This document shows positions 1-64,000 of a stretch of 64,000 nucleotides of DNA, one piece after another. The stretch is taken from the NCBI GenBank assembly GCA_963717935.1, contig CAVQXP010000004.1, positions 32,001 through 96,000 of the forward strand. The letters run 5' to 3'. The notes beneath the pieces are model-generated. The model did not search any database. It was not told the DNA's origin and was given only the letters and a program-made list of their open reading frames with translations. Position 1 is the stretch's first letter. Each line of letters opens with the position of its first letter. The translations under genes were made by a program, and so were the position numbers. This stretch comes from Candidatus Eiseniibacteriota bacterium. Lineage in GTDB: Bacteria > Eisenbacteria > RBG-16-71-46.

Positions 1-340
1 CGAGCACGAGCGAGCCCGGCATCACGCCGCCGCCCAGCACGCGGTCGAGCTCGCGCAGCCCCGACGGCCAGCGATGCGTGGCCGAGACCTCGACGTGAGC
101 GAGCGGCCGCGGACCCACCCCGGGCGGACCGCCCGGAGCCCCCGGCCCCGGCGCCCAGCGCGCGCGCGGGCCACGGCCCGCGGCCACGCTCCCGCCCGCC
201 GCGCCGGCCGGCGCCTCGGCCGCCGCGTTCCACGCCCCGCACGAGGGGCAGCGCCCGAACCAGCGCGCTTCCTCGTTGCCACACGCGGAGCAGAAGAAGT
301 GAGGCTTGCCCGCCTTCGCCGCCTTCGTCGCCTTCGGCAT
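1..340 (-). CDS. radA: DNA repair protein RadA/Sms, N-terminal part (runs off the window start)
   Basis: Not in the ORF track. Manual translation from ATG at 340 gives MPKATKAAKAGKPHFFCSACG...WFGRCPSCGAWN (C4 zinc finger), and near base 1 GLRELDRVLGGGVMPGSLVL. Start overlaps the mlaD stop (TGATG). Confidence 0.93.
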   Translation of the reverse strand, partial: MPKATKAAKAGKPHFFCSACGNEEARWFGRCPSCGAWNAAAEAPAGAAGGSVAAGRGPRARWAPGPGAPGGPPGVGPRPLAHVEVSATHRWPSGLRELDRVLGGGVMPGSLVL

Positions 341-1233
341 CAGAACACCGAGAACCTGAAGTACTTCCGCGGATTCGCCTTGAGGTCCGCGAGCAGCACG
401 CGCAGGTCGCGCACCGAGGCCTCGAGATCCGCGTAGAGCCGCTCGTCCTTCACGAGCTTGCCGAGCGTGCCCTCGCCACGGTCCAGCCGGGACGCCGCAC
501 CCTGCAGCGAGACACGCAGCGAATCGAGCTTCCCCGAGACCCGGTCGAGGTTCCCGGCGGCCGAGACGAAGTGATCGAGCGCCGCCTCGAGGCTCTCCTG
601 CCGGTCCACGACCAGCTCCTTCGCCGACGTCGAGGTGGCCGAGAAGTTCTCCATGGTCGCGCGCAGGGCCGTGCGGTTCTCCGCCACGGCCAGCGCCAGC
701 TCCTCGCTGGTGCGCCGGAAGTTGTCGATCGAGGTGGTCAGTCCGCCGCCCTGGTTCACCGCCACGGCCAGGCTGTCGAGCTGCCGCGCGATGGCCGCCA
801 CGCTGCCCGACGCGCGACCCACGTCCGCCATCACCTCGGGCAGCCCCTTCTCGTAGACGCCCGGGATGGTGTCGCGCGGGCTCCACGGCTCACCCGTGCC
901 GCTGTAGTCCACCGCGATCACCTTGTCGCCCAGCATGCTGACGCTGCGGATCACGACCCTGCTGTCGCGCGTCAGCATGACGTCCTTCGCCAGCGCGAGG
1001 TCCACGATCACGTGATCGCCCACCAGCCGCAGGGAGGTCACCACGCCCTTGCGCACGCCGTTCACCTGCGCCTCGTTGCCCTCGGCCAGCCCACCGCCCT
1101 GCGGGAAGCTCACGTGCCAGGTGCGCTGGACGTGCGCTTTCGCCAGCGTGCTCAGCCAGGCGATGCCCCACAGCAGGATGGCGAGCGCCATCAGCACCGT
1201 GACGCCGACCTGGATCTCCGTCTTCCGGCTCAT
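340..1233 (-). CDS. mlaD: MlaD/MCE family lipid-transport subunit
   Basis: N-terminal TM, MCE motif GGLAEGNEAQVNGVRKGVV, C-terminal GTLGKLVKD...LKANPRKY; in an operon with mlaE/mlaF. Confidence 0.9.
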   Translation of the reverse strand: MSRKTEIQVGVTVLMALAILLWGIAWLSTLAKAHVQRTWHVSFPQGGGLAEGNEAQVNGVRKGVVTSLRLVGDHVIVDLALAKDVMLTRDSRVVIRSVSMLGDKVIAVDYSGTGEPWSPRDTIPGVYEKGLPEVMADVGRASGSVAAIARQLDSLAVAVNQGGGLTTSIDNFRRTSEELALAVAENRTALRATMENFSATSTSAKELVVDRQESLEAALDHFVSAAGNLDRVSGKLDSLRVSLQGAASRLDRGEGTLGKLVKDERLYADLEASVRDLRVLLADLKANPRKYFRFSVF

Positions 1234-1273
1234 GTCCGCGCTCTCCCCCCCGCCCGTTCCGTCCCCGACCCGC

Positions 1274-2023
1274 CTACACCGGCTGGATCGGGCCCCGGCT
1301 CGAGCCCTCGATGAACTGCCGCATCATCGCATCGTCGGTGCGCCGTGTCTCCTCGGCCGTGCCGTCGTACATCACGCGCCCCTGGTAGAGCAGCACGATC
1401 CGGTCGGCCACCGTGTACGCGCTCCTGATGTCGTGCGTGACCACGACCGAGGTCACGTGGAGCTGCTTCTGCATCTCGCGGATCAACTGGTTGATGACGT
1501 CCGCGGTGATCGGGTCGAGCCCGGTCGTGGGCTCGTCGTAGAGGATGCACTCCGGGTCCATCGCCAGCGCCCGGGCCAGCCCCGCGCGCTTGCGCATGCC
1601 ACCCGAGAGCGAGGCCGGCTTCAGCCCCGCCGCATCCGCGAGCCCCACCCAGTCGAGCCGCTCGAGCACGCGCCGGCGCACCTCGGCCTCGTCCAGGTCG
1701 CGCGCGTGCTCCTGCATCGCCAGCGCCACGTTCTCGCCCACCGTCATCGAGTCGAGCAGGGCAGAGCCCTGGAACAGCATCCCGAAGCGGCGGCGCACCG
1801 GGTTCAGCTGCTCCTCGCTCAGGCCCACGATCTCCTCGCCTCCGATGCGGATCGAGCCCGCGTCGGGCTTCATCAGGCCGATGATGTGCTTCAGGAGCAC
1901 GCTCTTGCCCGTGCCGCTCGGCCCCAGGACCACCAGCGTCTCGCCCGCGCGCACGTCCAGGTCGAGGCCCTCGAGGACCTGCTTGCGGCCGAGCCGCTTC
2001 GCCAGCCCGCGGATCTCGATCAT
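1274..2023 (-). CDS. mlaF: MlaF-type ABC transporter ATP-binding protein
   Basis: Start MIEIRGL at 2023; Walker A GPSGTGKS, signature LSGGMRKR, YDEPTTGLDP. Confidence 0.93.
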   Translation of the reverse strand: MIEIRGLAKRLGRKQVLEGLDLDVRAGETLVVLGPSGTGKSVLLKHIIGLMKPDAGSIRIGGEEIVGLSEEQLNPVRRRFGMLFQGSALLDSMTVGENVALAMQEHARDLDEAEVRRRVLERLDWVGLADAAGLKPASLSGGMRKRAGLARALAMDPECILYDEPTTGLDPITADVINQLIREMQKQLHVTSVVVTHDIRSAYTVADRIVLLYQGRVMYDGTAEETRRTDDAMMRQFIEGSSRGPIQPV

Positions 2024-2835
2024 GCGAAGACCATCCGGAACAGCACCGTGGCCAGGATGTAGTCGAGGACCAGGATCAGCACGCACGAGCTCACCACCGC
2101 CATGGTCGTGGCCCGGCCCACGCCCTCGGCGCCGCCCTCGGTCTGGAAGCCGTGGTAGCAGCCCATCATGCCGATGATGTTGCCGAAGAACACCGCCTTC
2201 ACCAGCCCGGAGAGCAGGTCCTTCATCCGGAAGAACTCGCGCAGGCCCTGCAGGTAGACCGCCGAGGGCACCTCCAGGGACGTTATCGCCACCACGTAGC
2301 CGCCGAAGATGGCGATCGCGTCGGCGTAGACCGTGAGCACCGGCAGCATGAGGATCGCCGCCAGCACGCGCGGCGCCACCAGGTAGCGCATCGGGTTGAT
2401 GCCCATCGCGCGCAGCGCGTCGATCTGCTCGGTCACCTTCATGGTGCCCAGCTCGGCCGCGATCGAGGCGCCGACGCGCCCGCCGATCACGAGCGCCGTG
2501 AGCACCGGGCCCAGCTCGATCACCACCGAGCGCAGGATGACGCCGCTCAGATACTTGAGCGGCACCACCGAGGTGAACTGGTAGGCCGCCTGCACCGCCG
2601 CCACCGCGCCCGTGAACAGGCTCACGACGATGACCAGCCCGAGCGAGTCCACGCCGATGGCGTTCATCTGCTGCACGACCAGCCGGGCCGCCGGCAGCCG
2701 CCGCAGGCTGGCCCGCGTGGCCTCCAGCATCATGGCCGTGGCGCGGCCGACCTCGGCGAGCCAGTCCCCCAGCCGCACGCGCGCGTAGCGGACGCCCTTG
2801 AGCGCGATGTCGTCGGGGGTCACGCCGTTCGCCAT
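2020..2835 (-). CDS. mlaE: MlaE-type ABC transporter permease
   Basis: ELGPVLTAL..GRVGASIAAELGTMKVTEQIDAL and GGAEGVGRATT motifs. Confidence 0.95.
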   Translation of the reverse strand: MANGVTPDDIALKGVRYARVRLGDWLAEVGRATAMMLEATRASLRRLPAARLVVQQMNAIGVDSLGLVIVVSLFTGAVAAVQAAYQFTSVVPLKYLSGVILRSVVIELGPVLTALVIGGRVGASIAAELGTMKVTEQIDALRAMGINPMRYLVAPRVLAAILMLPVLTVYADAIAIFGGYVVAITSLEVPSAVYLQGLREFFRMKDLLSGLVKAVFFGNIIGMMGCYHGFQTEGGAEGVGRATTMAVVSSCVLILVLDYILATVLFRMVFA

Positions 2836-2838
2836 GTC

Positions 2839-5505
2839 CTAGAACTCCGGCTGGGTCTCGCCCTCGAACGTCGGGGAATACGGAACGAACTTGGTGCTCT
2901 CGCGCAGGAACGTGAGCTTCACCTTGCCGGTCGGGCCGTTACGCTGCTTGGCGATGAGGAGCTCCGCCTTGTTCGGCTCCGCGTCCTCGTTGTAGAGGAT
3001 CTCGCGGTAGACGAAGAGCACGAGGTCCGCGTCCTGCTCGATGCTGTTGTGGGCGACGATCCCGTCGGCGATGAAGTTGTGCGTGCCCGGTACCGTCGCG
3101 TCGAACACCGGCTGCTCGCCAAGAGGCGAGATGGAGACGATGGTGTCCCAGAACACGTCCGAACGGGAAAGTCGTTCCAGATCGGGGGCCTCCAGCAGAG
3201 CGGCGACGGTGCCAAGCCGCCCGCGGCTCGGGGCGTGCTTGTAGAGCGTGCTCCCGCAGTAGGCGGTGCCCAGACCCGCCGCCAGGGCGCGCGCCGTGAC
3301 CCCCTGCCCGGTCATGCGGCTCTTCACGCTGTTGCACACCTCGACCGGGACCGTGTCGACGTTCGTGTTGGACGTGAGGCCACGCACATGGGCCGCGACA
3401 CGTACGGCCTGCGTGCCCCGCGCGCCATGGACACCGATGTCCTCCACGAAGCGCAACTGGTTCTCGGCGCCGTAGATGTGAACCTGCCAGCAGGGCCGGT
3501 AGTCCGCCTTGCGCGTGGACTTGATCCGACCGGCGATGCCGAAGCGGAGCAGCAGGGCCTGCAGATCCTCGACCAGGCGCCGGCTCGTCGAGGCGTAGTA
3601 GACGTGCGCCTGGCGACCCGTGCCCAGATGCACGCAGCCATCGGTCGCCCACAGGTGACGCAGGAAGAGAGCGGCCTGTTCGCGCGGCAGTGCGAACACC
3701 TCGCGTGGGATGAACTTCTCGTGGCTCCGAAGGCCGGCAAGTCCGAAGCGACCAAGCCACTGCTGCAGGGGATTATGCCTGCCGTGGGTCAGCCGGTAGG
3801 GCGACGGCAGGTAGACGTGCGTCCAACTCCCCTGAGCCACTCTCCGTGGCGTGATGCCGAAGTGGGCCGCCGCCTGCTCGACCGCCGCAAGGTTCGCCGG
3901 GTCGGTACTCGTGTAATGCACAGGCTGGCGTGAAGCGAAGCAGCCATCTCCCAGCAGGTGCGCGAGCATGACCACTTCGGCCTCGTGCCAGGGCGCGACC
4001 TGCGCCGGCTCCGGCAGTTGCCTCGGCACGGCGAGGCGCGTGCCGGCGGCGAGGCTCTCAAGCGACCGCCAGCCGTCGAGCGTGAGGAACGGATGATTAC
4101 CGCTCGCCTTGACCCTGCGGCCCGAGGCCAGCCGCAACTCGAACACGGGCTTCACGCCGCTGGGGAAGACATGCGTCATCCGGCCCCGGACGATGCGCAG
4201 GTCGTCGTCCAGTGTCCAGACCGGGATGTCACGCGCGCCTTGCTCCAGCAACTCTCCCAACGAGACCAGCGCACCGGTGTCCGCGCGCTGGATCCGCGTA
4301 TCGGCCGTGAGGCAACCTGATTCTCTCAGGTCCGAGAGCTGCGGCCGGCCCGTCTTGTCGCGGGTCTCGACGGCGCGCGAGAGCTGCGAGAGCGCCAGGA
4401 TGGGGATGTTGAGCTCCTTCGCCAGGCTCTTCAGGCCGCGGGTGATCTCGGAGATCTCCTGCACGCGGTTCTCGGCCCGGGTGCTCGAGCGGATGAGCTG
4501 CAGGTAGTCGATGATCAGCAGCCCGAGCCGGTTCTCCGAGCGCAGGCGGCGGCACTTCGCGCGGATCTCCATCAGGGTCGGGGACGGCGAGTCGTCGATC
4601 AGGATGGGCGCGTCGTTGAGCAGGCCGGCGGCGGTCGTGAGCCGGGGCCAGTCCTCGTTCGTGAGCCGCCCGCTGCGCACGCGGTGCAGGTTGATGCCGC
4701 CCTGCGAGCAGAGCAGGCGCTGCGCGAGCTGCTCCTTGCTCATCTCGAGCGAGAAGACCGCGACCGGCACGCGCTCGTGCTTGCCGGTCGGGATGGCTGC
4801 GTTCTCGGCGAAGTTGAGCGCCAGCGCGCTCTTCCCCGCGCCCGGCCGCCCCGCGACGATCACCAGGTCGCTGTTCTGGAAACCGGCGGTCAGCTCGTCG
4901 AGGTCGCTGAAGCCGGTGGGCACGCCGGTCACCAGCGCCTGGCGCTCGAACATCCGCTGGATGTGCTCGAACGAGGGCTTGAGCAGGTCGCGCACCAGCA
5001 CGAACCCGGCGCGCACGCGCTGGTCGGTGATGGCGAAGATCTTCTGCTCGGCGCGGTCGAGGATGGCGGGCGTCTCGTCGCCGCCGGCGTAGGCCTCCTG
5101 CTGGATCTCGGTCGAGGCCCGGATGAGCTGCCGCAGGATCGATTTCGAGTGGACGATGCGGATGTGGTGGTCGAGGTTCGCGGTGGTGCTCGCGTACTCG
5201 AGGATCTGCGAGAGCGCGGGCGGCCCACCCACGGCCTCGAGCTCGCCGCGCTTGCGCAGCTCCTCGGAGAGCGTGACCAGGTCGGGCTTCTCGTTGCGCT
5301 CGTAGAGCGCGACGATGGCCTCGTAGATCTTCTGGTGCGACGTGCGGTAGAAGACCTTCGGCTCGATCGACTCGACGGCGCGGCCGATGGCCTCGGCGTC
5401 GAGCAGCAGCGCCGCCAGCACGGAACGCTCGGCGTCGAGCGCCTGCGGCGGGGTCAGGGCTTCGCTGAACGACACGGGGCCCGGCTTCGCGTCACTCATG
5501 GGCAC
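2839..5505 (-). CDS. dnaB: Replicative DNA helicase DnaB containing an intein
   Basis: GRPGAGKS Walker A, IIDYLQL, LSQLSRAVE; the conserved SDLRESG-SIEQDAD motif is split by a 423-aa insertion. Confidence 0.97.
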   Translation of the reverse strand: MPMSDAKPGPVSFSEALTPPQALDAERSVLAALLLDAEAIGRAVESIEPKVFYRTSHQKIYEAIVALYERNEKPDLVTLSEELRKRGELEAVGGPPALSQILEYASTTANLDHHIRIVHSKSILRQLIRASTEIQQEAYAGGDETPAILDRAEQKIFAITDQRVRAGFVLVRDLLKPSFEHIQRMFERQALVTGVPTGFSDLDELTAGFQNSDLVIVAGRPGAGKSALALNFAENAAIPTGKHERVPVAVFSLEMSKEQLAQRLLCSQGGINLHRVRSGRLTNEDWPRLTTAAGLLNDAPILIDDSPSPTLMEIRAKCRRLRSENRLGLLIIDYLQLIRSSTRAENRVQEISEITRGLKSLAKELNIPILALSQLSRAVETRDKTGRPQLSDLRESGCLTADTRIQRADTGALVSLGELLEQGARDIPVWTLDDDLRIVRGRMTHVFPSGVKPVFELRLASGRRVKASGNHPFLTLDGWRSLESLAAGTRLAVPRQLPEPAQVAPWHEAEVVMLAHLLGDGCFASRQPVHYTSTDPANLAAVEQAAAHFGITPRRVAQGSWTHVYLPSPYRLTHGRHNPLQQWLGRFGLAGLRSHEKFIPREVFALPREQAALFLRHLWATDGCVHLGTGRQAHVYYASTSRRLVEDLQALLLRFGIAGRIKSTRKADYRPCWQVHIYGAENQLRFVEDIGVHGARGTQAVRVAAHVRGLTSNTNVDTVPVEVCNSVKSRMTGQGVTARALAAGLGTAYCGSTLYKHAPSRGRLGTVAALLEAPDLERLSRSDVFWDTIVSISPLGEQPVFDATVPGTHNFIADGIVAHNSIEQDADLVLFVYREILYNEDAEPNKAELLIAKQRNGPTGKVKLTFLRESTKFVPYSPTFEGETQPEF
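3046..4314 (-). mobile_element. Intein with LAGLIDADG-type homing endonuclease in dnaB (423 aa)
   Basis: Begins CLTADTRI after RESG; block B HPFLT; endonuclease-like blocks LAHLLGDG and FLRHLWATDG; ends FDATVPGTHNFIADGIVAHN followed by extein Ser. Confidence 0.95.
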
Positions 5506-5551
5506 TCCTCAGCGGGCGCGGGCCTGCGGCTCGCGCCTCCGGGCGGGGGCG

Positions 5552-6411
5552 TCAATCCGTCTGGTACTCGCGCGCCAGCAACTGCATGTCCTCCCACACC
5601 GGGCGCTTGAGCTCCGGGTTCCGCAGCACCGCCGCGGGATGGTAGGTCACGATCAGCTTGGCGCCGCGAAAGCGGTGGACCTGGTTGCGCATGCTCGCCG
5701 AGCGTCGCCTTGACGCCGAGCAGGTGCTCGCCCGCGGTCTTGCCCAGGCAGCAGACGATGCGCGGCTGGAGCGCGTCGAGCTGCCGGTGCAGGAAGGGCG
5801 ACGACTGCTCGACCTCGTGCGGGAGCGGCACGCGGTTCTCGGGCGGGCGGCAGTGGAGCACGTTGCCGATGAAGACGGTCCGGCGGTCGAGCGGCACGCC
5901 CGGGATGAGGTGCGCGTCGTCCATCGCCTTGATGATCCTGTCGAGCAGTTGCCCGCCGCGGCCCACGAAGGGCTCGCCCAGGCGGTCTTCATCCGCGCCC
6001 GGCGCCTCACCCACGAACGCGATGCCGGAGAGCGCCGTCCCCACGCCGGGCACGGCCTGGTTGCGCGTCTCGCACAGCCCGCAGCGCCGGCAGGCGCGCA
6101 CCTCGGCGGCGATCTGCTCGAGCACCGGCGCCGCACCGGCCGCGATGGCCCGCCGCGCGGCGGGATCGAGCGGGGGCAGCGCGGCCCGCGGCGCCGCTTC
6201 GGGCTCCGGCGCGGGCGCGACCACCGGCTGCGGCCGCGCGACCCGGTTGCCGAAGAGGTCGGTCTCGGGCGCGGCCGGCGCCGGCTTCGCGGTCCGACGA
6301 CGACTTCACCCGCACGACCAGCTCGGCATTGCCCGCGGCGCGCTCGCGCTCGAGATGGCGCCGCACGCTCCGGGTGAGGGCCGCGGCCTCTTCCCTGGGC
6401 TCGTCGCTCAT
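5552..6411 (-). CDS. Family-4 uracil-DNA glycosylase, frameshifted (~6250 and ~5700)
   Basis: CRRCGLC, FVGEAPGADED..GEPFVGRGG and CRPPENR in one frame; TYHPAAVLRNP in another; N-terminus MSDEPREE coupled to the coaBC stop. Confidence 0.85.
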
Positions 6412-7679
6412 CGCGCCTTCCCGCCCCGCTTCGGCTTCGCCGCCGCCTTCCGCCGCGCCGCGCGCAACTCGACCACGCGGTCGAGGATCGCTTCGGCCAC
6501 CTCGCGCTTGCTCTGCTCGGGCAACCTGCGAGCCGCGCGCGCCTCGACCAGCGTCACCACGCTGGTCTCGCCCCCGATGCCCTTCGCCGGCGCGTTGAGC
6601 GCGACCAGGTCGAGCCCCTTCGCCGCGAGCTTGGCACGCGCCCGCTCGAGCCCGCGCGAGGTCTCGAGCGCGAAGCCCACGAACACCTGTCCCGGCCGGC
6701 GAGCCGCGGCGAGCCCCGCGAGGATGTCGGGGTTCGGCTCGAGCACCAGCGTCAGCGGCGCCTGGCCGCGCTTGAGCTTGGCACTCGCCGTGCGTTGTGG
6801 CCGGTAGTCCGCCACCGCCGCGGCCATCAGCACCACGTCGGCGTGCCCCGCCGCGCGCTTCATCGCACCCGCCATCTCCGCCGCGGTCGTCACGGTCGCC
6901 AGCGCCACGCCCAGCGGCGGCTCGACGCTCGCCGGCCCCGCCACCAGCGTCACCTCGGCCCCCCGGTCGCGCGCGGCCTCGGCCAGCGCGAAGCCCATGC
7001 GCCCGCTCGAGCGGTTGGTCAGCACGCGCACCGGGTCGAGCGGCTCCTCGGTGCGTCCCGCCCCGACCAGCACGCGCGTGCCCGCCAGGCTCGCGCGCCG
7101 CACAGCCGCCTGCTCGACCGCCGCGCCGATCTCCTCGACGTCGGCCAGCCGGCCCGGGCCCACGAGCCCCGAGGCCAGCTCGCCGCTCGCCGGGCCCACG
7201 ATGACCGCGCCGCGGCGGCGCAGCACGCGCACGTTCTCCTGCGTCGCCGGGTGGCGCCACATGCCGAAGTCCATGGACGGGCAGACCACCAGCCGCGCGC
7301 GGCTCGCCAGCACGATGGTGGTGAGCGCGTCGGGCGCCTCGCCGTGCACCAGCCGCGCGATCAGGTGCGCGGTGGCCGGCGCCAGCACCATCACGTCGGC
7401 GGCCTCGGCCAGGTCGATGTGCCCCACCTTGCCGGTCGTCTTGCGGCGCGCCGCCTCCGGCAGCACCAGCTCGTGCTTCTGCTCGTCCCAGAGCGTGGTG
7501 ATGACCGGGTTGCCCGAGAGCGCCTCGAAGGTGAGCGGCGTGACGAAGCGCTCGGCCGCCGGCGTCATCACGACGACCACCGCGGCCTCGCGGCGTCTCA
7601 GCCAGCGCACCAGCTCGCAGGTCTTGTAGGCGGCGATGCCGCCCGAGACCCCGACCAGGACGGTGCGGCCGCGCAGCAC
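6408..7679 (-). CDS. coaBC: Bifunctional phosphopantothenoylcysteine decarboxylase/ligase
   Basis: GVSGGIAAYK, APATA, EPLDPVRVLTNRSSGRMG, AAAVADY, VGFALET. Confidence 0.96.
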   Translation of the reverse strand: MLRGRTVLVGVSGGIAAYKTCELVRWLRRREAAVVVVMTPAAERFVTPLTFEALSGNPVITTLWDEQKHELVLPEAARRKTTGKVGHIDLAEAADVMVLAPATAHLIARLVHGEAPDALTTIVLASRARLVVCPSMDFGMWRHPATQENVRVLRRRGAVIVGPASGELASGLVGPGRLADVEEIGAAVEQAAVRRASLAGTRVLVGAGRTEEPLDPVRVLTNRSSGRMGFALAEAARDRGAEVTLVAGPASVEPPLGVALATVTTAAEMAGAMKRAAGHADVVLMAAAVADYRPQRTASAKLKRGQAPLTLVLEPNPDILAGLAAARRPGQVFVGFALETSRGLERARAKLAAKGLDLVALNAPAKGIGGETSVVTLVEARAARRLPEQSKREVAEAILDRVVELRAARRKAAAKPKRGGKAR

Positions 7680-7686
7680 GGCGGGC

Positions 7687-7896
7687 CTACGCCTCGGGCA
7701 GCGGAGCGTCCTCGTAGAGGAACGGGACCTCCTGACGGATGGTGCGCTCGAGCGCGGTGGCCGTGACCTTGCCGACGATGTTCTCGCCGGTGCGATGCGA
7801 CCAGTCGTTCAGCCGGCGCGCCTCGCGCGAGGCGATGATGCAGAGCTCGTACTTGTTCGAGCCCCGGGGCGGGATGAGCGATGCGAGTTTCGTCAT
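7687..7896 (-). CDS. rpoZ: RNA polymerase omega subunit
   Basis: NKYELCIIASREARRL...KVTATAL; canonical gmk-rpoZ-coaBC synteny. Confidence 0.85.
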   Translation of the reverse strand: MTKLASLIPPRGSNKYELCIIASREARRLNDWSHRTGENIVGKVTATALERTIRQEVPFLYEDAPLPEA

Positions 7897-7930
7897 GAGG
7901 GGCGTTTCTCCTCGTTCGGGGTCGTGAGTC

Positions 7931-8602
7931 TCAGGAGGACGGCCGCAGGCGCCGCACGCGGGCGCGCTCGGCGTCCACGATCGCGGTCAGGCGGGCGACC
8001 GCCTGCTCCAGGTCGTCGTTCAGCACCAGGTAGTCGTATTCGCGCCACTCGGCCAGCTCGCCGGGGGCGTTCTTGAGCCGCGTCTCGACCACGTCGGGCG
8101 CGTCGGTGTCGCGCTTGAGCAGCCGCTGCCTGAGCGCGTCGATCGAGGGCGGGTAGACGAACACCGAGACCGCGTCCTTGCGGGCGCGGCGCACGCTGGC
8201 GCCGCCCTGCACGTCCACGTCGAGCACCACCACGCGGCCCGCGCGGACCCGCTCGTCCACGAACTTCGCGGGTGTGGCGTAGAGCTGGTTGTGGACCTCG
8301 GCCCACTCGAGGAAGAGCCCCGCCGAGCGGCGGCGCTCGAACTCGTCCTTCGCGACGAACTCGTACTGCACGCCTTCCACCTCGGTCGAGCGCCGCGGGC
8401 GCGTGGTGGCCGAGATCGAGAAGACGCACTCCGGCCGCGCGGCCACCAGCCGGTCCACCAGCGTGCCCTTCCCGGCGCCGCTCGGGCCCGAGAGCACCAG
8501 CAGCAGGCCGCCCGGCTCGAAGCGGAACGGGATGGCGTCCGCCGGCCACGCCGGGTCGGGGCGCGCGCCTGTGATGTCGGGACTCGGTGCCGGCACGGTC
8601 AC
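7931..8602 (-). CDS. gmk: Guanylate kinase
   Basis: SGPSGAGKGT, SATTRPRR, FLEWAEVH, LDVDVQG; GTG start overlaps the yicC stop. Confidence 0.95.
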   Translation of the reverse strand: MTVPAPSPDITGARPDPAWPADAIPFRFEPGGLLLVLSGPSGAGKGTLVDRLVAARPECVFSISATTRPRRSTEVEGVQYEFVAKDEFERRRSAGLFLEWAEVHNQLYATPAKFVDERVRAGRVVVLDVDVQGGASVRRARKDAVSVFVYPPSIDALRQRLLKRDTDAPDVVETRLKNAPGELAEWREYDYLVLNDDLEQAVARLTAIVDAERARVRRLRPSS

Positions 8603-9477
8603 TCCACGTTCTGCACCTGCTCGCGCAGGCGCTCGATCTCTTCCTTGATCACGATCACCGCGCGCGCCACCTCGACGTCGTTGGCCTTGGAGCCGATGGT
8701 GTTGGCCTCGCGGTTCATCTCCTGCAGCAGGAAGTTGAGCTTGCGGCCCGCCTGCTCGGGGCCCTCGATCAGCGAGTGGAACTGGTCCAGGTGCGCCGAC
8801 AGCCGCACGCACTCCTCGGTGAAGTCGAGGCGGTCGGCCATCATCGCGACCTCCTGTGCCACCCGCACCGGGTCCATCTCGATGTCCGCGAGCAGCACCT
8901 TCAGGCGCGCCATCAGGCGCTCCTTGGCCTCGAGCGGGCGCTGCGGCCCGCGCTCGGCCACCTTGTCGAGCTGCTCGCGCACCAGCTTCAGCCGCTGCTC
9001 CGCGTCCTTCGCCAGCGCCCGGCCCTCACGGGCCTTCATCACGTCCATGCTGTCGCAGGCGCGGGTCACCAGGTCCTTCACCATGCCCCACGTCTCCTCG
9101 TCGGAGAGCGCCGTGTGCTCCCAGGCGAAGACGTCGGGCAGCGTCGCGAGCGTGCGCAGGTCGAGCCCGCTGTCCAGCTGATAGCGCACCCGCAGCTTCT
9201 CGAGCAGCGCCACGTAGCGGTCGGCCACCAGATCGTTGACCTTGAGCTCCTCGCCCGTCTCGCCCGCGCCCGACCAGGTGATGGTCAGGTTGAACTTGCC
9301 GCGCGAGAAACGGTCGGCGATCAGCTGGCGGATGCGGTCCTCGAACAGGCTCACGACCTTGGGCGAGCGCAGCGAGACTTCGCAGAAGCGGTGGTTCACC
9401 GACCGGATCTCGGCCGTCAGGCTGAGGCCGTCGCGGTCCAGCTCGGCCGAGCCATACCCGGTCATGCTTCGAATCAT
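8599..9477 (-). CDS. yicC: YicC/YloC family endoribonuclease
   Basis: MIRSMTGYG...RSVNHRF...GRKLNFLLQEMNREANTIGSK...REQVQNVE; CAGGAGG RBS. Confidence 0.95.
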   Translation of the reverse strand: MIRSMTGYGSAELDRDGLSLTAEIRSVNHRFCEVSLRSPKVVSLFEDRIRQLIADRFSRGKFNLTITWSGAGETGEELKVNDLVADRYVALLEKLRVRYQLDSGLDLRTLATLPDVFAWEHTALSDEETWGMVKDLVTRACDSMDVMKAREGRALAKDAEQRLKLVREQLDKVAERGPQRPLEAKERLMARLKVLLADIEMDPVRVAQEVAMMADRLDFTEECVRLSAHLDQFHSLIEGPEQAGRKLNFLLQEMNREANTIGSKANDVEVARAVIVIKEEIERLREQVQNVE

Positions 9478-9736
9478 GGGGACCTCCTGCGGGGAGGGGC
9501 CAAAGTAGGCTACCGGGGCCCGAAAAGTCAAAGCAGCGGCGCGATTTGCGCCGTATTCCGCGGGGCCCGGCCAGGCGGCGGTTGCCCACCGGGTTTCCAC
9601 CGGGGCGTGGGGAAAGCGGCGGAGGTCGTTCGGGCGCTTGGGCTCGGGGCCGGGTGAGGGCGTCCGCGCCCCGGGCGAGGCCGGTCAGCCGGCCGGCTTC
9701 GCGCTCCGGCGCGCCGGGCGGGGGCGACGGCCGAAC

Positions 9737-10093
9737 TCAGGCCGCGGTCCGCTTCTTCTTCGACTTCGTCTGCGCCACTTTGGACTTGTCGTCCACGAGC
9801 CGGATTTCGACCCTCTTCCCCAGGACCTCGGCGATCCGGCGCAGCATCGCCAGGGAGTGGCCCTCGTAGTCGGCATCCTCGAGTCGCGAGATGACGGAGG
9901 CCGTCGTGCCCACGCGCCTGGCCAAGGCCGCCTGCGTCAGGCCGGCGGCCTTGCGATGCTCGTAGAGCATCATTGCGAGTTCCGCCCTGGCCAGAGCCGC
10001 CTCGTAACCCGCCCGGCGCTCCGGGTCCGTGCCGATGAAGCGTCTGTAGGTGTAGTCGAAAGCGTCCATCTCGAAGCGATGTCTCCTCGGCAT
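9737..10093 (-). CDS. XRE-family HTH antitoxin (HigA-like)
   Basis: GLTQAALARRVGTTASVISRLEDADYEGHSLAMLRRIA; directly downstream of a RelE-like toxin. Confidence 0.85.
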   Translation of the reverse strand: MPRRHRFEMDAFDYTYRRFIGTDPERRAGYEAALARAELAMMLYEHRKAAGLTQAALARRVGTTASVISRLEDADYEGHSLAMLRRIAEVLGKRVEIRLVDDKSKVAQTKSKKKRTAA

Positions 10094-10096
10094 GGA

Positions 10097-10468
10097 TCAG
10101 GCCTCCGCGACGAAAGTGTGGGCGACAGGATCTGCCCTGAAACGCGCCCTGCAACCGAGGGCCCTCCGAATCTCGGATTCCGGGACTCTGGAGCGTTGCT
10201 TCGCGAATCCATGCGACACGACGACGGCCTGGCTGCCGTGGAAGAAATAGAGCATGCGGTAGTTGATCCCTCGGCACTTCGCCCGCAATTCGTAGATGCC
10301 GTTGGTGAGGAAGTCGGCGAGCGGGCGACGCATCTCGTGCCCCTTGTGCCTGAGCCAGCGCAGATGAGCGATGCAGACATCTCGGGCTTCGGGGGGCAAT
10401 TGAGCGAGCCACTCGACCAAGGGGATCTTGTCTCTCTCCCGGTAGTGGATGAACTCGACCGCCGGCAC
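10097..10468 (-). CDS. RelE/ParE superfamily toxin (Gp49/HigB-like)
   Basis: RRPLADFLTNGIYELRAK..INYRMLYFF...VSHGFAKQ..VPESEI pattern; toxin precedes antitoxin. Confidence 0.85.
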   Translation of the reverse strand: MPAVEFIHYRERDKIPLVEWLAQLPPEARDVCIAHLRWLRHKGHEMRRPLADFLTNGIYELRAKCRGINYRMLYFFHGSQAVVVSHGFAKQRSRVPESEIRRALGCRARFRADPVAHTFVAEA

Positions 10469-10480
10469 CGCAGCACCCCC

Positions 10481-10508
10481 ATTTTCGCAGGATTGCGAAC
10501 AACGTCAA
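10481..10508 (-). promoter_or_regulatory. TA promoter overlapped by a palindromic operator
   Basis: Minus strand TTGACG-16-GAAAAT; inverted repeat TTCGCA-N4-TGCGAA at 10484-10499 lies in the spacer. Confidence 0.55.
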
Positions 10509-10657
10509 GGGGGGCGTTCGTCGACTGTCGGACAGCAAGGGACGCGCCATGCGGGGGACCTGCGGCCGGCGCCATGTTCCGCCAGACGGCGCCCCGCACA
10601 GTGTCCACGCCGTGGTCAGACGCTCCGGCGCCCGGGGCGGGGGCCCGTGCCACTCCG

Positions 10658-11047
10658 CTACTCGTCGCCCTCGTCGGGCATGGGCTTGCCGAAGAGGTCT
10701 TCGAGTTTCCTGCGCGCGTCACTCGAGCGGGTCGCGCCCGGCGCCGTGGGGCCGCCGAACAGGCTCTCGAGCCGGGCGCGGGCCTCGGCCGCGCGGGGGT
10801 TCACCCCCTGCCCCGCCACGAACGAGCGGCGGTTGAAGGAGAAGAACTCGCAGAAGTTGCGGCGCGTCCCGTCCTCGACCAGCTCGGCCTCGGTCTCGCG
10901 ACAGGAGTTGTTGCGCGAGGCGTCGTAGTGCCGGCAGTTCATGCAGCAGCGCAGGTCCCGATGGCAGCCCTCGCACTCGCTGTCGCGCGGGATCGGCTCG
11001 TCGTAGGGCACCGCCTTGCCGCAGGTCTGGCACTGGAGCGCAGCCAT
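10658..11047 (-). CDS. Cys-rich hypothetical protein, probable Zn-binding
   Basis: CQTC, CEGC, CCMNCRHY, C...NFCEFF followed by two AR(A/R)(R/K)LExLFG repeats; host-like codon usage. Confidence 0.75.
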   Translation of the reverse strand: MAALQCQTCGKAVPYDEPIPRDSECEGCHRDLRCCMNCRHYDASRNNSCRETEAELVEDGTRRNFCEFFSFNRRSFVAGQGVNPRAAEARARLESLFGGPTAPGATRSSDARRKLEDLFGKPMPDEGDE

Positions 11048-11232
11048 GGAGGAAGCGTGCTCCCGGCGCTGACGCCCCGTCAAGAGCCGAGTTCGGGCCG
11101 CCGAGCGCGCGGGGCGGGCACCCCCGCGGGACCGACGGTGGACGCGGCCCGAAGCTCCCGCAGACCCGGGCCAGGGCCGTGGTGCAGGCCCTGCTCACGA
11201 AGCATGTGATGGCTACGCAGCGGCGCCCGGCC

Positions 11233-12303
11233 TCATTCCTCTTCGGATTCGCCGGGCTCTCTCAGACAGTCGGCACGCAGGATCCCCAACTGCTTCATGC
11301 GCCGCTTGTAGTTCGGGCGCGCCTCCCCGGCCAGCGCGGCAGCGGCGCGAATCGAACCTGCGGTGCGCAAATGCAGCAGCACGGCCTGGAGCATGCCCTC
11401 GTGCTTCGCGATCTGCATCGCCGAGTCAGGGGGGACGATATCGCGCGGGAGGTCATTCATCGCGATATCCCGCCGTCCGCCGGCGGCGCGTGCCGCGCGG
11501 TACAGGACCGCATGCAATTCGCGGACGTTGCCCCACCAGGCCCGCCCCCGCAACTCGGTGAAGGCCTCCTCGGCAAGTCGCTTGGGGGGCTGGTCGACAT
11601 CTTCGGAGAGCCCGGCAAGAAACCTCTCGCTCAGACCCGCGAGGTCCTCACGGCGCTCGCGCAGGGGCGGGACTCTGATCACGCGGGCCTGCTGCTCTCT
11701 GCCAGGACCGTCCACTTGCACCTGCTCCCCATCACACTCCTCCCGCCACCGCTGCAGCGTCGCCGCCGCCAGGTGCTTGCCGCTGCCGGTTTCGCCGTGG
11801 ACATAGACGGGCCCGTCCTCGGCCGCGGCCTGGCGCAACTCCTCCAGCAGTCGCAGCGACCCGGGAGCGCGTGCGCACCAGGGGCCGGCGCCGTCGGCCT
11901 CCGCCAGCGCCACGCCGGGCGGCGGCGCGTCGCCCGGGCCGAGCAACCGAGCCAGCGTGCCGCAGAGGTCGAGCAGGAACTCCCCGCGGCGCGCGTCGAG
12001 GGCCGCGTGCGCGCCGGCGAGCCGCCCGGCGTCCTGGGCCAGCGCATCGCTGTAGTGCGACGAGTAGAGCACCCGGACGGTCCGCTCGCTCAGCATGCGG
12101 ACCGCCTGCAGCACCAGCAACCCCGTACCGTCCCGGCCCAGGTCGTAGTCCACCACCGCCGCGCTCCAGCCCCCCTCGGCCAGGACGCGCAGCGCCTCGT
12201 CGGCCGCGCGGGCGACCCGGCAGTCGTAATCGCGCGAGAGCGTGCGGGTCAGCAGGGCCGCACGCGCCTCGTCGTCGTCCACCACCAGCAGGCGCGGCCT
12301 CAC
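11233..12303 (-). CDS. Response regulator with degenerate sigma54-type AAA+ domain and Fis-like HTH
   Basis: GTG at 12303; REC domain LLVVDDD...VVDYDL; GETGSGK; VPPLRERREDL; WWGNVREL; no GAFTGA or Walker B. Confidence 0.75.
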   Translation of the reverse strand: MRPRLLVVDDDEARAALLTRTLSRDYDCRVARAADEALRVLAEGGWSAAVVDYDLGRDGTGLLVLQAVRMLSERTVRVLYSSHYSDALAQDAGRLAGAHAALDARRGEFLLDLCGTLARLLGPGDAPPPGVALAEADGAGPWCARAPGSLRLLEELRQAAAEDGPVYVHGETGSGKHLAAATLQRWREECDGEQVQVDGPGREQQARVIRVPPLRERREDLAGLSERFLAGLSEDVDQPPKRLAEEAFTELRGRAWWGNVRELHAVLYRAARAAGGRRDIAMNDLPRDIVPPDSAMQIAKHEGMLQAVLLHLRTAGSIRAAAALAGEARPNYKRRMKQLGILRADCLREPGESEEE

Positions 12304-14672
12304 GCGGCGTCCTCCGGCCGGCCGGCGGCGGTCTGCGCGCCGCCCCCGCCCGCCGCCACACCGTCCTCGCTCGCGGCTCCCGCGCGCGCCTCGAAGGGGA
12401 AGAGCACGGCGAGGACCAGCCGCAGCACCGCCCCGCGGCCTTCGGGCGGATCGTCCACGACCAGGTCGCTGCGCCAGGAGCGCGCCGCCTCGCGCGCGTG
12501 GCCCAGGCCGAAACCGCCGCCGGGGCGCGAAGAGTAGTCGGGCTGGAACACCGTCTCGCGCAGCTCGGCAGCGATTCCGGGACCGTTGTCGGCGACGCGC
12601 ACGATCACATGGCGGCAGTCCACGGGATCGAGCTGCACGCTGACGTGGATCTCCGGCCCGGGCACACCATCCAGGGCAGCCAGGGCGTTCTCGAGCAACT
12701 GCCCGACGAGCTCCCGCAACTCCCCGGGATCGAAGAGCACCGGGACCCCGGCGCCCGCACCCATGAACGAATGCACGGCCACGCCGCGCTGCACCAGGAC
12801 GCCCTGCTTCGCCAGCAGGGCGTCCTGGACCGCGCGGTCCGCGCGACACGGCCCGCGCTCCGCCACCTCGCGGTACGCCACCGCGCAGGCATCGGACAGG
12901 GCCCGCATGGTCCGCGCGGATTGCCGCGCGCGTTCCGCCAGCTCCTCGCGCGTCCCCTCGATCGGCTGGTGCAGCAACGACTCCAGCTCCCGGAGCAGCT
13001 GCCGCATCCGCTCGACGCACTCCCCGCTCACCCGGAGCGTTCCGGCGCGATCGATGAAACGATCGAGCGTGCCGCGTCCGATCGTCGTGAACTGGTCCCG
13101 GGCGCTCTCGAACGTGGCCAGCGGCACCGGCGCGTCCGCGACCGCCTCGTGGGCCCAGTTCCACAGCGCGCCGAACGGCCTCACGTCGTCGAGGATGTCG
13201 TGCCGCACCTGCCGGTAGTCCAGGAGGAAGTCGCGCGACTCCCGGACGGAGGGCAGCCGGCCGCGGCGGCCGAGAGGCCAGAACGCCGCCCCGGCGATGC
13301 CGCAGAGCAGCCCCAACCCGAGCACCCCGCGAACCCGACGCGAATCCGCCATCGGTGGAACCGGACGGACCTCGAAGAGCACCACGTCCTCCTGAGTCTT
13401 CAGCAGGCGATGGGACCGCAGTCCCGCGCGGAGGATGGCAAGGGGCGTGGGATCCGAGCCCGCCGCGTCGTGGGTAAGGCGGCCCTGCACGCGAAGCCGC
13501 TCGTCGAGGATCAGGATCTCCCGATTCGTGCTGGCGACCACCGACTTCACGCCGTCCCCCTCGAGGTCCGCGCAGCCCCACGCCTCGACGGCCGTCCGCG
13601 CACGGTATTGCCCGACGAGCTGAAGGTCGTCGTCGAACGCGCGCAGCGCCCCGTCCGCACATCCCACGACGAAGACGCCGCGGGCCGCGTCCAGGAGACG
13701 GGGTTGCCCCAGGCTGCTCGGGAAATCGCGCTTCCTCAAGATCTCACCCGTCCCCCCGTCCAGCACCGCCAGCATGCACGGCTCGGGGTTGTGGGCACGG
13801 TGGCTGTGGACGGCCACCACGATCTCACGGGGTTGACCCGGCCTGGCCGCCAGGGGGAGGAGGAAGACGCCAGCGAATTCCTGGGCCACCACGGTCCGCC
13901 ACAGGAGGCGGCCCGTCGCATCCAGGGCAAGCACGCAGGCGTGGCGGTCGTCCGTGCCGTTCAGGTCGAGACCGTTCGCCGGCGAGTTCCCCCCGACCAG
14001 CAACTCCGGAGGCACGCCGTTCAGAAGATCCACGGCGAGGGCGGCTTCCGGCCACGCGCCCATCGGGAAGAACCATCGGCGGGCCTTGGTGGCCGGATCG
14101 TAAAGTGCGATCCCACGCGGCCGATGGCCCATCGTCAGGACGAGGCAGGCAAGCGAGTGGCTGCCCCCCGAGTCCGGGAGGACCGCGGCGGGCACCAGGT
14201 GACAGTCCCCGGTGGAGGGCGGGACGAGGAGGGAATCCCGCAGGGGACCGAGGCGGCAGGTCCTCACGCCAGCGCGCGAGAAGACCTCTGCCCAGGCTCC
14301 GGCGGAATCGCGGGTCGCGACGCAGATCTCGTCCAGGCCGTCGCCGTCGATGTCCATCACCGGGCCGAGTTGCACGCGGGAGTCGAAGTTGTACTGCCAG
14401 AGAGCCCGCTGCTCGCCCTCCATCAGCCTGCCCAGCACGAGGGCTCCGGTGCTGCTGAGGAAGACGAAATCGTCCTGGGCGTTCCCGAGGGCGTTGACCG
14501 GCCTCGACGCGAACCCCCCTCGGGCGATCGTCCGGGGCTCGAGATTCACCCGCGCCGGCCCCCGTGAGAGGACGACGAGCCCGAGGACGGTGACGCACGA
14601 GCCGACGAGCAGGCCTCGCCAGACTCGTGCCCTCAGGCTGGATCCAGCAATGAGATTGCGGGGCCGCGGCAC
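12300..14672 (-). CDS. Membrane sensor histidine kinase with FG-GAP/beta-propeller-like extracytoplasmic domain
   Basis: Two TM segments flank DIDGDGLDEI, DLLNGVPPEL and DLEGDGVKSV repeats; C-terminal LLENA, DNGPGI, GGGFGL; atypical H-box QVRHD. Confidence 0.8.
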   Translation of the reverse strand: MPRPRNLIAGSSLRARVWRGLLVGSCVTVLGLVVLSRGPARVNLEPRTIARGGFASRPVNALGNAQDDFVFLSSTGALVLGRLMEGEQRALWQYNFDSRVQLGPVMDIDGDGLDEICVATRDSAGAWAEVFSRAGVRTCRLGPLRDSLLVPPSTGDCHLVPAAVLPDSGGSHSLACLVLTMGHRPRGIALYDPATKARRWFFPMGAWPEAALAVDLLNGVPPELLVGGNSPANGLDLNGTDDRHACVLALDATGRLLWRTVVAQEFAGVFLLPLAARPGQPREIVVAVHSHRAHNPEPCMLAVLDGGTGEILRKRDFPSSLGQPRLLDAARGVFVVGCADGALRAFDDDLQLVGQYRARTAVEAWGCADLEGDGVKSVVASTNREILILDERLRVQGRLTHDAAGSDPTPLAILRAGLRSHRLLKTQEDVVLFEVRPVPPMADSRRVRGVLGLGLLCGIAGAAFWPLGRRGRLPSVRESRDFLLDYRQVRHDILDDVRPFGALWNWAHEAVADAPVPLATFESARDQFTTIGRGTLDRFIDRAGTLRVSGECVERMRQLLRELESLLHQPIEGTREELAERARQSARTMRALSDACAVAYREVAERGPCRADRAVQDALLAKQGVLVQRGVAVHSFMGAGAGVPVLFDPGELRELVGQLLENALAALDGVPGPEIHVSVQLDPVDCRHVIVRVADNGPGIAAELRETVFQPDYSSRPGGGFGLGHAREAARSWRSDLVVDDPPEGRGAVLRLVLAVLFPFEARAGAASEDGVAAGGGGAQTAAGRPEDAA

Positions 14673-14820
14673 CGGGCGATTCTATGCGATTGGCGACGGA
14701 TTATCACCCCCGGCTCGGCAGGGAGAAGATGGAGGGGAGCGCAGGTCCGGCGTGACTTGCCGGCGGCTGCGGGGCGCACGACAGTTGCCGCAGGCCCCCG
14801 GGCGGGCTACGGTGCCGGCC

Positions 14821-15819
14821 ATGGTCCAGCACCCCGCTGACTCCGCGGAGCCCGCGCGCTTCGCCCAGGCCGTGCGCGCCCTGCGCAAGTACCGCGGGCG
14901 CGTGGCGCGCAAGCTCGAGGCCCTGCAGAGCGACCTGGCCGAGGCCGAGCGCGCGCCCCAGTTCCGGCGCTTCGGCGAGACCCTGCTCGTCTACCTCAAG
15001 CAGGTCCCCGCTCGCGCCGGGAACGTGGCGCTGCCCGACCCGCACGAGCCCGCGGTGACGCACGAGATCCCGCTCGAGCCCGGGCTCAACGCGCAGGGCA
15101 ACGCCGCGCGCTACTTCAAGCGCGCCGCCAAGGCCGAGCGCGGGCTCAAGGCCGTGCCGCCGCGGCTCGGCGCCGTCGAGGCCGAGCTGCACGCGCTCGA
15201 GGTGCTGCTGGAGCGCGCCCGCCCCGCGCTGGAGCTGGCCGCCGAGGGCACGGCGACGGCGCTCGATCACGCGCTCGCTCGCGCCATCGAGGCGGCGCTG
15301 GCGAAGCTGCCCGAGACCGTGCGCGACAGCATCGGCGCGCCCGAGCTGGCGAAGGCGCCCGGCGCGGCCGGCCCGCGCGGGCGCAACGCCGAGCCGCGGC
15401 CCGCGGCCGTCGCCGCCGGCGAGGAGCGCGCGCCCTCGGCGAAGCTCCAGCCGCGGCGGCTCAAGAGCGCCGAGGGCTGGGACGTGCTGATCGGCCGCAC
15501 CAGCGAGGGCAACGACTACCTGACGCACCACCTGGCGCGGCCCGAGGACTACTGGTTCCACGTCAGCGGGGCGAGCGGTTCGCACGTGGTGCTGCGGCGC
15601 GGCAAGGGCAAGAACGAGCCGTCGAAGCGGACCCTCGAGGAGGTCGCCGCCTGGGCCGCGTTCTACTCGCAGGCCCGCACCGCAGGCCGCGTGCCCGTCA
15701 TCGTCACGCAGAAGAAGTACGTGCGGAAGCCGCGGAAGGCGAAGGCGGGGCTCGCCTACTGCGAGCGCGAGAAGACGGTGATGGTGCGGCCGAGCGAGCC
15801 GGGAGAGGGGAGAGACTGA
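14821..15819 (+). CDS. NFACT/RqcH-like protein (coiled coil plus NFACT-R RNA-binding domain)
   Basis: NAARYFKRAAK, LIGRTSEGNDYLT, DYWFHVSGASGSHV, AAFYSQAR, KKYVRKP; ATG at 14821. Confidence 0.85.
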   Translation: MVQHPADSAEPARFAQAVRALRKYRGRVARKLEALQSDLAEAERAPQFRRFGETLLVYLKQVPARAGNVALPDPHEPAVTHEIPLEPGLNAQGNAARYFKRAAKAERGLKAVPPRLGAVEAELHALEVLLERARPALELAAEGTATALDHALARAIEAALAKLPETVRDSIGAPELAKAPGAAGPRGRNAEPRPAAVAAGEERAPSAKLQPRRLKSAEGWDVLIGRTSEGNDYLTHHLARPEDYWFHVSGASGSHVVLRRGKGKNEPSKRTLEEVAAWAAFYSQARTAGRVPVIVTQKKYVRKPRKAKAGLAYCEREKTVMVRPSEPGEGRD

Positions 15820-16148
15820 GACTCTAGGTGGCGAGTAGACGAATCGCTCCCATGTCGCGCAGAAGCGTCAGGCGGGAAGATCACGAGGCGACGATGTAGC
15901 ACGCCAAGGGTACACGGGCGGAACGGGACCAAGGCCCCCGTCCGGGCCAGTGGTCTCCGAGCCTGGATGATCGAGTTTCTCACGATCCGCAGCCGCCCGA
16001 ACGCAGTTGATTCGTCGTACCGGCCGTCGTCGGCTGATTGCAGTACTGGCCCGTAGTCTTCGAAGTCATCCACGATCTCTGAAGCCCATAGGTAGAGCTC
16101 CGCTGCAATGTGCGGGTGTAGGGAGAAGAAATCTCTGAGGTCGCTCAT
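15756..16148 (-). CDS. Hypothetical protein in the low-GC island; 3' end overlaps the NFACT gene
   Basis: AAGGAGG RBS upstream of ATG 16148 (MSDLRDFFSLHPHIAAELYLWASEIVDDF); C-terminal part looks like read-through. Confidence 0.4.
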   Translation of the reverse strand: MSDLRDFFSLHPHIAAELYLWASEIVDDFEDYGPVLQSADDGRYDESTAFGRLRIVRNSIIQARRPLARTGALVPFRPCTLGVLHRRLVIFPPDASARHGSDSSTRHLESQSLPSPGSLGRTITVFSRSQ

Positions 16149-16300
16149 CCTGCGAACCTCCTTGTGGCTTGAGCTCCGATTCCCAACAAGACGATGCGTG
16201 CCTTCATGGCCAGACTCCGACCCGGATCCCAACCTGGCCTGGATGAAGCACACAGTCAAGAGCTCAAATCCAGCGCGGTTTCTGACAAGAGGAATGGCCA

Positions 16301-18277
16301 ATGACCAATAGTGATGGCGATCGAGAGGGCAGTTCACCAGAACCGACGTCTGGCTGGGACGGCGACTTCCCGAAGTTCGTCGGCACGCCACCTCGTGTCA
16401 TCCGAACGTGTCTTGAACGTTTCGTCAATGACGTCTCCCGCTCTCAGGTTCGAGCCTGGGACGATTCAATTCCAGCGCTCCAAAGAGAGGCTCGCGAGGT
16501 TGTGGAGACTGAAGGAAGGGCAAACGAATACACTGCAATTCTCGAGTACCAACTCCCGCTCGAATCCCGCCGAGCCGATGTAGTGCTCCTGATCTCGGAC
16601 GCTGTCATTGTCATCGAACTAAAGGGCAAGAGTCGCCCTTCCCAAGCCGACGTCGATCAGGCAGCCGCCTACGCGCGCGACCTTAGGGCGTACCACCGAG
16701 AGTGCCAGGCACGACCCGTCCATGCCGTATTGGTGCCGATGCAAGCCACCGATCGCCCTCAACGGCGGGATGACGTGTGGGTCACCGGGCCGGAATGGCT
16801 GGACTCCCTCGTCCGCCAACTCACCTCCAACTCGACTGCCGAGCCGCCGACGGTCGGAGCATTCCTGGGAATCGACGCCTACCGTCCCCTGCCGACCCTC
16901 ATCCAAGCTGCGCGAGAGTTGTTTGACTCGGGGGAAGTGCGTGAGATCTGGAAGGCCCGCGCGGTAACCGATCCGGCAGTCAGTGCGATTGCCGCCATCG
17001 CCCATGAAGCCGCGCGCACAAGGACTCGCCACCTCGTTCTCGTGACTGGCGTGCCTGGATCGGGAAAGACACTTGTGGGAATGAGAGCAGTGCACGCCCA
17101 CTTCCTCGACGATCTAGCGGTCCCCCGCACCTCTGGCAAGCCCGCCGCGGCGGGGCTGTTCCTGTCCGGAAACGGCCCTCTCGTTCAAGTACTTCAGTAC
17201 GTGATGCGTGGAGCGGGCGGAGGAGGACGCGCGTTTGTCCGCCACATCAAGGACTACCTTGACACGTATGTCCCAAAGACGGAGAAGGTGCCCCCAGAGC
17301 ATCTTCTGGTCTTTGACGAAGCCCAGCGTGCCTTCACGCCTGACAAGGTTCGCGAGCTTCACAAGAAGTGGCCGTCAGATCTGGTGAGGAGCGAGCCTCA
17401 GCACTTCGTCGATATCTGCGAGCGCATGCCCGAATGGTCGGTGCTCGTGGGGCTGATTGGCTCTGGACAAGAGATACACCTCGGCGAGGAGGGCGGACTC
17501 ACACAATGGCGGCGAGCCTTGGAGAGCTGTGGGGAGCCAAGTCGCTGGACGGTCCACGCCCCCGCGCTCATCGAAGAGACCTTTGTCGGAAGTGGTCTGA
17601 CAACGCGATGGAATCTCGCCCTCAATCTCGACACCGAACTTCGTTTCCATGCCGCTTCTGAGCTGCATGGTCTGGTCGCTGACCTTCTGGCGGCGCCTGC
17701 AGTGCCCGGCGGTAGGACAATCGTGGCGGAGCCACTTCGTTCCCCGCATGAATACGACGTCGCTGGCCTTCGACTTTGGGCAACACGCGACCTCGATCGA
17801 GCGAAGCAGTACCTGTGGAACCGCTATGCCGAACAGCCTGACGCACGGTTTGGCCTGCTCGCCTCATCACGGGACAAGCTCGTTGAGACCTTTGGCGTCG
17901 ACAACTCGTGGCAGGCAACCAAGGTCGTTCGTTACGGCCCTTGGTACACAGATGACGACACGAGCCCGCTGTCGTGCAGACGACTGGAAGCCTGCGTGAC
18001 CGAGTTCGGAGCACAAGGGCTCGAGCTCGACATGGCCCTGCTCGCTTGGGGATCAGATCTTGTGCGCGAGAACGGGCAATGGACCAACTCGCGAGCTCGG
18101 CGCTATGCGAAGGGAGAGGTGGAGCTCAAAGACCCCTATCAACTCCGGATCAACGCCTATCGAGTTCTGTTGACCCGCGGCCGTGACGGAACAATTGTCT
18201 TCGTGCCCCCCGCGCGTGAATTGGATGAGACATGGGCGTACCTGTTGGCACGAGGATTCCGAGAACTCAAGGACTAG
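16301..18277 (+). CDS. DUF2075/Schlafen-group-3-like protein: PD-(D/E)xK nuclease-like N-terminus plus SF1 helicase
   Basis: RRADVVLL..VIVIELKG and DQAAAY; Walker A GVPGSGKT; VFDEAQR; FGAQGLELD; NAYRVLLTRGRDG; atypical codon usage. Confidence 0.85.
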   Translation: MTNSDGDREGSSPEPTSGWDGDFPKFVGTPPRVIRTCLERFVNDVSRSQVRAWDDSIPALQREAREVVETEGRANEYTAILEYQLPLESRRADVVLLISDAVIVIELKGKSRPSQADVDQAAAYARDLRAYHRECQARPVHAVLVPMQATDRPQRRDDVWVTGPEWLDSLVRQLTSNSTAEPPTVGAFLGIDAYRPLPTLIQAARELFDSGEVREIWKARAVTDPAVSAIAAIAHEAARTRTRHLVLVTGVPGSGKTLVGMRAVHAHFLDDLAVPRTSGKPAAAGLFLSGNGPLVQVLQYVMRGAGGGGRAFVRHIKDYLDTYVPKTEKVPPEHLLVFDEAQRAFTPDKVRELHKKWPSDLVRSEPQHFVDICERMPEWSVLVGLIGSGQEIHLGEEGGLTQWRRALESCGEPSRWTVHAPALIEETFVGSGLTTRWNLALNLDTELRFHAASELHGLVADLLAAPAVPGGRTIVAEPLRSPHEYDVAGLRLWATRDLDRAKQYLWNRYAEQPDARFGLLASSRDKLVETFGVDNSWQATKVVRYGPWYTDDDTSPLSCRRLEACVTEFGAQGLELDMALLAWGSDLVRENGQWTNSRARRYAKGEVELKDPYQLRINAYRVLLTRGRDGTIVFVPPARELDETWAYLLARGFRELKD

Positions 18278-18278
18278 C

Positions 18279-20191
18279 CTACCCTCGCCCGCCCTTCTTC
18301 CTCTCGTCCCCCGCGCGCACCGTCCAGCCCATGCGGTCGGAGTGCTCGAGCAGGGGCACGGCGTACTTGCGGCTCACGCCGGCCAGCTCCTTGAACTCGG
18401 CCATGGTGAGCACGGCCCGCTTCGCGAAGTGATCGGCCAGCTTCGCGCGCAGGACCTTCATCTGGTGTGAGGTGTAGATCAGCTCCTGGTTCACGCGCAC
18501 CAGCCGCTCCAGGAACAGGCCGAGCGTGGCGACCTCCGCGGCAGCCGACGCCGAGCTTGCCCTGCCAGACGAGCGCGTCGGGCACGCTCATCCCGGTGGC
18601 CTCCAGGTCGGCCTCCAGCTTCTCGAGCGCGGCCCGGGTCGCGGCCGGCGGCTCCCAGGGCGAGTCGGCGGGCCGCACGCGCTGGCTGCGCACCTCGAGC
18701 CGGCCCTCCTCCTCCAGCGCGTGGAACGCGATGTCGAAGAGCGTGCCCTCCATCGCCACCTTGAGCCCGCTCTTCAGCTCGCCCTTCAGGTAGCCGAAGC
18801 GCGAGGGGTACTTGTCGGCGTAGCCGCGCACCTCGCGCTCGATGATCTCGAGCGCGCCATGCCACTTCTTCAGCGCGAGCCAGCGGTCGGGCAGCGGCAT
18901 CGCGATCTCGTGGTCCTCGAGCAGGCGAGCGAGCGCAGCCTGGGTCACGGTCTGGCTCTCCCCCACCACCTGCGCCAGCCGCGAGGTCGAGACGGGGCTG
19001 TCCTCGGCCTCGACCAGCTGCAGCAGCCGCGCCTCGAGCGAGCCGCTCTCGCGCACCTCGAGCGCGTCGAGCGCACCGTGGCGGCGGCGCTTGGCGGCCA
19101 CCGGCTCGATCACGCTGCCGCCGCCGATGGTGTGCGAGGGCGAGTAGCGGCGGATCACGAACCGGTCGCCGCGCGCGGCCACGGTCGGGCGCTCGAGGCG
19201 CACCTGCGCCAGCGCACTCGCGCCGGGGGCGACGCTCTCGCTTTCGAGCAGCACGAGCCGACCGATGATCTCGCTGGCGCCGAGGTGGAACCGCACGCGG
19301 GTGTTGGCGGGCCACTCCTTCTCCAGGTCGGCGAGCGCCTCGAAGCGCACGTCCAGGATGCTCGAGGGCCGCAGCGACCCGCCGCGCCAGCAGCCAGTCG
19401 CCGCGCTCGACCTGCTCGCGCTCGACGCCGTGCAACGCGACGGCGGTGCGCTGGCCGGCGCGCGCCTCCTCGACGGTCTGCCCGTGCACCTGCACGCGCC
19501 GCACGCGCACGGGCAGGTTCTGCGGCTGCAGCTCGAGCGTGTCGCCGGTGCGGATGCGGCCGCGCCACAGCGTGCCGGTCACCACGGTGCCGAAGCCCTC
19601 GACGGTGAAGATGCGATCCACGGGCAGGCGCGCGGGCTCGTCGGCGGGGCGCAGGGCCAGGCCCGCGAGCTGCGCGTCCATCGCCGCGAACAGCTCGGCG
19701 GTGCCGGCGCCGGTCACGGCCGAGAACTCGACCACGGGCGAGGTGGCGAAGGGCGTGCCGGCGAGCAGCGCGGCGACGTCGCGCCGGATCTCCTCGACCC
19801 AGGCGGCCTCGACCAGATCGCGCTTGGTGAGCACGATGACACCGCGCGTCACGCCGAGCAGCCGCACGATGGCGAGGTGCTCGCGGGTCTGGGGCATCAC
19901 GCCCTCGTCGGCGGCGATGACGAGCAGCACCAGGTCCACGCCGCCCACGCCGGCGAGCATGTTCTTGACGAAGCGCTCGTGCCCGGGCACGTCCACGATG
20001 CCGAGGTGCACGCCGCCGGGCGTGACGAGCGGCGCGAAGCCGAGGTCGATGGAGATGCCGCGCTTCTTCTCTTCGGGCAGCCGGTCGGTGTCCACGCCGG
20101 TCAGGCGGCGCACGAGCGCGGTCTTGCCGTGGTCGATGTGGCCGGCGGTGCCGACGATGGCAGGGCGGGTGCCGGGGGTCTCAGGGGCCAT
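18279..20191 (-). CDS. selB: Selenocysteine-specific elongation factor SelB, frameshifted (~19380 and ~18545)
   Basis: [36 protein letters not shown]; middle [12 protein letters not shown]-terminal winged helix [13 protein letters not shown]. Confidence 0.93.
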
Positions 20192-20219
20192 GTGCCGCAG
20201 TGTATACGATGAGGCCGGC

Positions 20220-20825
20220 CTACCGCCGCCCCCGTTCGAAGGCCGTCACGCCGGGGGCGAAGTCCTCGCGCACGAAGCCGTAGAGCCCGCAGTGCACCAG
20301 CCCGGCCGCGTGGAACTGGCGGTCGTAGAACGCGGGACTGCGGCGCTTCATCTCGTGGAAATCGCCGGCGATGGAGTCGGGGCGGGTGAAGAGCTCGATC
20401 CAGGCCATGCCTTCGAGCAGGCTCGCCAGCGCGCGCAGGCCGCGGCGCAACTCGCCCGCGGGCACGTAGTGCAGCACGTCGGAGCAGACGATCAGGTCGA
20501 AGGGGCCCTCGAGGCCGAGGGCACCCAGCCCGCCGAAGGTGCCGAGCCGCAGGTTGCGCCGGCGCCCGAAGCGCTGCACGGCGTACTCGCTCGAGTCCAC
20601 GCCGACGTAGCGCAGGCCGGGCCGCAGCCGCGCGAGGATGGGCTGCCACGGCCCCTCGCCGCAGCCGACGTCGAGCACGCGGCGCACCGGGCGCTGGATC
20701 AGGTACTCGGCGGCCGCGAGCGCCAGGCGCGCCTTGCGCTCGACCATGACGCCCACGTGGATGCGGGTGGCCGGGTCGCGATACCAGCGCTCGAAGTAGT
20801 CGCGGTCGTAGCGCTTGACGGTCAC
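20220..20825 (-). CDS. Class I SAM-dependent methyltransferase
   Basis: [10 protein letters not shown]...VLDVGCGEG...GVDSSEYA...[12 protein letters not shown]. Confidence 0.85.
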
Positions 20826-20854
20826 GGAGTCAGCGGGGCGGGAGCAGCGCGGCG

Positions 20855-22117
20855 CTACGCCGCGGGCTCCCGGATGCGCTTCACGTCCGCCCCGAGCGCC
20901 GCGAGCTTCCGCTCGATGGCCTCGTAGCCGCGGTCGAGGTGATAGACGCGCGAGATCTTCGTCTCGCCCTCGGCGACGAGCGCCGCGATCACCAGCGCCG
21001 CGCTGGCGCGGATGTCGGTCGCCATGACGGGGGCGCCCGACAGGCGCTCGACGCCCTTCACGATGGCGACGTTGTTCTGCATGTGCACGTCGGCCCCGAG
21101 CCGCACGAGCTCCGGCACGTGGCTGAAGCGGTCCAGGTAGATGGTGTCGGTGATGGTGCTGGTGCCGTCGGCGACCGCGCACAGGGCCATGATCTGCGCC
21201 TGCATGTCGGTGGGGAAGCCGGGGAACGGCTCGGTCACGACGTTCAGCGCGGCGGGCCGCACGGGTCCGCGGATCGTGACCTCGCGCGCGCCGGGGAGCA
21301 CCTCGCAGCCGGCCTGCTCGAGCACGCGCAGCGTGGCCCCCAGGTGCGCGGGCTCGCAGTTCGCGACCGCCAGGCTGCTGCCGGTGATGGCGGCGGCCGC
21401 AAGGAACGTGGCGCCCTCGACGCGGTCGGGGATGATGGCGGTCTCGATCGGCCACAGGTGCTTCACGCCGCGGATGGTCAGTTGCCGCGAGCCGATGCCC
21501 TCGATCTCGGCGCCGCACTGCACCAGCACCTCGGCGAGCGCGGTGACGTCGGGCTCGATGGCCACGTTGTCGAGCGTGGTGACGCCCTCGGCGAGCACCG
21601 CGGCCATCATCAGCTGCGCGGTCGCACCGACCGAGACCATGCCGAAGTGGAAGTCGGCGCCCTTGAGCCGCACGTCGCGCCCGACGACGTAGCCGTGCTC
21701 GATCTCGAGGTTCGCGTTCATCGCGTTGAGGCCCTCGAGGTGCAGGTTGATGGGGCGCGGTCCCCAGGCGCAGCCACCGGGCAGCGAGACGCGTGCGGCG
21801 CCGAAGCGCGCGAGCAGGGGGCCCAGCACGTAGACGCTGGCGCGCATGGTGCGCACCAGGTCGTAGGGCGCCTCGACCGAGGCGACGTTGGTGGTGTCCA
21901 CGACACACGTGTGGTCGTGGAAGGCCACCTTCGCCCCGAGGGTCTCGAGCACGCGGGCCATGGTGCGCGTGTCGGACAGCAGGGGTATGTTGCGCAGCGT
22001 GTGCACGCCGGAGGTGAGCAGCGTGGCGGCCATGAGCGGCAGGGCCGCGTTCTTCGCCCCGCTGATCTCCACGCGGCCGGAGAGCCGCTGCCCCCCGCGA
22101 ATGATCAGGGCGTCCAT
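20855..22117 (-). CDS. murA: UDP-N-acetylglucosamine 1-carboxyvinyltransferase
   Basis: [46 protein letters not shown]. An alternative upstream start is possible. Confidence 0.97.
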
Positions 22118-22404
22118 GGTCTTGGGCCTCGCATGTTCCGGAGAGGTGGGATCGAGGGTGCGCGAATCCGGCCTGGGCGACGCGACATCCATGTGCAGGT
22201 CCTCTGCTGCGGCCGATGGCCATCCATGGCCAGGGCCCGTGACGTTCCCGGGTGCGGCAAGCCGATTATGCGAGTGCGGGGGCGCGCGCGCAAGGCGCGC
22301 GCCCCGGGGTGCGTGGAATCCGGCGGCGCGGAGCCGTATCATCGCGGTGCGGACCGGCCGGAGGCCATCACCCCCAGCATTCCCCGAGATCCTGGAGAAC
22401 CATC

Positions 22405-23337
22405 ATGCCGAGACTCGCGCTCCTCGCCCTGCTGTTCACGCTCCTGCCAGCCGGCGCCGCCGTCGCCGCCCCCGTCGCCACCGCGAGCCCCGTCCGGCTC
22501 GCACCGGCCGAGGCCGATTCGCTGACGCAGGCCATCCTCAAGGACCGCGCCGAGACCGAGCAGTGGCTCAAGAGCGGCGAGAATTCGTACCTGGCGACGA
22601 TCCAGCGCGTGGACTTCGGCACGAGGACGACGCTCACGATCGGCCGCGCCGCGGACAACCACGTCTGCATCGCCGACCCGACGGTCTCGCCCCACCACCT
22701 GCTCGTCTCGGTGACGGGGGACTCGTTCTATGTCGCGGCGGTGGATCCCGGCGTGGCCTTCAGGGCGAAGACCAGCGTCCTGGCCCATGCCACCGTGGCC
22801 CCGAGCAGCGTCGAGATCGGGCGCTTCACGCTGCGTCTGTCGCACCAGCGTTTCCCGGCCATCATCGTCTTCGACCGGCAGAGCCCGCGCTTCGCCGAGT
22901 ACAAGGGGCTGACGTGGTTCCCGGTGGACCTCTCTTACCGCTACGTGCTGGAGCTCAGGGCGAAGTCGAAGCCGGACACGGTGATCATCCAGTCGACCCG
23001 CGGGAACCGGCGCCGCGCGGTGCGCGTGGGCTGGTTCGACTTCATGGTCGGCAAGACGCGCTGCCGGCTCGAGGCGACGCGGCTGCTGGAGCCGGGCGTG
23101 GGCGAGAACGACATCTCGGTCTTCTTCCGCGACGCCACCACCGGCAAGGAGACGTATCCGACGGGCCGCTACGTGGACCCCGTGCGGCTGCCGGACGGGC
23201 GCTACCTGCTCGACCTGAACCTCTGCTACAACCCCGCCTGCGCCGTCTCGGAGCACTACAACTGCCCGATCCCGCCCCGGGCGAACGTGCTCAAGGTGCC
23301 AATCCGCGCGGGCGAGATGGACTCGCACTACCACTAG
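22405..23337 (+). CDS. DUF1684 family secreted protein
   Basis: Signal peptide; FRDATTGKETYPTGRY and DLNLCYNPACAVSEHYNCPIPP..N..I.AGE motifs. Confidence 0.88.
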   Translation: MPRLALLALLFTLLPAGAAVAAPVATASPVRLAPAEADSLTQAILKDRAETEQWLKSGENSYLATIQRVDFGTRTTLTIGRAADNHVCIADPTVSPHHLLVSVTGDSFYVAAVDPGVAFRAKTSVLAHATVAPSSVEIGRFTLRLSHQRFPAIIVFDRQSPRFAEYKGLTWFPVDLSYRYVLELRAKSKPDTVIIQSTRGNRRRAVRVGWFDFMVGKTRCRLEATRLLEPGVGENDISVFFRDATTGKETYPTGRYVDPVRLPDGRYLLDLNLCYNPACAVSEHYNCPIPPRANVLKVPIRAGEMDSHYH

Positions 23338-23406
23338 CCTGGACGATTGTGACCGAAATGTGACCGAGCCGGTCCCCGGCGGCATCGTCGACGCGAGGTG
23401 CGGCGG

Positions 23407-24462
23407 CTAGCGGATCCCCAGCCGTTCCTCGACCTCGCGCGTGGCCGCCGGGATGCCGGCGTCGTAGCCGGCGACCGTCGGCTCGAGTTCGGCGCGCGTG
23501 CGCACGCCGGCATGCACCAGGTTGCAGGCGATCACGCCCTGCACGGTCAGGCCGGCCGCCTTGCGCCAGGTGCCGTTGATGAGGCCGTCCTCGATCATGC
23601 AGTCGAAGCGCATGGGCAGCGCGGGATGCGGCGCGCGCCAGCCCGTCTCCTCGAGCGCCTTCACCATCACCGGCACGTCCCAGGGGACGTAGCGCGACAG
23701 GGTGACACGCCCGATGGCGGGCACGCGCGGCGCCCGCCGGAACTGGTTCGCGACCGGCGGAACGTGGAACTCGAGCCGCAGCCGCAGCAGGTGCCAGACC
23801 GCGAGCGCCAGGTGCCACAGCATGCCCGGCCACTGCGCGGGGCGGGTCTGCCGGAGCGCGCGCTTCACGCCCGCGAGCTTCGGGCCGCGCTTCAGGTGCA
23901 GCTTGTCCTCGAAGATGTTGTGCGAGCCGAGGATCGCCGGGACCCGCTCGCGGAGCGCGGCGCGCAGCAGCACCGCCTCGATGGCCGGTCCGCAGAACAC
24001 GCACACGGCCCAGTAGAGCCCGGTGGGCCGGAACGCGAGCGCCATGTGCCGGACGTAGAGCGCGTCGTGCCGCCCCCTGCTGCGCACGATCTCGAGGTCC
24101 ACGCCGAGGCTGGCGCACAGCGCCCGCACGTTGCGGTCGGCACCCTCGTGATTGAACCCGTGGTCGTACTTGACCACGAGCGGGTTCAGCCCCAGCAGGC
24201 GCTTCGCGATCCAGATGACGTAGGACGAATCGAGCCCGCCCGAGCCGCCGATCACGCAGTCGTAGCGCCCCTTGCGCTGCGCGCGCCACCGGGCGGCCTG
24301 CCGCCGGAGGTCCTCGAGGCCCGAGGTGAGGTGCGCGGCGAGCTCTTCGCCGATGCGGCTCTGGTGGCAGACCGAGCAGCGGCCGTCGGCCTCGAGGGTC
24401 ACGCCGGGGAAGTCGGTCGTGAAGAAACAGGCGGAGCAGCGGCCGGGCGGCGCGGAATCCAT
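23407..24462 (-). CDS. PP-loop N-acetyl-sugar amidotransferase-like protein (WbuX-like)
   Basis: RCSAC...GRCSVC N-terminal Cys cluster; YDCVIGGSGGLDSSY PP-loop; GLNPLVVKYDHGF. Confidence 0.7.
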   Translation of the reverse strand: MDSAPPGRCSACFFTTDFPGVTLEADGRCSVCHQSRIGEELAAHLTSGLEDLRRQAARWRAQRKGRYDCVIGGSGGLDSSYVIWIAKRLLGLNPLVVKYDHGFNHEGADRNVRALCASLGVDLEIVRSRGRHDALYVRHMALAFRPTGLYWAVCVFCGPAIEAVLLRAALRERVPAILGSHNIFEDKLHLKRGPKLAGVKRALRQTRPAQWPGMLWHLALAVWHLLRLRLEFHVPPVANQFRRAPRVPAIGRVTLSRYVPWDVPVMVKALEETGWRAPHPALPMRFDCMIEDGLINGTWRKAAGLTVQGVIACNLVHAGVRTRAELEPTVAGYDAGIPAATREVEERLGIR

Positions 24463-24545
24463 GGCGCGGGACTATGCGGCCTGCGGGCGGCCGGTGACAA
24501 GGACGACGCGCGGTTCATCCCCGCGCCGCACGGCGCCGACGGACC

Positions 24546-25418
24546 TCAGCGGATGCCGGCGGTGCGCGCCAGCAGGTAGCGGGGCCGTCGGGCCAGGTCG
24601 TCGCGGACCTCGACCTCCTGCCATCCGGGAGCGCCCCGGAGCCAGCCGGCGGCCTGGTGCGTGCGGTCCTCGGCGAGCTCGAGCGCGAGCAGACCGCGGG
24701 CGACGAGGCGGCGCGCGGCCTGGTCGACGATCTCGCGCGCGTCGTCCAGCCCGCTCGCGCCGGACAAGAGCGCCTGCCGCGGCTCGAACGACCGCACGTC
24801 CTCGGGCAGGTCGTCCCATTCGCCGGTCGCGATGTAGGGCGGGTTCGAGACCACGACTTCGAAACGCTCCTCCGCGTCGACGGCCTCGAACCAGTGGCCG
24901 GCGAGGAAGCGAACGCGTCCGGCGAGTCCCAGTGCGGCCGCGTTGGCGCGCGCCACCTCGAGCGTTCCCACGCTCGCGTCGGTCGCCGTGACGACGGCGG
25001 CCGGCCACTCGGCCGCAAGGGCGAGGGCGAGGGCGCCGGAGCCCGTGCCCAGGTCGAGCACGCGCGGCGCGGGCCAGCGCGCGGCTTCGGCACGCAGGAC
25101 CTCGAGCACGGCCTCGGCCAGTCCCTCGGTCTCGGGGCGTGGGATGAGCACGCGGGGATCCACGGCGAGATCGAGATCCCGGAACGCGGCGCGCCCGGTG
25201 ACGTACTGCACGGGCTCGTGCAGGGCGCGGCGAGCGAGCCAGGCTGCGAACCGGGCCGATTCGACGGACGTGAGGACGCGCGCGCCCAGCAGATGGAGCT
25301 GCGCGCGCGACACGCCGAGCAGGCGGCTCAGCAGCTCCTCGGCATCGCTGCGGGGCGTGGGCGAGGACGCGAGCGCGGCGAGCGCGGAGCGGAGCGCGGA
25401 GGCGACGGTGGGCTGCAC
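24546..25418 (-). CDS. prmC: Release factor glutamine methyltransferase
   Basis: EPVQYVTG, VLIPRPETE, LDLGTGSG, VSNPPYI. GTG at 25418 is preferred because a promoter sits just upstream; ATG at 25430 is the alternative. Confidence 0.95.
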   Translation of the reverse strand: MQPTVASALRSALAALASSPTPRSDAEELLSRLLGVSRAQLHLLGARVLTSVESARFAAWLARRALHEPVQYVTGRAAFRDLDLAVDPRVLIPRPETEGLAEAVLEVLRAEAARWPAPRVLDLGTGSGALALALAAEWPAAVVTATDASVGTLEVARANAAALGLAGRVRFLAGHWFEAVDAEERFEVVVSNPPYIATGEWDDLPEDVRSFEPRQALLSGASGLDDAREIVDQAARRLVARGLLALELAEDRTHQAAGWLRGAPGWQEVEVRDDLARRPRYLLARTAGIR

Positions 25419-25577
25419 GGGCGCCAGCATAGCGGCCCGGAGCGGCGGCTCCAATGACGCGGCGGGGGCCGGCGGGGCCGGGACGGCCACGTGGGGGCGC
25501 CGGCGGGGTGGGCGCGGAGGACGGCTGGTCACCCGCACGCTCGCCCTCCGCCCCAGGAGCCCGCCTCGCCGGCGAAG

Positions 25578-25874
25578 CTAACGCGACTCCATCACGAGCG
25601 CGTCGAACAGCATGTAACCACAGCAGGCGACGGCACCCACGATCGTGGCGACCTGGGTGCCCGCGGTGGCGATGCTGGCGCGCACGAAGATCCCGCAGCC
25701 GATGGAGGCCAGCGCGCCGAGCGCGGTGTCGGGGTGCACCGTGGGCCGATCGATCAGGGTCCTCTGCCCGCCCGGCACCGGCGCGGTGCCGCCGTCCTGC
25801 GCGAGCGCGGCCGGCGGCAGCAGCGCGAGCGCGGCGATCAGCGCGAACGGCGCGAGTGAACGTTTCCAGCGCAT
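25578..25874 (-). CDS. Small secreted hydrophobic Cys-containing peptide B (98 aa)
   Basis: GAAGGGAG RBS; MRWKRSLAPFALIAALALLPPAALA signal peptide; C-terminal GC...VACC hydrophobic hairpin. Confidence 0.75.
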   Translation of the reverse strand: MRWKRSLAPFALIAALALLPPAALAQDGGTAPVPGGQRTLIDRPTVHPDTALGALASIGCGIFVRASIATAGTQVATIVGAVACCGYMLFDALVMESR

Positions 25875-25888
25875 GGTGGGGTCTCCCT

Positions 25889-26113
25889 TCAGTCGTTGCT
25901 GGTCAGAAACGCGTGGATGCAGACGAGCGTGGTGTAGAAGACGCTCGCCGGTACCGCGACCATGAAGACGATGGAGCCAGCGCAGGCGATGTACTTCACG
26001 GCCGTGCTGACCCCGCTCGGCGCCGCAGTCCTGACACCGGCCCGCGGCGTCGCCGGCGCGAGCGCGAGCATGACCGCCAGCGCCAGCGCCACGATCCCCC
26101 TCTTCCTCCACAT
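25889..26113 (-). CDS. Small secreted hydrophobic Cys-containing peptide A (74 aa)
   Basis: Strong GGAGGAGG RBS; MWRKRGIVALALAVMLALAPATPRA signal; YIAC-20aa-C hydrophobic core. Confidence 0.7.
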   Translation of the reverse strand: MWRKRGIVALALAVMLALAPATPRAGVRTAAPSGVSTAVKYIACAGSIVFMVAVPASVFYTTLVCIHAFLTSND

Positions 26114-26161
26114 CCCTCCTCCTCCGGGAGCGCGGGGGGCCACTCGGACGATCCTGCGGGG

Positions 26162-26176
26162 GCAAGGCTTCCGCCG
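26162..26176 (-). promoter_or_regulatory. Possible internal sigma54 promoter for the two peptide genes
   Basis: CGGCGGAAGCCTTGC (GG-N10-GC with TTGC), about 50 bp upstream of the ATG at 26113. Confidence 0.4.
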
Positions 26177-26225
26177 GCCGCCGCGACCCGCCGGCTCGAC
26201 GCGTGCGGCCTGTCGCGCGCGAGGC

Positions 26226-26687
26226 TCAGTCGGGGAGCCGCGTGCGCACGTAACGGCCGCGGGGGTCGAAACAGAGCACTTCCCCGTACACGCGGTGGCC
26301 CCAGCGCCGGCGCCAGTCGCCGCGTACGTCCCACCACACCGGGGCGGCCCGGAGCGCGTCGATCGTGGACGCACCGGGCCGGCGCGGCGTGTCCACGATG
26401 AGCGCACCCACGCGCAGGCCAGTGCGCGGACGGGCGGCCAGCCGCGCGAGCGCCTGCAGGCAGTGCGGGCAGTCCGGGTTCACCGCGACCAGCCAGGTGC
26501 CGGCGCTCGAGTCGGCCGTGGCCGCGCACACGAGCACGAGCGGCGCGCCGAGACCGGGCGTCTGCCAGACGCGGGTGCGGTCGAGGTGCCAGAGCCAGCC
26601 CAGAGCGGCAAGTGCGGCCCCGACGAGCGCCCAGCCCGCCCAGCCGGCGAGGCGCCGGTCCCGCGAGACGCCGGGCGCGCGCTTCAT
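26226..26687 (-). CDS. Membrane-anchored thioredoxin-like CxxC protein
   Basis: N-terminal TM, WLVAVNPDCPHC, C-terminal YGEVLCFDPRGR; ATGA overlap with the upstream gene. Confidence 0.7.
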   Translation of the reverse strand: MKRAPGVSRDRRLAGWAGWALVGAALAALGWLWHLDRTRVWQTPGLGAPLVLVCAATADSSAGTWLVAVNPDCPHCLQALARLAARPRTGLRVGALIVDTPRRPGASTIDALRAAPVWWDVRGDWRRRWGHRVYGEVLCFDPRGRYVRTRLPD

Positions 26688-27298
26688 CGCGGCGGGCTCA
26701 TGCCGCGGAAGAGATCCATCGTCCACCACAGCGAGACCCGCGTGGCGAACCACGCCAGGGTGGTGACGAGCAACGGCCCCCGCAGGCGCCGCCCGGTGCC
26801 GGCCGACTGGAGCCAGGCCGTGATCGCGATGCGCGCCAGGGTGAGCAGCCCGAGGCTGCCGAACGCCACCCACAGGCCGGGTTCCGCCCCCGGCCAGCGG
26901 TCCCTGAGGAGATGGAGCCCCGCGACCGGGGCCAGCCAGGGCGCGAGCGCCGGCGCGCGCCCCGCCAGTGCGGTCACGCCCTGCGCGAAGCGGTCCACCA
27001 GCGAGAGCGCGACGAGCGCCACGAGGAAGCGGGCGTACGGCAGGTGCGCGCCGCGCGCGCGCCACCACAGGGTGTAGACGAGCGCCTCGACCGCGCTCGC
27101 GGCCAGGCGCGCCAGCACCATGATGGTGGCCGCGACGGCGAGGTTCAGGTGCTGCCCGGCGCCGAGCTCACTCCCCTGCCGCAGGCCCAGCTCCCACCAC
27201 GATGCGAGGGCGATGACGAACAGGAAGACGTTCATCCGGTGCATGCGGCGATTGTCGGGCGCCGCGCGCGCGGCCAGGGCCGCAGCCGACGAGTCCAT
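26684..27298 (-). CDS. Multi-TM membrane protein (possibly Yip1-like)
   Basis: About 5 hydrophobic segments; AAGGAGG RBS; family assignment is tentative. Confidence 0.7.
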   Translation of the reverse strand: MDSSAAALAARAAPDNRRMHRMNVFLFVIALASWWELGLRQGSELGAGQHLNLAVAATIMVLARLAASAVEALVYTLWWRARGAHLPYARFLVALVALSLVDRFAQGVTALAGRAPALAPWLAPVAGLHLLRDRWPGAEPGLWVAFGSLGLLTLARIAITAWLQSAGTGRRLRGPLLVTTLAWFATRVSLWWTMDLFRGMSPPR

Positions 27299-27368
27299 CG
27301 GGACCTCCTTGCGGGGGGCACCCGGCGGCGGGCCGGCGGGTCGGGACCGGGAGCGAGGCGGCCGGACC

Positions 27369-27383
27369 GCAAGGCGCGTGCCG
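27369..27383 (-). promoter_or_regulatory. sigma54 (-24/-12) promoter of the peptide operon
   Basis: CGGCACGCGCCTTGC versus consensus TGGCACG-N4-TTGC; 70 bp upstream of ATG 27298. Confidence 0.7.
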
Positions 27384-27475
27384 CGCGGGGAAGCGCGGCG
27401 CAGGCATCACCCGCTCGCGCCCGGGATGCCGGCCACCGTCCACGACGCTCCGCGTTCCGTCCACGGCGTGGACGG

Positions 27476-28573
27476 CTAGCCGCTCGTGGTGGAGCCCAGC
27501 GCTTCGAGCCGCTCGGCCATGTCGGCGGCCAGCAGCGCCTCGGAGAGATCGTCGAGGTGGCCCTCGAGGATCTCCGGCAGGTTGTGCACGGAGAAGTTGA
27601 TGCGGTGGTCCGTGACCCGGCTCTGCGGGAAATTGTACGTCCGGATCTTGGCGCTGCGGTCGCCGGTCGAGACCTGCGACTTGCGCTGCGCGGCGTACTT
27701 CGCCTGCTGGGCCTGCAGCTTCGCGTCGTAGAGCCGGGCGCGCAGCACCTTCATGGCCTTCGCGCGGTTCTTGATCTGCGAGCGCTCGTCCTGGCAGGTG
27801 ACGACGAGGTTCGTCGGCAGGTGGGTGATGCGCACGGCGGAGTCGGTGGTGTTGACGCCCTGCCCGCCGGGGCCGCCGGCGCGGTAGACGTCCACGCGGA
27901 TGTCCTTCTCCTGGATGTCCACGTCGACCTCCTCGACCTCGGGCAGCACCGCCACCGTGGCGGCCGAGGTGTGGATGCGGCCCGACGCCTCGGTCTCGGG
28001 CACGCGCTGCACGCGATGGACGCCGCTCTCGTACTTCATGCGCCGGTACACGGCGTCGCCCTCGAGCGAGAAGATGATCTCCTTGAAGCCGCCCACGCCC
28101 GAGGGGCTCGAGGACAGGATCTCCTGCTTCCAGCCCTGGCGCTCGGCGTACTTCGTGTACATGCGGGTCAGGTCGCCGGCGAAGAGCGAGGCCTCGTCGC
28201 CCCCGGTCCCGGCGCGGATCTCGACGATGACGTTCTTGTCGTCGTCCGGGTCGCGGGGCAGCAGCAGGCGCTTGAGCGTGCTCTCGAGCTGCTCGAGGCG
28301 AGCCCGCAGCTCGGGCAGCTCGGCGCGTGCCAGCTCGGCCAGCTCCTCGTCGCCCGAGACCACCGCCTGCTCGTCGTCGGCGAGGGTCCGCTCGACGCTC
28401 CGGTGCTCGGCCAGCGTGCGGATGGTCTCCTCGAGCCGGGCTCGTTCGCGCGACAGGTCGCGGAGCTTCTTCGGGTCACTGACGATCTCGCCCACCCCGA
28501 GCATGCCGGTCAGCTCGGCGAAGCGCTCCTCGACCTTCCTGAGCGCCTCCCACATGCCGTTCGAGGTACTCAT
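27476..28573 (-). CDS. prfA: Peptide chain release factor 1
   Basis: [19 protein letters not shown] (PxT motif), [27 protein letters not shown]. Confidence 0.97.
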
Positions 28574-29509
28574 TGGATGAACGCCATCTCTCCCTGCGCG
28601 GACGCGCCGGCGCGCTCGAGGGCGAGCACGGTCTCGTCATTGCGCACGCGCTCCAGCGCCGCGATCGCCACGGCGCACATGTCGGCGTCGGGCTCGCGCG
28701 TGGTGAGCCGCTGGAACTGCATCCCGGGCCAGACCAGCCAGCGCACCACGGGCCGGGTCGCGTGGCGGCCCGAGAGCCGCACGAACTCGAAGGCGATGCC
28801 GGCGATGAGCGGCATGCACGCGATGCGCAGCAGGTGGTCGCCCACGCCGCGCGGCTTCCCGATGAAGCTGAAGACCACGACACTCACGACCACCACCAGG
28901 AACAGGAACGAGGTGCCGCAGCGCGGGTGCAGACGCGAGAACGTCATCACGCTCTCGGGTGTCAGCGGCGCGCCACTCTCGATCGCGTGGATGGACTTGT
29001 GCTCGGCGCCGTGGTAGCCGAGCACGCGGCGCATCTCCTTCCACTGGCTGATGAGCAGCAGGTAGAGCACGAACACGAGCAGCCGGAACACGCCGTCCAC
29101 CACGCCGAAGCCCACGCGATCGTGGAAGCCGAGCGCGCCGGTCACGCGCGCGGGCAGGATGACGAAGAGGAACATGCCGAGCGTCAGCGAGAGCGCCACG
29201 GTCGCGAACTGGAGGCCCTGCTGGGCCACCGAGGGCTTCGCCTCCGGCTTCGCGTCCTCGGTCGCGGCTGGCCTCGTCGGCGCTGAAGTTGAGCGCCGAC
29301 ACCCCGAGCCCGAGGGTCTCGAAGAGCGAGACGGCCCCGCGCACGACCGGCCAGCCCAGGAGCTTGAAGCGCCGGGTGACCGAGGAAAAGGGGCGCTCGA
29401 GGAAGGCGAGCGTGCCGTCCGGACGGCGCACGGCCACCGCCATCCGCGAGGGCGAGCGCATCATGACGCCTTCGATGACGGCCTGGCCGCCGACCGGCAG
29501 GAACGGCAT
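28570..29509 (-). CDS. DUF1385 family protein, one frameshift (~29270)
   Basis: [13 protein letters not shown] in one frame; [15 protein letters not shown] and QRLTTREP in another; typical rpmE-DUF1385-prfA synteny. Confidence 0.88.
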
Positions 29510-29576
29510 GGGTCCTCCAGTTGCACGAACGGCCCCCGGCCGGCGGCAGGACCGGACGGGAGCCGAACGCGGGACG

Positions 29577-29852
29577 CTACTGCCCGGCGGTCTCGGGAGT
29601 CTTGGGAGCCTCGGGCGTCTCGGGCGTCTCACCGGCCTGGCTGTAGCGCCGGCGGAAGCGCTCGATGCGTCCAGCCCTGTCCATGATCTTCTGCTTGCCC
29701 GTGAAGAAAGGATGGCAGTTGGAGCAAATCTCCAGATGGACCTTCCCGTCGGAGTTGCTGGGCTCCTGGGTGGTCCGCGTCTGCCACTCGTTGCCGCAGC
29801 TCGCGCAGTGCAGAGTCTGCAGCTTGTAGACGGGATGGATACCGGCTCTCAT
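29577..29852 (-). CDS. rpmE: 50S ribosomal protein L31 (Zn-binding type) with a short repetitive tail
   Basis: [35 protein letters not shown]. Confidence 0.95.
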
Positions 29853-30102
29853 CGATTCCTCCAGGTGGGTCCTGCCGGAGCCAGCGGGCCCTGCGAGACC
29901 GGACTCGACCGCGCTGAATCCCCGACATGACAGCGGCCGAGGATTATGCCCGAAGCGGGCGCGGATGCCAAACCACCGCCCTGGGGGAGCACCGGAGGAC
30001 GATCCTGCCACGGGGGGTAGCCCACGCCGGCCAACGGGGAAGCCGGGCACCGCCGGACCGGACCGCGGGGCCCCGGCGGGAGAGGTCCGGCCGGGCCCCG
30101 GC

Positions 30103-30459
30103 TCAGAGGGTGATGACCTTGGCGGCCTCGAGTTGGGCGCTGAGGATGTCGGGCATCGCGCAGGCGCTGCCGACGCGCTGCCGGTCCTTGAGGCCGTAGA
30201 ACTCGAGACAGGTCGTGCACACCAGCAACCGGCAGCCACGCTGCTCGAGCGACCGCAGCATCTCGAGCACGGGGGAGCCCTCGCAGACGAGGTGCACGCC
30301 ATCGGTGTAGAAGCACAGCGCGTGCGGCGTGAGGTCGCCCGCGAGCAGCAGCCCGAGGTACTTGCCCATCAGCGCGAGCTGCAACTCGGGCTCGCCCGAT
30401 CCGAGCCCCTCGCGCGGGACCAGGATGACGGTGGCGGCGAGCGATGCTTCGCCGCTCAT
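30103..30459 (-). CDS. DsrE/YedF-like sulfur or selenium relay protein
   Basis: [42 protein letters not shown]. Confidence 0.75.
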
Positions 30460-30497
30460 CGGGGACTCCTCGCAACGCGGGCCACGGATCGTCCAGG

Positions 30498-31781
<1,284 letters not shown>

Positions 31782-32143
31782 CGTTCGCCTTCGTTTGTCG
31801 GCGCAACCGCCTCCGGGGGAGCACCTCTCGGCCGAAGACCGAAAGGCCCTGCCGGATCGCGGTGGGTGGCCGTGGGGCGGACCGGATGCCGGTCCGCTGG
31901 CCTGGGGTGGATTGGGCTCGGGACGGGTTGGTCCTGGCGGCTGTCCGCGGCTTCCGGACTGGCGTGCAGCGGCGCTGGACGGTTTCCTCGGGTGGATGCT
32001 GCGATGAATGATGAGCTGCTGGAAGGTGCTTTCGCGATGTGGCGCCGGGGAGGTCCGCACGCCCGGGGACCTGAAGGCGGGACGTGCAGCGAGCGGGACG
32101 CGACCCGCCAGTTCACGCGGTGGCGTCACCCGTTCACGTACCT

Positions 32144-32172
32144 AGAGTAGGTATCGGCCTGCCGGGTGTCAA
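32144..32172 (-). promoter_or_regulatory. sigma70 promoter of rho
   Basis: TTGACA-17 bp-TACTCT on the minus strand. Confidence 0.7.
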
Positions 32173-32358
32173 GGTTGAGCCGGGGGTCGAGTGGAGTCGC
32201 GGGGCCACCCTGGACCGGCCACTACCGTGCAGCCCGGGACGTGAGGCCTCGCGAAACGCGATGGAAGTCGTGCGTGCTTTCGCCCGCGCCTTCGCACCCA
32301 GCGCGGGAATCCCGCGCCAATCGAGGGTAAAGCGCTTCGCGCGCAGGCAGGCGGGGCG

Positions 32359-32373
32359 TGGCACACGGCTTGC
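32359..32373 (+). promoter_or_regulatory. sigma54 promoter with no downstream ORF
   Basis: TGGCACACGGCTTGC matches TGGCAC-N5-TTGC exactly. Confidence 0.7.
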
Positions 32374-32384
32374 CCTCATACGGA

Positions 32385-32497
32385 CGTGAGGGTGCGCTGG
32401 GTCGCGTCCCACCTCCGAGCCTGCCATCATCGCGCGGCCCGCCACCCCCCAATCAATCGAGACGCCCCGGGTCACGAGAGGACCCGGGGCGTCTTGT
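32385..32497 (+). ncRNA. Candidate sigma54-dependent sRNA (~110 nt)
   Basis: Lies between the sigma54 promoter and a 14-bp hairpin; C-rich tracts CCCACCTCC and CCACCCCCC. Confidence 0.5.
32460..32494. terminator. Perfect 14-bp hairpin, likely a bidirectional terminator
   Basis: AGACGCCCCGGGTC-ACGAGAG-GACCCGGGGCGTCT. Confidence 0.7.
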
Positions 32498-32542
32498 CGC
32501 TGATTGCCGGCGCGGTCCGGGCCCGCCGGGGCCCTCCCGGCC

Positions 32543-33211
32543 CTAGCGCACGCGGTGCGCCAGCGGGACGGTCACCTTCACGAGCGCGGGCTCCATCACG
32601 CACCAGTCGGGCAGCGACTGGGCCGCGACCTGCACCCGCAGCGTGTCGCGCCGGCCGCCGAGCCGCACGGGCTCGAGCACCACGCTGTCCAGGCGCGCCA
32701 CGGCCGAGCGCGGGCCGGTGACCAGCACGCTCTCGGGGTCCACCATGACGGCGGGGGTCCACGAGGTGTCGCTGCCGGCCGGCACTTCGATGCGGGGCGC
32801 CGCGGGCAGCCAGCGCCGCATCTTGGGCTCGATGCCGATGTCGATGACGCCGGGTCCGATCACGCGGGCCGCCTCGACGCCTTCGTAACCGGCCAGTGGC
32901 AGGTCCGCGGCGGACACCTCCCGCTCGAAACGGCCGGGGCCGATGCCGTCGAGGGAGATCTTGATGGGCGGCTCGGTGACGCGCATCCGCAGGAGTTGCT
33001 TGCCGGTCCCGCGCACCTGCGCCTGTACGGTGGAGGGCACCGGCCCCGAGAGCGAGAGCAGGTCCCCCAGGTCCTGGATCTGGACCGGGAACGACATCGT
33101 CATCTCGGCCGGGCGGTCGAGGTAGACGTTCAGGTAGACGAGCAGCGCCAGCAGCAGGGCAGCCAGCTTGAGTCCGAGGTTGTCGAACAGCAGCCCGCGC
33201 AGCAGGTTCAT
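32543..33211 (-). CDS. YbbR/CdaR-like membrane-anchored protein
   Basis: FDNLGLKLAALLLALLVY TM; VQVRG; VDPESVLVTGPRSAV YbbR-like repeats. Confidence 0.75.
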   Translation of the reverse strand: MNLLRGLLFDNLGLKLAALLLALLVYLNVYLDRPAEMTMSFPVQIQDLGDLLSLSGPVPSTVQAQVRGTGKQLLRMRVTEPPIKISLDGIGPGRFEREVSAADLPLAGYEGVEAARVIGPGVIDIGIEPKMRRWLPAAPRIEVPAGSDTSWTPAVMVDPESVLVTGPRSAVARLDSVVLEPVRLGGRRDTLRVQVAAQSLPDWCVMEPALVKVTVPLAHRVR

Positions 33212-34641
33212 GCCCGCTCCTCCCCCGCGCCCGCGGGCGCGTCGCCTTCGTCCTCGGCCGCCTCGTCCCCCTCGCCGGGCTTGCGCAGACCGTGGCGCTC
33301 CATGCGCGAGTATAGCGTGCGGCGCGTCAGTCCGAGCAGCCGCGCGGCCTGGCTCTTGTTGCCCCGCGCGCGCTCGAGCGCCTGGAGGATCAACTCCCGC
33401 TCCAGCACCTCGAGCGAGAGCCCCCCGGGCGGGATCTCGGGGATCCAACCGGGGGCCGCCGTCGCGCCGCGGGACACATCCTCGCCGGAGCCGACGAAGC
33501 CCAGGTGCTCGACATCGATGGGATCGCTCCCCGCCAGGATCATGGCCCGCTCGAGAGCGTACTCCAGCTCGCGCACGTTGCCCGGGAACGGGTGGCGCTC
33601 GAGTGCCTGCAGCGCCCGCGCCGTGAGCTTGTCTTCCGAGGCCCCGTGCCGGCGCAGGAAGAACTCCGCCAGCGCGCGCACGTCGCCGGACCGCTCGCGC
33701 AGCGGCGGGACGGTGATGGGGAACACGTTCAGCCGGAAGAACAGGTCCTCGCGGAACTGCCGCTCGCGCACCATGGCCTCCAGGTCGCGGTTCGTCGCCG
33801 CGAGGATCCGGACGTCCACGGTCAGGGGCTGATTGCCGCCCACGCGGGTGAAGGTCTTCTCCTCGATCACCTGCAGGAGCTTGACCTGGAGCAGCAGGGG
33901 CAGCTCGCCGATCTCGTCGAGGAAGAGCGTGCCCTTGGCGGCGTCCTCGAAGCGGCCGGGCTTCTGGCGCACCGCGCCGGTGAAGGCCCCGCGCTCGTGG
34001 CCGAACAGCTCGCTCTCGAGCAGGGCCTCGGGCAGCGCCCCGCAGTTCACCTTGACCCAGGGCCCGCCGGCGCGCCGGCTCGAGAAGTGGATGGCGCGTG
34101 CGAACAGGTCCTTGCCGGTGCCGCTCTCGCCGCGCAGCAGCACGGTGGAGTCCGTGGCTGCCACCTTGCGCGCCAGCTCGAGCGCGCGGGCGAGGGACGG
34201 CGCGGTGCCGACGACGGTGGTCAGGTCGCGGGTGAGCGAGTCCACCGTGTGCGTCAGCCGCTGGTTCTCCGAGGCGAGGTGACGCTCGCGGGCGGCCTTC
34301 TCGAGGATGGCCTTGAGCTCCTCGCGGAACTCGCCCTCCTTGTCCACGTAGTCGTAGGCGCCGAGCTTGAGCGCGCGGCGCGCCGTGTCCAGGCTGGCGT
34401 AGGCCGTCATCAGCACGACCGTGGTCGCCGGCCAGCGCTGCTTCACCTCGCCCAGCAGCGCGAGCCCGTCAGGCGGGGCCATGCGCAGATCGGTCACCAC
34501 GGCGTCGAACGCCGCCGCTTCGAGCCGGCGCAGGGCGGCCGCCCCGCCGTTCACGAACTCGGTCTCGTGGCCTGCGTCACGCAGCTCGAGCGCCGTGAGC
34601 TCGGCGTTGCGCACCTCGTCGTCCACCACCAGCACGCGCAC
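33208..34641 (-). CDS. NtrC-family sigma54-dependent response regulator
   Basis: REC (VVDDE, TDLRM), GESGTGK, ESELFGHERGAFTGA, FLDEIGE, GNVREL, Fis HTH. Confidence 0.95.
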   Translation of the reverse strand: MRVLVVDDEVRNAELTALELRDAGHETEFVNGGAAALRRLEAAAFDAVVTDLRMAPPDGLALLGEVKQRWPATTVVLMTAYASLDTARRALKLGAYDYVDKEGEFREELKAILEKAARERHLASENQRLTHTVDSLTRDLTTVVGTAPSLARALELARKVAATDSTVLLRGESGTGKDLFARAIHFSSRRAGGPWVKVNCGALPEALLESELFGHERGAFTGAVRQKPGRFEDAAKGTLFLDEIGELPLLLQVKLLQVIEEKTFTRVGGNQPLTVDVRILAATNRDLEAMVRERQFREDLFFRLNVFPITVPPLRERSGDVRALAEFFLRRHGASEDKLTARALQALERHPFPGNVRELEYALERAMILAGSDPIDVEHLGFVGSGEDVSRGATAAPGWIPEIPPGGLSLEVLERELILQALERARGNKSQAARLLGLTRRTLYSRMERHGLRKPGEGDEAAEDEGDAPAGAGEERA

Positions 34642-34642
34642 G

Positions 34643-35971
34643 CTACGTCCCTCCCTGCGATCGCTTCCTCGGGAAGCGCACCGTACACGTGGTGCCGCGC
34701 CCCACCTCGCTCTGGATCCTCAGCTCCCCGCCCGCCGACTCCGCCAGCCGCCGGGCCAGGAAGAGCCCGAGCCCCGAGCCGGTGGCCTTGGTCGTGAAGA
34801 ACGGGCGGCCCAGCCGCTTCAGCGTCCCGGCCGGGATCCCCGCGCCGTCGTCGGCGATGCCGACTTCGATGCGCCCCGCCCGCTCGGCCAGGCTGACCGC
34901 GAGGCGGCCACCCCGTGGCATGGCCTCGAGGGCGTTCAGGATGAGGTTCAAGTACAACTGCTTCAAGGACTCGTTGTCCAGCGCCACCGGCGCGGTCTCG
35001 AGCTGGCCGGCGCGCTCGAGCGCCACCTCGCGCGCACGCAACTCACCCTGGAGCAGCTCGAGCGTGGCCTCGAGCGCCGCGACCGCGTCCCCGACCTCGG
35101 CCGCGCCTTCCGGCTCCCCCACGCCGCTGCCCCGCGCGAACTCGAGGTAACGCGCCACGGTGCGCGAGAGCCGGTCGGTCTCCTCGACGACGAAATCGGC
35201 CATGCGCTGGGCCTCGGGCTCGAGCCGGCCGAGCCGCTGGGCCGAACCCCGGATGATGGCGAGCGGGTTCTTGATCTCGTGCGCCAGGGTCGCCGTCAGG
35301 CGCCCCATGGCCGCCAGGTTCTGCGCGCGCGACAGGCGCCGCTCGAGCCGCGCCGCCAGCCAGGCGCCGCGCACCACGATGGCGGCGAGCAGGAGCACCG
35401 CCAGCATGGTGGCCGCGGCGATCAGGAGCAGGGTGCGACCGAGCTGCGAGACCACCGGCAGGTAGGCCGGGGCCAGCTCCACCGCGACCGCCCCCAGCAC
35501 CCGGCCCGTCTCGTCGCGGACCGGAGCGATGCCCGCGCGCAGCAACGTGCCCTCGTGCCGGTACGGGGCCGAGACCGCGGCCTCGCCGCGCAGCGCGCGC
35601 CGGAGCGCCGGGCCCGCAAGCGTGTCGAGGACGCTGGGCAGTCCCTCCGTGAACTCGGACTCGCGTGCGTCCACGACAACCACGCCGGCCGAGTCCACCA
35701 GCGATGCGTCGGCCACCCCGGTCGAGGCACGCAGGGTCACGAGCTGCACCTGGAGCGAGAGGTAGGCGCTGCCTTCTTCGCGCAGGCGGGCCTCGGCCAG
35801 GTCCGCCGGGCCGACCTCGCGCGCGGCGGTCGCGGCGATGCGGCCGATGCGCTGCTCGAACTCGGACTCGAGCGCGCCGGCCACGCGGTGCCAGGTGACC
35901 CACGTCGAAATCGCGGTGGCCAGGACCACCACGAGGGCGAAGAGGGTGATGAAGACCAGGGTACGCTGCAC
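34643..35971 (-). CDS. Sensor histidine kinase (NtrB/ZraS-like)
   Basis: Two TMs; LAHEIKNPL; NLILNA, DDGAGI, FFTTK, GSGLGL. Confidence 0.93.
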   Translation of the reverse strand: MQRTLVFITLFALVVVLATAISTWVTWHRVAGALESEFEQRIGRIAATAAREVGPADLAEARLREEGSAYLSLQVQLVTLRASTGVADASLVDSAGVVVVDARESEFTEGLPSVLDTLAGPALRRALRGEAAVSAPYRHEGTLLRAGIAPVRDETGRVLGAVAVELAPAYLPVVSQLGRTLLLIAAATMLAVLLLAAIVVRGAWLAARLERRLSRAQNLAAMGRLTATLAHEIKNPLAIIRGSAQRLGRLEPEAQRMADFVVEETDRLSRTVARYLEFARGSGVGEPEGAAEVGDAVAALEATLELLQGELRAREVALERAGQLETAPVALDNESLKQLYLNLILNALEAMPRGGRLAVSLAERAGRIEVGIADDGAGIPAGTLKRLGRPFFTTKATGSGLGLFLARRLAESAGGELRIQSEVGRGTTCTVRFPRKRSQGGT

Positions 35972-36056
35972 GGGCTCCCTCCCGGCGGCGGGTTACGGGC
36001 CCGGGCGGGCCCGCGACGCGCCCCGCCCGGACGGGACGCGAATCGTCCACCAGCGC

Positions 36057-36084
36057 AATCTAGCAGGGCCGCAGGGGCTGTCAA
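36057..36084 (-). promoter_or_regulatory. Likely sigma70 promoter of the HK-RR-ybbR operon
   Basis: TTGACA-16-TAGATT on the minus strand. Confidence 0.5.
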
Positions 36085-36230
36085 CGCGCCGACCACCCCC
36101 GTGGGCGGGAGTGGTCGGCGATCGCCCCGGTCGGCCGGTGGCGGGAGCCACCCGTACAGGCTCTTCAGGCCGCCCCGGCTCGAGGACCGGGCGGCCCCGC
36201 GCCTCGATTCGGGCTGGCGCCCTGCAGACC

Positions 36231-36635
36231 TCAGCCGGCGAGCTTCTGCTGGACGCGCAGGAGGCGGGCGCGTGCCTCCTCGCCGACGGACTTGAGCGCG
36301 TCGTTCCCCACGAAGCCCATGGCGGCCGCGGGGTCCATGAAGGTCACCACGGAGCCGCCTTCGTCCTCGTAGACCGCCACGTTGCAGGGCAGCAGGAGGC
36401 CGATGTTCAGCTCGGCCTGGAAGGCCCGGTGCGCGAGCGGCGGGTTGCAGGCGCCGAGGATGACGTAGCGCCGGAAGTCCACGCCCAGCTTCTCCTTGAG
36501 CGTCTGCTGCACGTCGATGCGCGTGAGGACGCCGAAGCCCTCCTCTTTCAGCAGCTCGGTCGTGCGCTGCACGGCCGATTCGTAGGGCAGCGTGACCTTC
36601 ACGCCGAAACCGTATGGGGTCGTGATGGCCGACAT
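36231..36635 (-). CDS. DUF302 family protein
   Basis: LKEEGFGVLTRID..YVILGACNPPLAHRA..IGLLLPCNVAV. Confidence 0.9.
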   Translation of the reverse strand: MSAITTPYGFGVKVTLPYESAVQRTTELLKEEGFGVLTRIDVQQTLKEKLGVDFRRYVILGACNPPLAHRAFQAELNIGLLLPCNVAVYEDEGGSVVTFMDPAAAMGFVGNDALKSVGEEARARLLRVQQKLAG

Positions 36636-36734
36636 GATCGTCCCTCCTCGCGTGGGTGGATGCCCTCGTGCGGTTTCCCGGGCGTCGTCAGCCGGTGGGA
36701 GACACGAACCTGCGCCCGGGATCCGCGCCCCTGG

Positions 36735-38165
36735 CTACCGGGAGGCGGGCTTCGTCTCCTGTCTCAGCAGGTGGATGGCCATGTGGTCGGCATCCTCGGC
36801 CGCCTCGCCGATCGTCTCCGCCACCGTCGGATGCGCGTGGATGGCGTGCGCCAGGTGGCGCAGATCGAGGTCGGCGCCGAGGGCGAGCGAGCACTCGTGG
36901 ATGATCTCGCTGGCCTTCGCCCCGATGATGTGCGCCCCCAGCAGCTGGTCGGTCGCGGCGTCGCCGATGAGCTTCACGAAGCCCGTGGTCTCGAGGTCGG
37001 CGATGTTGCGGCCGTGTGCGCGCAGCGGGAAGCGGCCGATCTTGAGCGCGTGCCCCCGCGCCTTCGCCTCGCGTTCGGTGAGACCGACGCTGGCGATCTC
37101 GGGGTTCGTGAACGTGGCGGCGGGCACCGCGCGCCAGTCGGTCTGGGCCGGGAGCCCGGCGATGATCTCGGCGGCCGCCTTGCCCTGCGCCGAGGCGAAG
37201 TGCGCCAGCTGCTTCAGGTCGGTGACGTCGCCGATCGCGTAGACGTTCGGCGCCGAGGTCTGCAGCCGGTCGTTCACCTGCACGCGGCCGCGCTCGCCCA
37301 GTGCCACGCCGGCCGGCCCGGCACCCAGCCCCCCGGTGTACGGCTTGCGCCCGGTCGCGAGCAGCACCGTGTCCACCTCGACCGTCTTCCCGCCGGTGAG
37401 CGTGAGCACGATCGATCCATCGGGACCCTCCCTGCGGTCCTCGATCTTCGTCCCGAGGAAGACGGCGATCTTCTGCTTCTTCAGCTCGCGCTCGAGCGCC
37501 AGCGAGATCTCGTCGTCCTCGGCGACGACCAGGCGCGGCAGCATCTCGATCACCGTGACCCTGGTGCCGAGCGCGGCGAAGAAACTGGCGAACTCGCAGC
37601 CGATGACCCCGCCGCCCAGCACCGCCATGCGCTTCGGCTGTTCGGGCAGGGCCAGAGCCTCGCGGCTCGTGATGACCCGCGTGCCGTCGAGCGCGAAGTC
37701 CGGCGGGAGCCACGAGTCGGCCCCGGTGGCGAGCAGGACGTGCATCGCGGCCAGTTCGACGGTGGCGCCGTCCTGCTGGAGCACCGCCACGCGCCCGGGC
37801 GAGGCGAGCCGCGCCGTGCCGCGCACGATCTCGACCCCGCGGCCCTGGAGCAGGGTCTTCACGCCGCCCGTGAGCTGCTTCACCACCTTGTCCTTGCGCG
37901 CGAGCATCCAGTCCCAGCGCACCGTGGGCGCTGCGACCTCGATGCCGAAGTCCTTCGCGTGGCGGATCTGCTCGAGCAGGTGCGCGGAGACGATCCACGC
38001 CTTGGTGGGGATGCAGCCCCAGTTCAGGCAGGTGCCGCCGAGCTCGTCCTTCTCCACCACTGCGCTGCGCAGGCCCAGCTGGGCGGCGCGGATGGCCGCC
38101 ACGTAGCCACCCGGGCCGGTGCCGATGACGACGAGGTCGAAGGGACGGGAGTCGGGCACGGGCAT
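36735..38165 (-). CDS. lpdA: Dihydrolipoyl dehydrogenase
   Basis: GTGPGGYVAA, GGTCLNWGCIPTK, GGGVIGCE, HAHPTVAE. Confidence 0.95.
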   Translation of the reverse strand: MPVPDSRPFDLVVIGTGPGGYVAAIRAAQLGLRSAVVEKDELGGTCLNWGCIPTKAWIVSAHLLEQIRHAKDFGIEVAAPTVRWDWMLARKDKVVKQLTGGVKTLLQGRGVEIVRGTARLASPGRVAVLQQDGATVELAAMHVLLATGADSWLPPDFALDGTRVITSREALALPEQPKRMAVLGGGVIGCEFASFFAALGTRVTVIEMLPRLVVAEDDEISLALERELKKQKIAVFLGTKIEDRREGPDGSIVLTLTGGKTVEVDTVLLATGRKPYTGGLGAGPAGVALGERGRVQVNDRLQTSAPNVYAIGDVTDLKQLAHFASAQGKAAAEIIAGLPAQTDWRAVPAATFTNPEIASVGLTEREAKARGHALKIGRFPLRAHGRNIADLETTGFVKLIGDAATDQLLGAHIIGAKASEIIHECSLALGADLDLRHLAHAIHAHPTVAETIGEAAEDADHMAIHLLRQETKPASR

Positions 38166-38199
38166 CCTCTTGCGTGTGAAGGTGGCGTACGACCCTGGA

Positions 38200-38976
38200 C
38201 TACTTCCCCGGCCCGCCCGGTGGCGGCATCCCGCCCGGATCCAGGGGCGGCGCCTTCTTGCCGGTCTTCTCGAGGATCTGCTGCATGTGCTGCACGATCT
38301 GCCGCTTCATCTCCGCCGACGGGCTGGCCTCCAGCGACCGGTGGAAGTACTTCAGTGCCGTCTCGTTCTCGTCCAGGCGCTCGTTCACGACACCCAGGTT
38401 GAAGAGCGCGACGGGCTGGCGGGGTTCACGGGTCAGCGCCAGCTGGAACAACTCCTCCGCGCGCGCCGTGTCCCCCTGGTTGTAGTAGCACACGCCCATG
38501 TCCACGATCGCCATGACGCGGGTCGAGTCGCAGGCGATGGCGCGCGCGTAGTACGTCGCGGCCTCGGCCCAGTTGGCGGTGTCGTAGAGGACATTGGCGT
38601 ACTCGATGGTCGCCTCCACGTTCGTCGAGTCCCGCAGGATCACGGTGCGCAGGCTGTCGATCAGCCGCTGCTGGTCCACCGAGGCGCCCTCGACGGGCAC
38701 CGCGTTGTTCTTCCTGGATCCATCGACGGCCTGCCAGACCAGGAGCGCGGCGGCCACGACGCCGAAGAACATCCAGAGGGAGAGCGTGTTCGCGTTGGCG
38801 ACAGGTCCCGGCCGCGGACGGCGCACCGGGCGGCGGATGATGATCTCGGGTTCGGCTGCACCGGGGAGCCCGGGGCCGGGAGCCGTCTCCTGGAGCGGGT
38901 AGTTGCAGTGGCTGCAGCTCGTGCTGCCGGCCGGATTCTCGCGCCCACAACCGGGGCAGCGGACAACGTCGGACAT
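38200..38976 (-). CDS. Zinc-ribbon plus TM plus TPR protein
   Basis: CPGCG...CSHC, one TM, about 3 TPR motifs. Confidence 0.8.
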   Translation of the reverse strand: MSDVVRCPGCGRENPAGSTSCSHCNYPLQETAPGPGLPGAAEPEIIIRRPVRRPRPGPVANANTLSLWMFFGVVAAALLVWQAVDGSRKNNAVPVEGASVDQQRLIDSLRTVILRDSTNVEATIEYANVLYDTANWAEAATYYARAIACDSTRVMAIVDMGVCYYNQGDTARAEELFQLALTREPRQPVALFNLGVVNERLDENETALKYFHRSLEASPSAEMKRQIVQHMQQILEKTGKKAPPLDPGGMPPPGGPGK

Positions 38977-39109
38977 GGCTTCCTCGAGGTTGGCGCGCGG
39001 CCGGGCACCATCGGACGAGCCGATGGCTCAGGACGCCCGGACTATAGGCACGCCGGGAAGAACCCGGCAAGCGAAACGGGGCCGGGGCGCACCCGTGGCC
39101 TGCGACCGC

Positions 39110-41425
39110 TCAGGGCGCGTCTCCCAGCGCCCGCCGCAGAGCGTTCCGAAACTGCTCCAGGCTGTAGGGCTTCCGGATGAATCCGGCCAGCCGGTCCTTC
39201 GCGACGCGCCGGGTGGCCTCCGCCTCGTCGTAGCCGCTGGACAGGATGACCTTCATGCCGGGCTCGATGCACAGGATCCGCTCGAGCGCTGCCGCACCGT
39301 CCAGGCAGGGCATGGTCAGGTCCAGGATGATCGCGCGGATCCCGGCGCCGTGCCGCCGTACCATCTCCACGGCCTGCTCGCCATCCCCTGCCGTGAGCAC
39401 CGTGAAACCCATGGATTCCGCCATGGCCACACAGGCGTTCCGGACGACGTCCTCGTCGTCCACGACGAGGATGACCCCGCTCCCTGCGGGCGGCGGCGCC
39501 ACCTCGGCCGTGCCGGAGGGCGCCCCCTCCACCGGGGCCGCCGCTCCCGGCGCCACCTCGACCGCGGGGAACAGCACCCGGATCGTGGCCCCCGCCCCCG
39601 CGGCACTGTCGAGCAGGATCGCGCCGCGGTGGCCCCGCACGATCCCGAGCACTGCCGACATGCCGAGCCCGCGGCCCGTGAACTTCGTGGTGAAGAACGG
39701 CTCGAACATGCGCTTCTGCGTCTGCTCGTCCATCCCGCAACCAGTGTCCGCCACCTCGAAGTAGGCGTAGCGCCCTGCAGGCGGCGTCACTTCGAGACGG
39801 CTCCGGCCCAGGTAGGAGACGTCGCAGTCCTGGACACCGGTGGAGAGCGTGATCGTGCCCGGCTCGCCCCCGATGGCCTCGGACGCGTTGGTGATGAGGT
39901 TCATGATCACCTGCTGGATCTGCCCGGCGTCGGCTTCGACGGCAGGCAGGGCACGGGCCAGGCGGAGTTTCAGCGTCGTGGTCCTGGGGACGGACGTGCG
40001 CAGGAGGTCGATGTTCCCCTCCAGCAGCTCGTTCAGGTCCAGGCGCCCGACCACGAACTTGCCCCGGCCGGAATAGGCCAGCATCTGGCGCGTCAGGTCG
40101 GCCGCGCGCCGGGCGGCGTTGCTGGCAGCCTCGAGCCGGGGCCGTGCGGAGCCCGGGGAGAGATCTCGGAGGGCCAGATCGAGGTTCCCCAGCATGGCCA
40201 TGAGCAGGTTGTTGAAGTCGTGTGCGATGCCCCCCGCCAGCACTCCGAGGCTCTCCAGCTTCTGCGCATGAAGCAGCCGCCGCTCCATCTCCAGCCGCTC
40301 CTCCCCGACCCGCCGGCGCTCGGTCACGTCGCGCACGATCGCCTGCAGATAGACCCGCCCCTGCCACTCCACCCGGGCCAGTGAGACCTCGGCGTCAAAG
40401 GGCGTACCGTCCCTGCGGTGGTGGAGCCACTCGAACGACTGTGGCTCGCCCGCCAGCGCCGCGCGCATCCAAGCCTCGGCCAGGGGCACCGACGGGGCGC
40501 CGTCCCGTTGCTCGGACGGAGAGAAGTCCGCGGGGTGGTGACCCAGGATCTCCTCCCGGGTGCAGCCGAAGACCTCGAGGGTGCGCGCGTTGCAGTCCAC
40601 GAACCGCCTCCCCTCCACGAGGAAGATGGCGTCGCTCGCGCCCTCGAACAGCGTCCGGAGCCGGCCCTCGCTCTCCCGCAGTGCCTCCTCCGCCTGTTTG
40701 CGCTCGGTGAGGTCGGTGGTCATCTCGTAGCGGACGATACGGCCGTCCGGCCAGGTGATCGCCCGGTCCACGCACCGGTACCAGCGCCCGTTGGATTCGT
40801 TCTGGAACTCCCATACGAACGTCCTGCCCAGGTTCGCTCCGAGGATCCTGTCGTTCGTGCAGAACGGGCACGGCGCGCTGCGATGCTGCAGGTACTCGTA
40901 GCACTTCCGCTGCTCCGGAGCGCCGAAGGCCTGCTCGAGGGCGCGGTTGACGTAGAGCACTTCGTAGGTCTCGGGGTCCGCGACGTAGACGGGGTCGGCA
41001 TTGGCATCCAGAATCGACAGCAACCGCAGGTGGTTCGCCTTCGCCTCCGCCTCCGCCCGCTTGCGCTCGGTGATGTCGCGCCCAACGCCCAGCAGGTGAC
41101 CGTCGGGCAGAATCCGCGTGGTGAGCTCCACCGGGAGCAGGCGCCCGTCCTTGCAGCGCAGTTGGCGCTCCGCGACCACCCTCGTCCCGGCGCGATGACC
41201 GGCAGCACGCAGGGAATCCGTCCGCGGGTCCTCGGGGCCCGTGAAATCCTGGAACGGCCGGCCCAGGATCTCTTCGGCGGCAAAGCCCAGGATGTCGGAC
41301 AACTGCGCGTTGACGGCGACCATCCGGCCCTGGGGATCGGCGACGAACATGGCCTCTGCGGCCTGCTGGAAGAACAGGACGTAGAACTCCGCGGGCAGGC
41401 TCGGGGCCGTGGATTCAGGGTCCAT
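39110..41425 (-). CDS. Cytoplasmic multi-PAS hybrid histidine kinase with C-terminal REC domain
   Basis: Three PAS/PAC units (DITERK), AGGIAHDFNNLL, FFTTKFTGRGLG, ILVVDDE..LDLTMP; ATG at 41425. Confidence 0.92.
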   Translation of the reverse strand: MDPESTAPSLPAEFYVLFFQQAAEAMFVADPQGRMVAVNAQLSDILGFAAEEILGRPFQDFTGPEDPRTDSLRAAGHRAGTRVVAERQLRCKDGRLLPVELTTRILPDGHLLGVGRDITERKRAEAEAKANHLRLLSILDANADPVYVADPETYEVLYVNRALEQAFGAPEQRKCYEYLQHRSAPCPFCTNDRILGANLGRTFVWEFQNESNGRWYRCVDRAITWPDGRIVRYEMTTDLTERKQAEEALRESEGRLRTLFEGASDAIFLVEGRRFVDCNARTLEVFGCTREEILGHHPADFSPSEQRDGAPSVPLAEAWMRAALAGEPQSFEWLHHRRDGTPFDAEVSLARVEWQGRVYLQAIVRDVTERRRVGEERLEMERRLLHAQKLESLGVLAGGIAHDFNNLLMAMLGNLDLALRDLSPGSARPRLEAASNAARRAADLTRQMLAYSGRGKFVVGRLDLNELLEGNIDLLRTSVPRTTTLKLRLARALPAVEADAGQIQQVIMNLITNASEAIGGEPGTITLSTGVQDCDVSYLGRSRLEVTPPAGRYAYFEVADTGCGMDEQTQKRMFEPFFTTKFTGRGLGMSAVLGIVRGHRGAILLDSAAGAGATIRVLFPAVEVAPGAAAPVEGAPSGTAEVAPPPAGSGVILVVDDEDVVRNACVAMAESMGFTVLTAGDGEQAVEMVRRHGAGIRAIILDLTMPCLDGAAALERILCIEPGMKVILSSGYDEAEATRRVAKDRLAGFIRKPYSLEQFRNALRRALGDAP

Positions 41426-41791
41426 CAGCGGTCTCCCTCGGAATCGTCGGAGGCGTTCGCCTCGCGCTCCCCCGGGAGAGCGATGTCGGCCTGCACCGGC
41501 ACCCACCGCGGGGAACACGGGGAGGAATGCCGGGGCTTGTCGGACCGGGCGGTGCCCTGTCCCCGGCGGGGCAGGGAGCGGGGTGAAGTGTCCTCCTTCC
41601 GAGGACCACGTCAATATACGTTCCGTGCGCGGAACACGGCAATCACGCTTCCGGTCCGTGGTCCGGGTTCGCCCGCGCGCCGGCTCCGCCGGGCGCATCC
41701 GCCGGATGGCCAGACCGCAGCCGGGCGGGTGCCCGGGCGGCCGCCCGGTGTCCGTTGCCGAACTCCGCCGCGACGGCTAGCATCGGGCCCC

Positions 41792-44700
41792 ATGAGACCT
41801 CCCATCTTCCTGTGCCTGCTCGCCGTCATCGCCGCTTCGCTGCAGCCCATGCTCGCCCCGGAGGCGCGGAGCGAGACCGCGCGCCTCACGGTGCTCCACA
41901 CCACCGACCTGCATGGCGCGCTCACCGCGCATGACTACCTCGCGGACCGGCCGGCCCCGGCCGGGCTCGTGAGGATCGCCAGCCTGGTGCGGGCCGTGCG
42001 CGCCGAGGGACAGCCGGTGCTGCTGCTCGACGGCGGCGACGCCATCCAGGGCGGAGCGCTCGAGACGTTCTACTGGCGCGGCGACCTGTCGCGGCCCGAA
42101 CCGATGATGGCGGCCATGACGCGCCTGGGCTACGACGCGATGGCGGTCGGGAACCACGAGTTCTCCTGGGGGCCCGCGGGGCTGGCGCGGGCGCAAGCCG
42201 AGGCCGGCTTCCCCTGGCTCGCCGCCAACGTCGTGCGCGCACCGGACGGCAGCCTCGCCTTCGGCGCTTCGATCGTGAAGGCCCTCGCCGGCGTGCGCGT
42301 CGGCGTGGTCGGGCTCACCACGCCGGCCGTGCCCGCGCTCGAGGACTCGGCGAACTGGGCCGGCCTGCGCTTCCTCTCCCCGCTCGAGACCGGGAACGCC
42401 GAAGTGAAGCGGCTGCGCGAGGTCGAACGATGCGACGTGGTGGTGGTGCTCGCCCACACCGGGCTCGAGAAGGACCCGGCCACGGGAGTCGAACGCCAGG
42501 GCGACGCACCCGACGAGAACTGGGGCACGCGCCTGGCCGCCGGGCTGCAGGGCGTGGACGTGCTCATCCTGGGCCACACGCACGCGGAGCTGGTGCATGC
42601 GAACCCGCCCGCCGGGCCGCTGGTCGTGCAGGCGGGCCACGACGCCGAGTCGCTCGGCCGCGTGGACCTCGAGTTGACACGCGGCGGCCCGCAGGAGCCG
42701 TGGCACCTCGGGCTGCGCCGCGGCCAGACGATCGCCCTGGCCGATTCGGTCCCGGTGGACGCCGAGCTGGACGCCTTCGCCGCGCCCTACCACGCAGCCG
42801 CTCAGGCGGCGCTGAGCGAGCGCATCGGCCGGGCCACGCAGGACATCGGCTCGCCGCAGGGGCGCTTCGCCGACGGCCCGCTCTGGGACCTGCTCCACGC
42901 GGCCCAGCTCGAGGCCAGTGGCGCGGACGTCTCGCTGGCCGCGCTGCTTCGATCCCGCGGCCGTCATCCGCCGCGGCCCGGTGACCGTGCGCGACGCGCT
43001 GCGCGCCTACCCGTACGACAACACGCTCGCCGTGGTCGAGTTGACGGGCGCCGAGTTGCACCAGGCGCTCGAGCGCTCGGCGCGCTACTACGCGCCGTAC
43101 ACCTTCGAGGCCGGTCACGCCCTCGCCGAGCCGGGGATGGCGGGCTACAACCTGGACGCCGCGCAGGGCGTCAGCTACGAAGTGGACCTCACGCGCCCCG
43201 CGGGCGAGCGGATCGTCAACCTCATCTGGCAGGGGCAGCCGCTCGCGCCCGACCAGAAGCTCAAGGTCGCGGTCAACAGCTACCGGCTGAACGGCGGCGG
43301 CGGCTTCGAGGAGATCTCGCGCGCGCCGCGTCTGGCTCGCCCACGGGCCCGAGGTGCGCGAGGCGCTGGTGGACCACGTCCGCCGGGCCGGCACGCTCGA
43401 GACCCGCACGGATCGCTCCTGGACCGTGCTGCCCGACTACGCCCCGAGCCCGGAGCGGCCGCTGGTGGACCTGCTGGTGCGCCGGGGAGTGGCACCGAAG
43501 GACGAGGTGCTGCACCTGTTCCCCGACGAGCCGGCGCGCCGCACCGACCTCGCGCTACTGGCTGGCGCGCGCCTTCGACTGGCGCGAGAAGCGGCTCTCG
43601 GGCGCCTTCGCCGACGTGCCCGACGCGCTCGAGCCCTGGCTCGACGGGCTGCTCAAGCGCGGCGTGCTCGGGAGCGAAGCCACGCAGCGAGCTCATCCGG
43701 CCGTTCGTCGGTGGCCTCGCTCGCCAACGCCCAGGACTGGTGCGAGGCGGCAGCCCGGGCCGTCGGGCTACGCGCTCGGGAGCGATGCCGAACGCGCCTC
43801 GTTCCGCCGCGGCCTCCTGACCGGCACGAGCCGTCGCGGGCCGTGGCGACACGCTGACGCGCGCACAGGTGCTGGGGCTCGTCGCCAACACCCGCTTCCC
43901 CACCGTGCGGGTGCTCGAGACCACCGACTTCCACGGCGCGCTGCTGCCGGGCGCCACGGAGCGCCGGCAGCGGACGCGCCTACGGCGGCTCCGCGGTGCT
44001 GGCCGCGCATCTGCGGCGGCTGCGGGCCGAGAATCCCGAGGGCACGATCCTGCTGGACGGCGGCGACACCTTCCAGGGCACGATGATCTCGAACCTGCAG
44101 TACGGCCGCCCGGTGGTCGAGCAGATGAACCTGCTCGGCTACAGCGGCTTCGCCGTCGGCAACCACGACTTCGACTGGTCGGCCGACACTCTCGCGCGGC
44201 GCGTGGCCGAGATGCGCTTCTCCGCGCTTCGGCGCCAACCTGGTCGAGCGCAGGAGCGGCCGCATGCCGCGCTGGGTGCGCAGCGACACGCTGCTCGTGC
44301 GCCGCGGCGTGCGCGTCGGACTGTTCGGCCTGTCCTACGTCGGGACGCCGAGGGTGACGCTGGCGACCAACGTGGCACACCTGCGCTTCGAAGACGACTC
44401 GGCCACCGCGGCTCGGCTCGTGCCCGCGCTGCGCAAGCGCTGGCGCCCGCAGCTGGTGATCGAGATCGGCCACACGCCCGGCCGAGACCGACTCGACGCG
44501 GCACGCCTCGGGCGACCTGGCGCGGCTCGCGCGCGGGGTCCCGGGCGTGGACCTGTGGATGGGCGGCCACAGCCACAACTACGTCCTCGACGAGATCGGC
44601 GGCGCGACCGTGATGATCCCGGGCTCGCAGGGCCAGGCGGTCGGCGTCTGCGACCTCACGGTGGACCCGGTGGCCGGGCGCGTCGTGGAGCGCCGTGCCC

Positions 44701-45379
44701 GGCTCATCACCACCTACGCCGACGAGGTCACGCCCGACAGCACCCTCGCCGGCGCGGGTGGCGGACTGGAACGCGAGCGTGGCGCACGCTCGCGGCCACG
44801 CCCATCGGACGCAACGCGCGCACGCTCACGCGCGGCCGCGGCGGGGAGTCCACGCTCGGCGACCTGGTGGCCGACGCGATGCGGGCCGAGGCGAAGGCCG
44901 ACATGGCGTTCACGAACAGCGGCGGCCTGCGAGCCGACCTGCCCGCGGGCACGATCACCAGGGGCTCGGTCTACGAGGTCATCCCCTTCGACAACACCCT
45001 GGTGATGGTGAGGCTCACGGGCGCCAGGGTGCGCGACGCTGCTCGAGGACGGGCCTGGCCCATGGACGGGTCTCCCAGCAGAGCGGGCTGCGCTACCGCT
45101 TCGACCTGTCGCGCCCGCCGGGGCAGCGCCTGCTGTCGGTGACGCTCGCCGACGGCTCGGCCCTCGACGAGCACGAAGACCTACACCGTGGCGGTCAACA
45201 ACTTCATGGCCTGCGGGCGGCGACAACTACGACACGCTGGCGCGCGACGAAGGACCAGACGGACACCGGGCGTGCTGGTGCGCGACGCGCTCGAGCGCTA
45301 CCTGGCGGCGCGCACGAAGGACGGCCCGCTCGACGTGGGGACGGACGGACGCATCGAGCGCGTGGGCGGAGGCGAGTAG
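41792..45379 (+). CDS. Secreted tandem 2',3'-cyclic-nucleotide phosphodiesterase/5'-nucleotidase (YfkN-like), multiply frameshifted
   Basis: Two metallophosphoesterase modules (HTTDLHG/GNHEF/GHTH and ETTDFHG/GNHDFD/GGHSH), each with a 5'-NT C-domain (YPYDNTL; NSGGLRAD..PFDNTL), spread over several frames. Confidence 0.85.
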
Positions 45380-45402
45380 CGGAAGCAGCGGATCGCGGCA
45401 GA

Positions 45403-45441
45403 CCCGAGCCCCCGGCGGGAGGATCCCGCCGGGGGCTCGGG
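45403..45441. terminator. Perfect 18-bp hairpin between convergent genes
   Basis: CCCGAGCCCCCGGCGGGA-GGA-TCCCGCCGGGGGCTCGGG. Confidence 0.75.
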
Positions 45442-45479
45442 CGTTTCGCGCGAAGCGCGGGCGGGGTCGCCCGCCACGC

Positions 45480-46700
45480 TCAGCGCGCCTTGCCCGGGTC
45501 GAGTCGCGCCCGTCGGCCGCGTAGCCGATGCCCGACTTCTCGAGGTAGGAGCGCACTCCCGCCGCGAGCTGGCTGCGCGATCTGGCGCTGGAACTCCTCG
45601 CTCGCCAGCAGGCGGGCCTCGACCGGGTTGTTGATGAAGGCGGTCTCGACCAGCACGGACGGGAACTCCACCGACTTGAGCACCACGAAGCCCGCCTGCT
45701 TCACGCCGCGCTCTTCGAGCCGCCGGTCCCGGGTGACGTGGTCGAGCAGGGTCTCGGCAAGCAACTGGCTCTGCTGCAGCACCGAGGAGCGCTTCACGTC
45801 GTACAGGATGCTCACGAGGTCGTCCTCGGCCCGCGCCGGCACGCCACCCACCAGGTCGGCCGCGTTCTCCATGTCGGCCAGGTCCTTGGTGGCCTGGTCC
45901 GTGGCCCCGCGCAGGGACAGGAAGAAGACCTCGGTGCCGCTCCCGCTGCCGCGCCGCGACGAGGAGTTGGCGTGCAGGCTGATGAACAGGTCCGCCTTCG
46001 CCCGCTCGGCGATGCGGTAACGCTCGCGCAACGGGATGAAGCGTGTCGCTCGTCGCGCGTCAGCACCACGCGGATGCCGGGCGTCTTCTCCAGCTCCTCG
46101 GCGAGCGCGCGCGCCACGGCCAGATTGGCCCGTTTCTCCAGCACGCCGCGCGGCCCGCGCGCGCCGACGTCCTCGCCGCCGTGCCCGGCGTCCACGACCA
46201 CGACGCGCACCCGCGGCTGCCTCTTCCCGGCCGCGACGCCGGCCGGGGCCTTGTCCGCGACCGCCGCGGCGCCGGGGCGCACCAGGTCCACCACGATGCG
46301 GAACGGCTTGTCCCCTCGGCGGCTTCAGGGTGAAGACGCGGAAGCGCGTCGTGTCGCGCAGCCACACCTGGAAGCGCGCGCTCCTGCGCTCGGTGAACAC
46401 CACGACCGAGTCCACCAGCCCGTCGCGCACGGCGAGCACGGCGGGCACGCCGGCCGCGCGCAGCAACTGCTGGCCCGGCACGCTCACCACCAGCGCGCGA
46501 GGACCGGCCGGAATCCGGCGCCACCATGGCGCACGGGCGCGGAGAAGTCGAACACCACGCGCGTGGAGGTCGGCGCCGACCAGGAGCGCAGACCGGTGAG
46601 GAAGACACCACGCGGGGCGGCCGCGGCGGGGCCAGGGCCCGCAGCGAGCAGCAGCGCCGCGATCAGGACCGCGAGGCGCAGCACCGGGTGGAACGTGATC
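45480..46700 (-). CDS. N-acetylmuramoyl-L-alanine amidase (AMIN plus Amidase_3), frameshifted; ends approximate
   Basis: LRSWSAPTSTRVVFD, VVVDAGHGGED, LFISLHANS, SVLVETAFINN across frames. Confidence 0.85.
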   Translation of the reverse strand, partial: DHVPPGAAPRGPDRGAAARCGPWPRRGRPAWCLPHRSALLVGADLHARGVRLLRARAPWWRRIPAGPRALVVSVPGQQLLRAAGVPAVLAVRDGLVDSVVVFTERRSARFQVWLRDTTRFRVFTLKPPRGQAVPHRGGPGAPRRRGGRGQGPGRRRGREEAAAGARRGRGRRARRRGRRRARAARRAGETGQSGRGARARRGAGEDARHPRGADARRATRFIPLRERYRIAERAKADLFISLHANSSSRRGSGSGTEVFFLSLRGATDQATKDLADMENAADLVGGVPARAEDDLVSILYDVKRSSVLQQSQLLAETLLDHVTRDRRLEERGVKQAGFVVLKSVEFPSVLVETAFINNPVEARLLASEEFQRQIAQPARGGSALLPREVGHRLRGRRARLDPGKAR

Positions 46701-46793
46701 GTGCCCTCCCTGGCTCCCCGTGACGGTTCGTCACGGGTGGCGGCGGCGGGACCGCGCCCGCCGCCGCCCTCCGGGTTCCTCACGCGCCGGGCC

Positions 46794-48276
46794 TCACTCG
46801 AGCCCCAGCGGCACGTAGCGCGTATTGCCGTCGGTCGTCACGAGCAGCACCGCGTGCGCCTTGCCGGCCGCCTTGGCGTCGCGCAGCACCTTCGCGAAGG
46901 CCGCTGCCGACGCCACCGGCTTGCCGCCCACCTCCTCGATCAGGTCGCCCGGCTGCAGCCCCGACTCCTGCGCGGCGCTGCCGTCCTTCGACCGCGGTCA
47001 CGATCACCCCCGACTGCGCGGAGGCACCGGTCCTTCTCCTCGGGCGTGAGGTCGCGCACCCGCAGACCCCCGGGTGCGGGCGCCGGCTCGTCCCCGCCGG
47101 ACGGCCGCGACCGGGCCACCGCCGCGTCCGTGCGCTCGGCCAGCGTCAGCGTGACGGGCAGACGGCGTCCGTCGCGCAGCACGACCAGGTTGATGCGGCT
47201 CCCCACCGGCATATCGGCCACCTGGAGGCGGAACTTCTGCATGTCCGCGACCGGCGCGCCGTTGAGCTCGACGATGACGTCGTTGCGCTTGAGACCCGCC
47301 CGGGCGGCCGGCTGCCCGTCGAGCACGCTCCTGCACCACCACGCCCCTGGTGCCCTTGATGCCGAAGCCCTCCGCCAGCTCGGGGGTCAGTTCCGCCAGC
47401 GTCACGCCCATCCAGGCCCGCTTCACCTTGCCCGAGGCGATGAGCTGCTCGGCCACGTGCTTCGCCAGGTTGATGGGGATGGCGAAGCTGATGCCCTGTC
47501 CGCTCGGGTTGATGGCGGTGTTGATGCCGATGGCCTCGCCGTGGATGTTGCAGAGCGGGCCGCCCGAGTTGCCGAAGTTGATCGAGGCATCGGTCTGGAT
47601 GAAGTCCTGGTACGTCGGCGCGCGCACCGAAGATGTTCAGGTTCGAGCGCCCCTGCGCGCTGATGATGCCCACGGTCACCGAGCCGCGCAGCTCGCCCAG
47701 CGGATTGCCGATCGCGATGGCCCAGTCACCGATGCGCAGCTGGTCCGAGTCGCCCAGCGGCAGCGACGGCAGGTCCCGGCCCTCGATCTTGATGATGGCG
47801 ACGTCGGTCTCCTGGTCGGTGCCGACCACCTTGGCCTTGAAGGTCCGCTTGTCGTTGAGCGTGACGGTGATGGCCTCGGCGTTCGTGACCACGTGGTTGT
47901 TCGTCAGGATGTGCCCCTCGGGGTCGATCAGGAAGCCCGAGCCGGAGGAGGGCTCGACGCGCGGCCGTGAAGGCCGCTCCTGGCCGAAGAAGCGGCGGAA
48001 CATCTCGTCCTGCGGGAACGCCGTCACGCCCGACACGTTCTTCTTCACGTCGATGAAGACGACCGCCGGGAGCGTCTGCTCGACGACTCCGACGAACGGG
48101 CTCTCGAGGGAGCTTCCGCCGCCCGCGATCGCGGGGCGCTCCCGGCGCTGGGCGACGGAGTCGCGCTGCAGGCTGAGCCCGACGCTGAGGCCCAGGCCGA
48201 TCACGAGTCCCGCGAGGATGAGGACCGCTGCCGTGAGGTAGTGGCTGCGCGGCCGGGTGAAAGGCTCACTGCTCAT
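46794..48276 (-). CDS. degP: DegP/HtrA (Do) serine endoprotease with two PDZ domains, frameshifted
   Basis: [49 protein letters not shown] segments. Confidence 0.88.
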
Positions 48277-48601
48277 GGAGAATCCCCCTGTCAGGTGTCC
48301 GGCACCGGGCCCTGGTCTCCTCGTGCCGCGGCGTCTGCGCGGACGGGGCGCCCGCGGAAGCGGGTCGCGGGCCTCCGTACGGTGCGGGCCGGAGTACCCA
48401 TGATCGTCGTACCGTTAGGTTATCGCGTACCGTCGAAAGGCTGTCAGAAAGCCGTCAATTGTCCGCGCCGGCAGGCCGGGCGCGGTGTGGAGCGCCCTGG
48501 CCGCGGCATCTCCGCGCCGGCCGCGCGCAGTATAACCCGCGGCGGCGGTGCGTCACCCAGGCGGTGGAAGCCCGGACGGCGGCTCGGCTACACTGCGGCC
48601 C

Positions 48602-49336
48602 ATGCCCCCCGAGGCCGTGTACTTCATCTCCGACGCCCACCTGGGCGTCGACGATCGCGCGAGCGCGAGGCGGCGCGCGAGGACCGGCTTCACGCTTTCC
48701 TGCACTCGCTGCCCGGCCGCGCCTCCGCCCTGGTCATCGTCGGTGACCTGTTCGACTTCTGGTTCGAGTACCGCACGGCCATCCCGCGGCGGCACTTCGC
48801 CACGCTCGCCATCCTCAAGCGCCTGCGCGAATCGGGCGTGGCGCTCAGCTACCTCAACGGCAACCACGACTTCTGGCTCGGGCGCTTCCTCGCCGGAGAG
48901 GTCGGGATCGAGACGCACGACGGCCCCCTGGCGCTCGCCACGCAGGGCCGCCGGATCTGGCTCCATCACGGGGACGGACTGGTCGGCGGCGACCTGGGCT
49001 ACCGCGTGCTCCGGCGCGTGATCCGCCACCCGCTCAGCATCGCGCTCTACGGACTGCTGCACCCCGACCTCGGCATCCCGCTCGCCCACCAGGTCTCGCG
49101 CTGGTCGCGCCGCTCGCGCGGAGAGCGGCCGCTCGAGCCGGAGCGGCTGTGGCGCGAGATCGCGCTGCCGCGCTTCGCCGAGGGATTCGACACGGTGATG
49201 GTGGGCCACTTCCACCACGTCTACGAGCGGCGCGAGCCGGGCCGCGAGTTCTTCCTGCTCGGCGACTGGATCGACGCGCTTCAGTCACGCGGTGCTCGAG
49301 GACGGCGCGGTGCGGATCGAGAACTGGGGCGCGTGA
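48602..49336 (+). CDS. lpxH: UDP-2,3-diacylglucosamine diphosphatase, frameshifted
   Basis: YFISDAHLG, GDLFDFWFEY, GNHDFW, HHGD, VGHFH, LGDWI. Confidence 0.85.
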
Positions 49337-49345
49337 GCGCGCGGC

Positions 49346-50285
49346 TCAGAACTGTGCGGTGAACGAGATGCGGTGCGTGTCGCCCAGGTCGAGGCGCAGG
49401 GGCACGAAGGCGTAGTCCACGCGCAGGCCGGCGAGCGCGTACCCCACGCCCAGGCTGTAGCTCGACGCGTCGTCGTTCACGCGCAGCCCGCCGCGCAGCG
49501 CGGCGGCGCCCGCGCCGTTCGCTCCGCCCGCGGTGGCGAGCTCCACGCCCAGCATGCCGACGCCGCTGCGGCCGCGCGTGAAGCGGCCCTCGAGCGCCGT
49601 CCGCAACACCGCGCCGGGGGCGAGCGCGCGCTGCCAGGAGCCACCCGTCTGCACCGCCGCCGGCAGCGTCGACGGGCGCGCCCGGGCCACCCTCGAGATT
49701 GAACCGGGCGGCCGGGCCGAGGTTGTACGCGCTGAGCCCCAGCCGCAGACCGCTCACGCGCGCCGGTGCCCATACCGCGCCGAGCCCGGCCGCGCAGGTG
49801 CTGGCCGAGGCGTCGGCGATGCGCTCGCGCAGGACCTGCACGGTGCCGCCCACGCTCAGCCCGGCTGCGACGGAGCGCCCGTAGGCCAGCGCGAACTCGA
49901 GGTCGTGCGCGCCGAAGGAACCGATCAGGTTCCCCAGCACGTCGCGCTCCTCGATGGGCTCGGAGTAGAGCGCGCGGAGCGAGGCCGCGAGCCCACCGCC
50001 GAGGACGCTGGCCCGCGACCACGAACTGCTCGTGGCGCAGCGTCTGCATGTACTCGGCGTGCGTACCGGTGATCTGCGACGCCCTTCACGTCCTCGAGCC
50101 CGGCCGGATTCCAGAAGACCGCCTCGACGCCCTGGGCGAGCGACGCGAAAGCGCCCCCGAGCGCGGAGGCGCGTGCGCCCGCCGGCACCTCGAGGAAGGC
50201 GAAGCCGGACGGAGCGCAGGATGGCGGGCCGTGCGCAGAGCAGGACGAGCACGGCGCACGCCGCCGCGGTGCGGAATGGCTTCAT
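49346..50285 (-). CDS. PorV/PorQ-family outer-membrane protein, frameshifted
   Basis: AFLEVPAGARASALGGAF..AVFWNPAGL; C-terminal VDYAFVP..LGDTHRISFTAQF. Confidence 0.78.
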
Positions 50286-50410
50286 CGAGTCCCCTCGGAG
50301 CGGGCGCCGATCGGCTGAGAGCGGCACCAGGAGGATGCGGGCGAGGCGGAGCCGGCCCTCCCGGCCCCGCTCCTCGCCCACGCGGGTGCGGAGTCTACCA
50401 TGCGGAACGA

Positions 50411-51793
50411 TCAGCCCCGGCCACGCCGCTCACCGCTCGAGCCCCGGTCCGAGCTGCCCCGCGCAGGCTTGGAGCGCGGCGCCGGATTGTCCGGCGGCGG
50501 CGAGGGTCGCGCCTCCTCGCTCGGGCGCTCGTACTTCGGCGGCGCTGGCGAGGGTCGCGTCCCCTTGCTCGGGCGCTCGTACTTCGGCGGCGCTGGCGAA
50601 GGCCGCGTCCCCTTGCCCGGGCGCTCGTACTTCGGCGGCGCTGGCGAGGGTCGCGCCCCCTCGCGCGGGCGAACGTAGCGCCCGCTCCCGGCGGGCCCCC
50701 GGGTCGTTCCCGGCCTGCTCGCCTGGCCGGGCCGCACGCCCGCCTGCGGCCGCACGCCCTGCCCCGGCTCCCCGATGGCCGGGCGGTTCGCCCCGACCGG
50801 CACACGCAGGCGCACGCCGTCCGCACCTCTCACGTACGTACCGGCCAGGAAGCCCGGCGGCAGCGGCTTGCCTTCCTTCCAGCGCGACCAGTCGTAACGA
50901 TTCGGCGGCGTATAGCCCACGGGCGGCGCCGTCTTGTAACGCGTGAGATGGCCGCTCCACAGGACGCTCCATTGCCGCTGGCCGTTCCACGACGAGTAGT
51001 AGGGCCGGTCGTATGGCGCGCACGGATAGCAGCGAGGCACGTAGCAGAAGTAGGGCACGGTGCCGAACCAGTAGCGCGGCCCCCAGCTCCAGCCCCAGTA
51101 GACGCGGAAGTCGAACGCCGAGCAGTTCGTGTAGTAGGGATCGTAGCCGTCCCACCAGGCCCACTGGTTGGGACGGTGGCAGTCGTTGCAGAGGTAGCGC
51201 GGGTAGCGCACGGGCTGGTGGATGTAGTACGAGGTGTAGGCCGTGGCGAAGGTCTCGGGGTCGTTCGCATCGCTCAGCACCTGCCGGCGGATGCGCTCCA
51301 TGGCCACGAACGGGTCGCCCATGATGCGTCCGTCCGAGGTCACGTCCTCGTCGTCCTGCTCCTCGCCCACGTAACCGGCACCCTCGGCCTGGGGATCGTA
51401 GGGACGCAGGAAGCGGGGCAGGGCGTTGAAGGGCTCACGGGAGACGAGGGCCACGATGTAGCCCTGCCCCACGGGCCCCTGCACGACGAGCTGCAGGCCG
51501 GACTGGTAGGGCGGCACCCGGTAGGTCTGCCGGCCCGCGACGTAGCCGCTGCTCCCCTCGTAGGGGTACAGCACGCGCACGTAACCCTCCGAGTCGATGT
51601 CGTAGACCAGCAGGTAGCCCTCGTCGGAGGCGCGCACCTTGATCTCGACCGGCTCGCCCGGCTCGTACACCGCGTCCTTGCCCCGATCGGTCCAGATGTC
51701 CACGCCCATCGCCCGGGCCCGAGCCGCGGGCGGGGCGAGGACGAGCCCGATCATGAGGGCGCCAAGAAGCCACCGCGCTCGGAACATGGTCAC
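50411..51793 (-). CDS. Secreted DUF4384-like protein with Tyr/Trp/Cys-rich region and repetitive tail
   Basis: Signal; VDIWTDRG..YEPGE..YLLVYDIDSEG.VRVLYP; CNDCH; low-complexity C-terminus. Confidence 0.8.
   Translation of the reverse strand: MTMFRARWLLGALMIGLVLAPPAARARAMGVDIWTDRGKDAVYEPGEPVEIKVRASDEGYLLVYDIDSEGYVRVLYPYEGSSGYVAGRQTYRVPPYQSGLQLVVQGPVGQGYIVALVSREPFNALPRFLRPYDPQAEGAGYVGEEQDDEDVTSDGRIMGDPFVAMERIRRQVLSDANDPETFATAYTSYYIHQPVRYPRYLCNDCHRPNQWAWWDGYDPYYTNCSAFDFRVYWGWSWGPRYWFGTVPYFCYVPRCYPCAPYDRPYYSSWNGQRQWSVLWSGHLTRYKTAPPVGYTPPNRYDWSRWKEGKPLPPGFLAGTYVRGADGVRLRVPVGANRPAIGEPGQGVRPQAGVRPGQASRPGTTRGPAGSGRYVRPREGARPSPAPPKYERPGKGTRPSPAPPKYERPSKGTRPSPAPPKYERPSEEARPSPPPDNPAPRSKPARGSSDRGSSGERRGRG
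50499..50670. repeat. About 3.5 copies of a 48-bp coding tandem repeat (16-aa RPSPAPPKYERPxxxx)
   Basis: GGGCGCTCGTACTTCGGCGGCGCTGGCGA recurs at 50523, 50571 and 50619. Confidence 0.9.
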
Positions 51794-51880
51794 GCTCCCT
51801 CCGGAGGTCCGGGCCGCTGTCCGTCGGCCGGCCGCGCGTCCCGCGGTTTCTCGGCCGGACGGCGCTCCCGGTCCCTCTCT

Positions 51881-52336
51881 TTACTTCGGTTTCGTCTTCC
51901 TGGTACCCGGCTCGCGACGGGTCTTCTCCCGGACCTTCAGCTCGCCGGGCCCCGGCAGCTTCCCGGAGGCCACCCCGGCCCGCCATGAATCGTAGTCGCG
52001 CGGCTCACGGTAGCGCCGCTGTGCCCGGTATCCTGCCGGGTAGCGGTAGCGGCCGTACGAGGGGTTCTGCTCCTTGATTCGCACGTAGCGTTCGCGGTAG
52101 ACGCGGACCGTTTCCGGGTGACGGTTCCACGCGTAGCGGAACCCGTAGCCCGCGCACCAGTCGTAGTACGGGTCGAGGTAGCGGTACCCGTGACAATCAT
52201 AGCAGTAGTAGCTCGCCGATGGGCGCCCGGTGGAAGCGTAGGATGCAGTCAGCGGGTAGCGCGATCCGACCCAGATCGCGCAGCCCGGGAGCGCGGCGAG
52301 CACCACGGCCGCGCAGGCTGCCTGTGTCCAGCGCAA
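51881..52336 (-). CDS. Tyr/Arg-rich putative lipoprotein
   Basis: LAALPGC lipobox-like; YYCYDCHG; TTG start behind a GGAGGG RBS. Confidence 0.65.
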   Translation of the reverse strand: MRWTQAACAAVVLAALPGCAIWVGSRYPLTASYASTGRPSASYYCYDCHGYRYLDPYYDWCAGYGFRYAWNRHPETVRVYRERYVRIKEQNPSYGRYRYPAGYRAQRRYREPRDYDSWRAGVASGKLPGPGELKVREKTRREPGTRKTKPK

Positions 52337-52347
52337 GAGAGCCCCTC

Positions 52348-53193
52348 CTACTGGTGCAGCCAGACGATGGGCCGCCGCTGCGACACGCCTTCTTCGGTCG
52401 CCGGTGTCGCCTTCAACTCGCGGTTGCCCGGGTCGATCTGGTAGGCCCAGTCGAGCGTGATCTGGGTCGGCCCCACGGCGGTGACGCGGAACTTGGCGTA
52501 GTGGTTGTCACGGGTCCAGACCACGTAGGCATGCCCTACGACGGCCTCGACCGTGCCGCTCGGGGACCAGCCCGAATCGGGAGCGAAGTCCACGGCGTCG
52601 AGCGAGGACGTGTACCCCGCATCCTGGATATCGGTCGAGGGGTCCGGGACGAAGACCTGCTGGTGGATGAGCCCGGTCGTGTCCTCGTAGTAGCCGAAGA
52701 AGATGTCTGCCGGCGGTTCGGTGGTGAGGGTCCGCGCAAAGGCCGAGAAGTCGTAGCCGATGTCCGTGCTGTAGACCAGGTAGTTGTTGAGCACCAGCCC
52801 GGTGCCCGCCGGCCGGGGCGTGTCGAAGACGTTGTCGTAGCTGAGGTCGCCCTCGACGCCCGCATGGTTCACCGCCGCGACCGCGAAGAAGCGCGGCACG
52901 CCGTTCACCAGGCCGGTCACCACGTACTCGACGTATTCGGCGCCCGTCGGCGCCGGAAGGACCGCGATGCGCGTGTAGAGGCAGTCCGGCTCGCCGCACG
53001 GCGACTCGTAGACGCGGTAGCCGACCACATCGGCCTCGGTGTTCGCCAGCCAGACCAGCGTGACCTCGTTGTCGCCGGTGACACTGAACAACCCCCGCGG
53101 AGCCGCGGGCGGCAGGACGGGGGCCGTGGTCCTCTCGCTGCATCCACCGAGGAGGATGCCGAGCGCCACGAGGGGCAGAAGCAGCCTGTTCAT
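52348..53193 (-). CDS. Putative lipoprotein with FN3-like domain and HmuY-like C-terminal region
   Basis: MNRLLLPLVALGILLGGC lipobox; PAAPRGL..VTLVW..GYRVY..GLVNG..FAVAAVN; YVVWTRDNHYAKF. Confidence 0.75.
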   Translation of the reverse strand: MNRLLLPLVALGILLGGCSERTTAPVLPPAAPRGLFSVTGDNEVTLVWLANTEADVVGYRVYESPCGEPDCLYTRIAVLPAPTGAEYVEYVVTGLVNGVPRFFAVAAVNHAGVEGDLSYDNVFDTPRPAGTGLVLNNYLVYSTDIGYDFSAFARTLTTEPPADIFFGYYEDTTGLIHQQVFVPDPSTDIQDAGYTSSLDAVDFAPDSGWSPSGTVEAVVGHAYVVWTRDNHYAKFRVTAVGPTQITLDWAYQIDPGNRELKATPATEEGVSQRRPIVWLHQ

Positions 53194-53248
53194 CAGTTTC
53201 CCTCCGGTCAGGCGTGGCGGTGATGGAGCCATTCGCCGGCATCATAGG

Positions 53249-53263
53249 GCAATGGCCGTGCCA
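53249..53263 (-). promoter_or_regulatory. sigma54 promoter of the lipoprotein/DUF4384 operon
   Basis: TGGCACGGCCATTGC, a perfect TGGCACG-N4-TTGC match. Confidence 0.8.
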
Positions 53264-53323
53264 TGCCACATCGCCGTCCGCACGCGGCGGGGCGCGGGCA
53301 CAACCCCCTGCGGGTCAACGCGG

Positions 53324-53366
53324 AAGAAGCGAGGAGCCGCCCTGCGGAAGGCCCGCGGAGCGGCTC
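53324..53366 (-). terminator. Intrinsic terminator-like hairpin
   Basis: Minus strand GAGCCGCTCCGCGG-GCCTT-CCGCAGGGCGGCTC followed by CTCGCTTCTT. Confidence 0.55.
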
Positions 53367-53753
53367 GATCGTGCGCCTCGGACGCAGGTGTGAACCTTGC
53401 GCCACACCGTCCTGCACGCACACACGCAACAGGACACCGGCCTGTTGCAGATGCGGCCAGCCGGGACATCCCCCAATGTCGGCCAACCACGTCTTCGACC
53501 GGTGCCCTGAAACCCGAAGCGGGCCGGGTCTGCGCGTTGAGGCTGCAGAGACCGGGTATGCTTGCTTTCTCGGCGGCAGGCGCCGACCCACTCCGGGTGG
53601 TGTTTTCGTGATCCAAGCTAGGCGGTCGCAGAGGACGGTGCGTTGTCTAGTGACTGGGGCTCGTACCCTCGACCGGATCCCCCGCAGTGCCGCCTAGCCC
53701 AGACTGTCGTCCGGCAGCATCACCGGATTTCTTGGAGGTCCCCCCCTCCGCGG
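53324..53753 (-). ncRNA. Candidate ~430-nt structured sigma54-dependent ncRNA
   Basis: Bounded by a sigma54 promoter and a terminator; about 10 consecutive stem-loops; no credible ORF. Confidence 0.55.
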
Positions 53754-53763
53754 GCAGACGAGC

Positions 53764-53779
53764 AGCACGCGCCGTGCCA
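53764..53779 (-). promoter_or_regulatory. sigma54 promoter upstream of the candidate ncRNA
   Basis: TGGCACGGCGCGTGCT; IHF-like TGCAA-N4-TTA at 53808-53819; inverted repeat AACCAT-N11-ATGGTT at 53886-53908. Confidence 0.65.
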
Positions 53780-54082
53780 GCCCGGAGTCAGCCCAGTACG
53801 ATTCTCTTAACTCGTTGCACTGCAACTGACACGAGGTCTTGGCGGACTCACCGGCAAGGTCACTCGGAAGGCCCAGACCCGGGGAAACCATGAAGACATT
53901 TTATGGTTCCACGACCTCTCGGCTAAGCGCATGGTTCGCATGGTCTTCGATGTGAAGGAGTTTGATAACGCGATTGGCAATGGACCTGCGCATCAGGCCT
54001 GGGGCCAGAGGCGCGCCGGGAAGACAAGGCTGAGGGGAGGCCTGGAGAGGACCCCGGGAGGTCCCGCGTGCAGCGCGCGAGG

Positions 54083-57000
54083 CTACGAGCGGCGGCGCTC
54101 GAGCTCGAGGTTGCGGATCCTGGCGAGCAGCGTCGGATAGCTCAGGCCGAGCTCGCGCGCCACCTTCGCCTTGTTCCAGCGGTGCCGGTCCAGGGCCTCG
54201 GAGATCACGCGGCGCTCGAGCTCCGAGACGCTCGAGCGCAGGCTGCGGCCCGCCTCGCCCCCGTTGCCCGCGGCAGCCGCCACGGCCCGCGTGGCCGGCT
54301 CGCGCATCTCGGGCGGCAACAGGTCGAGCCCGAGCAGATCGCCCTCGTCCGCGAGCACGACCAGGCGTTTCACCGTCTTGTCCAGCTCCCGCACGTTGCC
54401 GCGCCACTCGTGCGCCAGGAACAGCTGCATCACTTCGGGACTGAATCCGCGGACGTTCTTCTCCATCTGGCGCGAGTACACGTTGAGGAAATGCTGCGCC
54501 AGCACCGGGATGTCCTCGCGCCGCTCGCGCAGCGCGGGCACGCGCACCGTGATGTCGTTGAGCCGGTAGTAGAGGTCCTCGAGGAAACGGCCCTCCCGGA
54601 TGCGTTCGCGCAGGTCCACGCCGGTGGCGCAGATCACGCGCGCGTCCACGCGCTTGCTCCGCGTGGCGCCCACCGGGCGGATCTCGCCGCGGTCCAGCAC
54701 GTGCAGCAGCTTCGCCTGCACCGACTCGGGCACCTTCTCGATCTCGTCGAGGAAGATGGTCCCGCCCTCGGCCTCCTCGAAGAGTCCCTGCTTGTCGCGC
54801 ACCGCTCCGGTGAAGGCGCCGTGCACGTAGCCGAACAACTCGCTCTCGAGCAGCGACTCGGGCAGCGCCGCGCAGTTCACCTGGACGAACGGCCGGTCGC
54901 GACGGTTCGAGGACTCGTGCACGACCTGCGCGAGCAGGCCCTTGCCCGTCCCGGTCTCGCCCATGAAGAGCACCGTGGCCGAGCTGTCGCCGACCTTCGA
55001 GAGCAGGGCGAGGAGGCCCTTCATCTCGCGCGAGGCGGTCACCACGCGATCCATGCCCGCGCTCGGCCTCAGCTTGTCCCGCAACTCGCGGTTCTCGGCC
55101 AGCAGCAGGGACCGCTGCGCCTCGACGATCGCCACCGCCGCGCTGTTCGCCAGCACCGCGAGCAGGTTCACGTCGCGCTGCTTGAACGGCCCCAGCAGGT
55201 TGTCGTTGAGCCGGTCCACGAACACCAGCCCCACCGACTGCGAGGGGAAGTTGAGCGGCACGCAGACCAGCGAGGCGACGCTCTCCAGCGCGTCGGCCAC
55301 CGCGACGCCGAAACGCGGATCGGCGGCCACGCGGCTGGAGAACACCGGACCGCTCTCGGCCAGGCGCGAGCCCACCGCCTCTTCCAGCGCGCGCAGGATG
55401 CGCCGCGCCCGGTCACGGCCCAGGCCATGCTGAGCGACCACGTCGAGCCTCACGCCCCCGCTCGAGAACGCCACGAAGCCGCGGTCCCCGCCGGCATTCT
55501 CCACCGCGAGCTTGACGGTCTGGGCGAGCAGCCCGTCCATGTCCGAGGTCTCGCGGAACAGGCGGTTCGCGTCCTCGAGCGCGCGGAACTCGTTGCTCGT
55601 GGAGAGCGAGACGGCGACGTACTGGCGCTCGATCTCGCGCCGCAGCGCCTCGGCCCGCCCGCCCGCGGGCGCACCGGCCTCCAGCAGCCAGAGTTCGGCC
55701 TGTTCGAGCAGCCCCAGCGCCTGGTCGTAATGCTCGCGCTCGGTCTCGAGGCGGGCGAGTGTGAGCAGCGCCTCGGAGGCGAGCGGCACCACGCCGAACT
55801 GGCGGAACAGAGTCGCCGCGCGCTTGGCCGCGTCGGCCACCGGCTCGAGCGGCAGGCGCAGCCGGGCGCTGGCCGGCAGCAGCAGCAGGAAATCGCCCCA
55901 CGCCGCCAGCGTGGTGGCCAGCTCGTAGGACTCGCCCAGGGTCTCGAAGGCCTGTGCCGCCGCGAGGATCTTGGCCTGCGCTCCGGCCGCGTTGCCGCGC
56001 ACGGCGTCGAGCTGGGCCAGCGCGCGGTCGGCGATGGCGGCCTCGATGCTGTCGCCCAGCTGCGCGGCCAGCGCCGCGCCGCGCACCAGGTGCGCCTGCG
56101 CCTCGGGCGTGCGCCCGGCCGCGAGCAGCGCGAGCCCCATCCGGGTCTCGAGCTCCGCGACCAGGTCGCCCTGCGGTGCGCTGCGGCGCGCTTCGTCGAG
56201 CGCGGGCTCGAGCAACGCGAGCGCCGCCATGACGTCGCCGCGGTCCAGCGCCAGCTCGCCCAGGAACTCGCGGGCCAGCGTCGCCTCGCGCAGCGCGCCC
56301 ACGGGCAGCGCCAGCTCGAGCGCGCGCCGGAAGTGCTCCTCGGCGGATTCCAGCTGGCGCCGGCGCCGCGCGAGCAGACCGGTCGCCAGCAGCGCCGCGG
56401 CCTCGCCCTGCAGGTGGCCGGTCTCACGGGAGATCTTCAGCGACTGACGGAAGTTCTCCTCGGCAAGGTCCCACTGCCCCAGGCGGTAGCGGATCAGGCC
56501 CAGGTTCTGGTTGTGCCCGCGCATGCGGGAGTAGAGGCCCGCGCGCTCGTCGAGGCGCAGCGCCTGCTCCAGGAAGCGTGTGGCCTCACGCCACTCGCGC
56601 AGGTTCTTGTAGACCAGCCCGAGGTTGTTGAGCGCGGTGACCAACCCGTCGGTGTCGTCGATGCGGCGGAAGGTGGCGGCCGCGTTCTGCAGCCACTCGA
56701 TGGCCTCGCCGGTGCGGCCCTGGCGCGTCGCGCACAGCCCGAGGGTCACCGCGACCTCGCCGACCGCGTGGTGCTCGTCGGTGTCGCGAAGCACGCCGTA
56801 GGCGTACAGCGCGTAGCGGCGGCTGCGGCGGTACTGCCCCTGCTGGATGAGCGCGCCGGCGAAGCGGGCCGCGATGACCGCGGTCTGGCGCGGGTCGCCG
56901 AGCAGGCGGGCCGCGGCGCGCGCTTCACGGAGGGTGGCAACCGCGGGCTCGTATTCGCCGTGGGCCGTGTGCACCCTGGCCACGCTGAGCAGGAGCCGCA

Positions 57001-57175
57001 CACGCTCCCCGGGAGCCTCGGGACCGACCGTCTTCAGCGCGGCGCGGTATTCCTCGAGTGCTTCCGAGAAGTTGTCGGCCGCCAGATGCAGATCGCCGAT
57101 CGCCTCATGCTGGCCGGAGCCGGCACGACCGGCGCCTGCTGCATGAGCCAGATCGGGGGGGATCGCTCTCTGCAC
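54083..57175 (-). CDS. TPR-GAF-AAA+-HTH sigma54-dependent activator (1030 aa)
   Basis: About 500 aa of TPR repeats (ALNNLGLVY, NLGLIRY), a GAF domain, GETGTGK, ESELFGYVHGAFTGA, FLDEIE, GNVREL, Fis HTH; no REC domain. Confidence 0.92.
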   Translation of the reverse strand: MQRAIPPDLAHAAGAGRAGSGQHEAIGDLHLAADNFSEALEEYRAALKTVGPEAPGERVRLLLSVARVHTAHGEYEPAVATLREARAAARLLGDPRQTAVIAARFAGALIQQGQYRRSRRYALYAYGVLRDTDEHHAVGEVAVTLGLCATRQGRTGEAIEWLQNAAATFRRIDDTDGLVTALNNLGLVYKNLREWREATRFLEQALRLDERAGLYSRMRGHNQNLGLIRYRLGQWDLAEENFRQSLKISRETGHLQGEAAALLATGLLARRRRQLESAEEHFRRALELALPVGALREATLAREFLGELALDRGDVMAALALLEPALDEARRSAPQGDLVAELETRMGLALLAAGRTPEAQAHLVRGAALAAQLGDSIEAAIADRALAQLDAVRGNAAGAQAKILAAAQAFETLGESYELATTLAAWGDFLLLLPASARLRLPLEPVADAAKRAATLFRQFGVVPLASEALLTLARLETEREHYDQALGLLEQAELWLLEAGAPAGGRAEALRREIERQYVAVSLSTSNEFRALEDANRLFRETSDMDGLLAQTVKLAVENAGGDRGFVAFSSGGVRLDVVAQHGLGRDRARRILRALEEAVGSRLAESGPVFSSRVAADPRFGVAVADALESVASLVCVPLNFPSQSVGLVFVDRLNDNLLGPFKQRDVNLLAVLANSAAVAIVEAQRSLLLAENRELRDKLRPSAGMDRVVTASREMKGLLALLSKVGDSSATVLFMGETGTGKGLLAQVVHESSNRRDRPFVQVNCAALPESLLESELFGYVHGAFTGAVRDKQGLFEEAEGGTIFLDEIEKVPESVQAKLLHVLDRGEIRPVGATRSKRVDARVICATGVDLRERIREGRFLEDLYYRLNDITVRVPALRERREDIPVLAQHFLNVYSRQMEKNVRGFSPEVMQLFLAHEWRGNVRELDKTVKRLVVLADEGDLLGLDLLPPEMREPATRAVAAAAGNGGEAGRSLRSSVSELERRVISEALDRHRWNKAKVARELGLSYPTLLARIRNLELERRRS

Positions 57176-57280
57176 GTTCGAACCCTCGAGTCACATCACC
57201 CGGTTGGGCATCCCGTCGGTTCGACTCCGGGATGCCGTTGGTGTTGCGTAGAGCTTGGATGCCCCAGCGGTCAGGCGGGG

Positions 57281-57604
57281 CTACCTCGCTCCAAGATATC
57301 GAATCGCCCACGTCCTCCTGACGATCCAGCGGAACCATGCGTCGGCGCGCGAACCCTGCGAACTTCCGTTCTCGCCACGCGGGGCCGGTGACATCGAGCC
57401 CGTCGTGGGTTCGGCGCGTGGGGTCTGACCGACATCGGGCTCCCCAGAAGTCGTGACCACAGGTGGTTTCGCCGCGTCCGCAAGGGATGAGAAGACATCA
57501 GGCGAATCCGTCTTCCCACCCGCGAGCGCGGGCGTCCAACCTGCGGTGGCGACCACCGAAAGCAGGACCAGCAGGAACAGGAGTCTGTTGCGTTCAGAAA
57601 GCAT
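57281..57604 (-). CDS. Small secreted protein (107 aa) upstream of the TPR activator
   Basis: GGAGGGA RBS; signal MLSERNRLLFLLVLLSVVATAGWTPALA; disordered S/P/T/G-rich middle; Trp/Arg-rich C-terminus. Confidence 0.65.
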   Translation of the reverse strand: MLSERNRLLFLLVLLSVVATAGWTPALAGGKTDSPDVFSSLADAAKPPVVTTSGEPDVGQTPRAEPTTGSMSPAPRGENGSSQGSRADAWFRWIVRRTWAIRYLGAR

Positions 57605-57726
57605 GTGCTGCCGCTCCCTCCGAGGCTGGTGGCTGTGAACCACAGTACCTGACCGCCCGGGGTTGGAGCCGCCCCGGACGAATCCGAACCTGAGGGGACC
57701 TCGTCTACTACCGCGCCACGACAACA

Positions 57727-57755
57727 AGTATCCGGCGGTCGTCCGCGAGCGTCAA
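57727..57755 (-). promoter_or_regulatory. sigma70-like promoter of the small protein/TPR activator operon
   Basis: TTGACG-17-GATACT on the minus strand. Confidence 0.55.
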
Positions 57756-57776
57756 CAGCAACTTCACCGACGCCCC

Positions 57777-58826
57777 TTAGGATGCGTCCGGGCGCGGAGC
57801 GGACCGGGCCTTGCTGCCGCGTGGCAGGGGCGGGGCGCCCGGGACCTGGCCGGCCGGCACGGGACCGGGGGGGGGCTGCCGGCGGTCGAGCAACTCCCCG
57901 ACGGCCATGCGCACCAGCCCGTAGCGAAGCCCCTGGGTGGAGCATACGAGCGCCGACGAGGGGAAGCGCTCGAAGAGCAGGGCCACGACCAGGGCGCCAG
58001 CCACGACGATGTCGGCCCGGCCTTCTCCCACGGTGGAGAGGCCCCTGCGATCCGCGTGGCACGATCGGGAAAGATGGTCGACCAGCCCGGAAAGCCGCTC
58101 GGGACGGATGGACCAGCCCTCGAGGAGCGCCGGATCGTAACTCTTGAGCTGGCGGTCCATAGAGGCAAGGACCGTGACCGTTCCGCCGACACCCACGAGG
58201 AGTGGGACCTTCTCCGGCATCAATGCACAATGATGCATGATTCCAGCCTGCACCTCGGCCCGCAGAGCCATGATCTCTCCCGGGTCAGACGGGTCGGAGC
58301 GCAGGAACCGCTCGGTCAGGCTGACCGCGCCAAACGGCAGGCTGGCCCACCTTCCGGCCTGCGGCCCCACCCCGCTGACGACCTCGGTGCTGCCCCCGCC
58401 GATGTCGAAGGCGACGCAGGCGCTATGGGCTGCGCTGCGCCCCAGGCCGAGGACGACCGAGCGGTAGACCAGTTGCGCCTCGTCGTCGCCGGTGAGCACG
58501 CGAACGGGCAGCCCCGAACGACGTTCGACGATGCCGGCCACCTCGGCCCCGTTGCGGGCGTTGCGGATGGCGGCGGTCGCGCCGATCACGATGTGCTTCG
58601 CTCCCAGCGACCGCGCGCGCCGCACGAATTCCGCCGCCAGACCGCCGGCCCTCTGCGCCAACTCCTCCTCGATGCTCCCGGCCCGGTCGAGCCCCCGCGC
58701 CAGACGGCAGACCTCGCCCGCCCTGGCCACCGTCTCCAGCGTCCCGCCCGGGCCGCCGCGTTCGTCCACGTCGGCGACCAGGAGTCGGATGGAGTTGGAT
58801 CCGATATCAATTGCAGCTACGCGCAT
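57777..58826 (-). CDS. ppx: Ppx/GppA family exopolyphosphatase
   Basis: AAIDIGSNSIRL, ATAAIRNARN, DEAQL, DIGGGSTE, GVGGTVT, RADIVVAG, GLRYG. Confidence 0.92.
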   Translation of the reverse strand: MRVAAIDIGSNSIRLLVADVDERGGPGGTLETVARAGEVCRLARGLDRAGSIEEELAQRAGGLAAEFVRRARSLGAKHIVIGATAAIRNARNGAEVAGIVERRSGLPVRVLTGDDEAQLVYRSVVLGLGRSAAHSACVAFDIGGGSTEVVSGVGPQAGRWASLPFGAVSLTERFLRSDPSDPGEIMALRAEVQAGIMHHCALMPEKVPLLVGVGGTVTVLASMDRQLKSYDPALLEGWSIRPERLSGLVDHLSRSCHADRRGLSTVGEGRADIVVAGALVVALLFERFPSSALVCSTQGLRYGLVRMAVGELLDRRQPPPGPVPAGQVPGAPPLPRGSKARSAPRPDAS

Positions 58827-58842
58827 ATGTGGCTTTCAGTGG

Positions 58843-59406
58843 TCAGAGGAGATAGTCTTCGAGGTCACCCGGCCTCCGTGCCGGCATGGAGTCGGCAACT
58901 GCTTGTCGATCTTCCTGTTCAAGGCCCAATGGACTTGCCGGGCCGTTTGATTCCGGCTCTGCCTCTGGGGATCGGACGGATTCTTCCGGAGGTCGCATGG
59001 CGCCGGTCGGCCGCGCCCGGCGGGCGGCCTCCGTCCGGACCTTTCGCTCTGGAAACCCGACCACCGCCGGGGCAGACCGGGTCAGGTGATGCTCCATCCC
59101 GGCGGCCAACGCCTCCGGTCCGGCCCCCGAGAGCGCCCAGCCCAGAAGCTCGCTGAGCCCCGGCGCTTCGGCCTGCAGCCTGAAACGCACCCGCCGGCCC
59201 TCCCGGCACCCCTTCACCAGGCCCACGCGCTCGAGCGCCTGCAGGTGGCGGGTCGTGCACGACTGCGACAGACCGACCACCTCGGCCAGCTCACCCACAC
59301 ACCGGTCGCCCGCGGCCAGGGCCCTGACCAGCCGGAAGCGCGAGGCCACCCCGAGACAGGCCAGAACGGTCCGTGTGTGAGTCTCCTGCAGGTCGGATTC
59401 ATTCAT
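58843..59406 (-). CDS. ArsR/SmtB family transcriptional regulator with disordered C-terminal tail
   Basis: SRFRLV..CVGELAEVVGLSQSCTTRHLQALERVGLV..REGR. Confidence 0.8.
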   Translation of the reverse strand: MNESDLQETHTRTVLACLGVASRFRLVRALAAGDRCVGELAEVVGLSQSCTTRHLQALERVGLVKGCREGRRVRFRLQAEAPGLSELLGWALSGAGPEALAAGMEHHLTRSAPAVVGFPERKVRTEAARRARPTGAMRPPEESVRSPEAEPESNGPASPLGLEQEDRQAVADSMPARRPGDLEDYLL

Positions 59407-59496
59407 TGCACAGCGATGCATATCACATCCCGCGATTGACCGCAATGACTTGGCTCTGATAGTTTTCGCACAACTCGGCCATAACCGTGCGCCACC

Positions 59497-60570
59497 ATGC
59501 CAACTCTCCCGCCGTCACCCATCCCCCCCCCTGCCATCCCCGGCTTCTACGGCCTGACGCGTGAGCGGCTGGGCGAGCGGCTGGCCAGCCAGGGCGTGCC
59601 CGCCTACCGGGCCTCCCAGCTCTTCTCCTGGATCTACCGGAAGCACCAGCGCGACACCGAGGCCATGACCAACCTTCCGCTCGCCTTCCGGCGCGACGTG
59701 GCGCGGCTCGCGGACCTCAGCCTGCCGGCCGTCGCCTCGCACGTCGCCACACCCGACGGCGATACCCACAAGCTGGTGCTCACCCTGGGCGATGGCCGGC
59801 ACGTCGAGTGCGTCTCGATGCGTGCGGAGCGCGGCCTGACGTTCTGTCTCTCGAGCCAGGTCGGCTGCGCCCTGCGCTGCTCCTTCTGCGCGACGGGACT
59901 CATGGGGCTCCAGCGCAACCTGCGCGCCGAGGAGATCGTGGCCCAGGTCCTGGTCCTGGGGGACCTTCACCGCTGGGAGGACGACGGCTTCAACGTGGTC
60001 TTCATGGGCATGGGCGAGCCGTTGGGGAACTACGAGGCGGTGATGGACGCCGTGCGCATCCTCCACGACGAGCAGGGCCTCAACCTGGGTGCGCGGCGCA
60101 TCACGATATCCACTTGCGGGCTCGTGCCGCAGATCGAGCGCCTCTCGGGCGAGGGCCTCGCGCTCGGGCTGGCGCTCTCACTGCAGGCCACGACCGATGA
60201 GTTGCGCGATACGCTCGTCCCCGTCAACCGGCGCTGGCCGCTGCGCGAACTGCTCCCGGCCGCGCAGGCCTACGGGCTGCGCACCGGCCGGCGCGTGACA
60301 CTCGAGTACACGCTCATCGCGGGCGTGAACGACTTCCCGGAGGACGCCGACCGGCTGGCCGCCATCGCGCGCGACCTGCCCAGCAAGATCAACCTGATCC
60401 CCTACAACGCCGTTCCCGGCCTCCCCTACCGGCGGCCCACGCCGGAAGCGCTGCAGGCCTTCGCCGAACGGCTCTACCCGCGCGCTCCCGCGGTCACCGT
60501 ACGCCACACGCAGGGCGGCGAGATCTGGGCCGCCTGCGGGCAACTCGCGGGCCTGGGCGAGGGGGCCTGA
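59497..60570 (+). CDS. rlmN: 23S rRNA m2A2503/tRNA methyltransferase RlmN
   Basis: CLSSQVGCALRCSFCATG, VFMGMGEP, EYTLIAGVND, NLIPYN, AACGQL. Confidence 0.95.
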   Translation: MPTLPPSPIPPPAIPGFYGLTRERLGERLASQGVPAYRASQLFSWIYRKHQRDTEAMTNLPLAFRRDVARLADLSLPAVASHVATPDGDTHKLVLTLGDGRHVECVSMRAERGLTFCLSSQVGCALRCSFCATGLMGLQRNLRAEEIVAQVLVLGDLHRWEDDGFNVVFMGMGEPLGNYEAVMDAVRILHDEQGLNLGARRITISTCGLVPQIERLSGEGLALGLALSLQATTDELRDTLVPVNRRWPLRELLPAAQAYGLRTGRRVTLEYTLIAGVNDFPEDADRLAAIARDLPSKINLIPYNAVPGLPYRRPTPEALQAFAERLYPRAPAVTVRHTQGGEIWAACGQLAGLGEGA

Positions 60571-60596
60571 GCGAAGATGCGGGCAGGGGCCGTGCC

Positions 60597-62114
60597 GTGA
60601 GCCTCCGCGCCCGTCTGATCGCGGCCCTGCTGGCGCTCGCGCTCCTGCCGACCGCGGTCTTCACGCTCTTCACGCTGGTCGAGCTGGACCGCGCCACGCA
60701 GGGCTGGTTCCGCCCCGGCGTGGACCGTGCCCTCGAGTCGGCCCAGCAGGTGAGCCGCACCGCGCTCACGCGGATGGAGGCCACCGCGCTCTCCCAGGCC
60801 GCCGCCTGGGCCCGCGGGGCTCCTGCTGCGCGCCTCGACCCCGCCGCTCGCGCCCGCACGCGCGCGGGGCTGCGCGACGCGGGGCTCGACTTCCTGCAGA
60901 TCTACCGCCGCACCGACGGCCGCTGGGAACTGCTCGAACAGGTGCTGCCCGCGGGGGTGCTCGGGACCCGTGGCGCGGACTTCGGCGGCGAGCTGGACGC
61001 CGCGCTCGCCGGCGATTGCCTGGTGCGCTCGAGCCACGGCGCGCTCGCCGGCGTGGCCCCGCTGGACACCACCCACGCGCTCGCGGTGGGCATGTGGGTG
61101 CCGGCCGACTTCTTCGCCGACGTGGAGCGCGTGAGCGAGGGACGCGGCGCCTACAGCCAGCTCGGCGTGATGGTGGACGTGCAGCGCCCGCTCACCTGGC
61201 TGCTGGTCGCGGGGCTCGTGCTCCTGCTGGCGGCGCTCGCGCTGCTCCTCGCCCACGCGCTCGCGCGTCCCATCGCGCGGCCCCTCAGCGAACTGTCGGT
61301 CGCGTTGGACCGCGTGGCCGACGGAGACCTGCGGGTGCGGGTGGCGCCCCGCGGAGCGCGCGAGCTGCGAATGCTCGGCATGGCCTTCAACGCCATGACC
61401 GCGCGGCTCGAGGAAGCGCGGACGGCGATGGCCGAGGCGGAGCGCGAGGCGGCCTGGCGCGACGTGGCACGCAAGCTGGCGCACGAGTTCAAGAACATCC
61501 TCACGCCGCTGAAGCTCTCCCTGCAGCTGATCGAGGCGGAGCTCGAGGCCGCACCGGGCGCGCGGGCGGACACCGGCGTGAACCTCCAGGCCGCCCTCGG
61601 GGAGGTGGCCCAGCTGGCGCGGCTCGCGGACCAGTTCTCCCAGTACGCGCGCCTGCCCGAGCCGCACCTGGAACCGCTCGACCTGGCCCAGGTGGCCCGT
61701 TCGGCAGCGGGCCGTCCGATGTGCGAAGGTGTGAGTGTCGCCTGCGCACCCGGGGAGCCCGTGCCGGTGCGGGGCGACCGGGTTCTGCTGGCGCGCGCCG
61801 CGCACAACCTGGTGCTCAACGCGTGCGAGGCGAGCCCCGCGGGCGCGACGGTGGAGGTCGCTGCGCGGCGCGAGCACGGGCGCGCGGTGCTCGAAGTGCT
61901 GGACCGCGGCCCCGGCCTGCCGGCCGGGCTCGCCGACCGGCTGTTCGAGCCCTACGTGAGCACGAAGCGGCGCGGCAGCGGTCTGGGCCTCTCGCTGGTG
62001 CGCGACATCGCGCGGCAGCACGGCGGGACGGTGTCACTGGAGAACCGCGAGGGCGGTGGGGCATGCGCGCGGCTCGTGCTGCCGCCGGCGAAGGAGGGCG
62101 AAGTCCACCGATGA
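60597..62114 (+). CDS. NtrY-like HAMP sensor histidine kinase
   Basis: Two TMs, HAMP (AFNAMT), AAWRDVARKLAHEFKNILTP, FEPYVSTK, GSGLGL. Confidence 0.92.
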   Translation: MSLRARLIAALLALALLPTAVFTLFTLVELDRATQGWFRPGVDRALESAQQVSRTALTRMEATALSQAAAWARGAPAARLDPAARARTRAGLRDAGLDFLQIYRRTDGRWELLEQVLPAGVLGTRGADFGGELDAALAGDCLVRSSHGALAGVAPLDTTHALAVGMWVPADFFADVERVSEGRGAYSQLGVMVDVQRPLTWLLVAGLVLLLAALALLLAHALARPIARPLSELSVALDRVADGDLRVRVAPRGARELRMLGMAFNAMTARLEEARTAMAEAEREAAWRDVARKLAHEFKNILTPLKLSLQLIEAELEAAPGARADTGVNLQAALGEVAQLARLADQFSQYARLPEPHLEPLDLAQVARSAAGRPMCEGVSVACAPGEPVPVRGDRVLLARAAHNLVLNACEASPAGATVEVAARREHGRAVLEVLDRGPGLPAGLADRLFEPYVSTKRRGSGLGLSLVRDIARQHGGTVSLENREGGGACARLVLPPAKEGEVHR

Positions 62115-63457
62115 GCACGGAAGAGCGGCTGGAGATCCTGGTGGTGGACGACGATCCGGCCATCCGGAGCGCCCTGCGGCGGGCGCTCGAGGGCGCCGGG
62201 CACGTCGTGCAGGAGGCCGCGGACGCAGCCGAGGGCCTGGCCCGGCTGGATCCGCGGGCGACGGACGTCGTGCTGCTCGACATCAACCTGCCCGGGCTCG
62301 ACGGACTCGACGCGCTCGAGCGCTTCCGCGAGCAGGCCCCGGTCACGGCGGTCATCATGGTGACCGGCGAGGCGACGCTCGCCAACGCGATGCGGGCGGG
62401 CCAGCGTGGCGCCTACGATTTCATCGAGAAGCCGCCCGACCTGCCGCACCTGCTCGGGGTCGTGGCCGAGGCCGGACACGTCGCGCGGTTGCGCCGCCGG
62501 CCGGCCGCCCCGCCCGGCGAGCCCGAACTCGGCATCGTGGGGCGGAGCGCGGCCCTGCAGGCCGTGCTCGAACAGGCCCGCCGCATCGCGCCATCCCAGG
62601 GGCGCGTGCTCATCACCGGGGAGAGCGGCTCGGGCAAGGAGCTCTTCGCCTACCTGATCCACGCGCTCTCGAAGCGCGCGGACGGGCCGTTCGTGAAGCT
62701 CAATTGCGCGGCCATCCCGCGGGACCTCCTCGAGAGCGAGCTGTTCGGCTACGAGCGGGGCGCGTTCACCGGGGCCGTGGCGGGCAAGAAGGGCCGCCTC
62801 GAACTGGCCGACCGGGGCACGCTGTTCCTCGACGAGGTCGGCGACCTGTCGCTCGAGGCGCAGGCCAAGCTGCTGCGCGCCATCGAGACCGGTGAGGTCG
62901 AGCGCCTGGGTGGCACCAAGACCTCGCGCGTGGACGTGCGGATCGTGGCTGCCACGCACAAGGATCTCGCCACGGCCGTCCCCGAAGGCGAGTTCCGCGA
63001 GGATCTCTACTACCGCCTCAACGTGTTGCCGATCCACGTGCCGCCGCTGCGCGAGCGCCGCGGCGACCCGGTCCTGCTGGCCGGGCACTTCCTGGCGACG
63101 TTCTGCCACGCCGAGGAGAGGCCGCCGAAACGGCTGAGCCCCGAGGTGCAGCAGGTGCTGGAGGACTACCACTGGCCGGGGAACGTGCGCGAACTGCGCA
63201 ATCTCATGGAGCGCGCCGTCGTCCTCGTGCCGGGCGAGGAGATCCGCGCCGAGGATCTGCTGCCCTGGCTCGAGAGCGCGTCCAGCCGCGAGGAGACGGC
63301 GGGGCTGCGCGGCGAGATCGAGCGGCGCGAGGCCGACGCCATCCGCAAGGCCCTGGAGAACGCGGGCTGGAACGTGACGCAGGCCGCGGCGAGCCTCGGG
63401 ATCGACCGCACGAACCTGCACCGCAAGATGCGCAAGTACGGCATCAGCCGCCGCTGA
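62111..63457 (+). CDS. NtrX/NtrC-family sigma54-dependent response regulator
   Basis: ATG at 62111; VVDDD, LLDINLP, GESGSGK, GAFTGA, WPGNVREL, HTH. Confidence 0.95.
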   Translation: MSTEERLEILVVDDDPAIRSALRRALEGAGHVVQEAADAAEGLARLDPRATDVVLLDINLPGLDGLDALERFREQAPVTAVIMVTGEATLANAMRAGQRGAYDFIEKPPDLPHLLGVVAEAGHVARLRRRPAAPPGEPELGIVGRSAALQAVLEQARRIAPSQGRVLITGESGSGKELFAYLIHALSKRADGPFVKLNCAAIPRDLLESELFGYERGAFTGAVAGKKGRLELADRGTLFLDEVGDLSLEAQAKLLRAIETGEVERLGGTKTSRVDVRIVAATHKDLATAVPEGEFREDLYYRLNVLPIHVPPLRERRGDPVLLAGHFLATFCHAEERPPKRLSPEVQQVLEDYHWPGNVRELRNLMERAVVLVPGEEIRAEDLLPWLESASSREETAGLRGEIERREADAIRKALENAGWNVTQAAASLGIDRTNLHRKMRKYGISRR

Positions 63458-63596
63458 TGCGCCCCGCGCGCGTGAGCGGGGCCGGGACGTGGCGCGATGG
63501 CGCGCGCGTGTCGCGCGAACGCCACACCGCGCCCGCCGGCAGCCGCGACCGGCGTCCCGGGCACCGCGCCCATCGCGCGCCGGCGTGGGCGGTCGG

Positions 63597-63611
63597 TGGT
63601 ATGGGGTTTGC
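63597..63611 (+). promoter_or_regulatory. sigma54 promoter of the downstream gene
   Basis: TGGTATGGGGTTTGC (GG-N10-GC), 40 bp upstream of GTG 63651. Confidence 0.6.
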
Positions 63612-63650
63612 GAAGGGCGTGGAGCGCTCCCACCCTGCTCCGGAGGTGAC

Positions 63651-64000
63651 GTGAGACCCATCATCCCCACCCTGCTGCTGGCGGTCCTGGCCCTGACCGG
63701 CGGGCACCCGACCCGCGCCGCCGAGCCCGACACGCTCGGGGCACCCCCACCCGGACTGCTCGAATTCGCTCCCCTCGCCCCCGAGCCCGATTCCGCGGAC
63801 ATCCCCTGCAACCCGGACGCCGGGCTGGTGCGCGAGGCCGAGTGGCTCAGCGCCCCCTTCGGCGAGCGGCTGCTCACCGAGCCCGAGGCGTGGCGCACGT
63901 GGCACGGCCACAACGGGCGCCTCAAGCCGATCGCCGACTACAACCGCGTGGACCTGCTCCGGATCGGCTTCGCCGGCGAGGCGCAGGACCCGTCCACCAT
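63651..64000 (+). CDS. Secreted or outer-membrane protein, N-terminal part (runs off the window end)
   Basis: GGAGG RBS; VRPIIPTLLLAVLALTGG signal peptide; DYNRVD motif seen in outer-membrane beta-barrel proteins. Confidence 0.65.
   Translation, partial: MRPIIPTLLLAVLALTGGHPTRAAEPDTLGAPPPGLLEFAPLAPEPDSADIPCNPDAGLVREAEWLSAPFGERLLTEPEAWRTWHGHNGRLKPIADYNRVDLLRIGFAGEAQDPST

Follow-up and report, generated by a model that had tools for sequence, protein, structure and literature searches.

Between the gene of a predicted sigma-54 activator and that of a predicted lipoprotein, a stretch of about 430 nt without an open reading frame is found in the 64-kb piece of a Candidatus Eisenbacteria genome analysed here (the window). 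The question raised by this locus is whether the stretch encodes an RNA, where such an RNA begins and ends, and what it might do. The minus strand from about 53753 to about 53425 is very probably a separate gene for an independently transcribed structured RNA of about 325 nt, which was previously undescribed and for which we infer a regulatory role. Conservation, covariation, synteny and metatranscriptome contigs agree with the core of the original prediction, namely a highly structured, sigma-54-promoted RNA without an open reading frame or an Rfam match; the length of 430 nt given there, however, has to be shortened to about 325 nt. The features of the locus are listed in Table 1.

Table 1. 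Features of the RNA locus and its neighbourhood (window coordinates).
Feature	Position	Strand	Description	Basis
RNA gene	53421..53753	-	~325 nt; 3' end within 53431-53421	Folding z, model R1, RNA-library contigs
Sigma-54 promoter P1	53765..53779	-	TGGCAC (53779-53774)-N6-TGC (53767-53765); predicted +1 ~53753, 12 nt on	
H1, 5'-terminal hairpin	53734..53749	-	GGAGG-GGGGGA-CCUCC; G7 run 53746-53740	Phylum-wide pattern search
H2, variable hairpin	53710..53727	-	UCCGG...CCGGA	4/4 modelled pairs change on both sides
Core multibranch domain	53612..53703	-	14-bp closing stem UCUGGGCUAGGCGG/CCGCCUAGCUUGGA, inner stems, invariant GGUCGAGGGUACGAGCCCCAGUCA..GACAACGCACCG	Covariation
Variable middle hairpin domain	53512..53598	-	Closing stem ACCCGGAGUGGGUCGG/CCGGCCCGCUUCGGGU	MFE and centroid folds
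3' domain	53432..53507	-	Long stem GGGCACCGGUC/GGCCGGUGUCC around invariant hairpin GACAUUGGGGGAUGUC (53480-53465); terminator stem	
U-containing tail past terminator stem	53421..53431	-	Weak in this genus: UGUUGCGUGUG	
Enhancer-like DNA block (putative)	53371..53408	.	GGTGTGGC-N7-TCACACCTGCGTC-N8-GCAC; upstream of P2, outside RNA	
Second GC hairpin (earlier 'terminator')	53334..53366	-	U-poor tail	Read from sequence
Second sigma-54 promoter P2	53249..53263	-	TGGCACGGCCATTGC; predicted to serve lipoprotein operon	
Lipoprotein gene	52348..53193	-	LGGC lipobox, weak fn3 match; first gene of syntenic operon	
Activator gene	54083..57175	-	TPR-GAF-Sigma54_activat-HTH_8 enhancer-binding protein, 1030 aa	Pfam Sigma54_activat E = 2.1e-64
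C7 run, candidate pairing site for G-rich loops	57155..57161	-	Codons 5-7 of activator mRNA, GUG CAG AGA GCG AUC CCC CCC GAU	

Extent and fold of the RNA

The stretch folds better than shuffled sequence, as had been expected. The folding energy of the 430-nt stretch is −224.1 kcal/mol, compared to −196.0 ± 7.1 kcal/mol for its shuffles (z = −3.97), and none of the 100 shuffles was as good; the revised 333-nt stretch gives −169.9 compared to −146.0 ± 6.0 (z = −4.00). Novelty had been made to depend on the absence of a known family, and a search with Rfam 15 (4227 models) gave no gathering-level match in the whole 64-kb window. In the E-value mode, the region 53000–54100 gave four chance-level matches with E of at least 2.3, the best of which reached 16.6 bits where the gathering threshold is 100. 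The set of models included RNase P, tmRNA, SRP, 6S, CsrB/Rsm, CrcZ, Qrr, Pxr and large ncRNAs. A housekeeping RNA was rejected because the genome encodes RNase P (C4:1930677-1931095, 262.9 bits), tmRNA (C4:921511-921870) and 6S RNA (C1:22376-22597, 68.8 bits) at other locations; the earlier remark that hallmarks of RNase P, tmRNA and SRP are missing is in line with the Rfam search. A conserved open reading frame was sought in 20 homologues and none was found; no frame is kept, and the longest open stretch changes its frame and location from one homologue to another.

Five parts make up the fold, namely the 5'-terminal hairpin H1, a second hairpin (H2), a branched core, a middle hairpin that varies between homologues, and a 3' stem which also serves as the terminator. 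Covariation backs H2, the core and the 3' stem. In the larger model, 95.4% of the cells are paired and 22 of the 41 modelled pairs show two-sided changes, where none of 500 shuffles was as good and slid controls reached only 31–53% paired; in the 3' domain, the corresponding values are 92.2% and 19 of 23 pairs. The covariation called for by the original prediction is therefore present, and several of its helices are backed individually: UCCGG/CCGGA (4/4 pairs), the long multibranch stem along with the stems and the two small hairpins inside it, and GUGGUUGGCC/GGCUGGCCGC together with GACAU/AUGUC. The closing stem of the core is paired in 98.9% of the cells, with changes from G-U to A-U or G-C. 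Two other proposed helices fared differently. UCGGCG/CGCCGA is absent from the consensus fold, and GCAACAGG/CCUGUUGC is not confirmed as a feature of the RNA; it is restricted to this genus and competes with the covariation-supported long-range stem formed by GGGCACCGG (53507–53499) and CCGGUGUCC (53440–53432).

The stem of H1, GGAGG/CCUCC, is GC in 44 of 46 rows, and at one pair it shows two GC-to-CG changes, both in rows later judged misaligned; covariation is uninformative on a stem that is nearly invariant. The R1 alignment of L073 and L075 had set H1 on an inserted hairpin, and this placement was rejected, the true H1 lying about 140 nt upstream. Homologues of the middle domain carry a different but complementary pair of arms, as judged by eye. 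GGGGGATG of the 3' domain is found in 42 of 42 sequences, and the 10 nt after the terminator stem contain at least four T in 31 of 42 homologues and at least five T in 26 of 42.

RNA-library contigs from four libraries of four studies, which contain no strand information, cover 53429–53789 and nothing else of 53200–53900. Positions 1–315 of a 322-nt contig align to 53431–53746, its remaining 7 nt lying on the 5' side of the RNA, and the ends of this contig match both predicted ends of the RNA. The contigs of two studies end at 53429–53431, where it should be considered that contig ends need not be true RNA ends. One contig extends upstream of P1 and one extends past 53430 into the next block, which indicates that read-through or DNA carry-over exists. 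A discrete minus-strand RNA had been expected from metatranscriptome reads; the contigs cover only this interval and one fits the prediction at both ends, but contigs do not show the strand, and two of them overrun the predicted ends. The zero depth outside 53429–53789 may reflect divergence of the flanks in related organisms rather than silence.

For the last ~100 nt of the 430-nt stretch, the more suitable reading is a block of DNA resembling an enhancer, followed by a hairpin ahead of P2. GGACG-GUGUGGC...CACAC-CGUCC (53408–53371) had been proposed as an RNA helix; however, its sequence is conserved without compensating changes, and it lies beyond the 3' end of the RNA. Judged from its sequence, this block would function as enhancer-like DNA. 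The hairpin at 53366–53334, formerly taken as the terminator, lies about 65–100 nt past the point where the RNA contigs stop and has no contig cover. In family f11, a like block (TGTAGCGC..GTCACACTGT) is located well past the U7-9 terminator of the RNA.

Promoters, synteny and distribution

The sigma-54 promoter with its +1 at about 53753 is present as claimed, and rpoN is present in the genome. Among 46 loci, drawn from five families, the distance from the end of the motif TGGCAY-N6-TGC to H1 is 13–15 nt in 44, and a −24/−12 promoter (GG-N10-GC), as in sigma-54-dependent sRNAs, is thus predicted at a fixed spacing to the 5' end. In 30 of the 46 loci, a second motif, TGGCAY-N5-TTGC, separates the RNA from the lipoprotein gene. 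Counted by family, this P2-type promoter occurs in 18/19 loci of f1, the family of this genome, in 9/11 of f11 and 3/4 of f3, and in 0/9 of f18 and 0/3 of f2. The order activator-RNA-lipoprotein, with the activator directly upstream of the RNA, is kept in 26 of 26 loci of one set and also in 27 H1-bearing syntenic loci of f2, f3, f11 and f18, so that a gene predicted to encode a Sigma54_activat AAA+ protein stands beside the RNA. In addition to Sigma54_activat, Pfam TPR, GAF and HTH_8 domains are found in the activator, and a receiver domain is not.

Model R1 finds the RNA as a single copy in 86 of 89 genomes of f1. All 44 high-quality genomes and all 28 genera are among the matches, and completeness is 54, 58 and 66% in the three genomes where the model found nothing. 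Plain blastn recovers the RNA in 23 of 24 genomes of f1 and in 0 of 17 outside the family; detecting it beyond f1 required the covariance model and the H1 pattern. R1 matches three of three in f2 and four of four in f3. Reverse-strand matches of R2 and one of R1 had weak E-values and were excluded by tighter thresholds. Of the 206 genomes of the phylum, 144 have a single occurrence of the H1 pattern each, compared to five hits for a reversed control pattern. H1 is syntenic in f1, f2, f3, f11 and f18, and in the last four families divergent forms of the RNA occupy the same spot. The f11 form is about 135 nt long, with H1 only and a much smaller core, and its U7-9 terminators lie 200–300 nt before the operon; the f18 form differs in its middle part; and f3 RNAs contain extra GGGAUG hairpins. 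Hits of the H1 pattern in f10, f15, f16 and f17 were rejected as chance, as they have C in variable positions and no activator or lipoprotein neighbours.

Possible modes of action

As suggested by its position, the neighbouring activator would turn on the RNA and, via P2, the downstream exported-protein operon. The conserved blocks upstream of the two promoters differ, TTGC-N5-GCAA at P1 versus GTGTGGC..GCACAC at P2, a point that weakens this reading. The RNA would then act in trans via two invariant G-rich apical loops, GGGGGGGA in H1 and UGGGGGAU in the 3' hairpin. The best-supported candidate target in this bacterial order is the nucleotide-invariant AUCCCCCCC in codons 5–7 of the activator's own mRNA, where pairing within the ribosome footprint would lower translation of the activator and result in negative feedback, as exerted by Qrr on luxO. 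We consider that the RNA may work by such feedback pairing, a reading that is possible but somewhat short of probable.

The conservation of the activator start is consistent with this reading. In 19 of 19 loci of f1, the gene begins with GTG CAG NGA NCG ATC CCC CC[C/T] GA[T/G/C] and the codons after it diverge; the first 24 nt show 97% identity versus 81% overall and are the third most conserved stretch of the 3.1 kb. The two Pro codons are CCC in 18 of 18 and 17 of 18 sequences, whereas at invariant Pro columns CCG is commoner than CCC (142 vs 97 of 252). The genome contains 13-fold fewer runs of C7 or longer than expected (329 vs ~4253), and under a crude filter the start region of the activator is the only one in this genome that holds such a run. 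The longest complement between the RNA and the start region is the H1 loop against +13 in 17 of 19 loci of f1. In genus g68 of f18, the C-run is shifted to −10 (UUUCCCCC) and H1 reads G6AA; two RNAs of this genus (L165 and L166) have a perfect complement of 10–11 nt, which is reached by at most 1% of shuffles. Otherwise the longest perfect complement at a locus is 8 nt, a length that is unexceptional, as 19–34% of shuffled start regions reach at least 8 nt against this GC-rich RNA, and weight is therefore given only to its conservation and to the matches of L165 and L166. The unconstrained RNAduplex energies at 46 loci were no better than those of dinucleotide shuffles (z from −2.84 to +1.80); such energies do not discriminate in GC-rich RNA and are used neither for nor against loop pairing. 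Hfq was not found in this genome, which makes pairing of G/C-rich loops without a chaperone plausible. The C-run is C6-7 in 19/19 loci of f1 and 3/3 of f3, C8 in 1/3 of f2 and C5 in 3/8 of f18; in the 11 loci of f11, no run at that place exceeds C4. Unlike the C-run, H1 does not vary among the five families, and feedback therefore cannot be the universal role of H1.

The main rival to feedback is titration of CsrA, a global translational repressor, where GGA hairpin loops are taken as predicted CsrA sites and the activator would thereby shift free CsrA up or down. This is unlikely, as are the proposed sites themselves, namely the 3' hairpin ACAYUGGGGGAUGU, the H1 loop ...GGGA and the extra GCAGCAGGGAUGUUGC of f3. 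CsrA is encoded in the genome (91.4 bits) and in all five RNA-bearing families (f1 82/88, f2 3/3, f3 10/10, f11 38/41, f18 15/15; 148 of 157 genomes, G000 not counted), but also in most of the families in which no copy of the RNA was found (f17 12/13, f15 5/6, f14 3/3), which indicates that the co-occurrence is permissive and not specific. A search of the genome for FliW, the protein that antagonizes CsrA in many bacteria, gave no hit, and no flagellar genes adjoin csrA; this gap would be filled by an antagonist made of RNA. The motif CA-N1-5-GGAU[G/A], present in 41 of 42 3' domains with an ACA/UGU stem that is nearly invariant and not covarying, resembles the CsrA/RsmE consensus (A/U)CANGGANG(U/A), and the additional GGGAUG hairpins of f3 also fit titration; the loops, however, exceed the consensus site by 3–4 nt, and the f11 form has only H1. 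Sponges of the CsrB/Rsm type contain many GGA motifs, mostly in loops or single strands. In this RNA, GGA is not enriched (7 in 333 nt vs 7.3 ± 2.3 in shuffles, with 2 in predicted loops), and none of the Rfam CsrB/Rsm models match. A protein- or ligand-binding RNA, in which H1 and unpaired core bases form a specific three-dimensional site, is rather improbable, and so is its corollary that the G loops belong to the fold or to the site of a partner rather than being pairing seeds. Invariance of the H1 stem without covariation, in 44 of 46 rows and across five families, hints at sequence recognition by a protein, and the helix GGAGG/CCUCC has the same letters as the Shine-Dalgarno/anti-Shine-Dalgarno duplex. 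The comparison of 20 full-length sequences gives 73 invariant columns and 41 that are almost so, and many of these correspond to unpaired bases at junctions; simple seed-pairing sRNAs, moreover, do not usually reach 325 nt or have a multibranch core. It is not possible to name a partner, however, and the core is not conserved across the phylum, being smaller in the ~135-nt f11 form, while the middle differs in f18, which argues against an indispensable tertiary core. H1 and the junction core might also form a sensing or protein-/ribosome-docking module that gates exposure of the G-rich loops, making the RNA a large structured global regulator; this is quite doubtful, but if true it would represent a new class coupling a sigma-54 signal to translation, and more than a further feedback sRNA.

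The RNA could also be a cis leader of the lipoprotein operon, reached by read-through from P1 via a regulated terminator and comparable to an attenuator or riboswitch rather than a free RNA. Its constant position between the activator and the lipoprotein gene is compatible with this, as are the weak U tract of the terminator in this genus, the one contig that continues past 53430, and f18 and f2, in which a canonical second sigma-54 promoter was not found (0/9 and 0/3). We regard a leader as very unlikely, because a near-consensus promoter stands before the operon in most loci of f1, f11 and f3, the contigs of two studies end at 53429–53431 and the 322-nt contig equals the predicted RNA, and the f11 terminators precede the operon by 200–300 nt. 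In addition, a variable domain of ~100 nt separates the conserved core from the terminator, unlike in known riboswitch platforms, and a riboswitch couples its aptamer to the expression platform with no promoter between, where P2 lies in 30 of 46 loci. That the locus is only a DNA-level control region of enhancers, bending sites and promoters, whose inverted repeats mimic RNA helices, is hardly credible. Such a reading is the best one for 53408–53334, and AT-richer conserved blocks upstream of P1 resemble protein sites. Within 53753–53432, however, pairing is kept through G-U, A-U and G-C exchanges, which would be meaningless on double-stranded DNA, the helices keep pairing despite insertions of variable length, and the interval was recovered as contigs from four RNA libraries.

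Relation to known systems and significance

For a separate, trans-acting RNA beside its activator, the layout itself is already known from CbrB-CrcZ and LuxO-Qrr. CrcZ is ~400 nt long and sequesters through A-rich motifs, and Qrr RNAs are ~100 nt, multi-copy and Hfq-dependent. According to PMC8871633, the CrcZ (CrcY/CrcX) gene of Pseudomonadaceae lies directly downstream of the sigma-54 activator gene cbrB as a separate transcription unit, with synteny kept across its group; its promoter is sigma-N-dependent and activated by CbrB, with some read-through from the activator's promoter, and the RNA acts by sequestering Hfq/Crc. The Eisenbacteria RNA resembles CrcZ in its place directly after a sigma-54 activator, its conserved synteny and its similar size. 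Unlike CrcZ, it occurs in a genome where no Hfq was found, shows no conservation of its linkers and has G-rich loops as its conserved elements; neither its sequence nor the Rfam search gave a match, and the activator is a TPR-GAF protein without a receiver domain. According to PMC3262071, the Qrr sRNAs of Vibrio are made under the sigma-54 activator LuxO and repress luxO mRNA in a negative feedback, which is the circuit proposed here on the strength of predicted pairing. Compared to Qrr, the Eisenbacteria RNA is long (~325 nt), single-copy and multibranched, in a genome where no Hfq was found. With CsrB/RsmY/RsmZ it shares GGA in hairpin loops, the CA-N-GGA-U-G of the 3' hairpin, and a setting with CsrA and no FliW found, but only two GGA loops are conserved, with no GGA enrichment and no Rfam match; to our knowledge, CsrA sponges are not sigma-54-dependent. 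Further sRNA genes that adjoin a sigma-54 activator, or are under the control of one, are Pxr beside nla19 in Myxococcus and GlmY with GlrR in enterobacteria. These RNAs are far smaller than the present one and fold differently, and the Rfam models for them give no match here.

In the literature searched, to the extent that its text was available, no regulatory RNA is described for Candidatus Eisenbacteria, an uncultured phylum, and 'Eisenbacteria' and 'noncoding RNA' co-occur only in a soil co-assembly study. The RNA represents a new family for Rfam; in its bacterial family it is as universal as a housekeeping RNA, and it is seen in the RNA libraries of four studies. It marks a compact, portable circuit of activator, RNA, second promoter and exported-protein operon, provides a well-defined system for testing how an sRNA can exert control without Hfq, and offers a testable feedback loop that would depend on a G7 run in the RNA and a C7 run in the activator mRNA, both of them rare homopolymers.

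Structure of the RNA and its evolutionary support

As shown in the table, the RNA gene lies between the gene of a sigma-54 activator (TPR-GAF-Sigma54_activat-HTH_8) and a lipoprotein gene. On sequence reading, its promoter P1 sits about 300 nt past the activator gene end, and the fold from the predicted +1 consists of five parts: a 5'-terminal hairpin (H1), the next hairpin (H2), a branched core, a middle hairpin and a 3' domain.

Features of the RNA locus (window coordinates)
Feature	Position	Strand	Remarks
Activator gene (1030 aa)	57175-54083	-	Pfam: TPR, GAF, Sigma54_activat (E = 2.1e-64), HTH_8
P1, sigma-54 promoter of the RNA gene	TGGCAC (53779-53774)-N6-TGC (53767-53765)	-	-24/-12 promoter; predicted +1 ~53753
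H1	53749-53734	-	GGAGG-GGGGGA-CCUCC
H2	53727-53710	-	
Branched core	53703-53612	-	closing stem 14 bp
Middle hairpin	53598-53512	-	long, variable
3' domain	53507-53432	-	long stem around hairpin GACAUUGGGGGAUGUC, then U-containing tail
Sequence-conserved block	53408-53371		GGTGTGGC..TCACACCTGCGTC..GCAC; 3' of RNA
GC hairpin	53366-53334		3' of RNA
P2, sigma-54 promoter of the lipoprotein operon	53263-53249	-	TGGCACGGCCATTGC; near-consensus
Lipoprotein gene	start 53193	-	

The folding z-score against shuffles was -3.97 for the 430-nt stretch of the original prediction and -4.00 for the revised 333-nt stretch, which 0 of 100 shuffles equalled. RNAalifold gave 66 pairs for 20 full-length sequences, 27 with compensatory changes. 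In the 5' domain (46 sequences), 95.4% of the cells are paired and two-sided changes occur in 22 of 41 pairs, and in the 3' domain (42 sequences) the values are 92.2% and 19 of 23, as counted on model-fitted alignments, which lean to the model's structure. None of 500 shuffles reached these values in either domain, and with slid partners (by 1-3 columns in the 5' domain) the paired fraction was 31-53% and 33-42%, respectively. Covariation supports H2, the core and the 3' stem, and the closing stem of the core exchanges G-U for A-U or G-C among the homologues, which is sensible at the RNA level only and bears out the claim of RNA-level rather than DNA-level structure. Variation is almost absent from the stem of H1 and, in the 3' hairpin, from the ACA/UGU stem; covariation is therefore uninformative on both, and their invariance is noteworthy in itself.

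Rfam 15 gave no gathering-level match across the 64-kb window, and in E-value mode only four matches over the RNA region (best E = 2.3), which agrees with the proposed novelty. The stretch occurs as one copy in its source genome (G000), where RNase P, tmRNA and 6S are all located elsewhere, which rules out these identities. A conserved reading frame was sought among 20 homologues and none was found, so that the description as ORF-less holds.

Distribution and family variants

A blastn search recovered the stretch from 23 of 24 further genomes within its family (f1) and from none of 17 genomes beyond it. Within f1, R1, a covariance model of the 5' domain (145 positions), detected the RNA as a single copy in 86 of 89 genomes, G055 alone having two. 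Every genome with a completeness of 90% or more had it (44 of 44), as did every genus (28 of 28), and the three genomes missed by R1 have a completeness of 54, 58 and 66%. Among 151 genomes sampled from the class, R1 also matched f2 (3/3) and f3 (4/4), with two weak matches in f11 (2/41) and none in 63 genomes of fourteen other families. Of 206 genomes of the phylum, 144 contain the H1 pattern, GGAGGGGGG-N1-2-ACCTCC, nearly always once, against 5 hits of a reversed control pattern: f1 82/88, f2 3/3, f3 5/10, f11 38/41 and f18 9/15, where the f3 tallies (R1, H1 pattern and CsrA counts) take in the unpublished genome G026, of which no sequence was used. Seven hits in f10, f15, f16 and f17 were rejected, being without activator or lipoprotein neighbours.

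For synteny, 35 loci were fetched, and the f3 locus L072, without an exact H1 match, was left out. In the 27 H1-bearing loci of f2, f3, f11 and f18, H1 lies mostly 230-340 nt past the activator orthologue (measured from the HSP or ORF end, partial HSPs giving larger values) and, in 26, 480-1040 nt ahead of the lipoprotein orthologue; the exception, L076, has no lipoprotein match. The gene order Ppx/GppA phosphatase, activator, RNA, fn3-like lipoprotein, (small ORF), DUF4384 protein is kept in five families (window 50411-53193 and 57777-58826, minus strand), and the exported proteins have no known function.

The RNA differs in form among the families. That of f11 (~135 nt) consists of H1 and a long stem that encloses a small branched core, ends in U7-9 and is without the GGGGGAUG hairpin; that of f18 (~235 nt) carries H1 and ACAUGGGGGGAUGUC; and f2 keeps H1 and the core, with a degenerate 3' hairpin. 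The f3 form (~500 nt) is lengthened by an insertion of ~140 nt past H1, in which GCAGCAGGGAUGUUGC and CCGGGAUGG are additional hairpins. The extra loops (L075 6980-7010; L184) read GGGAUG, and the insertion looks like a duplication of the 3' hairpin motif.

Promoters and RNA ends

Across five families, 44 of 46 loci carry TGGCAY-N6-TGC ending 13-15 nt ahead of H1, which upholds the predicted sigma-54 promoter, and rpoN is encoded in the source genome. Four metatranscriptomic libraries, each from a different study, yielded contigs that align to 53200-53900 at 80% likeness or more; these cover 53429-53789 only, with the caveat that contigs reveal neither strand nor true ends and that flanking sequence in relatives may be too divergent for alignment. 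One 322-nt contig aligns with 315 letters to 53431-53746, so that its ends fall at the terminator-stem end and the predicted +1; the contigs of a second study likewise stop at 53429-53430. In one run, the core is covered up to a summed word depth of 864. One contig extends 136 nt upstream of P1 and another 56 nt past 53430. At least four T occur among the 10 bases after the 3' stem in 31 of 42 homologues, the tail being poorer in this genus. Taken together, the 3' end of the RNA lies near 53430. Of the discrete minus-strand transcript originally placed at 53753-53324, the start at ~53753 matches a contig end, but the 3' end does not stand.

At 53432-53450 (minus strand), GCAACAGG and CCUGUUGC can pair locally, in this genus only, to form a hairpin as a competitor of the conserved long terminator stem, and UGUUGCGUGUG replaces the usual U tract; termination may have changed specifically in this genus.

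At 53408-53371, the conserved block keeps its sequence and shows no compensating changes, and a like block in f11 lies well past the terminator of the f11 RNA, which speaks against the GGACG-GUGUGGC element as part of the transcript. Ahead of the lipoprotein gene, the P2 form TGGCAY-N5-TTGC occurs in 18/19 f1, 9/11 f11, 3/4 f3, 0/9 f18 and 0/3 f2 loci. The lack of compensation, the f11 position and the conservation of P2 suggest that the block is an enhancer-like DNA site for P2.

Two AT-richer conserved blocks between the activator stop and P1 (53955-53967 and 53880-53900, minus strand), one reading TATCAA-N5-CTT, like an IHF site shifted by one base, and the other CTTAG with a conserved TT, may serve the sigma-54 promoter as DNA-bending sites. 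A candidate activator site is the palindrome TTGCAGTGCAA at 53815-53825 (minus strand; TTGC-N5-GCAA in relatives), which precedes the -24 element of P1 by ~35-60 nt; it is unlike the block upstream of P2, so P1 and P2 may not share an activator site.

Possible targets of the RNA

The G-rich loops of H1 and the 3' hairpin would pair with a C-run at the start of the activator mRNA and thereby form a feedback loop, a tentative reading with somewhat less than an even chance. Activator codons 5-7 read AUC CCC CCC (C7 at 57161-57155), with the same letters in 19 of 19 f1 loci, and the codons after them diverge. The first 24 nt show 97% identity compared to 81% overall (18 full-length genes, leaving out L067, whose frame is cut at 441 codons), and CCC encodes the two Pro residues in 18/18 and 17/18 sequences, whereas CCG is commoner than CCC at invariant Pro columns (142 vs 97 of 252). 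The source genome holds 329 runs of C7 or longer against ~4253 expected from composition (~13-fold rarer), and of 45 near a possible start codon the activator's alone passes a crude filter (ribosome-binding site and 5'-most start). C7/G7-or-longer runs are ~13-fold depleted genome-wide, so the G7 of H1 and the C7 of the activator are unusual letters. AUCCCCCCC is complementary to GGGGGGGA of H1 (8 bp) and to the 3' loop GGGGGAU (7 bp), and its pairing with H1 is the longest complement between RNA and start region in 17 of 19 f1 loci. In f18 genus g68, the C-run lies at -10 as UUUCCCCC and H1 reads G6AA; two RNAs there have a 10-11-nt perfect complement to UUUCCCCC, which at most 1% of shuffles reach. 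Against feedback, an 8-nt complement is met in 19-34% of shuffles, duplex energies of the RNA with the activator start region do not stand out, and f11, most of f18 and part of f2 have a short C-run or none, while H1 is invariant throughout.

The activator mRNA start (57155-57190, minus strand) reads GAGGGUUCGAA..GUG CAG AGA GCG AUC CCC CCC GAU; this region is nearly nucleotide-invariant in 19 of 19 family loci, and the next ~20 codons are unconserved even as protein.

The main rival, that the RNA titrates CsrA by binding it, is unlikely. CsrA is encoded in the source genome and occurs in all RNA-bearing families, FliW and Hfq were not found in that genome (93% complete), and the 3' hairpin carries CA-N-GGA-U-G in 41 of 42 sequences; however, GGA is not enriched (7 vs 7.3 expected), only two copies lie in loops, and CsrA is common also where the RNA was not found. 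Another partner has a similarly low probability, and a cis leader is still less probable. The sole CsrA gene (C2:334157-334627; L157 1501-1971) encodes the CsrA domain in residues 1-53 of a 156-codon frame, with no Pfam match for the ~100 residues beyond; the next gene encodes a histidine kinase.

The layout, an RNA gene behind a sigma-54 promoter next to an activator gene, is the same as that of CbrB-CrcZ, where the activator gene is followed by the sigma-54-driven RNA gene as a separate unit (PMC8871633). The proposed loop between RNA and activator would mirror the repression of luxO by Qrr (PMC3262071). The RNA represents a new, real and well-supported family whose kind is known: a regulatory RNA, probably sigma-54-dependent, with its gene beside that of its probable activator.

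Follow-up and report, generated by a model that had tools for sequence, protein, structure and literature searches.

The module described here lies on the minus strand of a 64,000-nt stretch of Candidatus Eiseniibacteriota DNA (GCA_963717935.1, contig CAVQXP010000004.1, positions 32,001 to 96,000; hereafter the window). It comprises the gene of a small, predicted exported protein, the gene of a large sigma54 activator and, in the gap before a lipoprotein gene (750-1085 nt in 45/45 loci), a structured RNA set between two sigma54 promoters, P1 and P2. The features are listed below in the direction of transcription.

57727..57755 (-): sigma70-like promoter TTGACG-17-GATACT of the small-ORF/activator operon (scan, 9/12 positions)
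57281..57604 (-): 107-aa small protein, GEPD family, predicted exported (ORF, signal peptide, homologue loci)
54083..57175 (-): 1030-aa sigma54 enhancer-binding protein (Pfam, NCBIfam, AF2, orthologues)
53883..53982 (-): AT-richer region upstream of P1 (GC 0.62), putative enhancer region
~53968 and 53923-53927 (-): within it, a TATCAA-type half-dyad and a CTTAG centre
53883-53910 (-): within it, the dyad GGAACCAT-N-ATGGTTTCC
53808..53817 (-): IHF-like CAA-N4-TTR core upstream of P1 (motif match)
53765..53779 (-): predicted sigma54 promoter P1, TGGCACGGCGCGTGC (motif scan, 1 mismatch)
53610..53753 (-): RNA 5' domain (nhmmer and covariation)
53734-53749 (-): within it, the invariant hairpin GGAGG-GGGGGA-CCUCC
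53508..53609 (-): RNA central region, variable in sequence and length, with a long hairpin in the fold of the window sequence (alignment, fold)
53419..53507 (-): RNA 3' domain with terminator-like stem T1 (covariation, single folds)
53368..53409 (-): 42-nt conserved element nGGTGTnGCGCnnnnCnCACACnTGnGnCnnnnnCGCAC (alignment), putative regulatory site
53322..53366 (-): second terminator-like hairpin T2, GAGCCGC...GCGGCUC followed by CUCGCUUCUUCC (sequence)
53301-53310 (-): IHF-like CAGGGGGTTG of P2 (motif match)
53249..53263 (-): predicted sigma54 promoter P2, TGGCACGGCCATTGC (motif scan, 0 mismatches)
52348..53193 (-): lipoprotein with lipobox LLGGC, first gene of the P2 operon (ORF, weak fn3)
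51881-52336 (-): 151-aa ORF, putative P2 operon
50411-51793 (-): DUF4384 protein, putative P2 operon (domain match; homologue syntenic in 45 loci)
49281-50381 (-): weakly PorV/PorQ-like outer-membrane protein, putative P2 operon (PorV_fam)

The order arsR-ppx-small ORF-activator-gap-lipoprotein-DUF4384 is kept across Eisenbacteria loci. The small signal-peptide ORF was found in all 52 loci with upstream sequence, and the RNA in single copy in the window and in each of the 49 loci with sequence downstream of the activator gene; none of the 23 loci retrieved from outside the Eisenbacteria (L056-L066, L068-L079) contains it. The RNA and the P1-P2 interval were aligned in 46 sequences (45 loci and the window); P1 and the motifs upstream of it were counted in 50 sequences, P2 in 46. 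The module is real and conserved across Candidatus Eisenbacteria. An initial annotation, made on the window sequence, had proposed this set of minus-strand elements. Each was found where it had been placed, and each is conserved in the phylum: the sigma70-like promoter (57755-57727; 49/49), the 107-aa protein with a signal peptide (57281-57604; 52/52), the 1030-aa TPR-GAF activator with intact GAFTGA and no receiver, borne out by Pfam and AF2, the AT-richer, IHF-like region, of putative enhancer function, and the two sigma54 promoters, one with a single mismatch (P1, 49/50), one perfect (P2, 46/46). Homologous activators without the small ORF, the -24/-12 site and the RNA had been named as a finding that would count against it; these accompany the activator in 52/52, 49/50 and 49/49 cases, respectively. 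Genes downstream include, besides those of the lipoprotein and the PorV-like protein, HtrA-like and amidase genes.

The activator and its exported neighbour

By domain content the 1030-aa protein is a sigma54 enhancer-binding protein. It is made up of a TPR superhelix (residues ~18-540), a GAF domain (545-683), an AAA+ domain (712-877; Sigma54_activat, PF00158, E 2.1e-64), a lid, and a C-terminal Fis-type HTH (983-1021; HTH_8, PF02954, E 2.2e-11); the Pfam scan detected no receiver domain. Pfam TPR families cover about residues 23-330, and the AF2 model shows TPR-like helices throughout residues 1-540 (pLDDT 91.7). The motifs of the motor are intact, GAFTGA (residues 786-791), the Walker A sequence GETGTGKG and DEIE being invariant in 32/32 orthologues. 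Identity of the activator across loci is 67-93%. At least 120 homologue clusters at 70% identity or more occur among those listed, and the architecture is common to all 30 tested representatives of ~1000 aa. Kinase-fused forms of this class also exist. The TPR-GAF sensor is uncharacterised.

From residue 532 to 1029 the alignment to the solved NifA structure 9qq6_C runs end to end (E 2e-75), and nifA is the best NCBIfam model. The score against the NifA equivalog TIGR01817 is 328.8 bits, lower than its cutoff of 528.85. Neither nif genes nor nitrogenase-related Pfam families were found in the 52 window ORFs scanned. The activator differs from the NifA/NorR type by the extra 530-aa TPR domain, and by its putative targets, an RNA and an outer-membrane operon.

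The small protein has a signal peptide, a disordered middle with an (S/T)GEPD motif invariant across the phylum, and a W-rich amphipathic C-terminal helix. In the AF2 model residues 2-22 and 85-103 form the N- and C-terminal helices, and residues 23-84 have no regular structure; the mature protein is ~80 aa long. No Pfam or NCBIfam family was matched. A profile search returned 74 matches, all unnamed or called 'hypothetical' or 'Secreted protein'; where these give an organism, it is Eisenbacteria. The closest Atlas clusters are Eiseniibacteriota hypotheticals. This conserved exported partner of the activator, here called the GEPD family, is uncharacterised. TTGAC[GC]-N16-19-(G)ATACT-like boxes lie 5' of the small ORF in 49/49 sequences (48 loci and the window).

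In the Firmicutes, the RRNPP receptors Rap, NprR, PlcR and PrgX are TPR sensors encoded beside the gene of a small exported pro-peptide. By similar logic in a diderm, the exported protein would be processed, and a fragment, for instance one around the GEPD motif or the C-terminal helix, would re-enter the cell, bind the concave face of the TPR domain and switch on the sigma54 promoters. We hold both the route and this choice of fragments to be unlikely. The idea draws on the co-location and common orientation of the two genes (52/52) behind a shared conserved promoter (49/49), and on the make-up of the small protein, a largely disordered chain with a single short motif that does not vary. In fold the TPR model resembles generic peptide-binding superhelices (TONSOKU, APC5, LGN, APPBP2), its best matches being TPR superhelices solved with peptides or tails (TONSOKU-H3, LGN-Insc/NuMA, APPBP2-degron); the best 50 Foldseek PDB matches listed for it include no RRNPP or MalT structure, however, and the 60 PDB sequence matches listed for the activator no RRNPP protein. 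A TPR-activator homologue from Zixibacteria (L068, 31% identity) also follows an ORF with a signal peptide and a W-rich C-terminus, yet profile comparison of this ORF with the small protein aligned the signal peptide alone (probability 68%). Distances of the small protein correlate with those of the TPR domain at rho 0.32 (partial 0.21), barely more than with those of the AAA+ domain (0.27). The mature exported protein and the cytoplasmic receptor reside in different compartments, and no oligopeptide permease or other peptide-import (Opp-type) family occurs among the 52 window ORFs scanned. A phylum-invariant motif does not suggest strain-specific signalling; the invariance of GEPD is more in keeping with a fixed partner or ligand than with diversifying pherotypes.

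A structured RNA between two sigma54 promoters

P1 lies 200-320 nt from the activator stop codon; TGGCA[CT]-N5-nTGC precedes the invariant 5' hairpin of the RNA by 13-15 nt in 49/50 sequences. P2 lies 48-103 nt from the lipoprotein start in 46/46. The window holds 7 sigma54 motifs where 3.2 would be expected; as many as 7 turn up in 4 of 100 shuffles. This count is weak by itself; what lifts the promoters above chance is their positional conservation in other genomes. GC content drops to 0.62-0.63 at 53650-54099 (0.66-0.79 nearby). Upstream of P1, TTAG/TTAC is found 140-149 nt from the -24 box in 35/50 sequences; of the sequences anchored there, all except one (L039, 138 nt) show a distance of 146-149 nt. 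TATCAA-N6-TTGATA-type dyads lie at about -190 to -170. Many loci have in this region a GC-rich covarying palindrome with a T tract, resembling the operon terminator. CAA-N4-TTR cores, tentatively labelled IHF-like after the IHF consensus, are seen upstream of both promoters; upstream of P1, counted from the -24 box, they fall into the bin -30 to -39 in 20/50 sequences.

The predicted P1 transcript measures ~325 nt up to the first terminator-like stem, T1, and ~435 nt up to the second, T2. The 5' domain, retrieved by nhmmer (E 6e-38 to 6e-26) as a single copy in the window and in every one of 49 loci, combines the invariant hairpin with a covarying hairpin, a 14-bp closing helix and the invariant GAGGGUACGAGCCCC. 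Over its 39 pairs, 96.9% of cells are paired, and 91 cells carry double changes (25.5 in shuffled alignments; 0/500 shuffles reach 91). The closing helix forms in 42/42 single-sequence folds. The central region has a ACCCGGUC motif in many loci. In the 3' domain, the T1 stem GGGCACCGG...CCGGUGUCC encloses the invariant loop CAUUGGGGGAUGUC (53465-53480) and is followed by a U-rich tail; double changes occur in 15/21 pairs (0/500 shuffles), the long-range stem in 41/44 single folds, and a tail with at least 5 T in 12 nt in 29/42 sequences. Slid controls for both domains are only 28-54% paired, and the stretch between P1 and P2 folds with z = -4.88 (0/100 shuffles). The transcribed strand is fixed, because G-U pairs are invariant. 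CsrB/RsmZ-type sponge RNAs show many GGA motifs in hairpin loops; this RNA has only two invariant G-rich loops ending in GGA (53734-53749 and 53465-53480), which may resemble CsrA sites. Two identical GGGGGA loops suggest a protein-binding or base-pairing regulator.

That the P1-P2 interval codes for a small protein, its RNA structure being incidental, is scarcely credible. Forward-strand open frames of 57-161 codons are found in every sequence, as expected at ~70% GC, but variation lacks codon periodicity: the column entropies of the three phases are 0.625/0.687/0.620 for the RNA vs. 0.645/0.512/0.968 for the activator coding sequence used as control. The conserved 5' domain has stops in all three forward frames in 18/46 sequences, indels in the alignment are of arbitrary length, and base-pair changes are compensatory. 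Judged by these patterns, the P1 RNA is non-coding and structured. Rfam 15 gave no match at gathering score in the whole window, and none at E up to 1 in 52000-58500; by this comparison the RNA belongs to a new, uncharacterised family absent from Rfam.

The ~430 nt of structured non-coding sequence with a terminator in the initial annotation stood as to structure and length (~435 nt to T2), less so as to termination: a simple terminator scan of the window flagged neither T1 nor T2, the T tracts of both being interrupted. The 3' end is thus uncertain, and read-through into the operon possible. A crude scan found a hairpin with dG of -12 or less and a T-rich tail at T2 in 14/42 sequences, an underestimate. 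The RNA might be read as a cis-acting, riboswitch- or attenuator-like leader of the lipoprotein operon, P1 transcripts stopping at T1/T2 or reading through in response to a ligand or protein, with P2 as an additional internal promoter; both parts of this reading seem to us quite unlikely. The RNA is co-oriented with the operon and directly 5' of it in 45/45 loci, two terminator-like hairpins separate its body from the operon, and the 5' domain, complex and conserved, might serve as an aptamer. However, P2 and its own IHF-like site are kept between the RNA and the lipoprotein gene in 46/46 sequences, so that P1 is not needed by the operon. T1 is ~240 nt from the start codon, the invariant loop within it is conserved far beyond the needs of an expression platform, and no alternative antiterminator pairing was seen by eye upstream of T1.

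The lipoprotein, downstream of the activator in 45 loci (tblastn), has a weak fibronectin-III-like (fn3) match, below cutoff (E 4e-4). Beyond it the putative P2 operon spans 49281..52336 (-); the PorV_fam match of its last product, 40 bits, is below the cutoff of 90. Upstream of P2 lies the 42-nt element, with positions at least 90% conserved in the 46 sequences. It occurs once in the 64-kb window (PWM score 39.8, next best 4.0), is absent upstream of P1, and shows by eye no compensatory variation. It is a candidate enhancer (UAS) of P2, or may be the 3' part of a longer RNA. The two promoters have different conserved motifs upstream, of which no more than one can be called an obvious common enhancer.

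A different enhancer-binding protein could drive P1 and P2, the TPR-GAF activator acting elsewhere and its adjacency reflecting ancestral gene order. Several activators are encoded in the genome, two more of them, sigma54 response regulators, within the window; no enhancer motif is common to P1 and P2, and the 42-nt element is single in 64 kb. Against this, adjacency holds in 49/49 loci, in lineages with flanking proteins diverged to 45-60% identity, and precedents, in extracts of the papers cited, place such RNAs beside their own activator (PMC5113210, PMC5568312). We regard control by another activator as decidedly unlikely.

Proposed circuit and comparison with known systems

We consider it reasonably probable that the locus is a phylum-wide Eisenbacteria module in which the small protein and the activator are paired with a sigma54-driven RNA and a surface operon, the activator opening one or both promoters. 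The sigma70-type promoter would co-express the exported GEPD protein and the cytoplasmic activator, and the latter would sense a signal through its ~520-aa TPR superhelix and GAF domain. It would assemble on nearby enhancer DNA, candidates being the 42-nt GGTGT...CACAC...CGCAC that precedes P2, the AT-rich dyads that precede P1, or the two together, and open P1, P2 or both, tandem sigma54 promoters, each with an IHF-like element, directly downstream of its own gene. Transcription from P1 would start 2-4 nt before the invariant hairpin and yield the structured RNA, ~325 nt (T1) or ~435 nt (T2) long; P2 would serve the lipoprotein/DUF4384/PorV-like outer-membrane operon. The RNA would act in trans and supply the RNA component of a response at the envelope or surface; the neighbouring genes point to a possible envelope-stress role. 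A more specific version, in which the GEPD protein is the source of the signal, a processed fragment of it, or the unexported precursor on failed export, is read by the TPR domain, and the twin GGGGGA loops capture a global RNA-binding protein, is quite unlikely. If true, no earlier sigma54 circuit of a diderm phylum would have sensed a peptide or protein by RRNPP-like logic, and a new large structured RNA (~330 nt) would be the main output.

Eisenbacteria being uncultured, their physiology offers few points of access, conserved non-coding elements among them. The RNA is a new, well-supported structured family of unusual size and conservation, several stretches being invariant across the 46 aligned sequences although neighbouring proteins share only 45-75% identity. 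The locus offers the first concrete candidate target set for the large uncharacterised class of TPR-GAF sigma54 activators, and pairs one of these activators with a tiny exported protein in a way that can be tested. No part is too long for reconstruction in a laboratory host, so that these questions are open to direct experiment.

Envelope-stress regulons may have an sRNA arm, as sigmaE with MicA/RybB/MicL and Cpx with CpxQ. Here too a single regulator would induce both envelope protein genes and a regulatory RNA; control by sigma54 and its activator, and a much larger and more structured RNA, set the module apart. In Vibrio, qrr1 adjoins luxO, and a sigma54 activator controls the neighbouring RNA. 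Qrr RNAs are ~100-nt Hfq-dependent sRNAs; the regulators of both luxO-qrr1 and ntrC-nrsZ are phosphorelay response regulators, and neither operon includes an exported small-protein gene. Extracts of two reports indicate that qrr1 is driven by two activators (PMC10162802), and that in Pseudomonas aeruginosa the sigma54 activator of ntrC-nrsZ controls the neighbouring regulatory RNA NrsZ (PMC4253122).

RNAs of the CrcZ, Pxr, Qrr1 and NrsZ type share with the P1 RNA a -24/-12 promoter, non-coding character and a position directly downstream of the activator gene; no sequence or structure match to these described families was found in Rfam 15. In Pseudomonas, crcZ is located downstream of cbrB, follows this sigma54-activator gene directly behind its own -24/-12 promoter, and depends on CbrB and RpoN, according to an extract of PMC5113210. 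CrcZ is there described as a trans-acting RNA of a few hundred nt; the RNA described here is of similar length, and would likewise act in trans. Unlike the TPR-GAF protein, CbrB is a response regulator with a receiver. CrcZ works via repeated A-rich Hfq/Crc motifs, whereas the Eisenbacteria RNA folds into several helices, bears two G-rich loops and has no Rfam match, CrcZ included. In Myxococcus xanthus, pxr lies in the intergenic region after the sigma54-regulator gene nla19, behind a predicted sigma54 promoter, and is a multi-stem-loop RNA in lineage-conserved synteny, as an extract of PMC5568312 has it. At 108 nt the Pxr gene is shorter than the RNA of this locus (about 325-435 nt); Nla19 is a response regulator, and again no sequence or structure match was found (Rfam).

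The likeness to RRNPP systems is of another kind. In 52/52 loci the gene of a small exported precursor adjoins that of a TPR sensor, an analogy involving no claim of homology to Phr, PapR or NprX. Here a sigma54 AAA+ motor provides the output, in place of an HTH repressor/activator or a phosphatase; the host belongs to a diderm FCB-group phylum, and the small protein is ~80 aa in mature form, with a single phylum-invariant motif. If the pairing is one of signal and receptor, Firmicutes peptide-receptor logic would extend to sigma54 control in diderms. The analogy to an activator gene followed by a sigma54-driven RNA, drawn in the initial annotation, is sound (P1 49/50, RNA 49/49). The companion claim, that no system of this architecture had been described, holds in part: activator-then-RNA pairs are known from cbrB-crcZ and nla19-pxr, as extracts of PMC5113210 and PMC5568312 attest, while the RNA family, the TPR-GAF sensor and the exported partner are uncharacterised.

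Gene order and conservation of the locus

The window has a GC content of about 70%. The genes of the locus are arranged as follows, in the direction of transcription:

58843-59445, minus: ArsR-type HTH gene
57777-58826, minus: Ppx/GppA phosphatase
57281-57604, minus: small ORF, 107 aa
54083-57175, minus: activator, 1030 aa
889 nt: gap between the activator and lipoprotein genes
52348-53193, minus: lipoprotein gene
51881-52336, minus: ORF, 151 aa
50411-51793, minus: DUF4384 protein
49281-50381, minus: PorV/PorQ-like ORF, weak match

The items listed in the initial annotation, from the promoter of the small ORF to the two sigma54 promoters, were all found at the locus by promoter scan and by ORF, domain and motif checks. 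An HtrA-like protease and an AmiA/C-like amidase are encoded downstream of the PorV/PorQ-like ORF. The HtrA/DegP-like protease (46940-48276, minus) appears to be split into two overlapping frames, carrying a trypsin domain (47146-48276) and a PDZ domain (46940-47326), which may reflect a frameshift or an assembly error.

A single scan of species-representative genomes provided 79 loci for comparison. Eisenbacteria orthologues (L001-L055 and L067) are mostly 67-93% identical, L067 being a contig-end fragment of 61% identity, and the nearest relatives of the activator carry the names Candidatus Eisenbacteria or Eiseniibacteriota. The order arsR, ppx, activator, lipoprotein, DUF4384 is kept across loci (tblastn), and the distance from activator to lipoprotein gene ranges from 750 to 1085 nt in 45/45 loci having both genes.

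Two features lie elsewhere in the window. The DnaB replicative helicase (2839-5505, minus) contains an inserted intein, which in turn has a LAGLIDADG homing-endonuclease domain, and a Gp49-like (HigB-type) toxin ORF adjoins an HTH_3/XRE antitoxin-like ORF (9737-10468, minus), the two likely forming a toxin-antitoxin pair.

The TPR activator and the exported small protein

The activator is made up of TPR families, a GAF domain (residues 545-683), a sigma54 AAA+ domain (712-877, E 2e-64) with intact GAFTGA, a lid and an HTH_8 domain; no receiver domain was detected in the domain scan. Residues 532-1029 align with the solved NifA structure 9qq6_C (E 2e-75), while the N-terminal half matches generic TPR proteins only. 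A profile of 32 orthologues was searched against 1.84 billion representatives, and about 90 of the best 150 matches are full-length, single-stretch proteins of 960-1060 aa. TPR, sigma54 AAA+, lid and HTH_8 domains were found in 30/30 scanned representatives of roughly 1000 aa, hence the architecture is widespread; the GAF domain was seen at 1e-5 in a subset of them. In three long relatives (P0235, P0253 and P0343; 1693-1998 aa) a Ser/Thr kinase precedes the TPR-GAF-sigma54 AAA+-HTH module, and two of the three also feature a STAND-like AAA_16 domain. A literature search turned up no description of a sigma54 activator with TPRs; the one paper retrieved in which the term TPR occurs uses it to name a COG, not an activator, and the retrieved sections of a 2025 comparative paper name just receiver, PAS, GAF, PRD and V4R sensors (PMC12316311).

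The small protein starts with MLSERNRLLFLLVLLSVVATAGWTPALA, and its AF2 model shows a helix at residues 2-22, no regular structure at 23-84, and a second helix at 85-103. A signal-peptide ORF resides between ppx and the activator gene in 52/52 sequences with upstream DNA (49 identified by an automatic rule; L041, L051 and L052 by eye from the ORF listing). In an alignment of 35 of these proteins the n-region (R.RLL) and the AxA site are conserved, and an invariant (S/T)GEPD motif and a W-rich amphipathic C-terminus are found; the mean column identity is only 30%. The family has no model in Pfam or NCBIfam. All 74 hits of a profile search are unnamed or labelled 'hypothetical' or 'Secreted protein', Eisenbacteria being the sole organism name where any is given, and the closest Atlas clusters are Eiseniibacteriota hypotheticals. 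The promoter scan located TTGACG-17-GATACT at 57755-57727, and TTGAC[GC]-N16-19-(G)ATACT-like boxes precede the small ORF in 49/49 sequences. The nucleotide sequence of the 5' UTR of the ORF (57605-57640, minus), with its GGAGGGAGCGG Shine-Dalgarno region, is conserved among loci, and this conservation is visible as pseudo-peptides (HQSWRER, PVVEGAG) that recur in different frames of the ORF translations.

The initial annotation had viewed the small protein as a possible source of a peptide signal read by the activator, after the Firmicutes TPR receptors known as RRNPP. Residues 1-540 of the activator were confidently modelled by AF2 as 26 helices (pLDDT 91.7, pTM 0.88). The top PDB matches of the model, TONSOKU, APC5 (TM 0.68-0.71), LGN/Pins, APPBP2, OGT and Tom71, are TPR superhelices which bind peptides or tails; neither an RRNPP protein nor MalT is present among the 50 matches listed. 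In a mirror-tree test the small protein correlates only weakly with the activator, at 0.32 with the TPR, 0.27 with the AAA+ and 0.06 with the GAF domain; the small-protein distances underlying these values are near saturation (mean 0.76). Peptide sensing is a possible but unsupported reading.

A TPR-activator homologue, 31% identical, was found in the Zixibacteria locus L068 (7815-10742). It is preceded by a 113-aa signal-peptide ORF (7440-7778, plus) with a W-rich C-terminus and without the GEPD motif; homology to the GEPD family is not supported, as the profile alignment covers the signal peptide only. The small ORF and a divergently oriented lipoprotein gene have sigma54-like sites upstream, at 7223 (plus) and 7008 (minus); profile searches revealed no copy of the RNA described below. 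This single case suggests that a small exported partner of TPR-activators may be general.

A structured RNA between the two sigma54 promoters

Two sigma54 promoters, P1 and P2, are found in the gap between the activator and lipoprotein genes. When the gap was compared with the other loci by blastn, the 53760-53620 interval was matched in 44/45 loci, and as many as 32 had a match to another block near 53520-53440. By profile search, the window and each of 49 loci have exactly one copy of a 5' domain and one of a 3' domain. The 49 are all the Eisenbacteria loci reaching past the activator gene; no copy was detected in 23 non-Eisenbacteria loci.

According to the alignment and RNAalifold, the RNA opens with an invariant hairpin, GGAGG-GGGGGA-CCUCC, followed by a variable hairpin with covariation. 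A 14-bp helix closes a multi-helix domain holding the invariant GAGGGUACGAGCCCC; the central region varies both in length and sequence. In the 3' domain several covarying helices and an invariant CA(C/U)UGGGGGAUGU hairpin lie inside a GGACACCGG/CCGGUGUCC stem, which is followed by a U-rich tail (T1, the first terminator-like hairpin). In the 5' domain (39 pairs) 96.9% of cells are paired, with 91 double-change cells vs. 25.5 in shuffled data (0/500), and slid controls are 28-54% paired. In the 3' domain (21 pairs) compensatory changes were found in 15 pairs and 92.9% of cells are paired (0/500), vs. 30-46% in slid controls. On the opposite strand the invariant G-U pairs would turn into A-C mismatches, which indicates that the minus strand is transcribed. 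For the window RNA (53753-53425) the folding energy is -169.2 kcal/mol (z = -4.88). The closing helix formed in 42/42 single-sequence folds, the 5' hairpin in 37/44 and the T1 stem in 41/44; the latter two figures supersede exact-index tests (18/42 and 7/42, respectively), which were too strict.

The RNA between P1 and P2 is non-coding. Column entropy by phase (0.625/0.687/0.620 and 1.08/1.12/1.11) has no 3-nt period, the activator coding control giving 0.645/0.512/0.968, and stops interrupt every one of the three forward frames of the 5' domain in 18/46 sequences. Rfam 15 returned nothing at E up to 1 in 52000-58500, nor anything at gathering score over the whole window, and on this basis the known classes considered (RNase P, tmRNA, 6S, riboswitches, large ncRNAs) were rejected. 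A literature search combining Eisenbacteria with sigma-54 or noncoding found nothing relevant.

A tail with at least 5 T in 12 nt follows the T1 stem in 29/42 sequences. T2 (53366-53322), the second such hairpin, has a GC stem and a T tract; counterparts were seen in 14/42 sequences by a crude scan with fixed window lengths, which undercounts. Neither T1 nor T2 was called in the window by a simple terminator scan, leaving two candidate 3' ends for the RNA, at about 325 nt (T1) and about 435 nt (T2). Between the two lies a 42-nt element (53409-53368), nGGTGTnGCGC-N4-CnCACACnTGnGnC-N5-CGCAC, many positions of which are at least 90% conserved. It occurs once in the 64-kb window (PWM score 39.8 vs. 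4.0 for the next best), about 110-150 nt upstream of P2, and its variation, judged by eye, is not compensatory. The activator HTH is nearly invariant among orthologues and its site should be too, which makes the element the best candidate enhancer; alternatively, the RNA may be longer and have this element in its tail.

Promoters, upstream elements and regulation

Sigma54-type motifs are located at 53765-53779 (P1, one mismatch) and 53249-53263 (P2, perfect). Seven motifs occur in the window vs. 3.2 expected, and at least seven in 4/100 shuffles; since this count is not significant alone, the case for sigma54 promoters rests on comparative data. In 46/46 sequences P2 deviates by at most one mismatch from TGGCAC-N5-TTGC and precedes the lipoprotein start by 48-103 nt. 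Under the same strict pattern P1 is recognized in 34/45 loci; anchored on the invariant hairpin of the RNA, TGGCA[CT]-N5-nTGC ends 13-15 nt upstream in 49/50 sequences, the exception being L009 with CGGCAC. Given this fixed spacing, the P1 transcript is expected to start 2-4 nt ahead of the hairpin. A further perfect TGGCAC-N5-TTGC (32359-32373, plus) was not retained as a promoter; it is located opposite a YbbR-like ORF and may be a chance match.

A TTGn-N6-CAA-N4-TTR element, which we take to resemble an IHF core, precedes the -24 box of both P1 and P2 by about 30-60 nt. The GC content falls to 0.62 upstream of P1. TTAG or TTAC is found 140-149 nt before the P1 -24 box in 35/50 sequences, the distance being 146-149 nt in all but one of the sequences so anchored. 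AT-rich dyads of the TATCAA-N6-TTGATA type map at about -190 to -170; elsewhere in the window the motif has two weak matches vs. 0.73 expected, a count not taken as a signal. About 100-190 nt past the activator stop codon many loci (L002-L054; e.g. L054, L007 and L022) carry a GC-rich palindrome, whose arms covary around a conserved CTTAG, followed by a T tract; with one exception among the anchored loci, it keeps a distance of 146-149 nt from the P1 -24 box. This palindrome probably terminates transcription of the activator operon, although the window and its clade have only a weak hairpin here.

The best-supported reading of these comparisons is a conserved sigma54 module, in which the activator, co-expressed with the exported small protein, would turn on the RNA via P1 and the outer-membrane operon via P2. 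No obvious enhancer common to P1 and P2 was found. Two more histidine kinase/sigma54 response-regulator pairs are encoded in the window (33208-35971, minus; 60597-63457, plus), denoting a genome rich in sigma54 activators.

The size of the RNA, its junctions and its twin GGGGGA loops suggest a regulator that binds protein or has multiple targets, and the ACA-loop-GGA-UGU of the RNA is, in our view, similar to a CsrA ligand. The link of the activator to the promoters has positional support, the arrangement recurring in 49/49 loci, and fits precedents in which an activator gene is tied to an RNA, cbrB-crcZ (PMC5113210) and nla19-pxr (PMC5568312).
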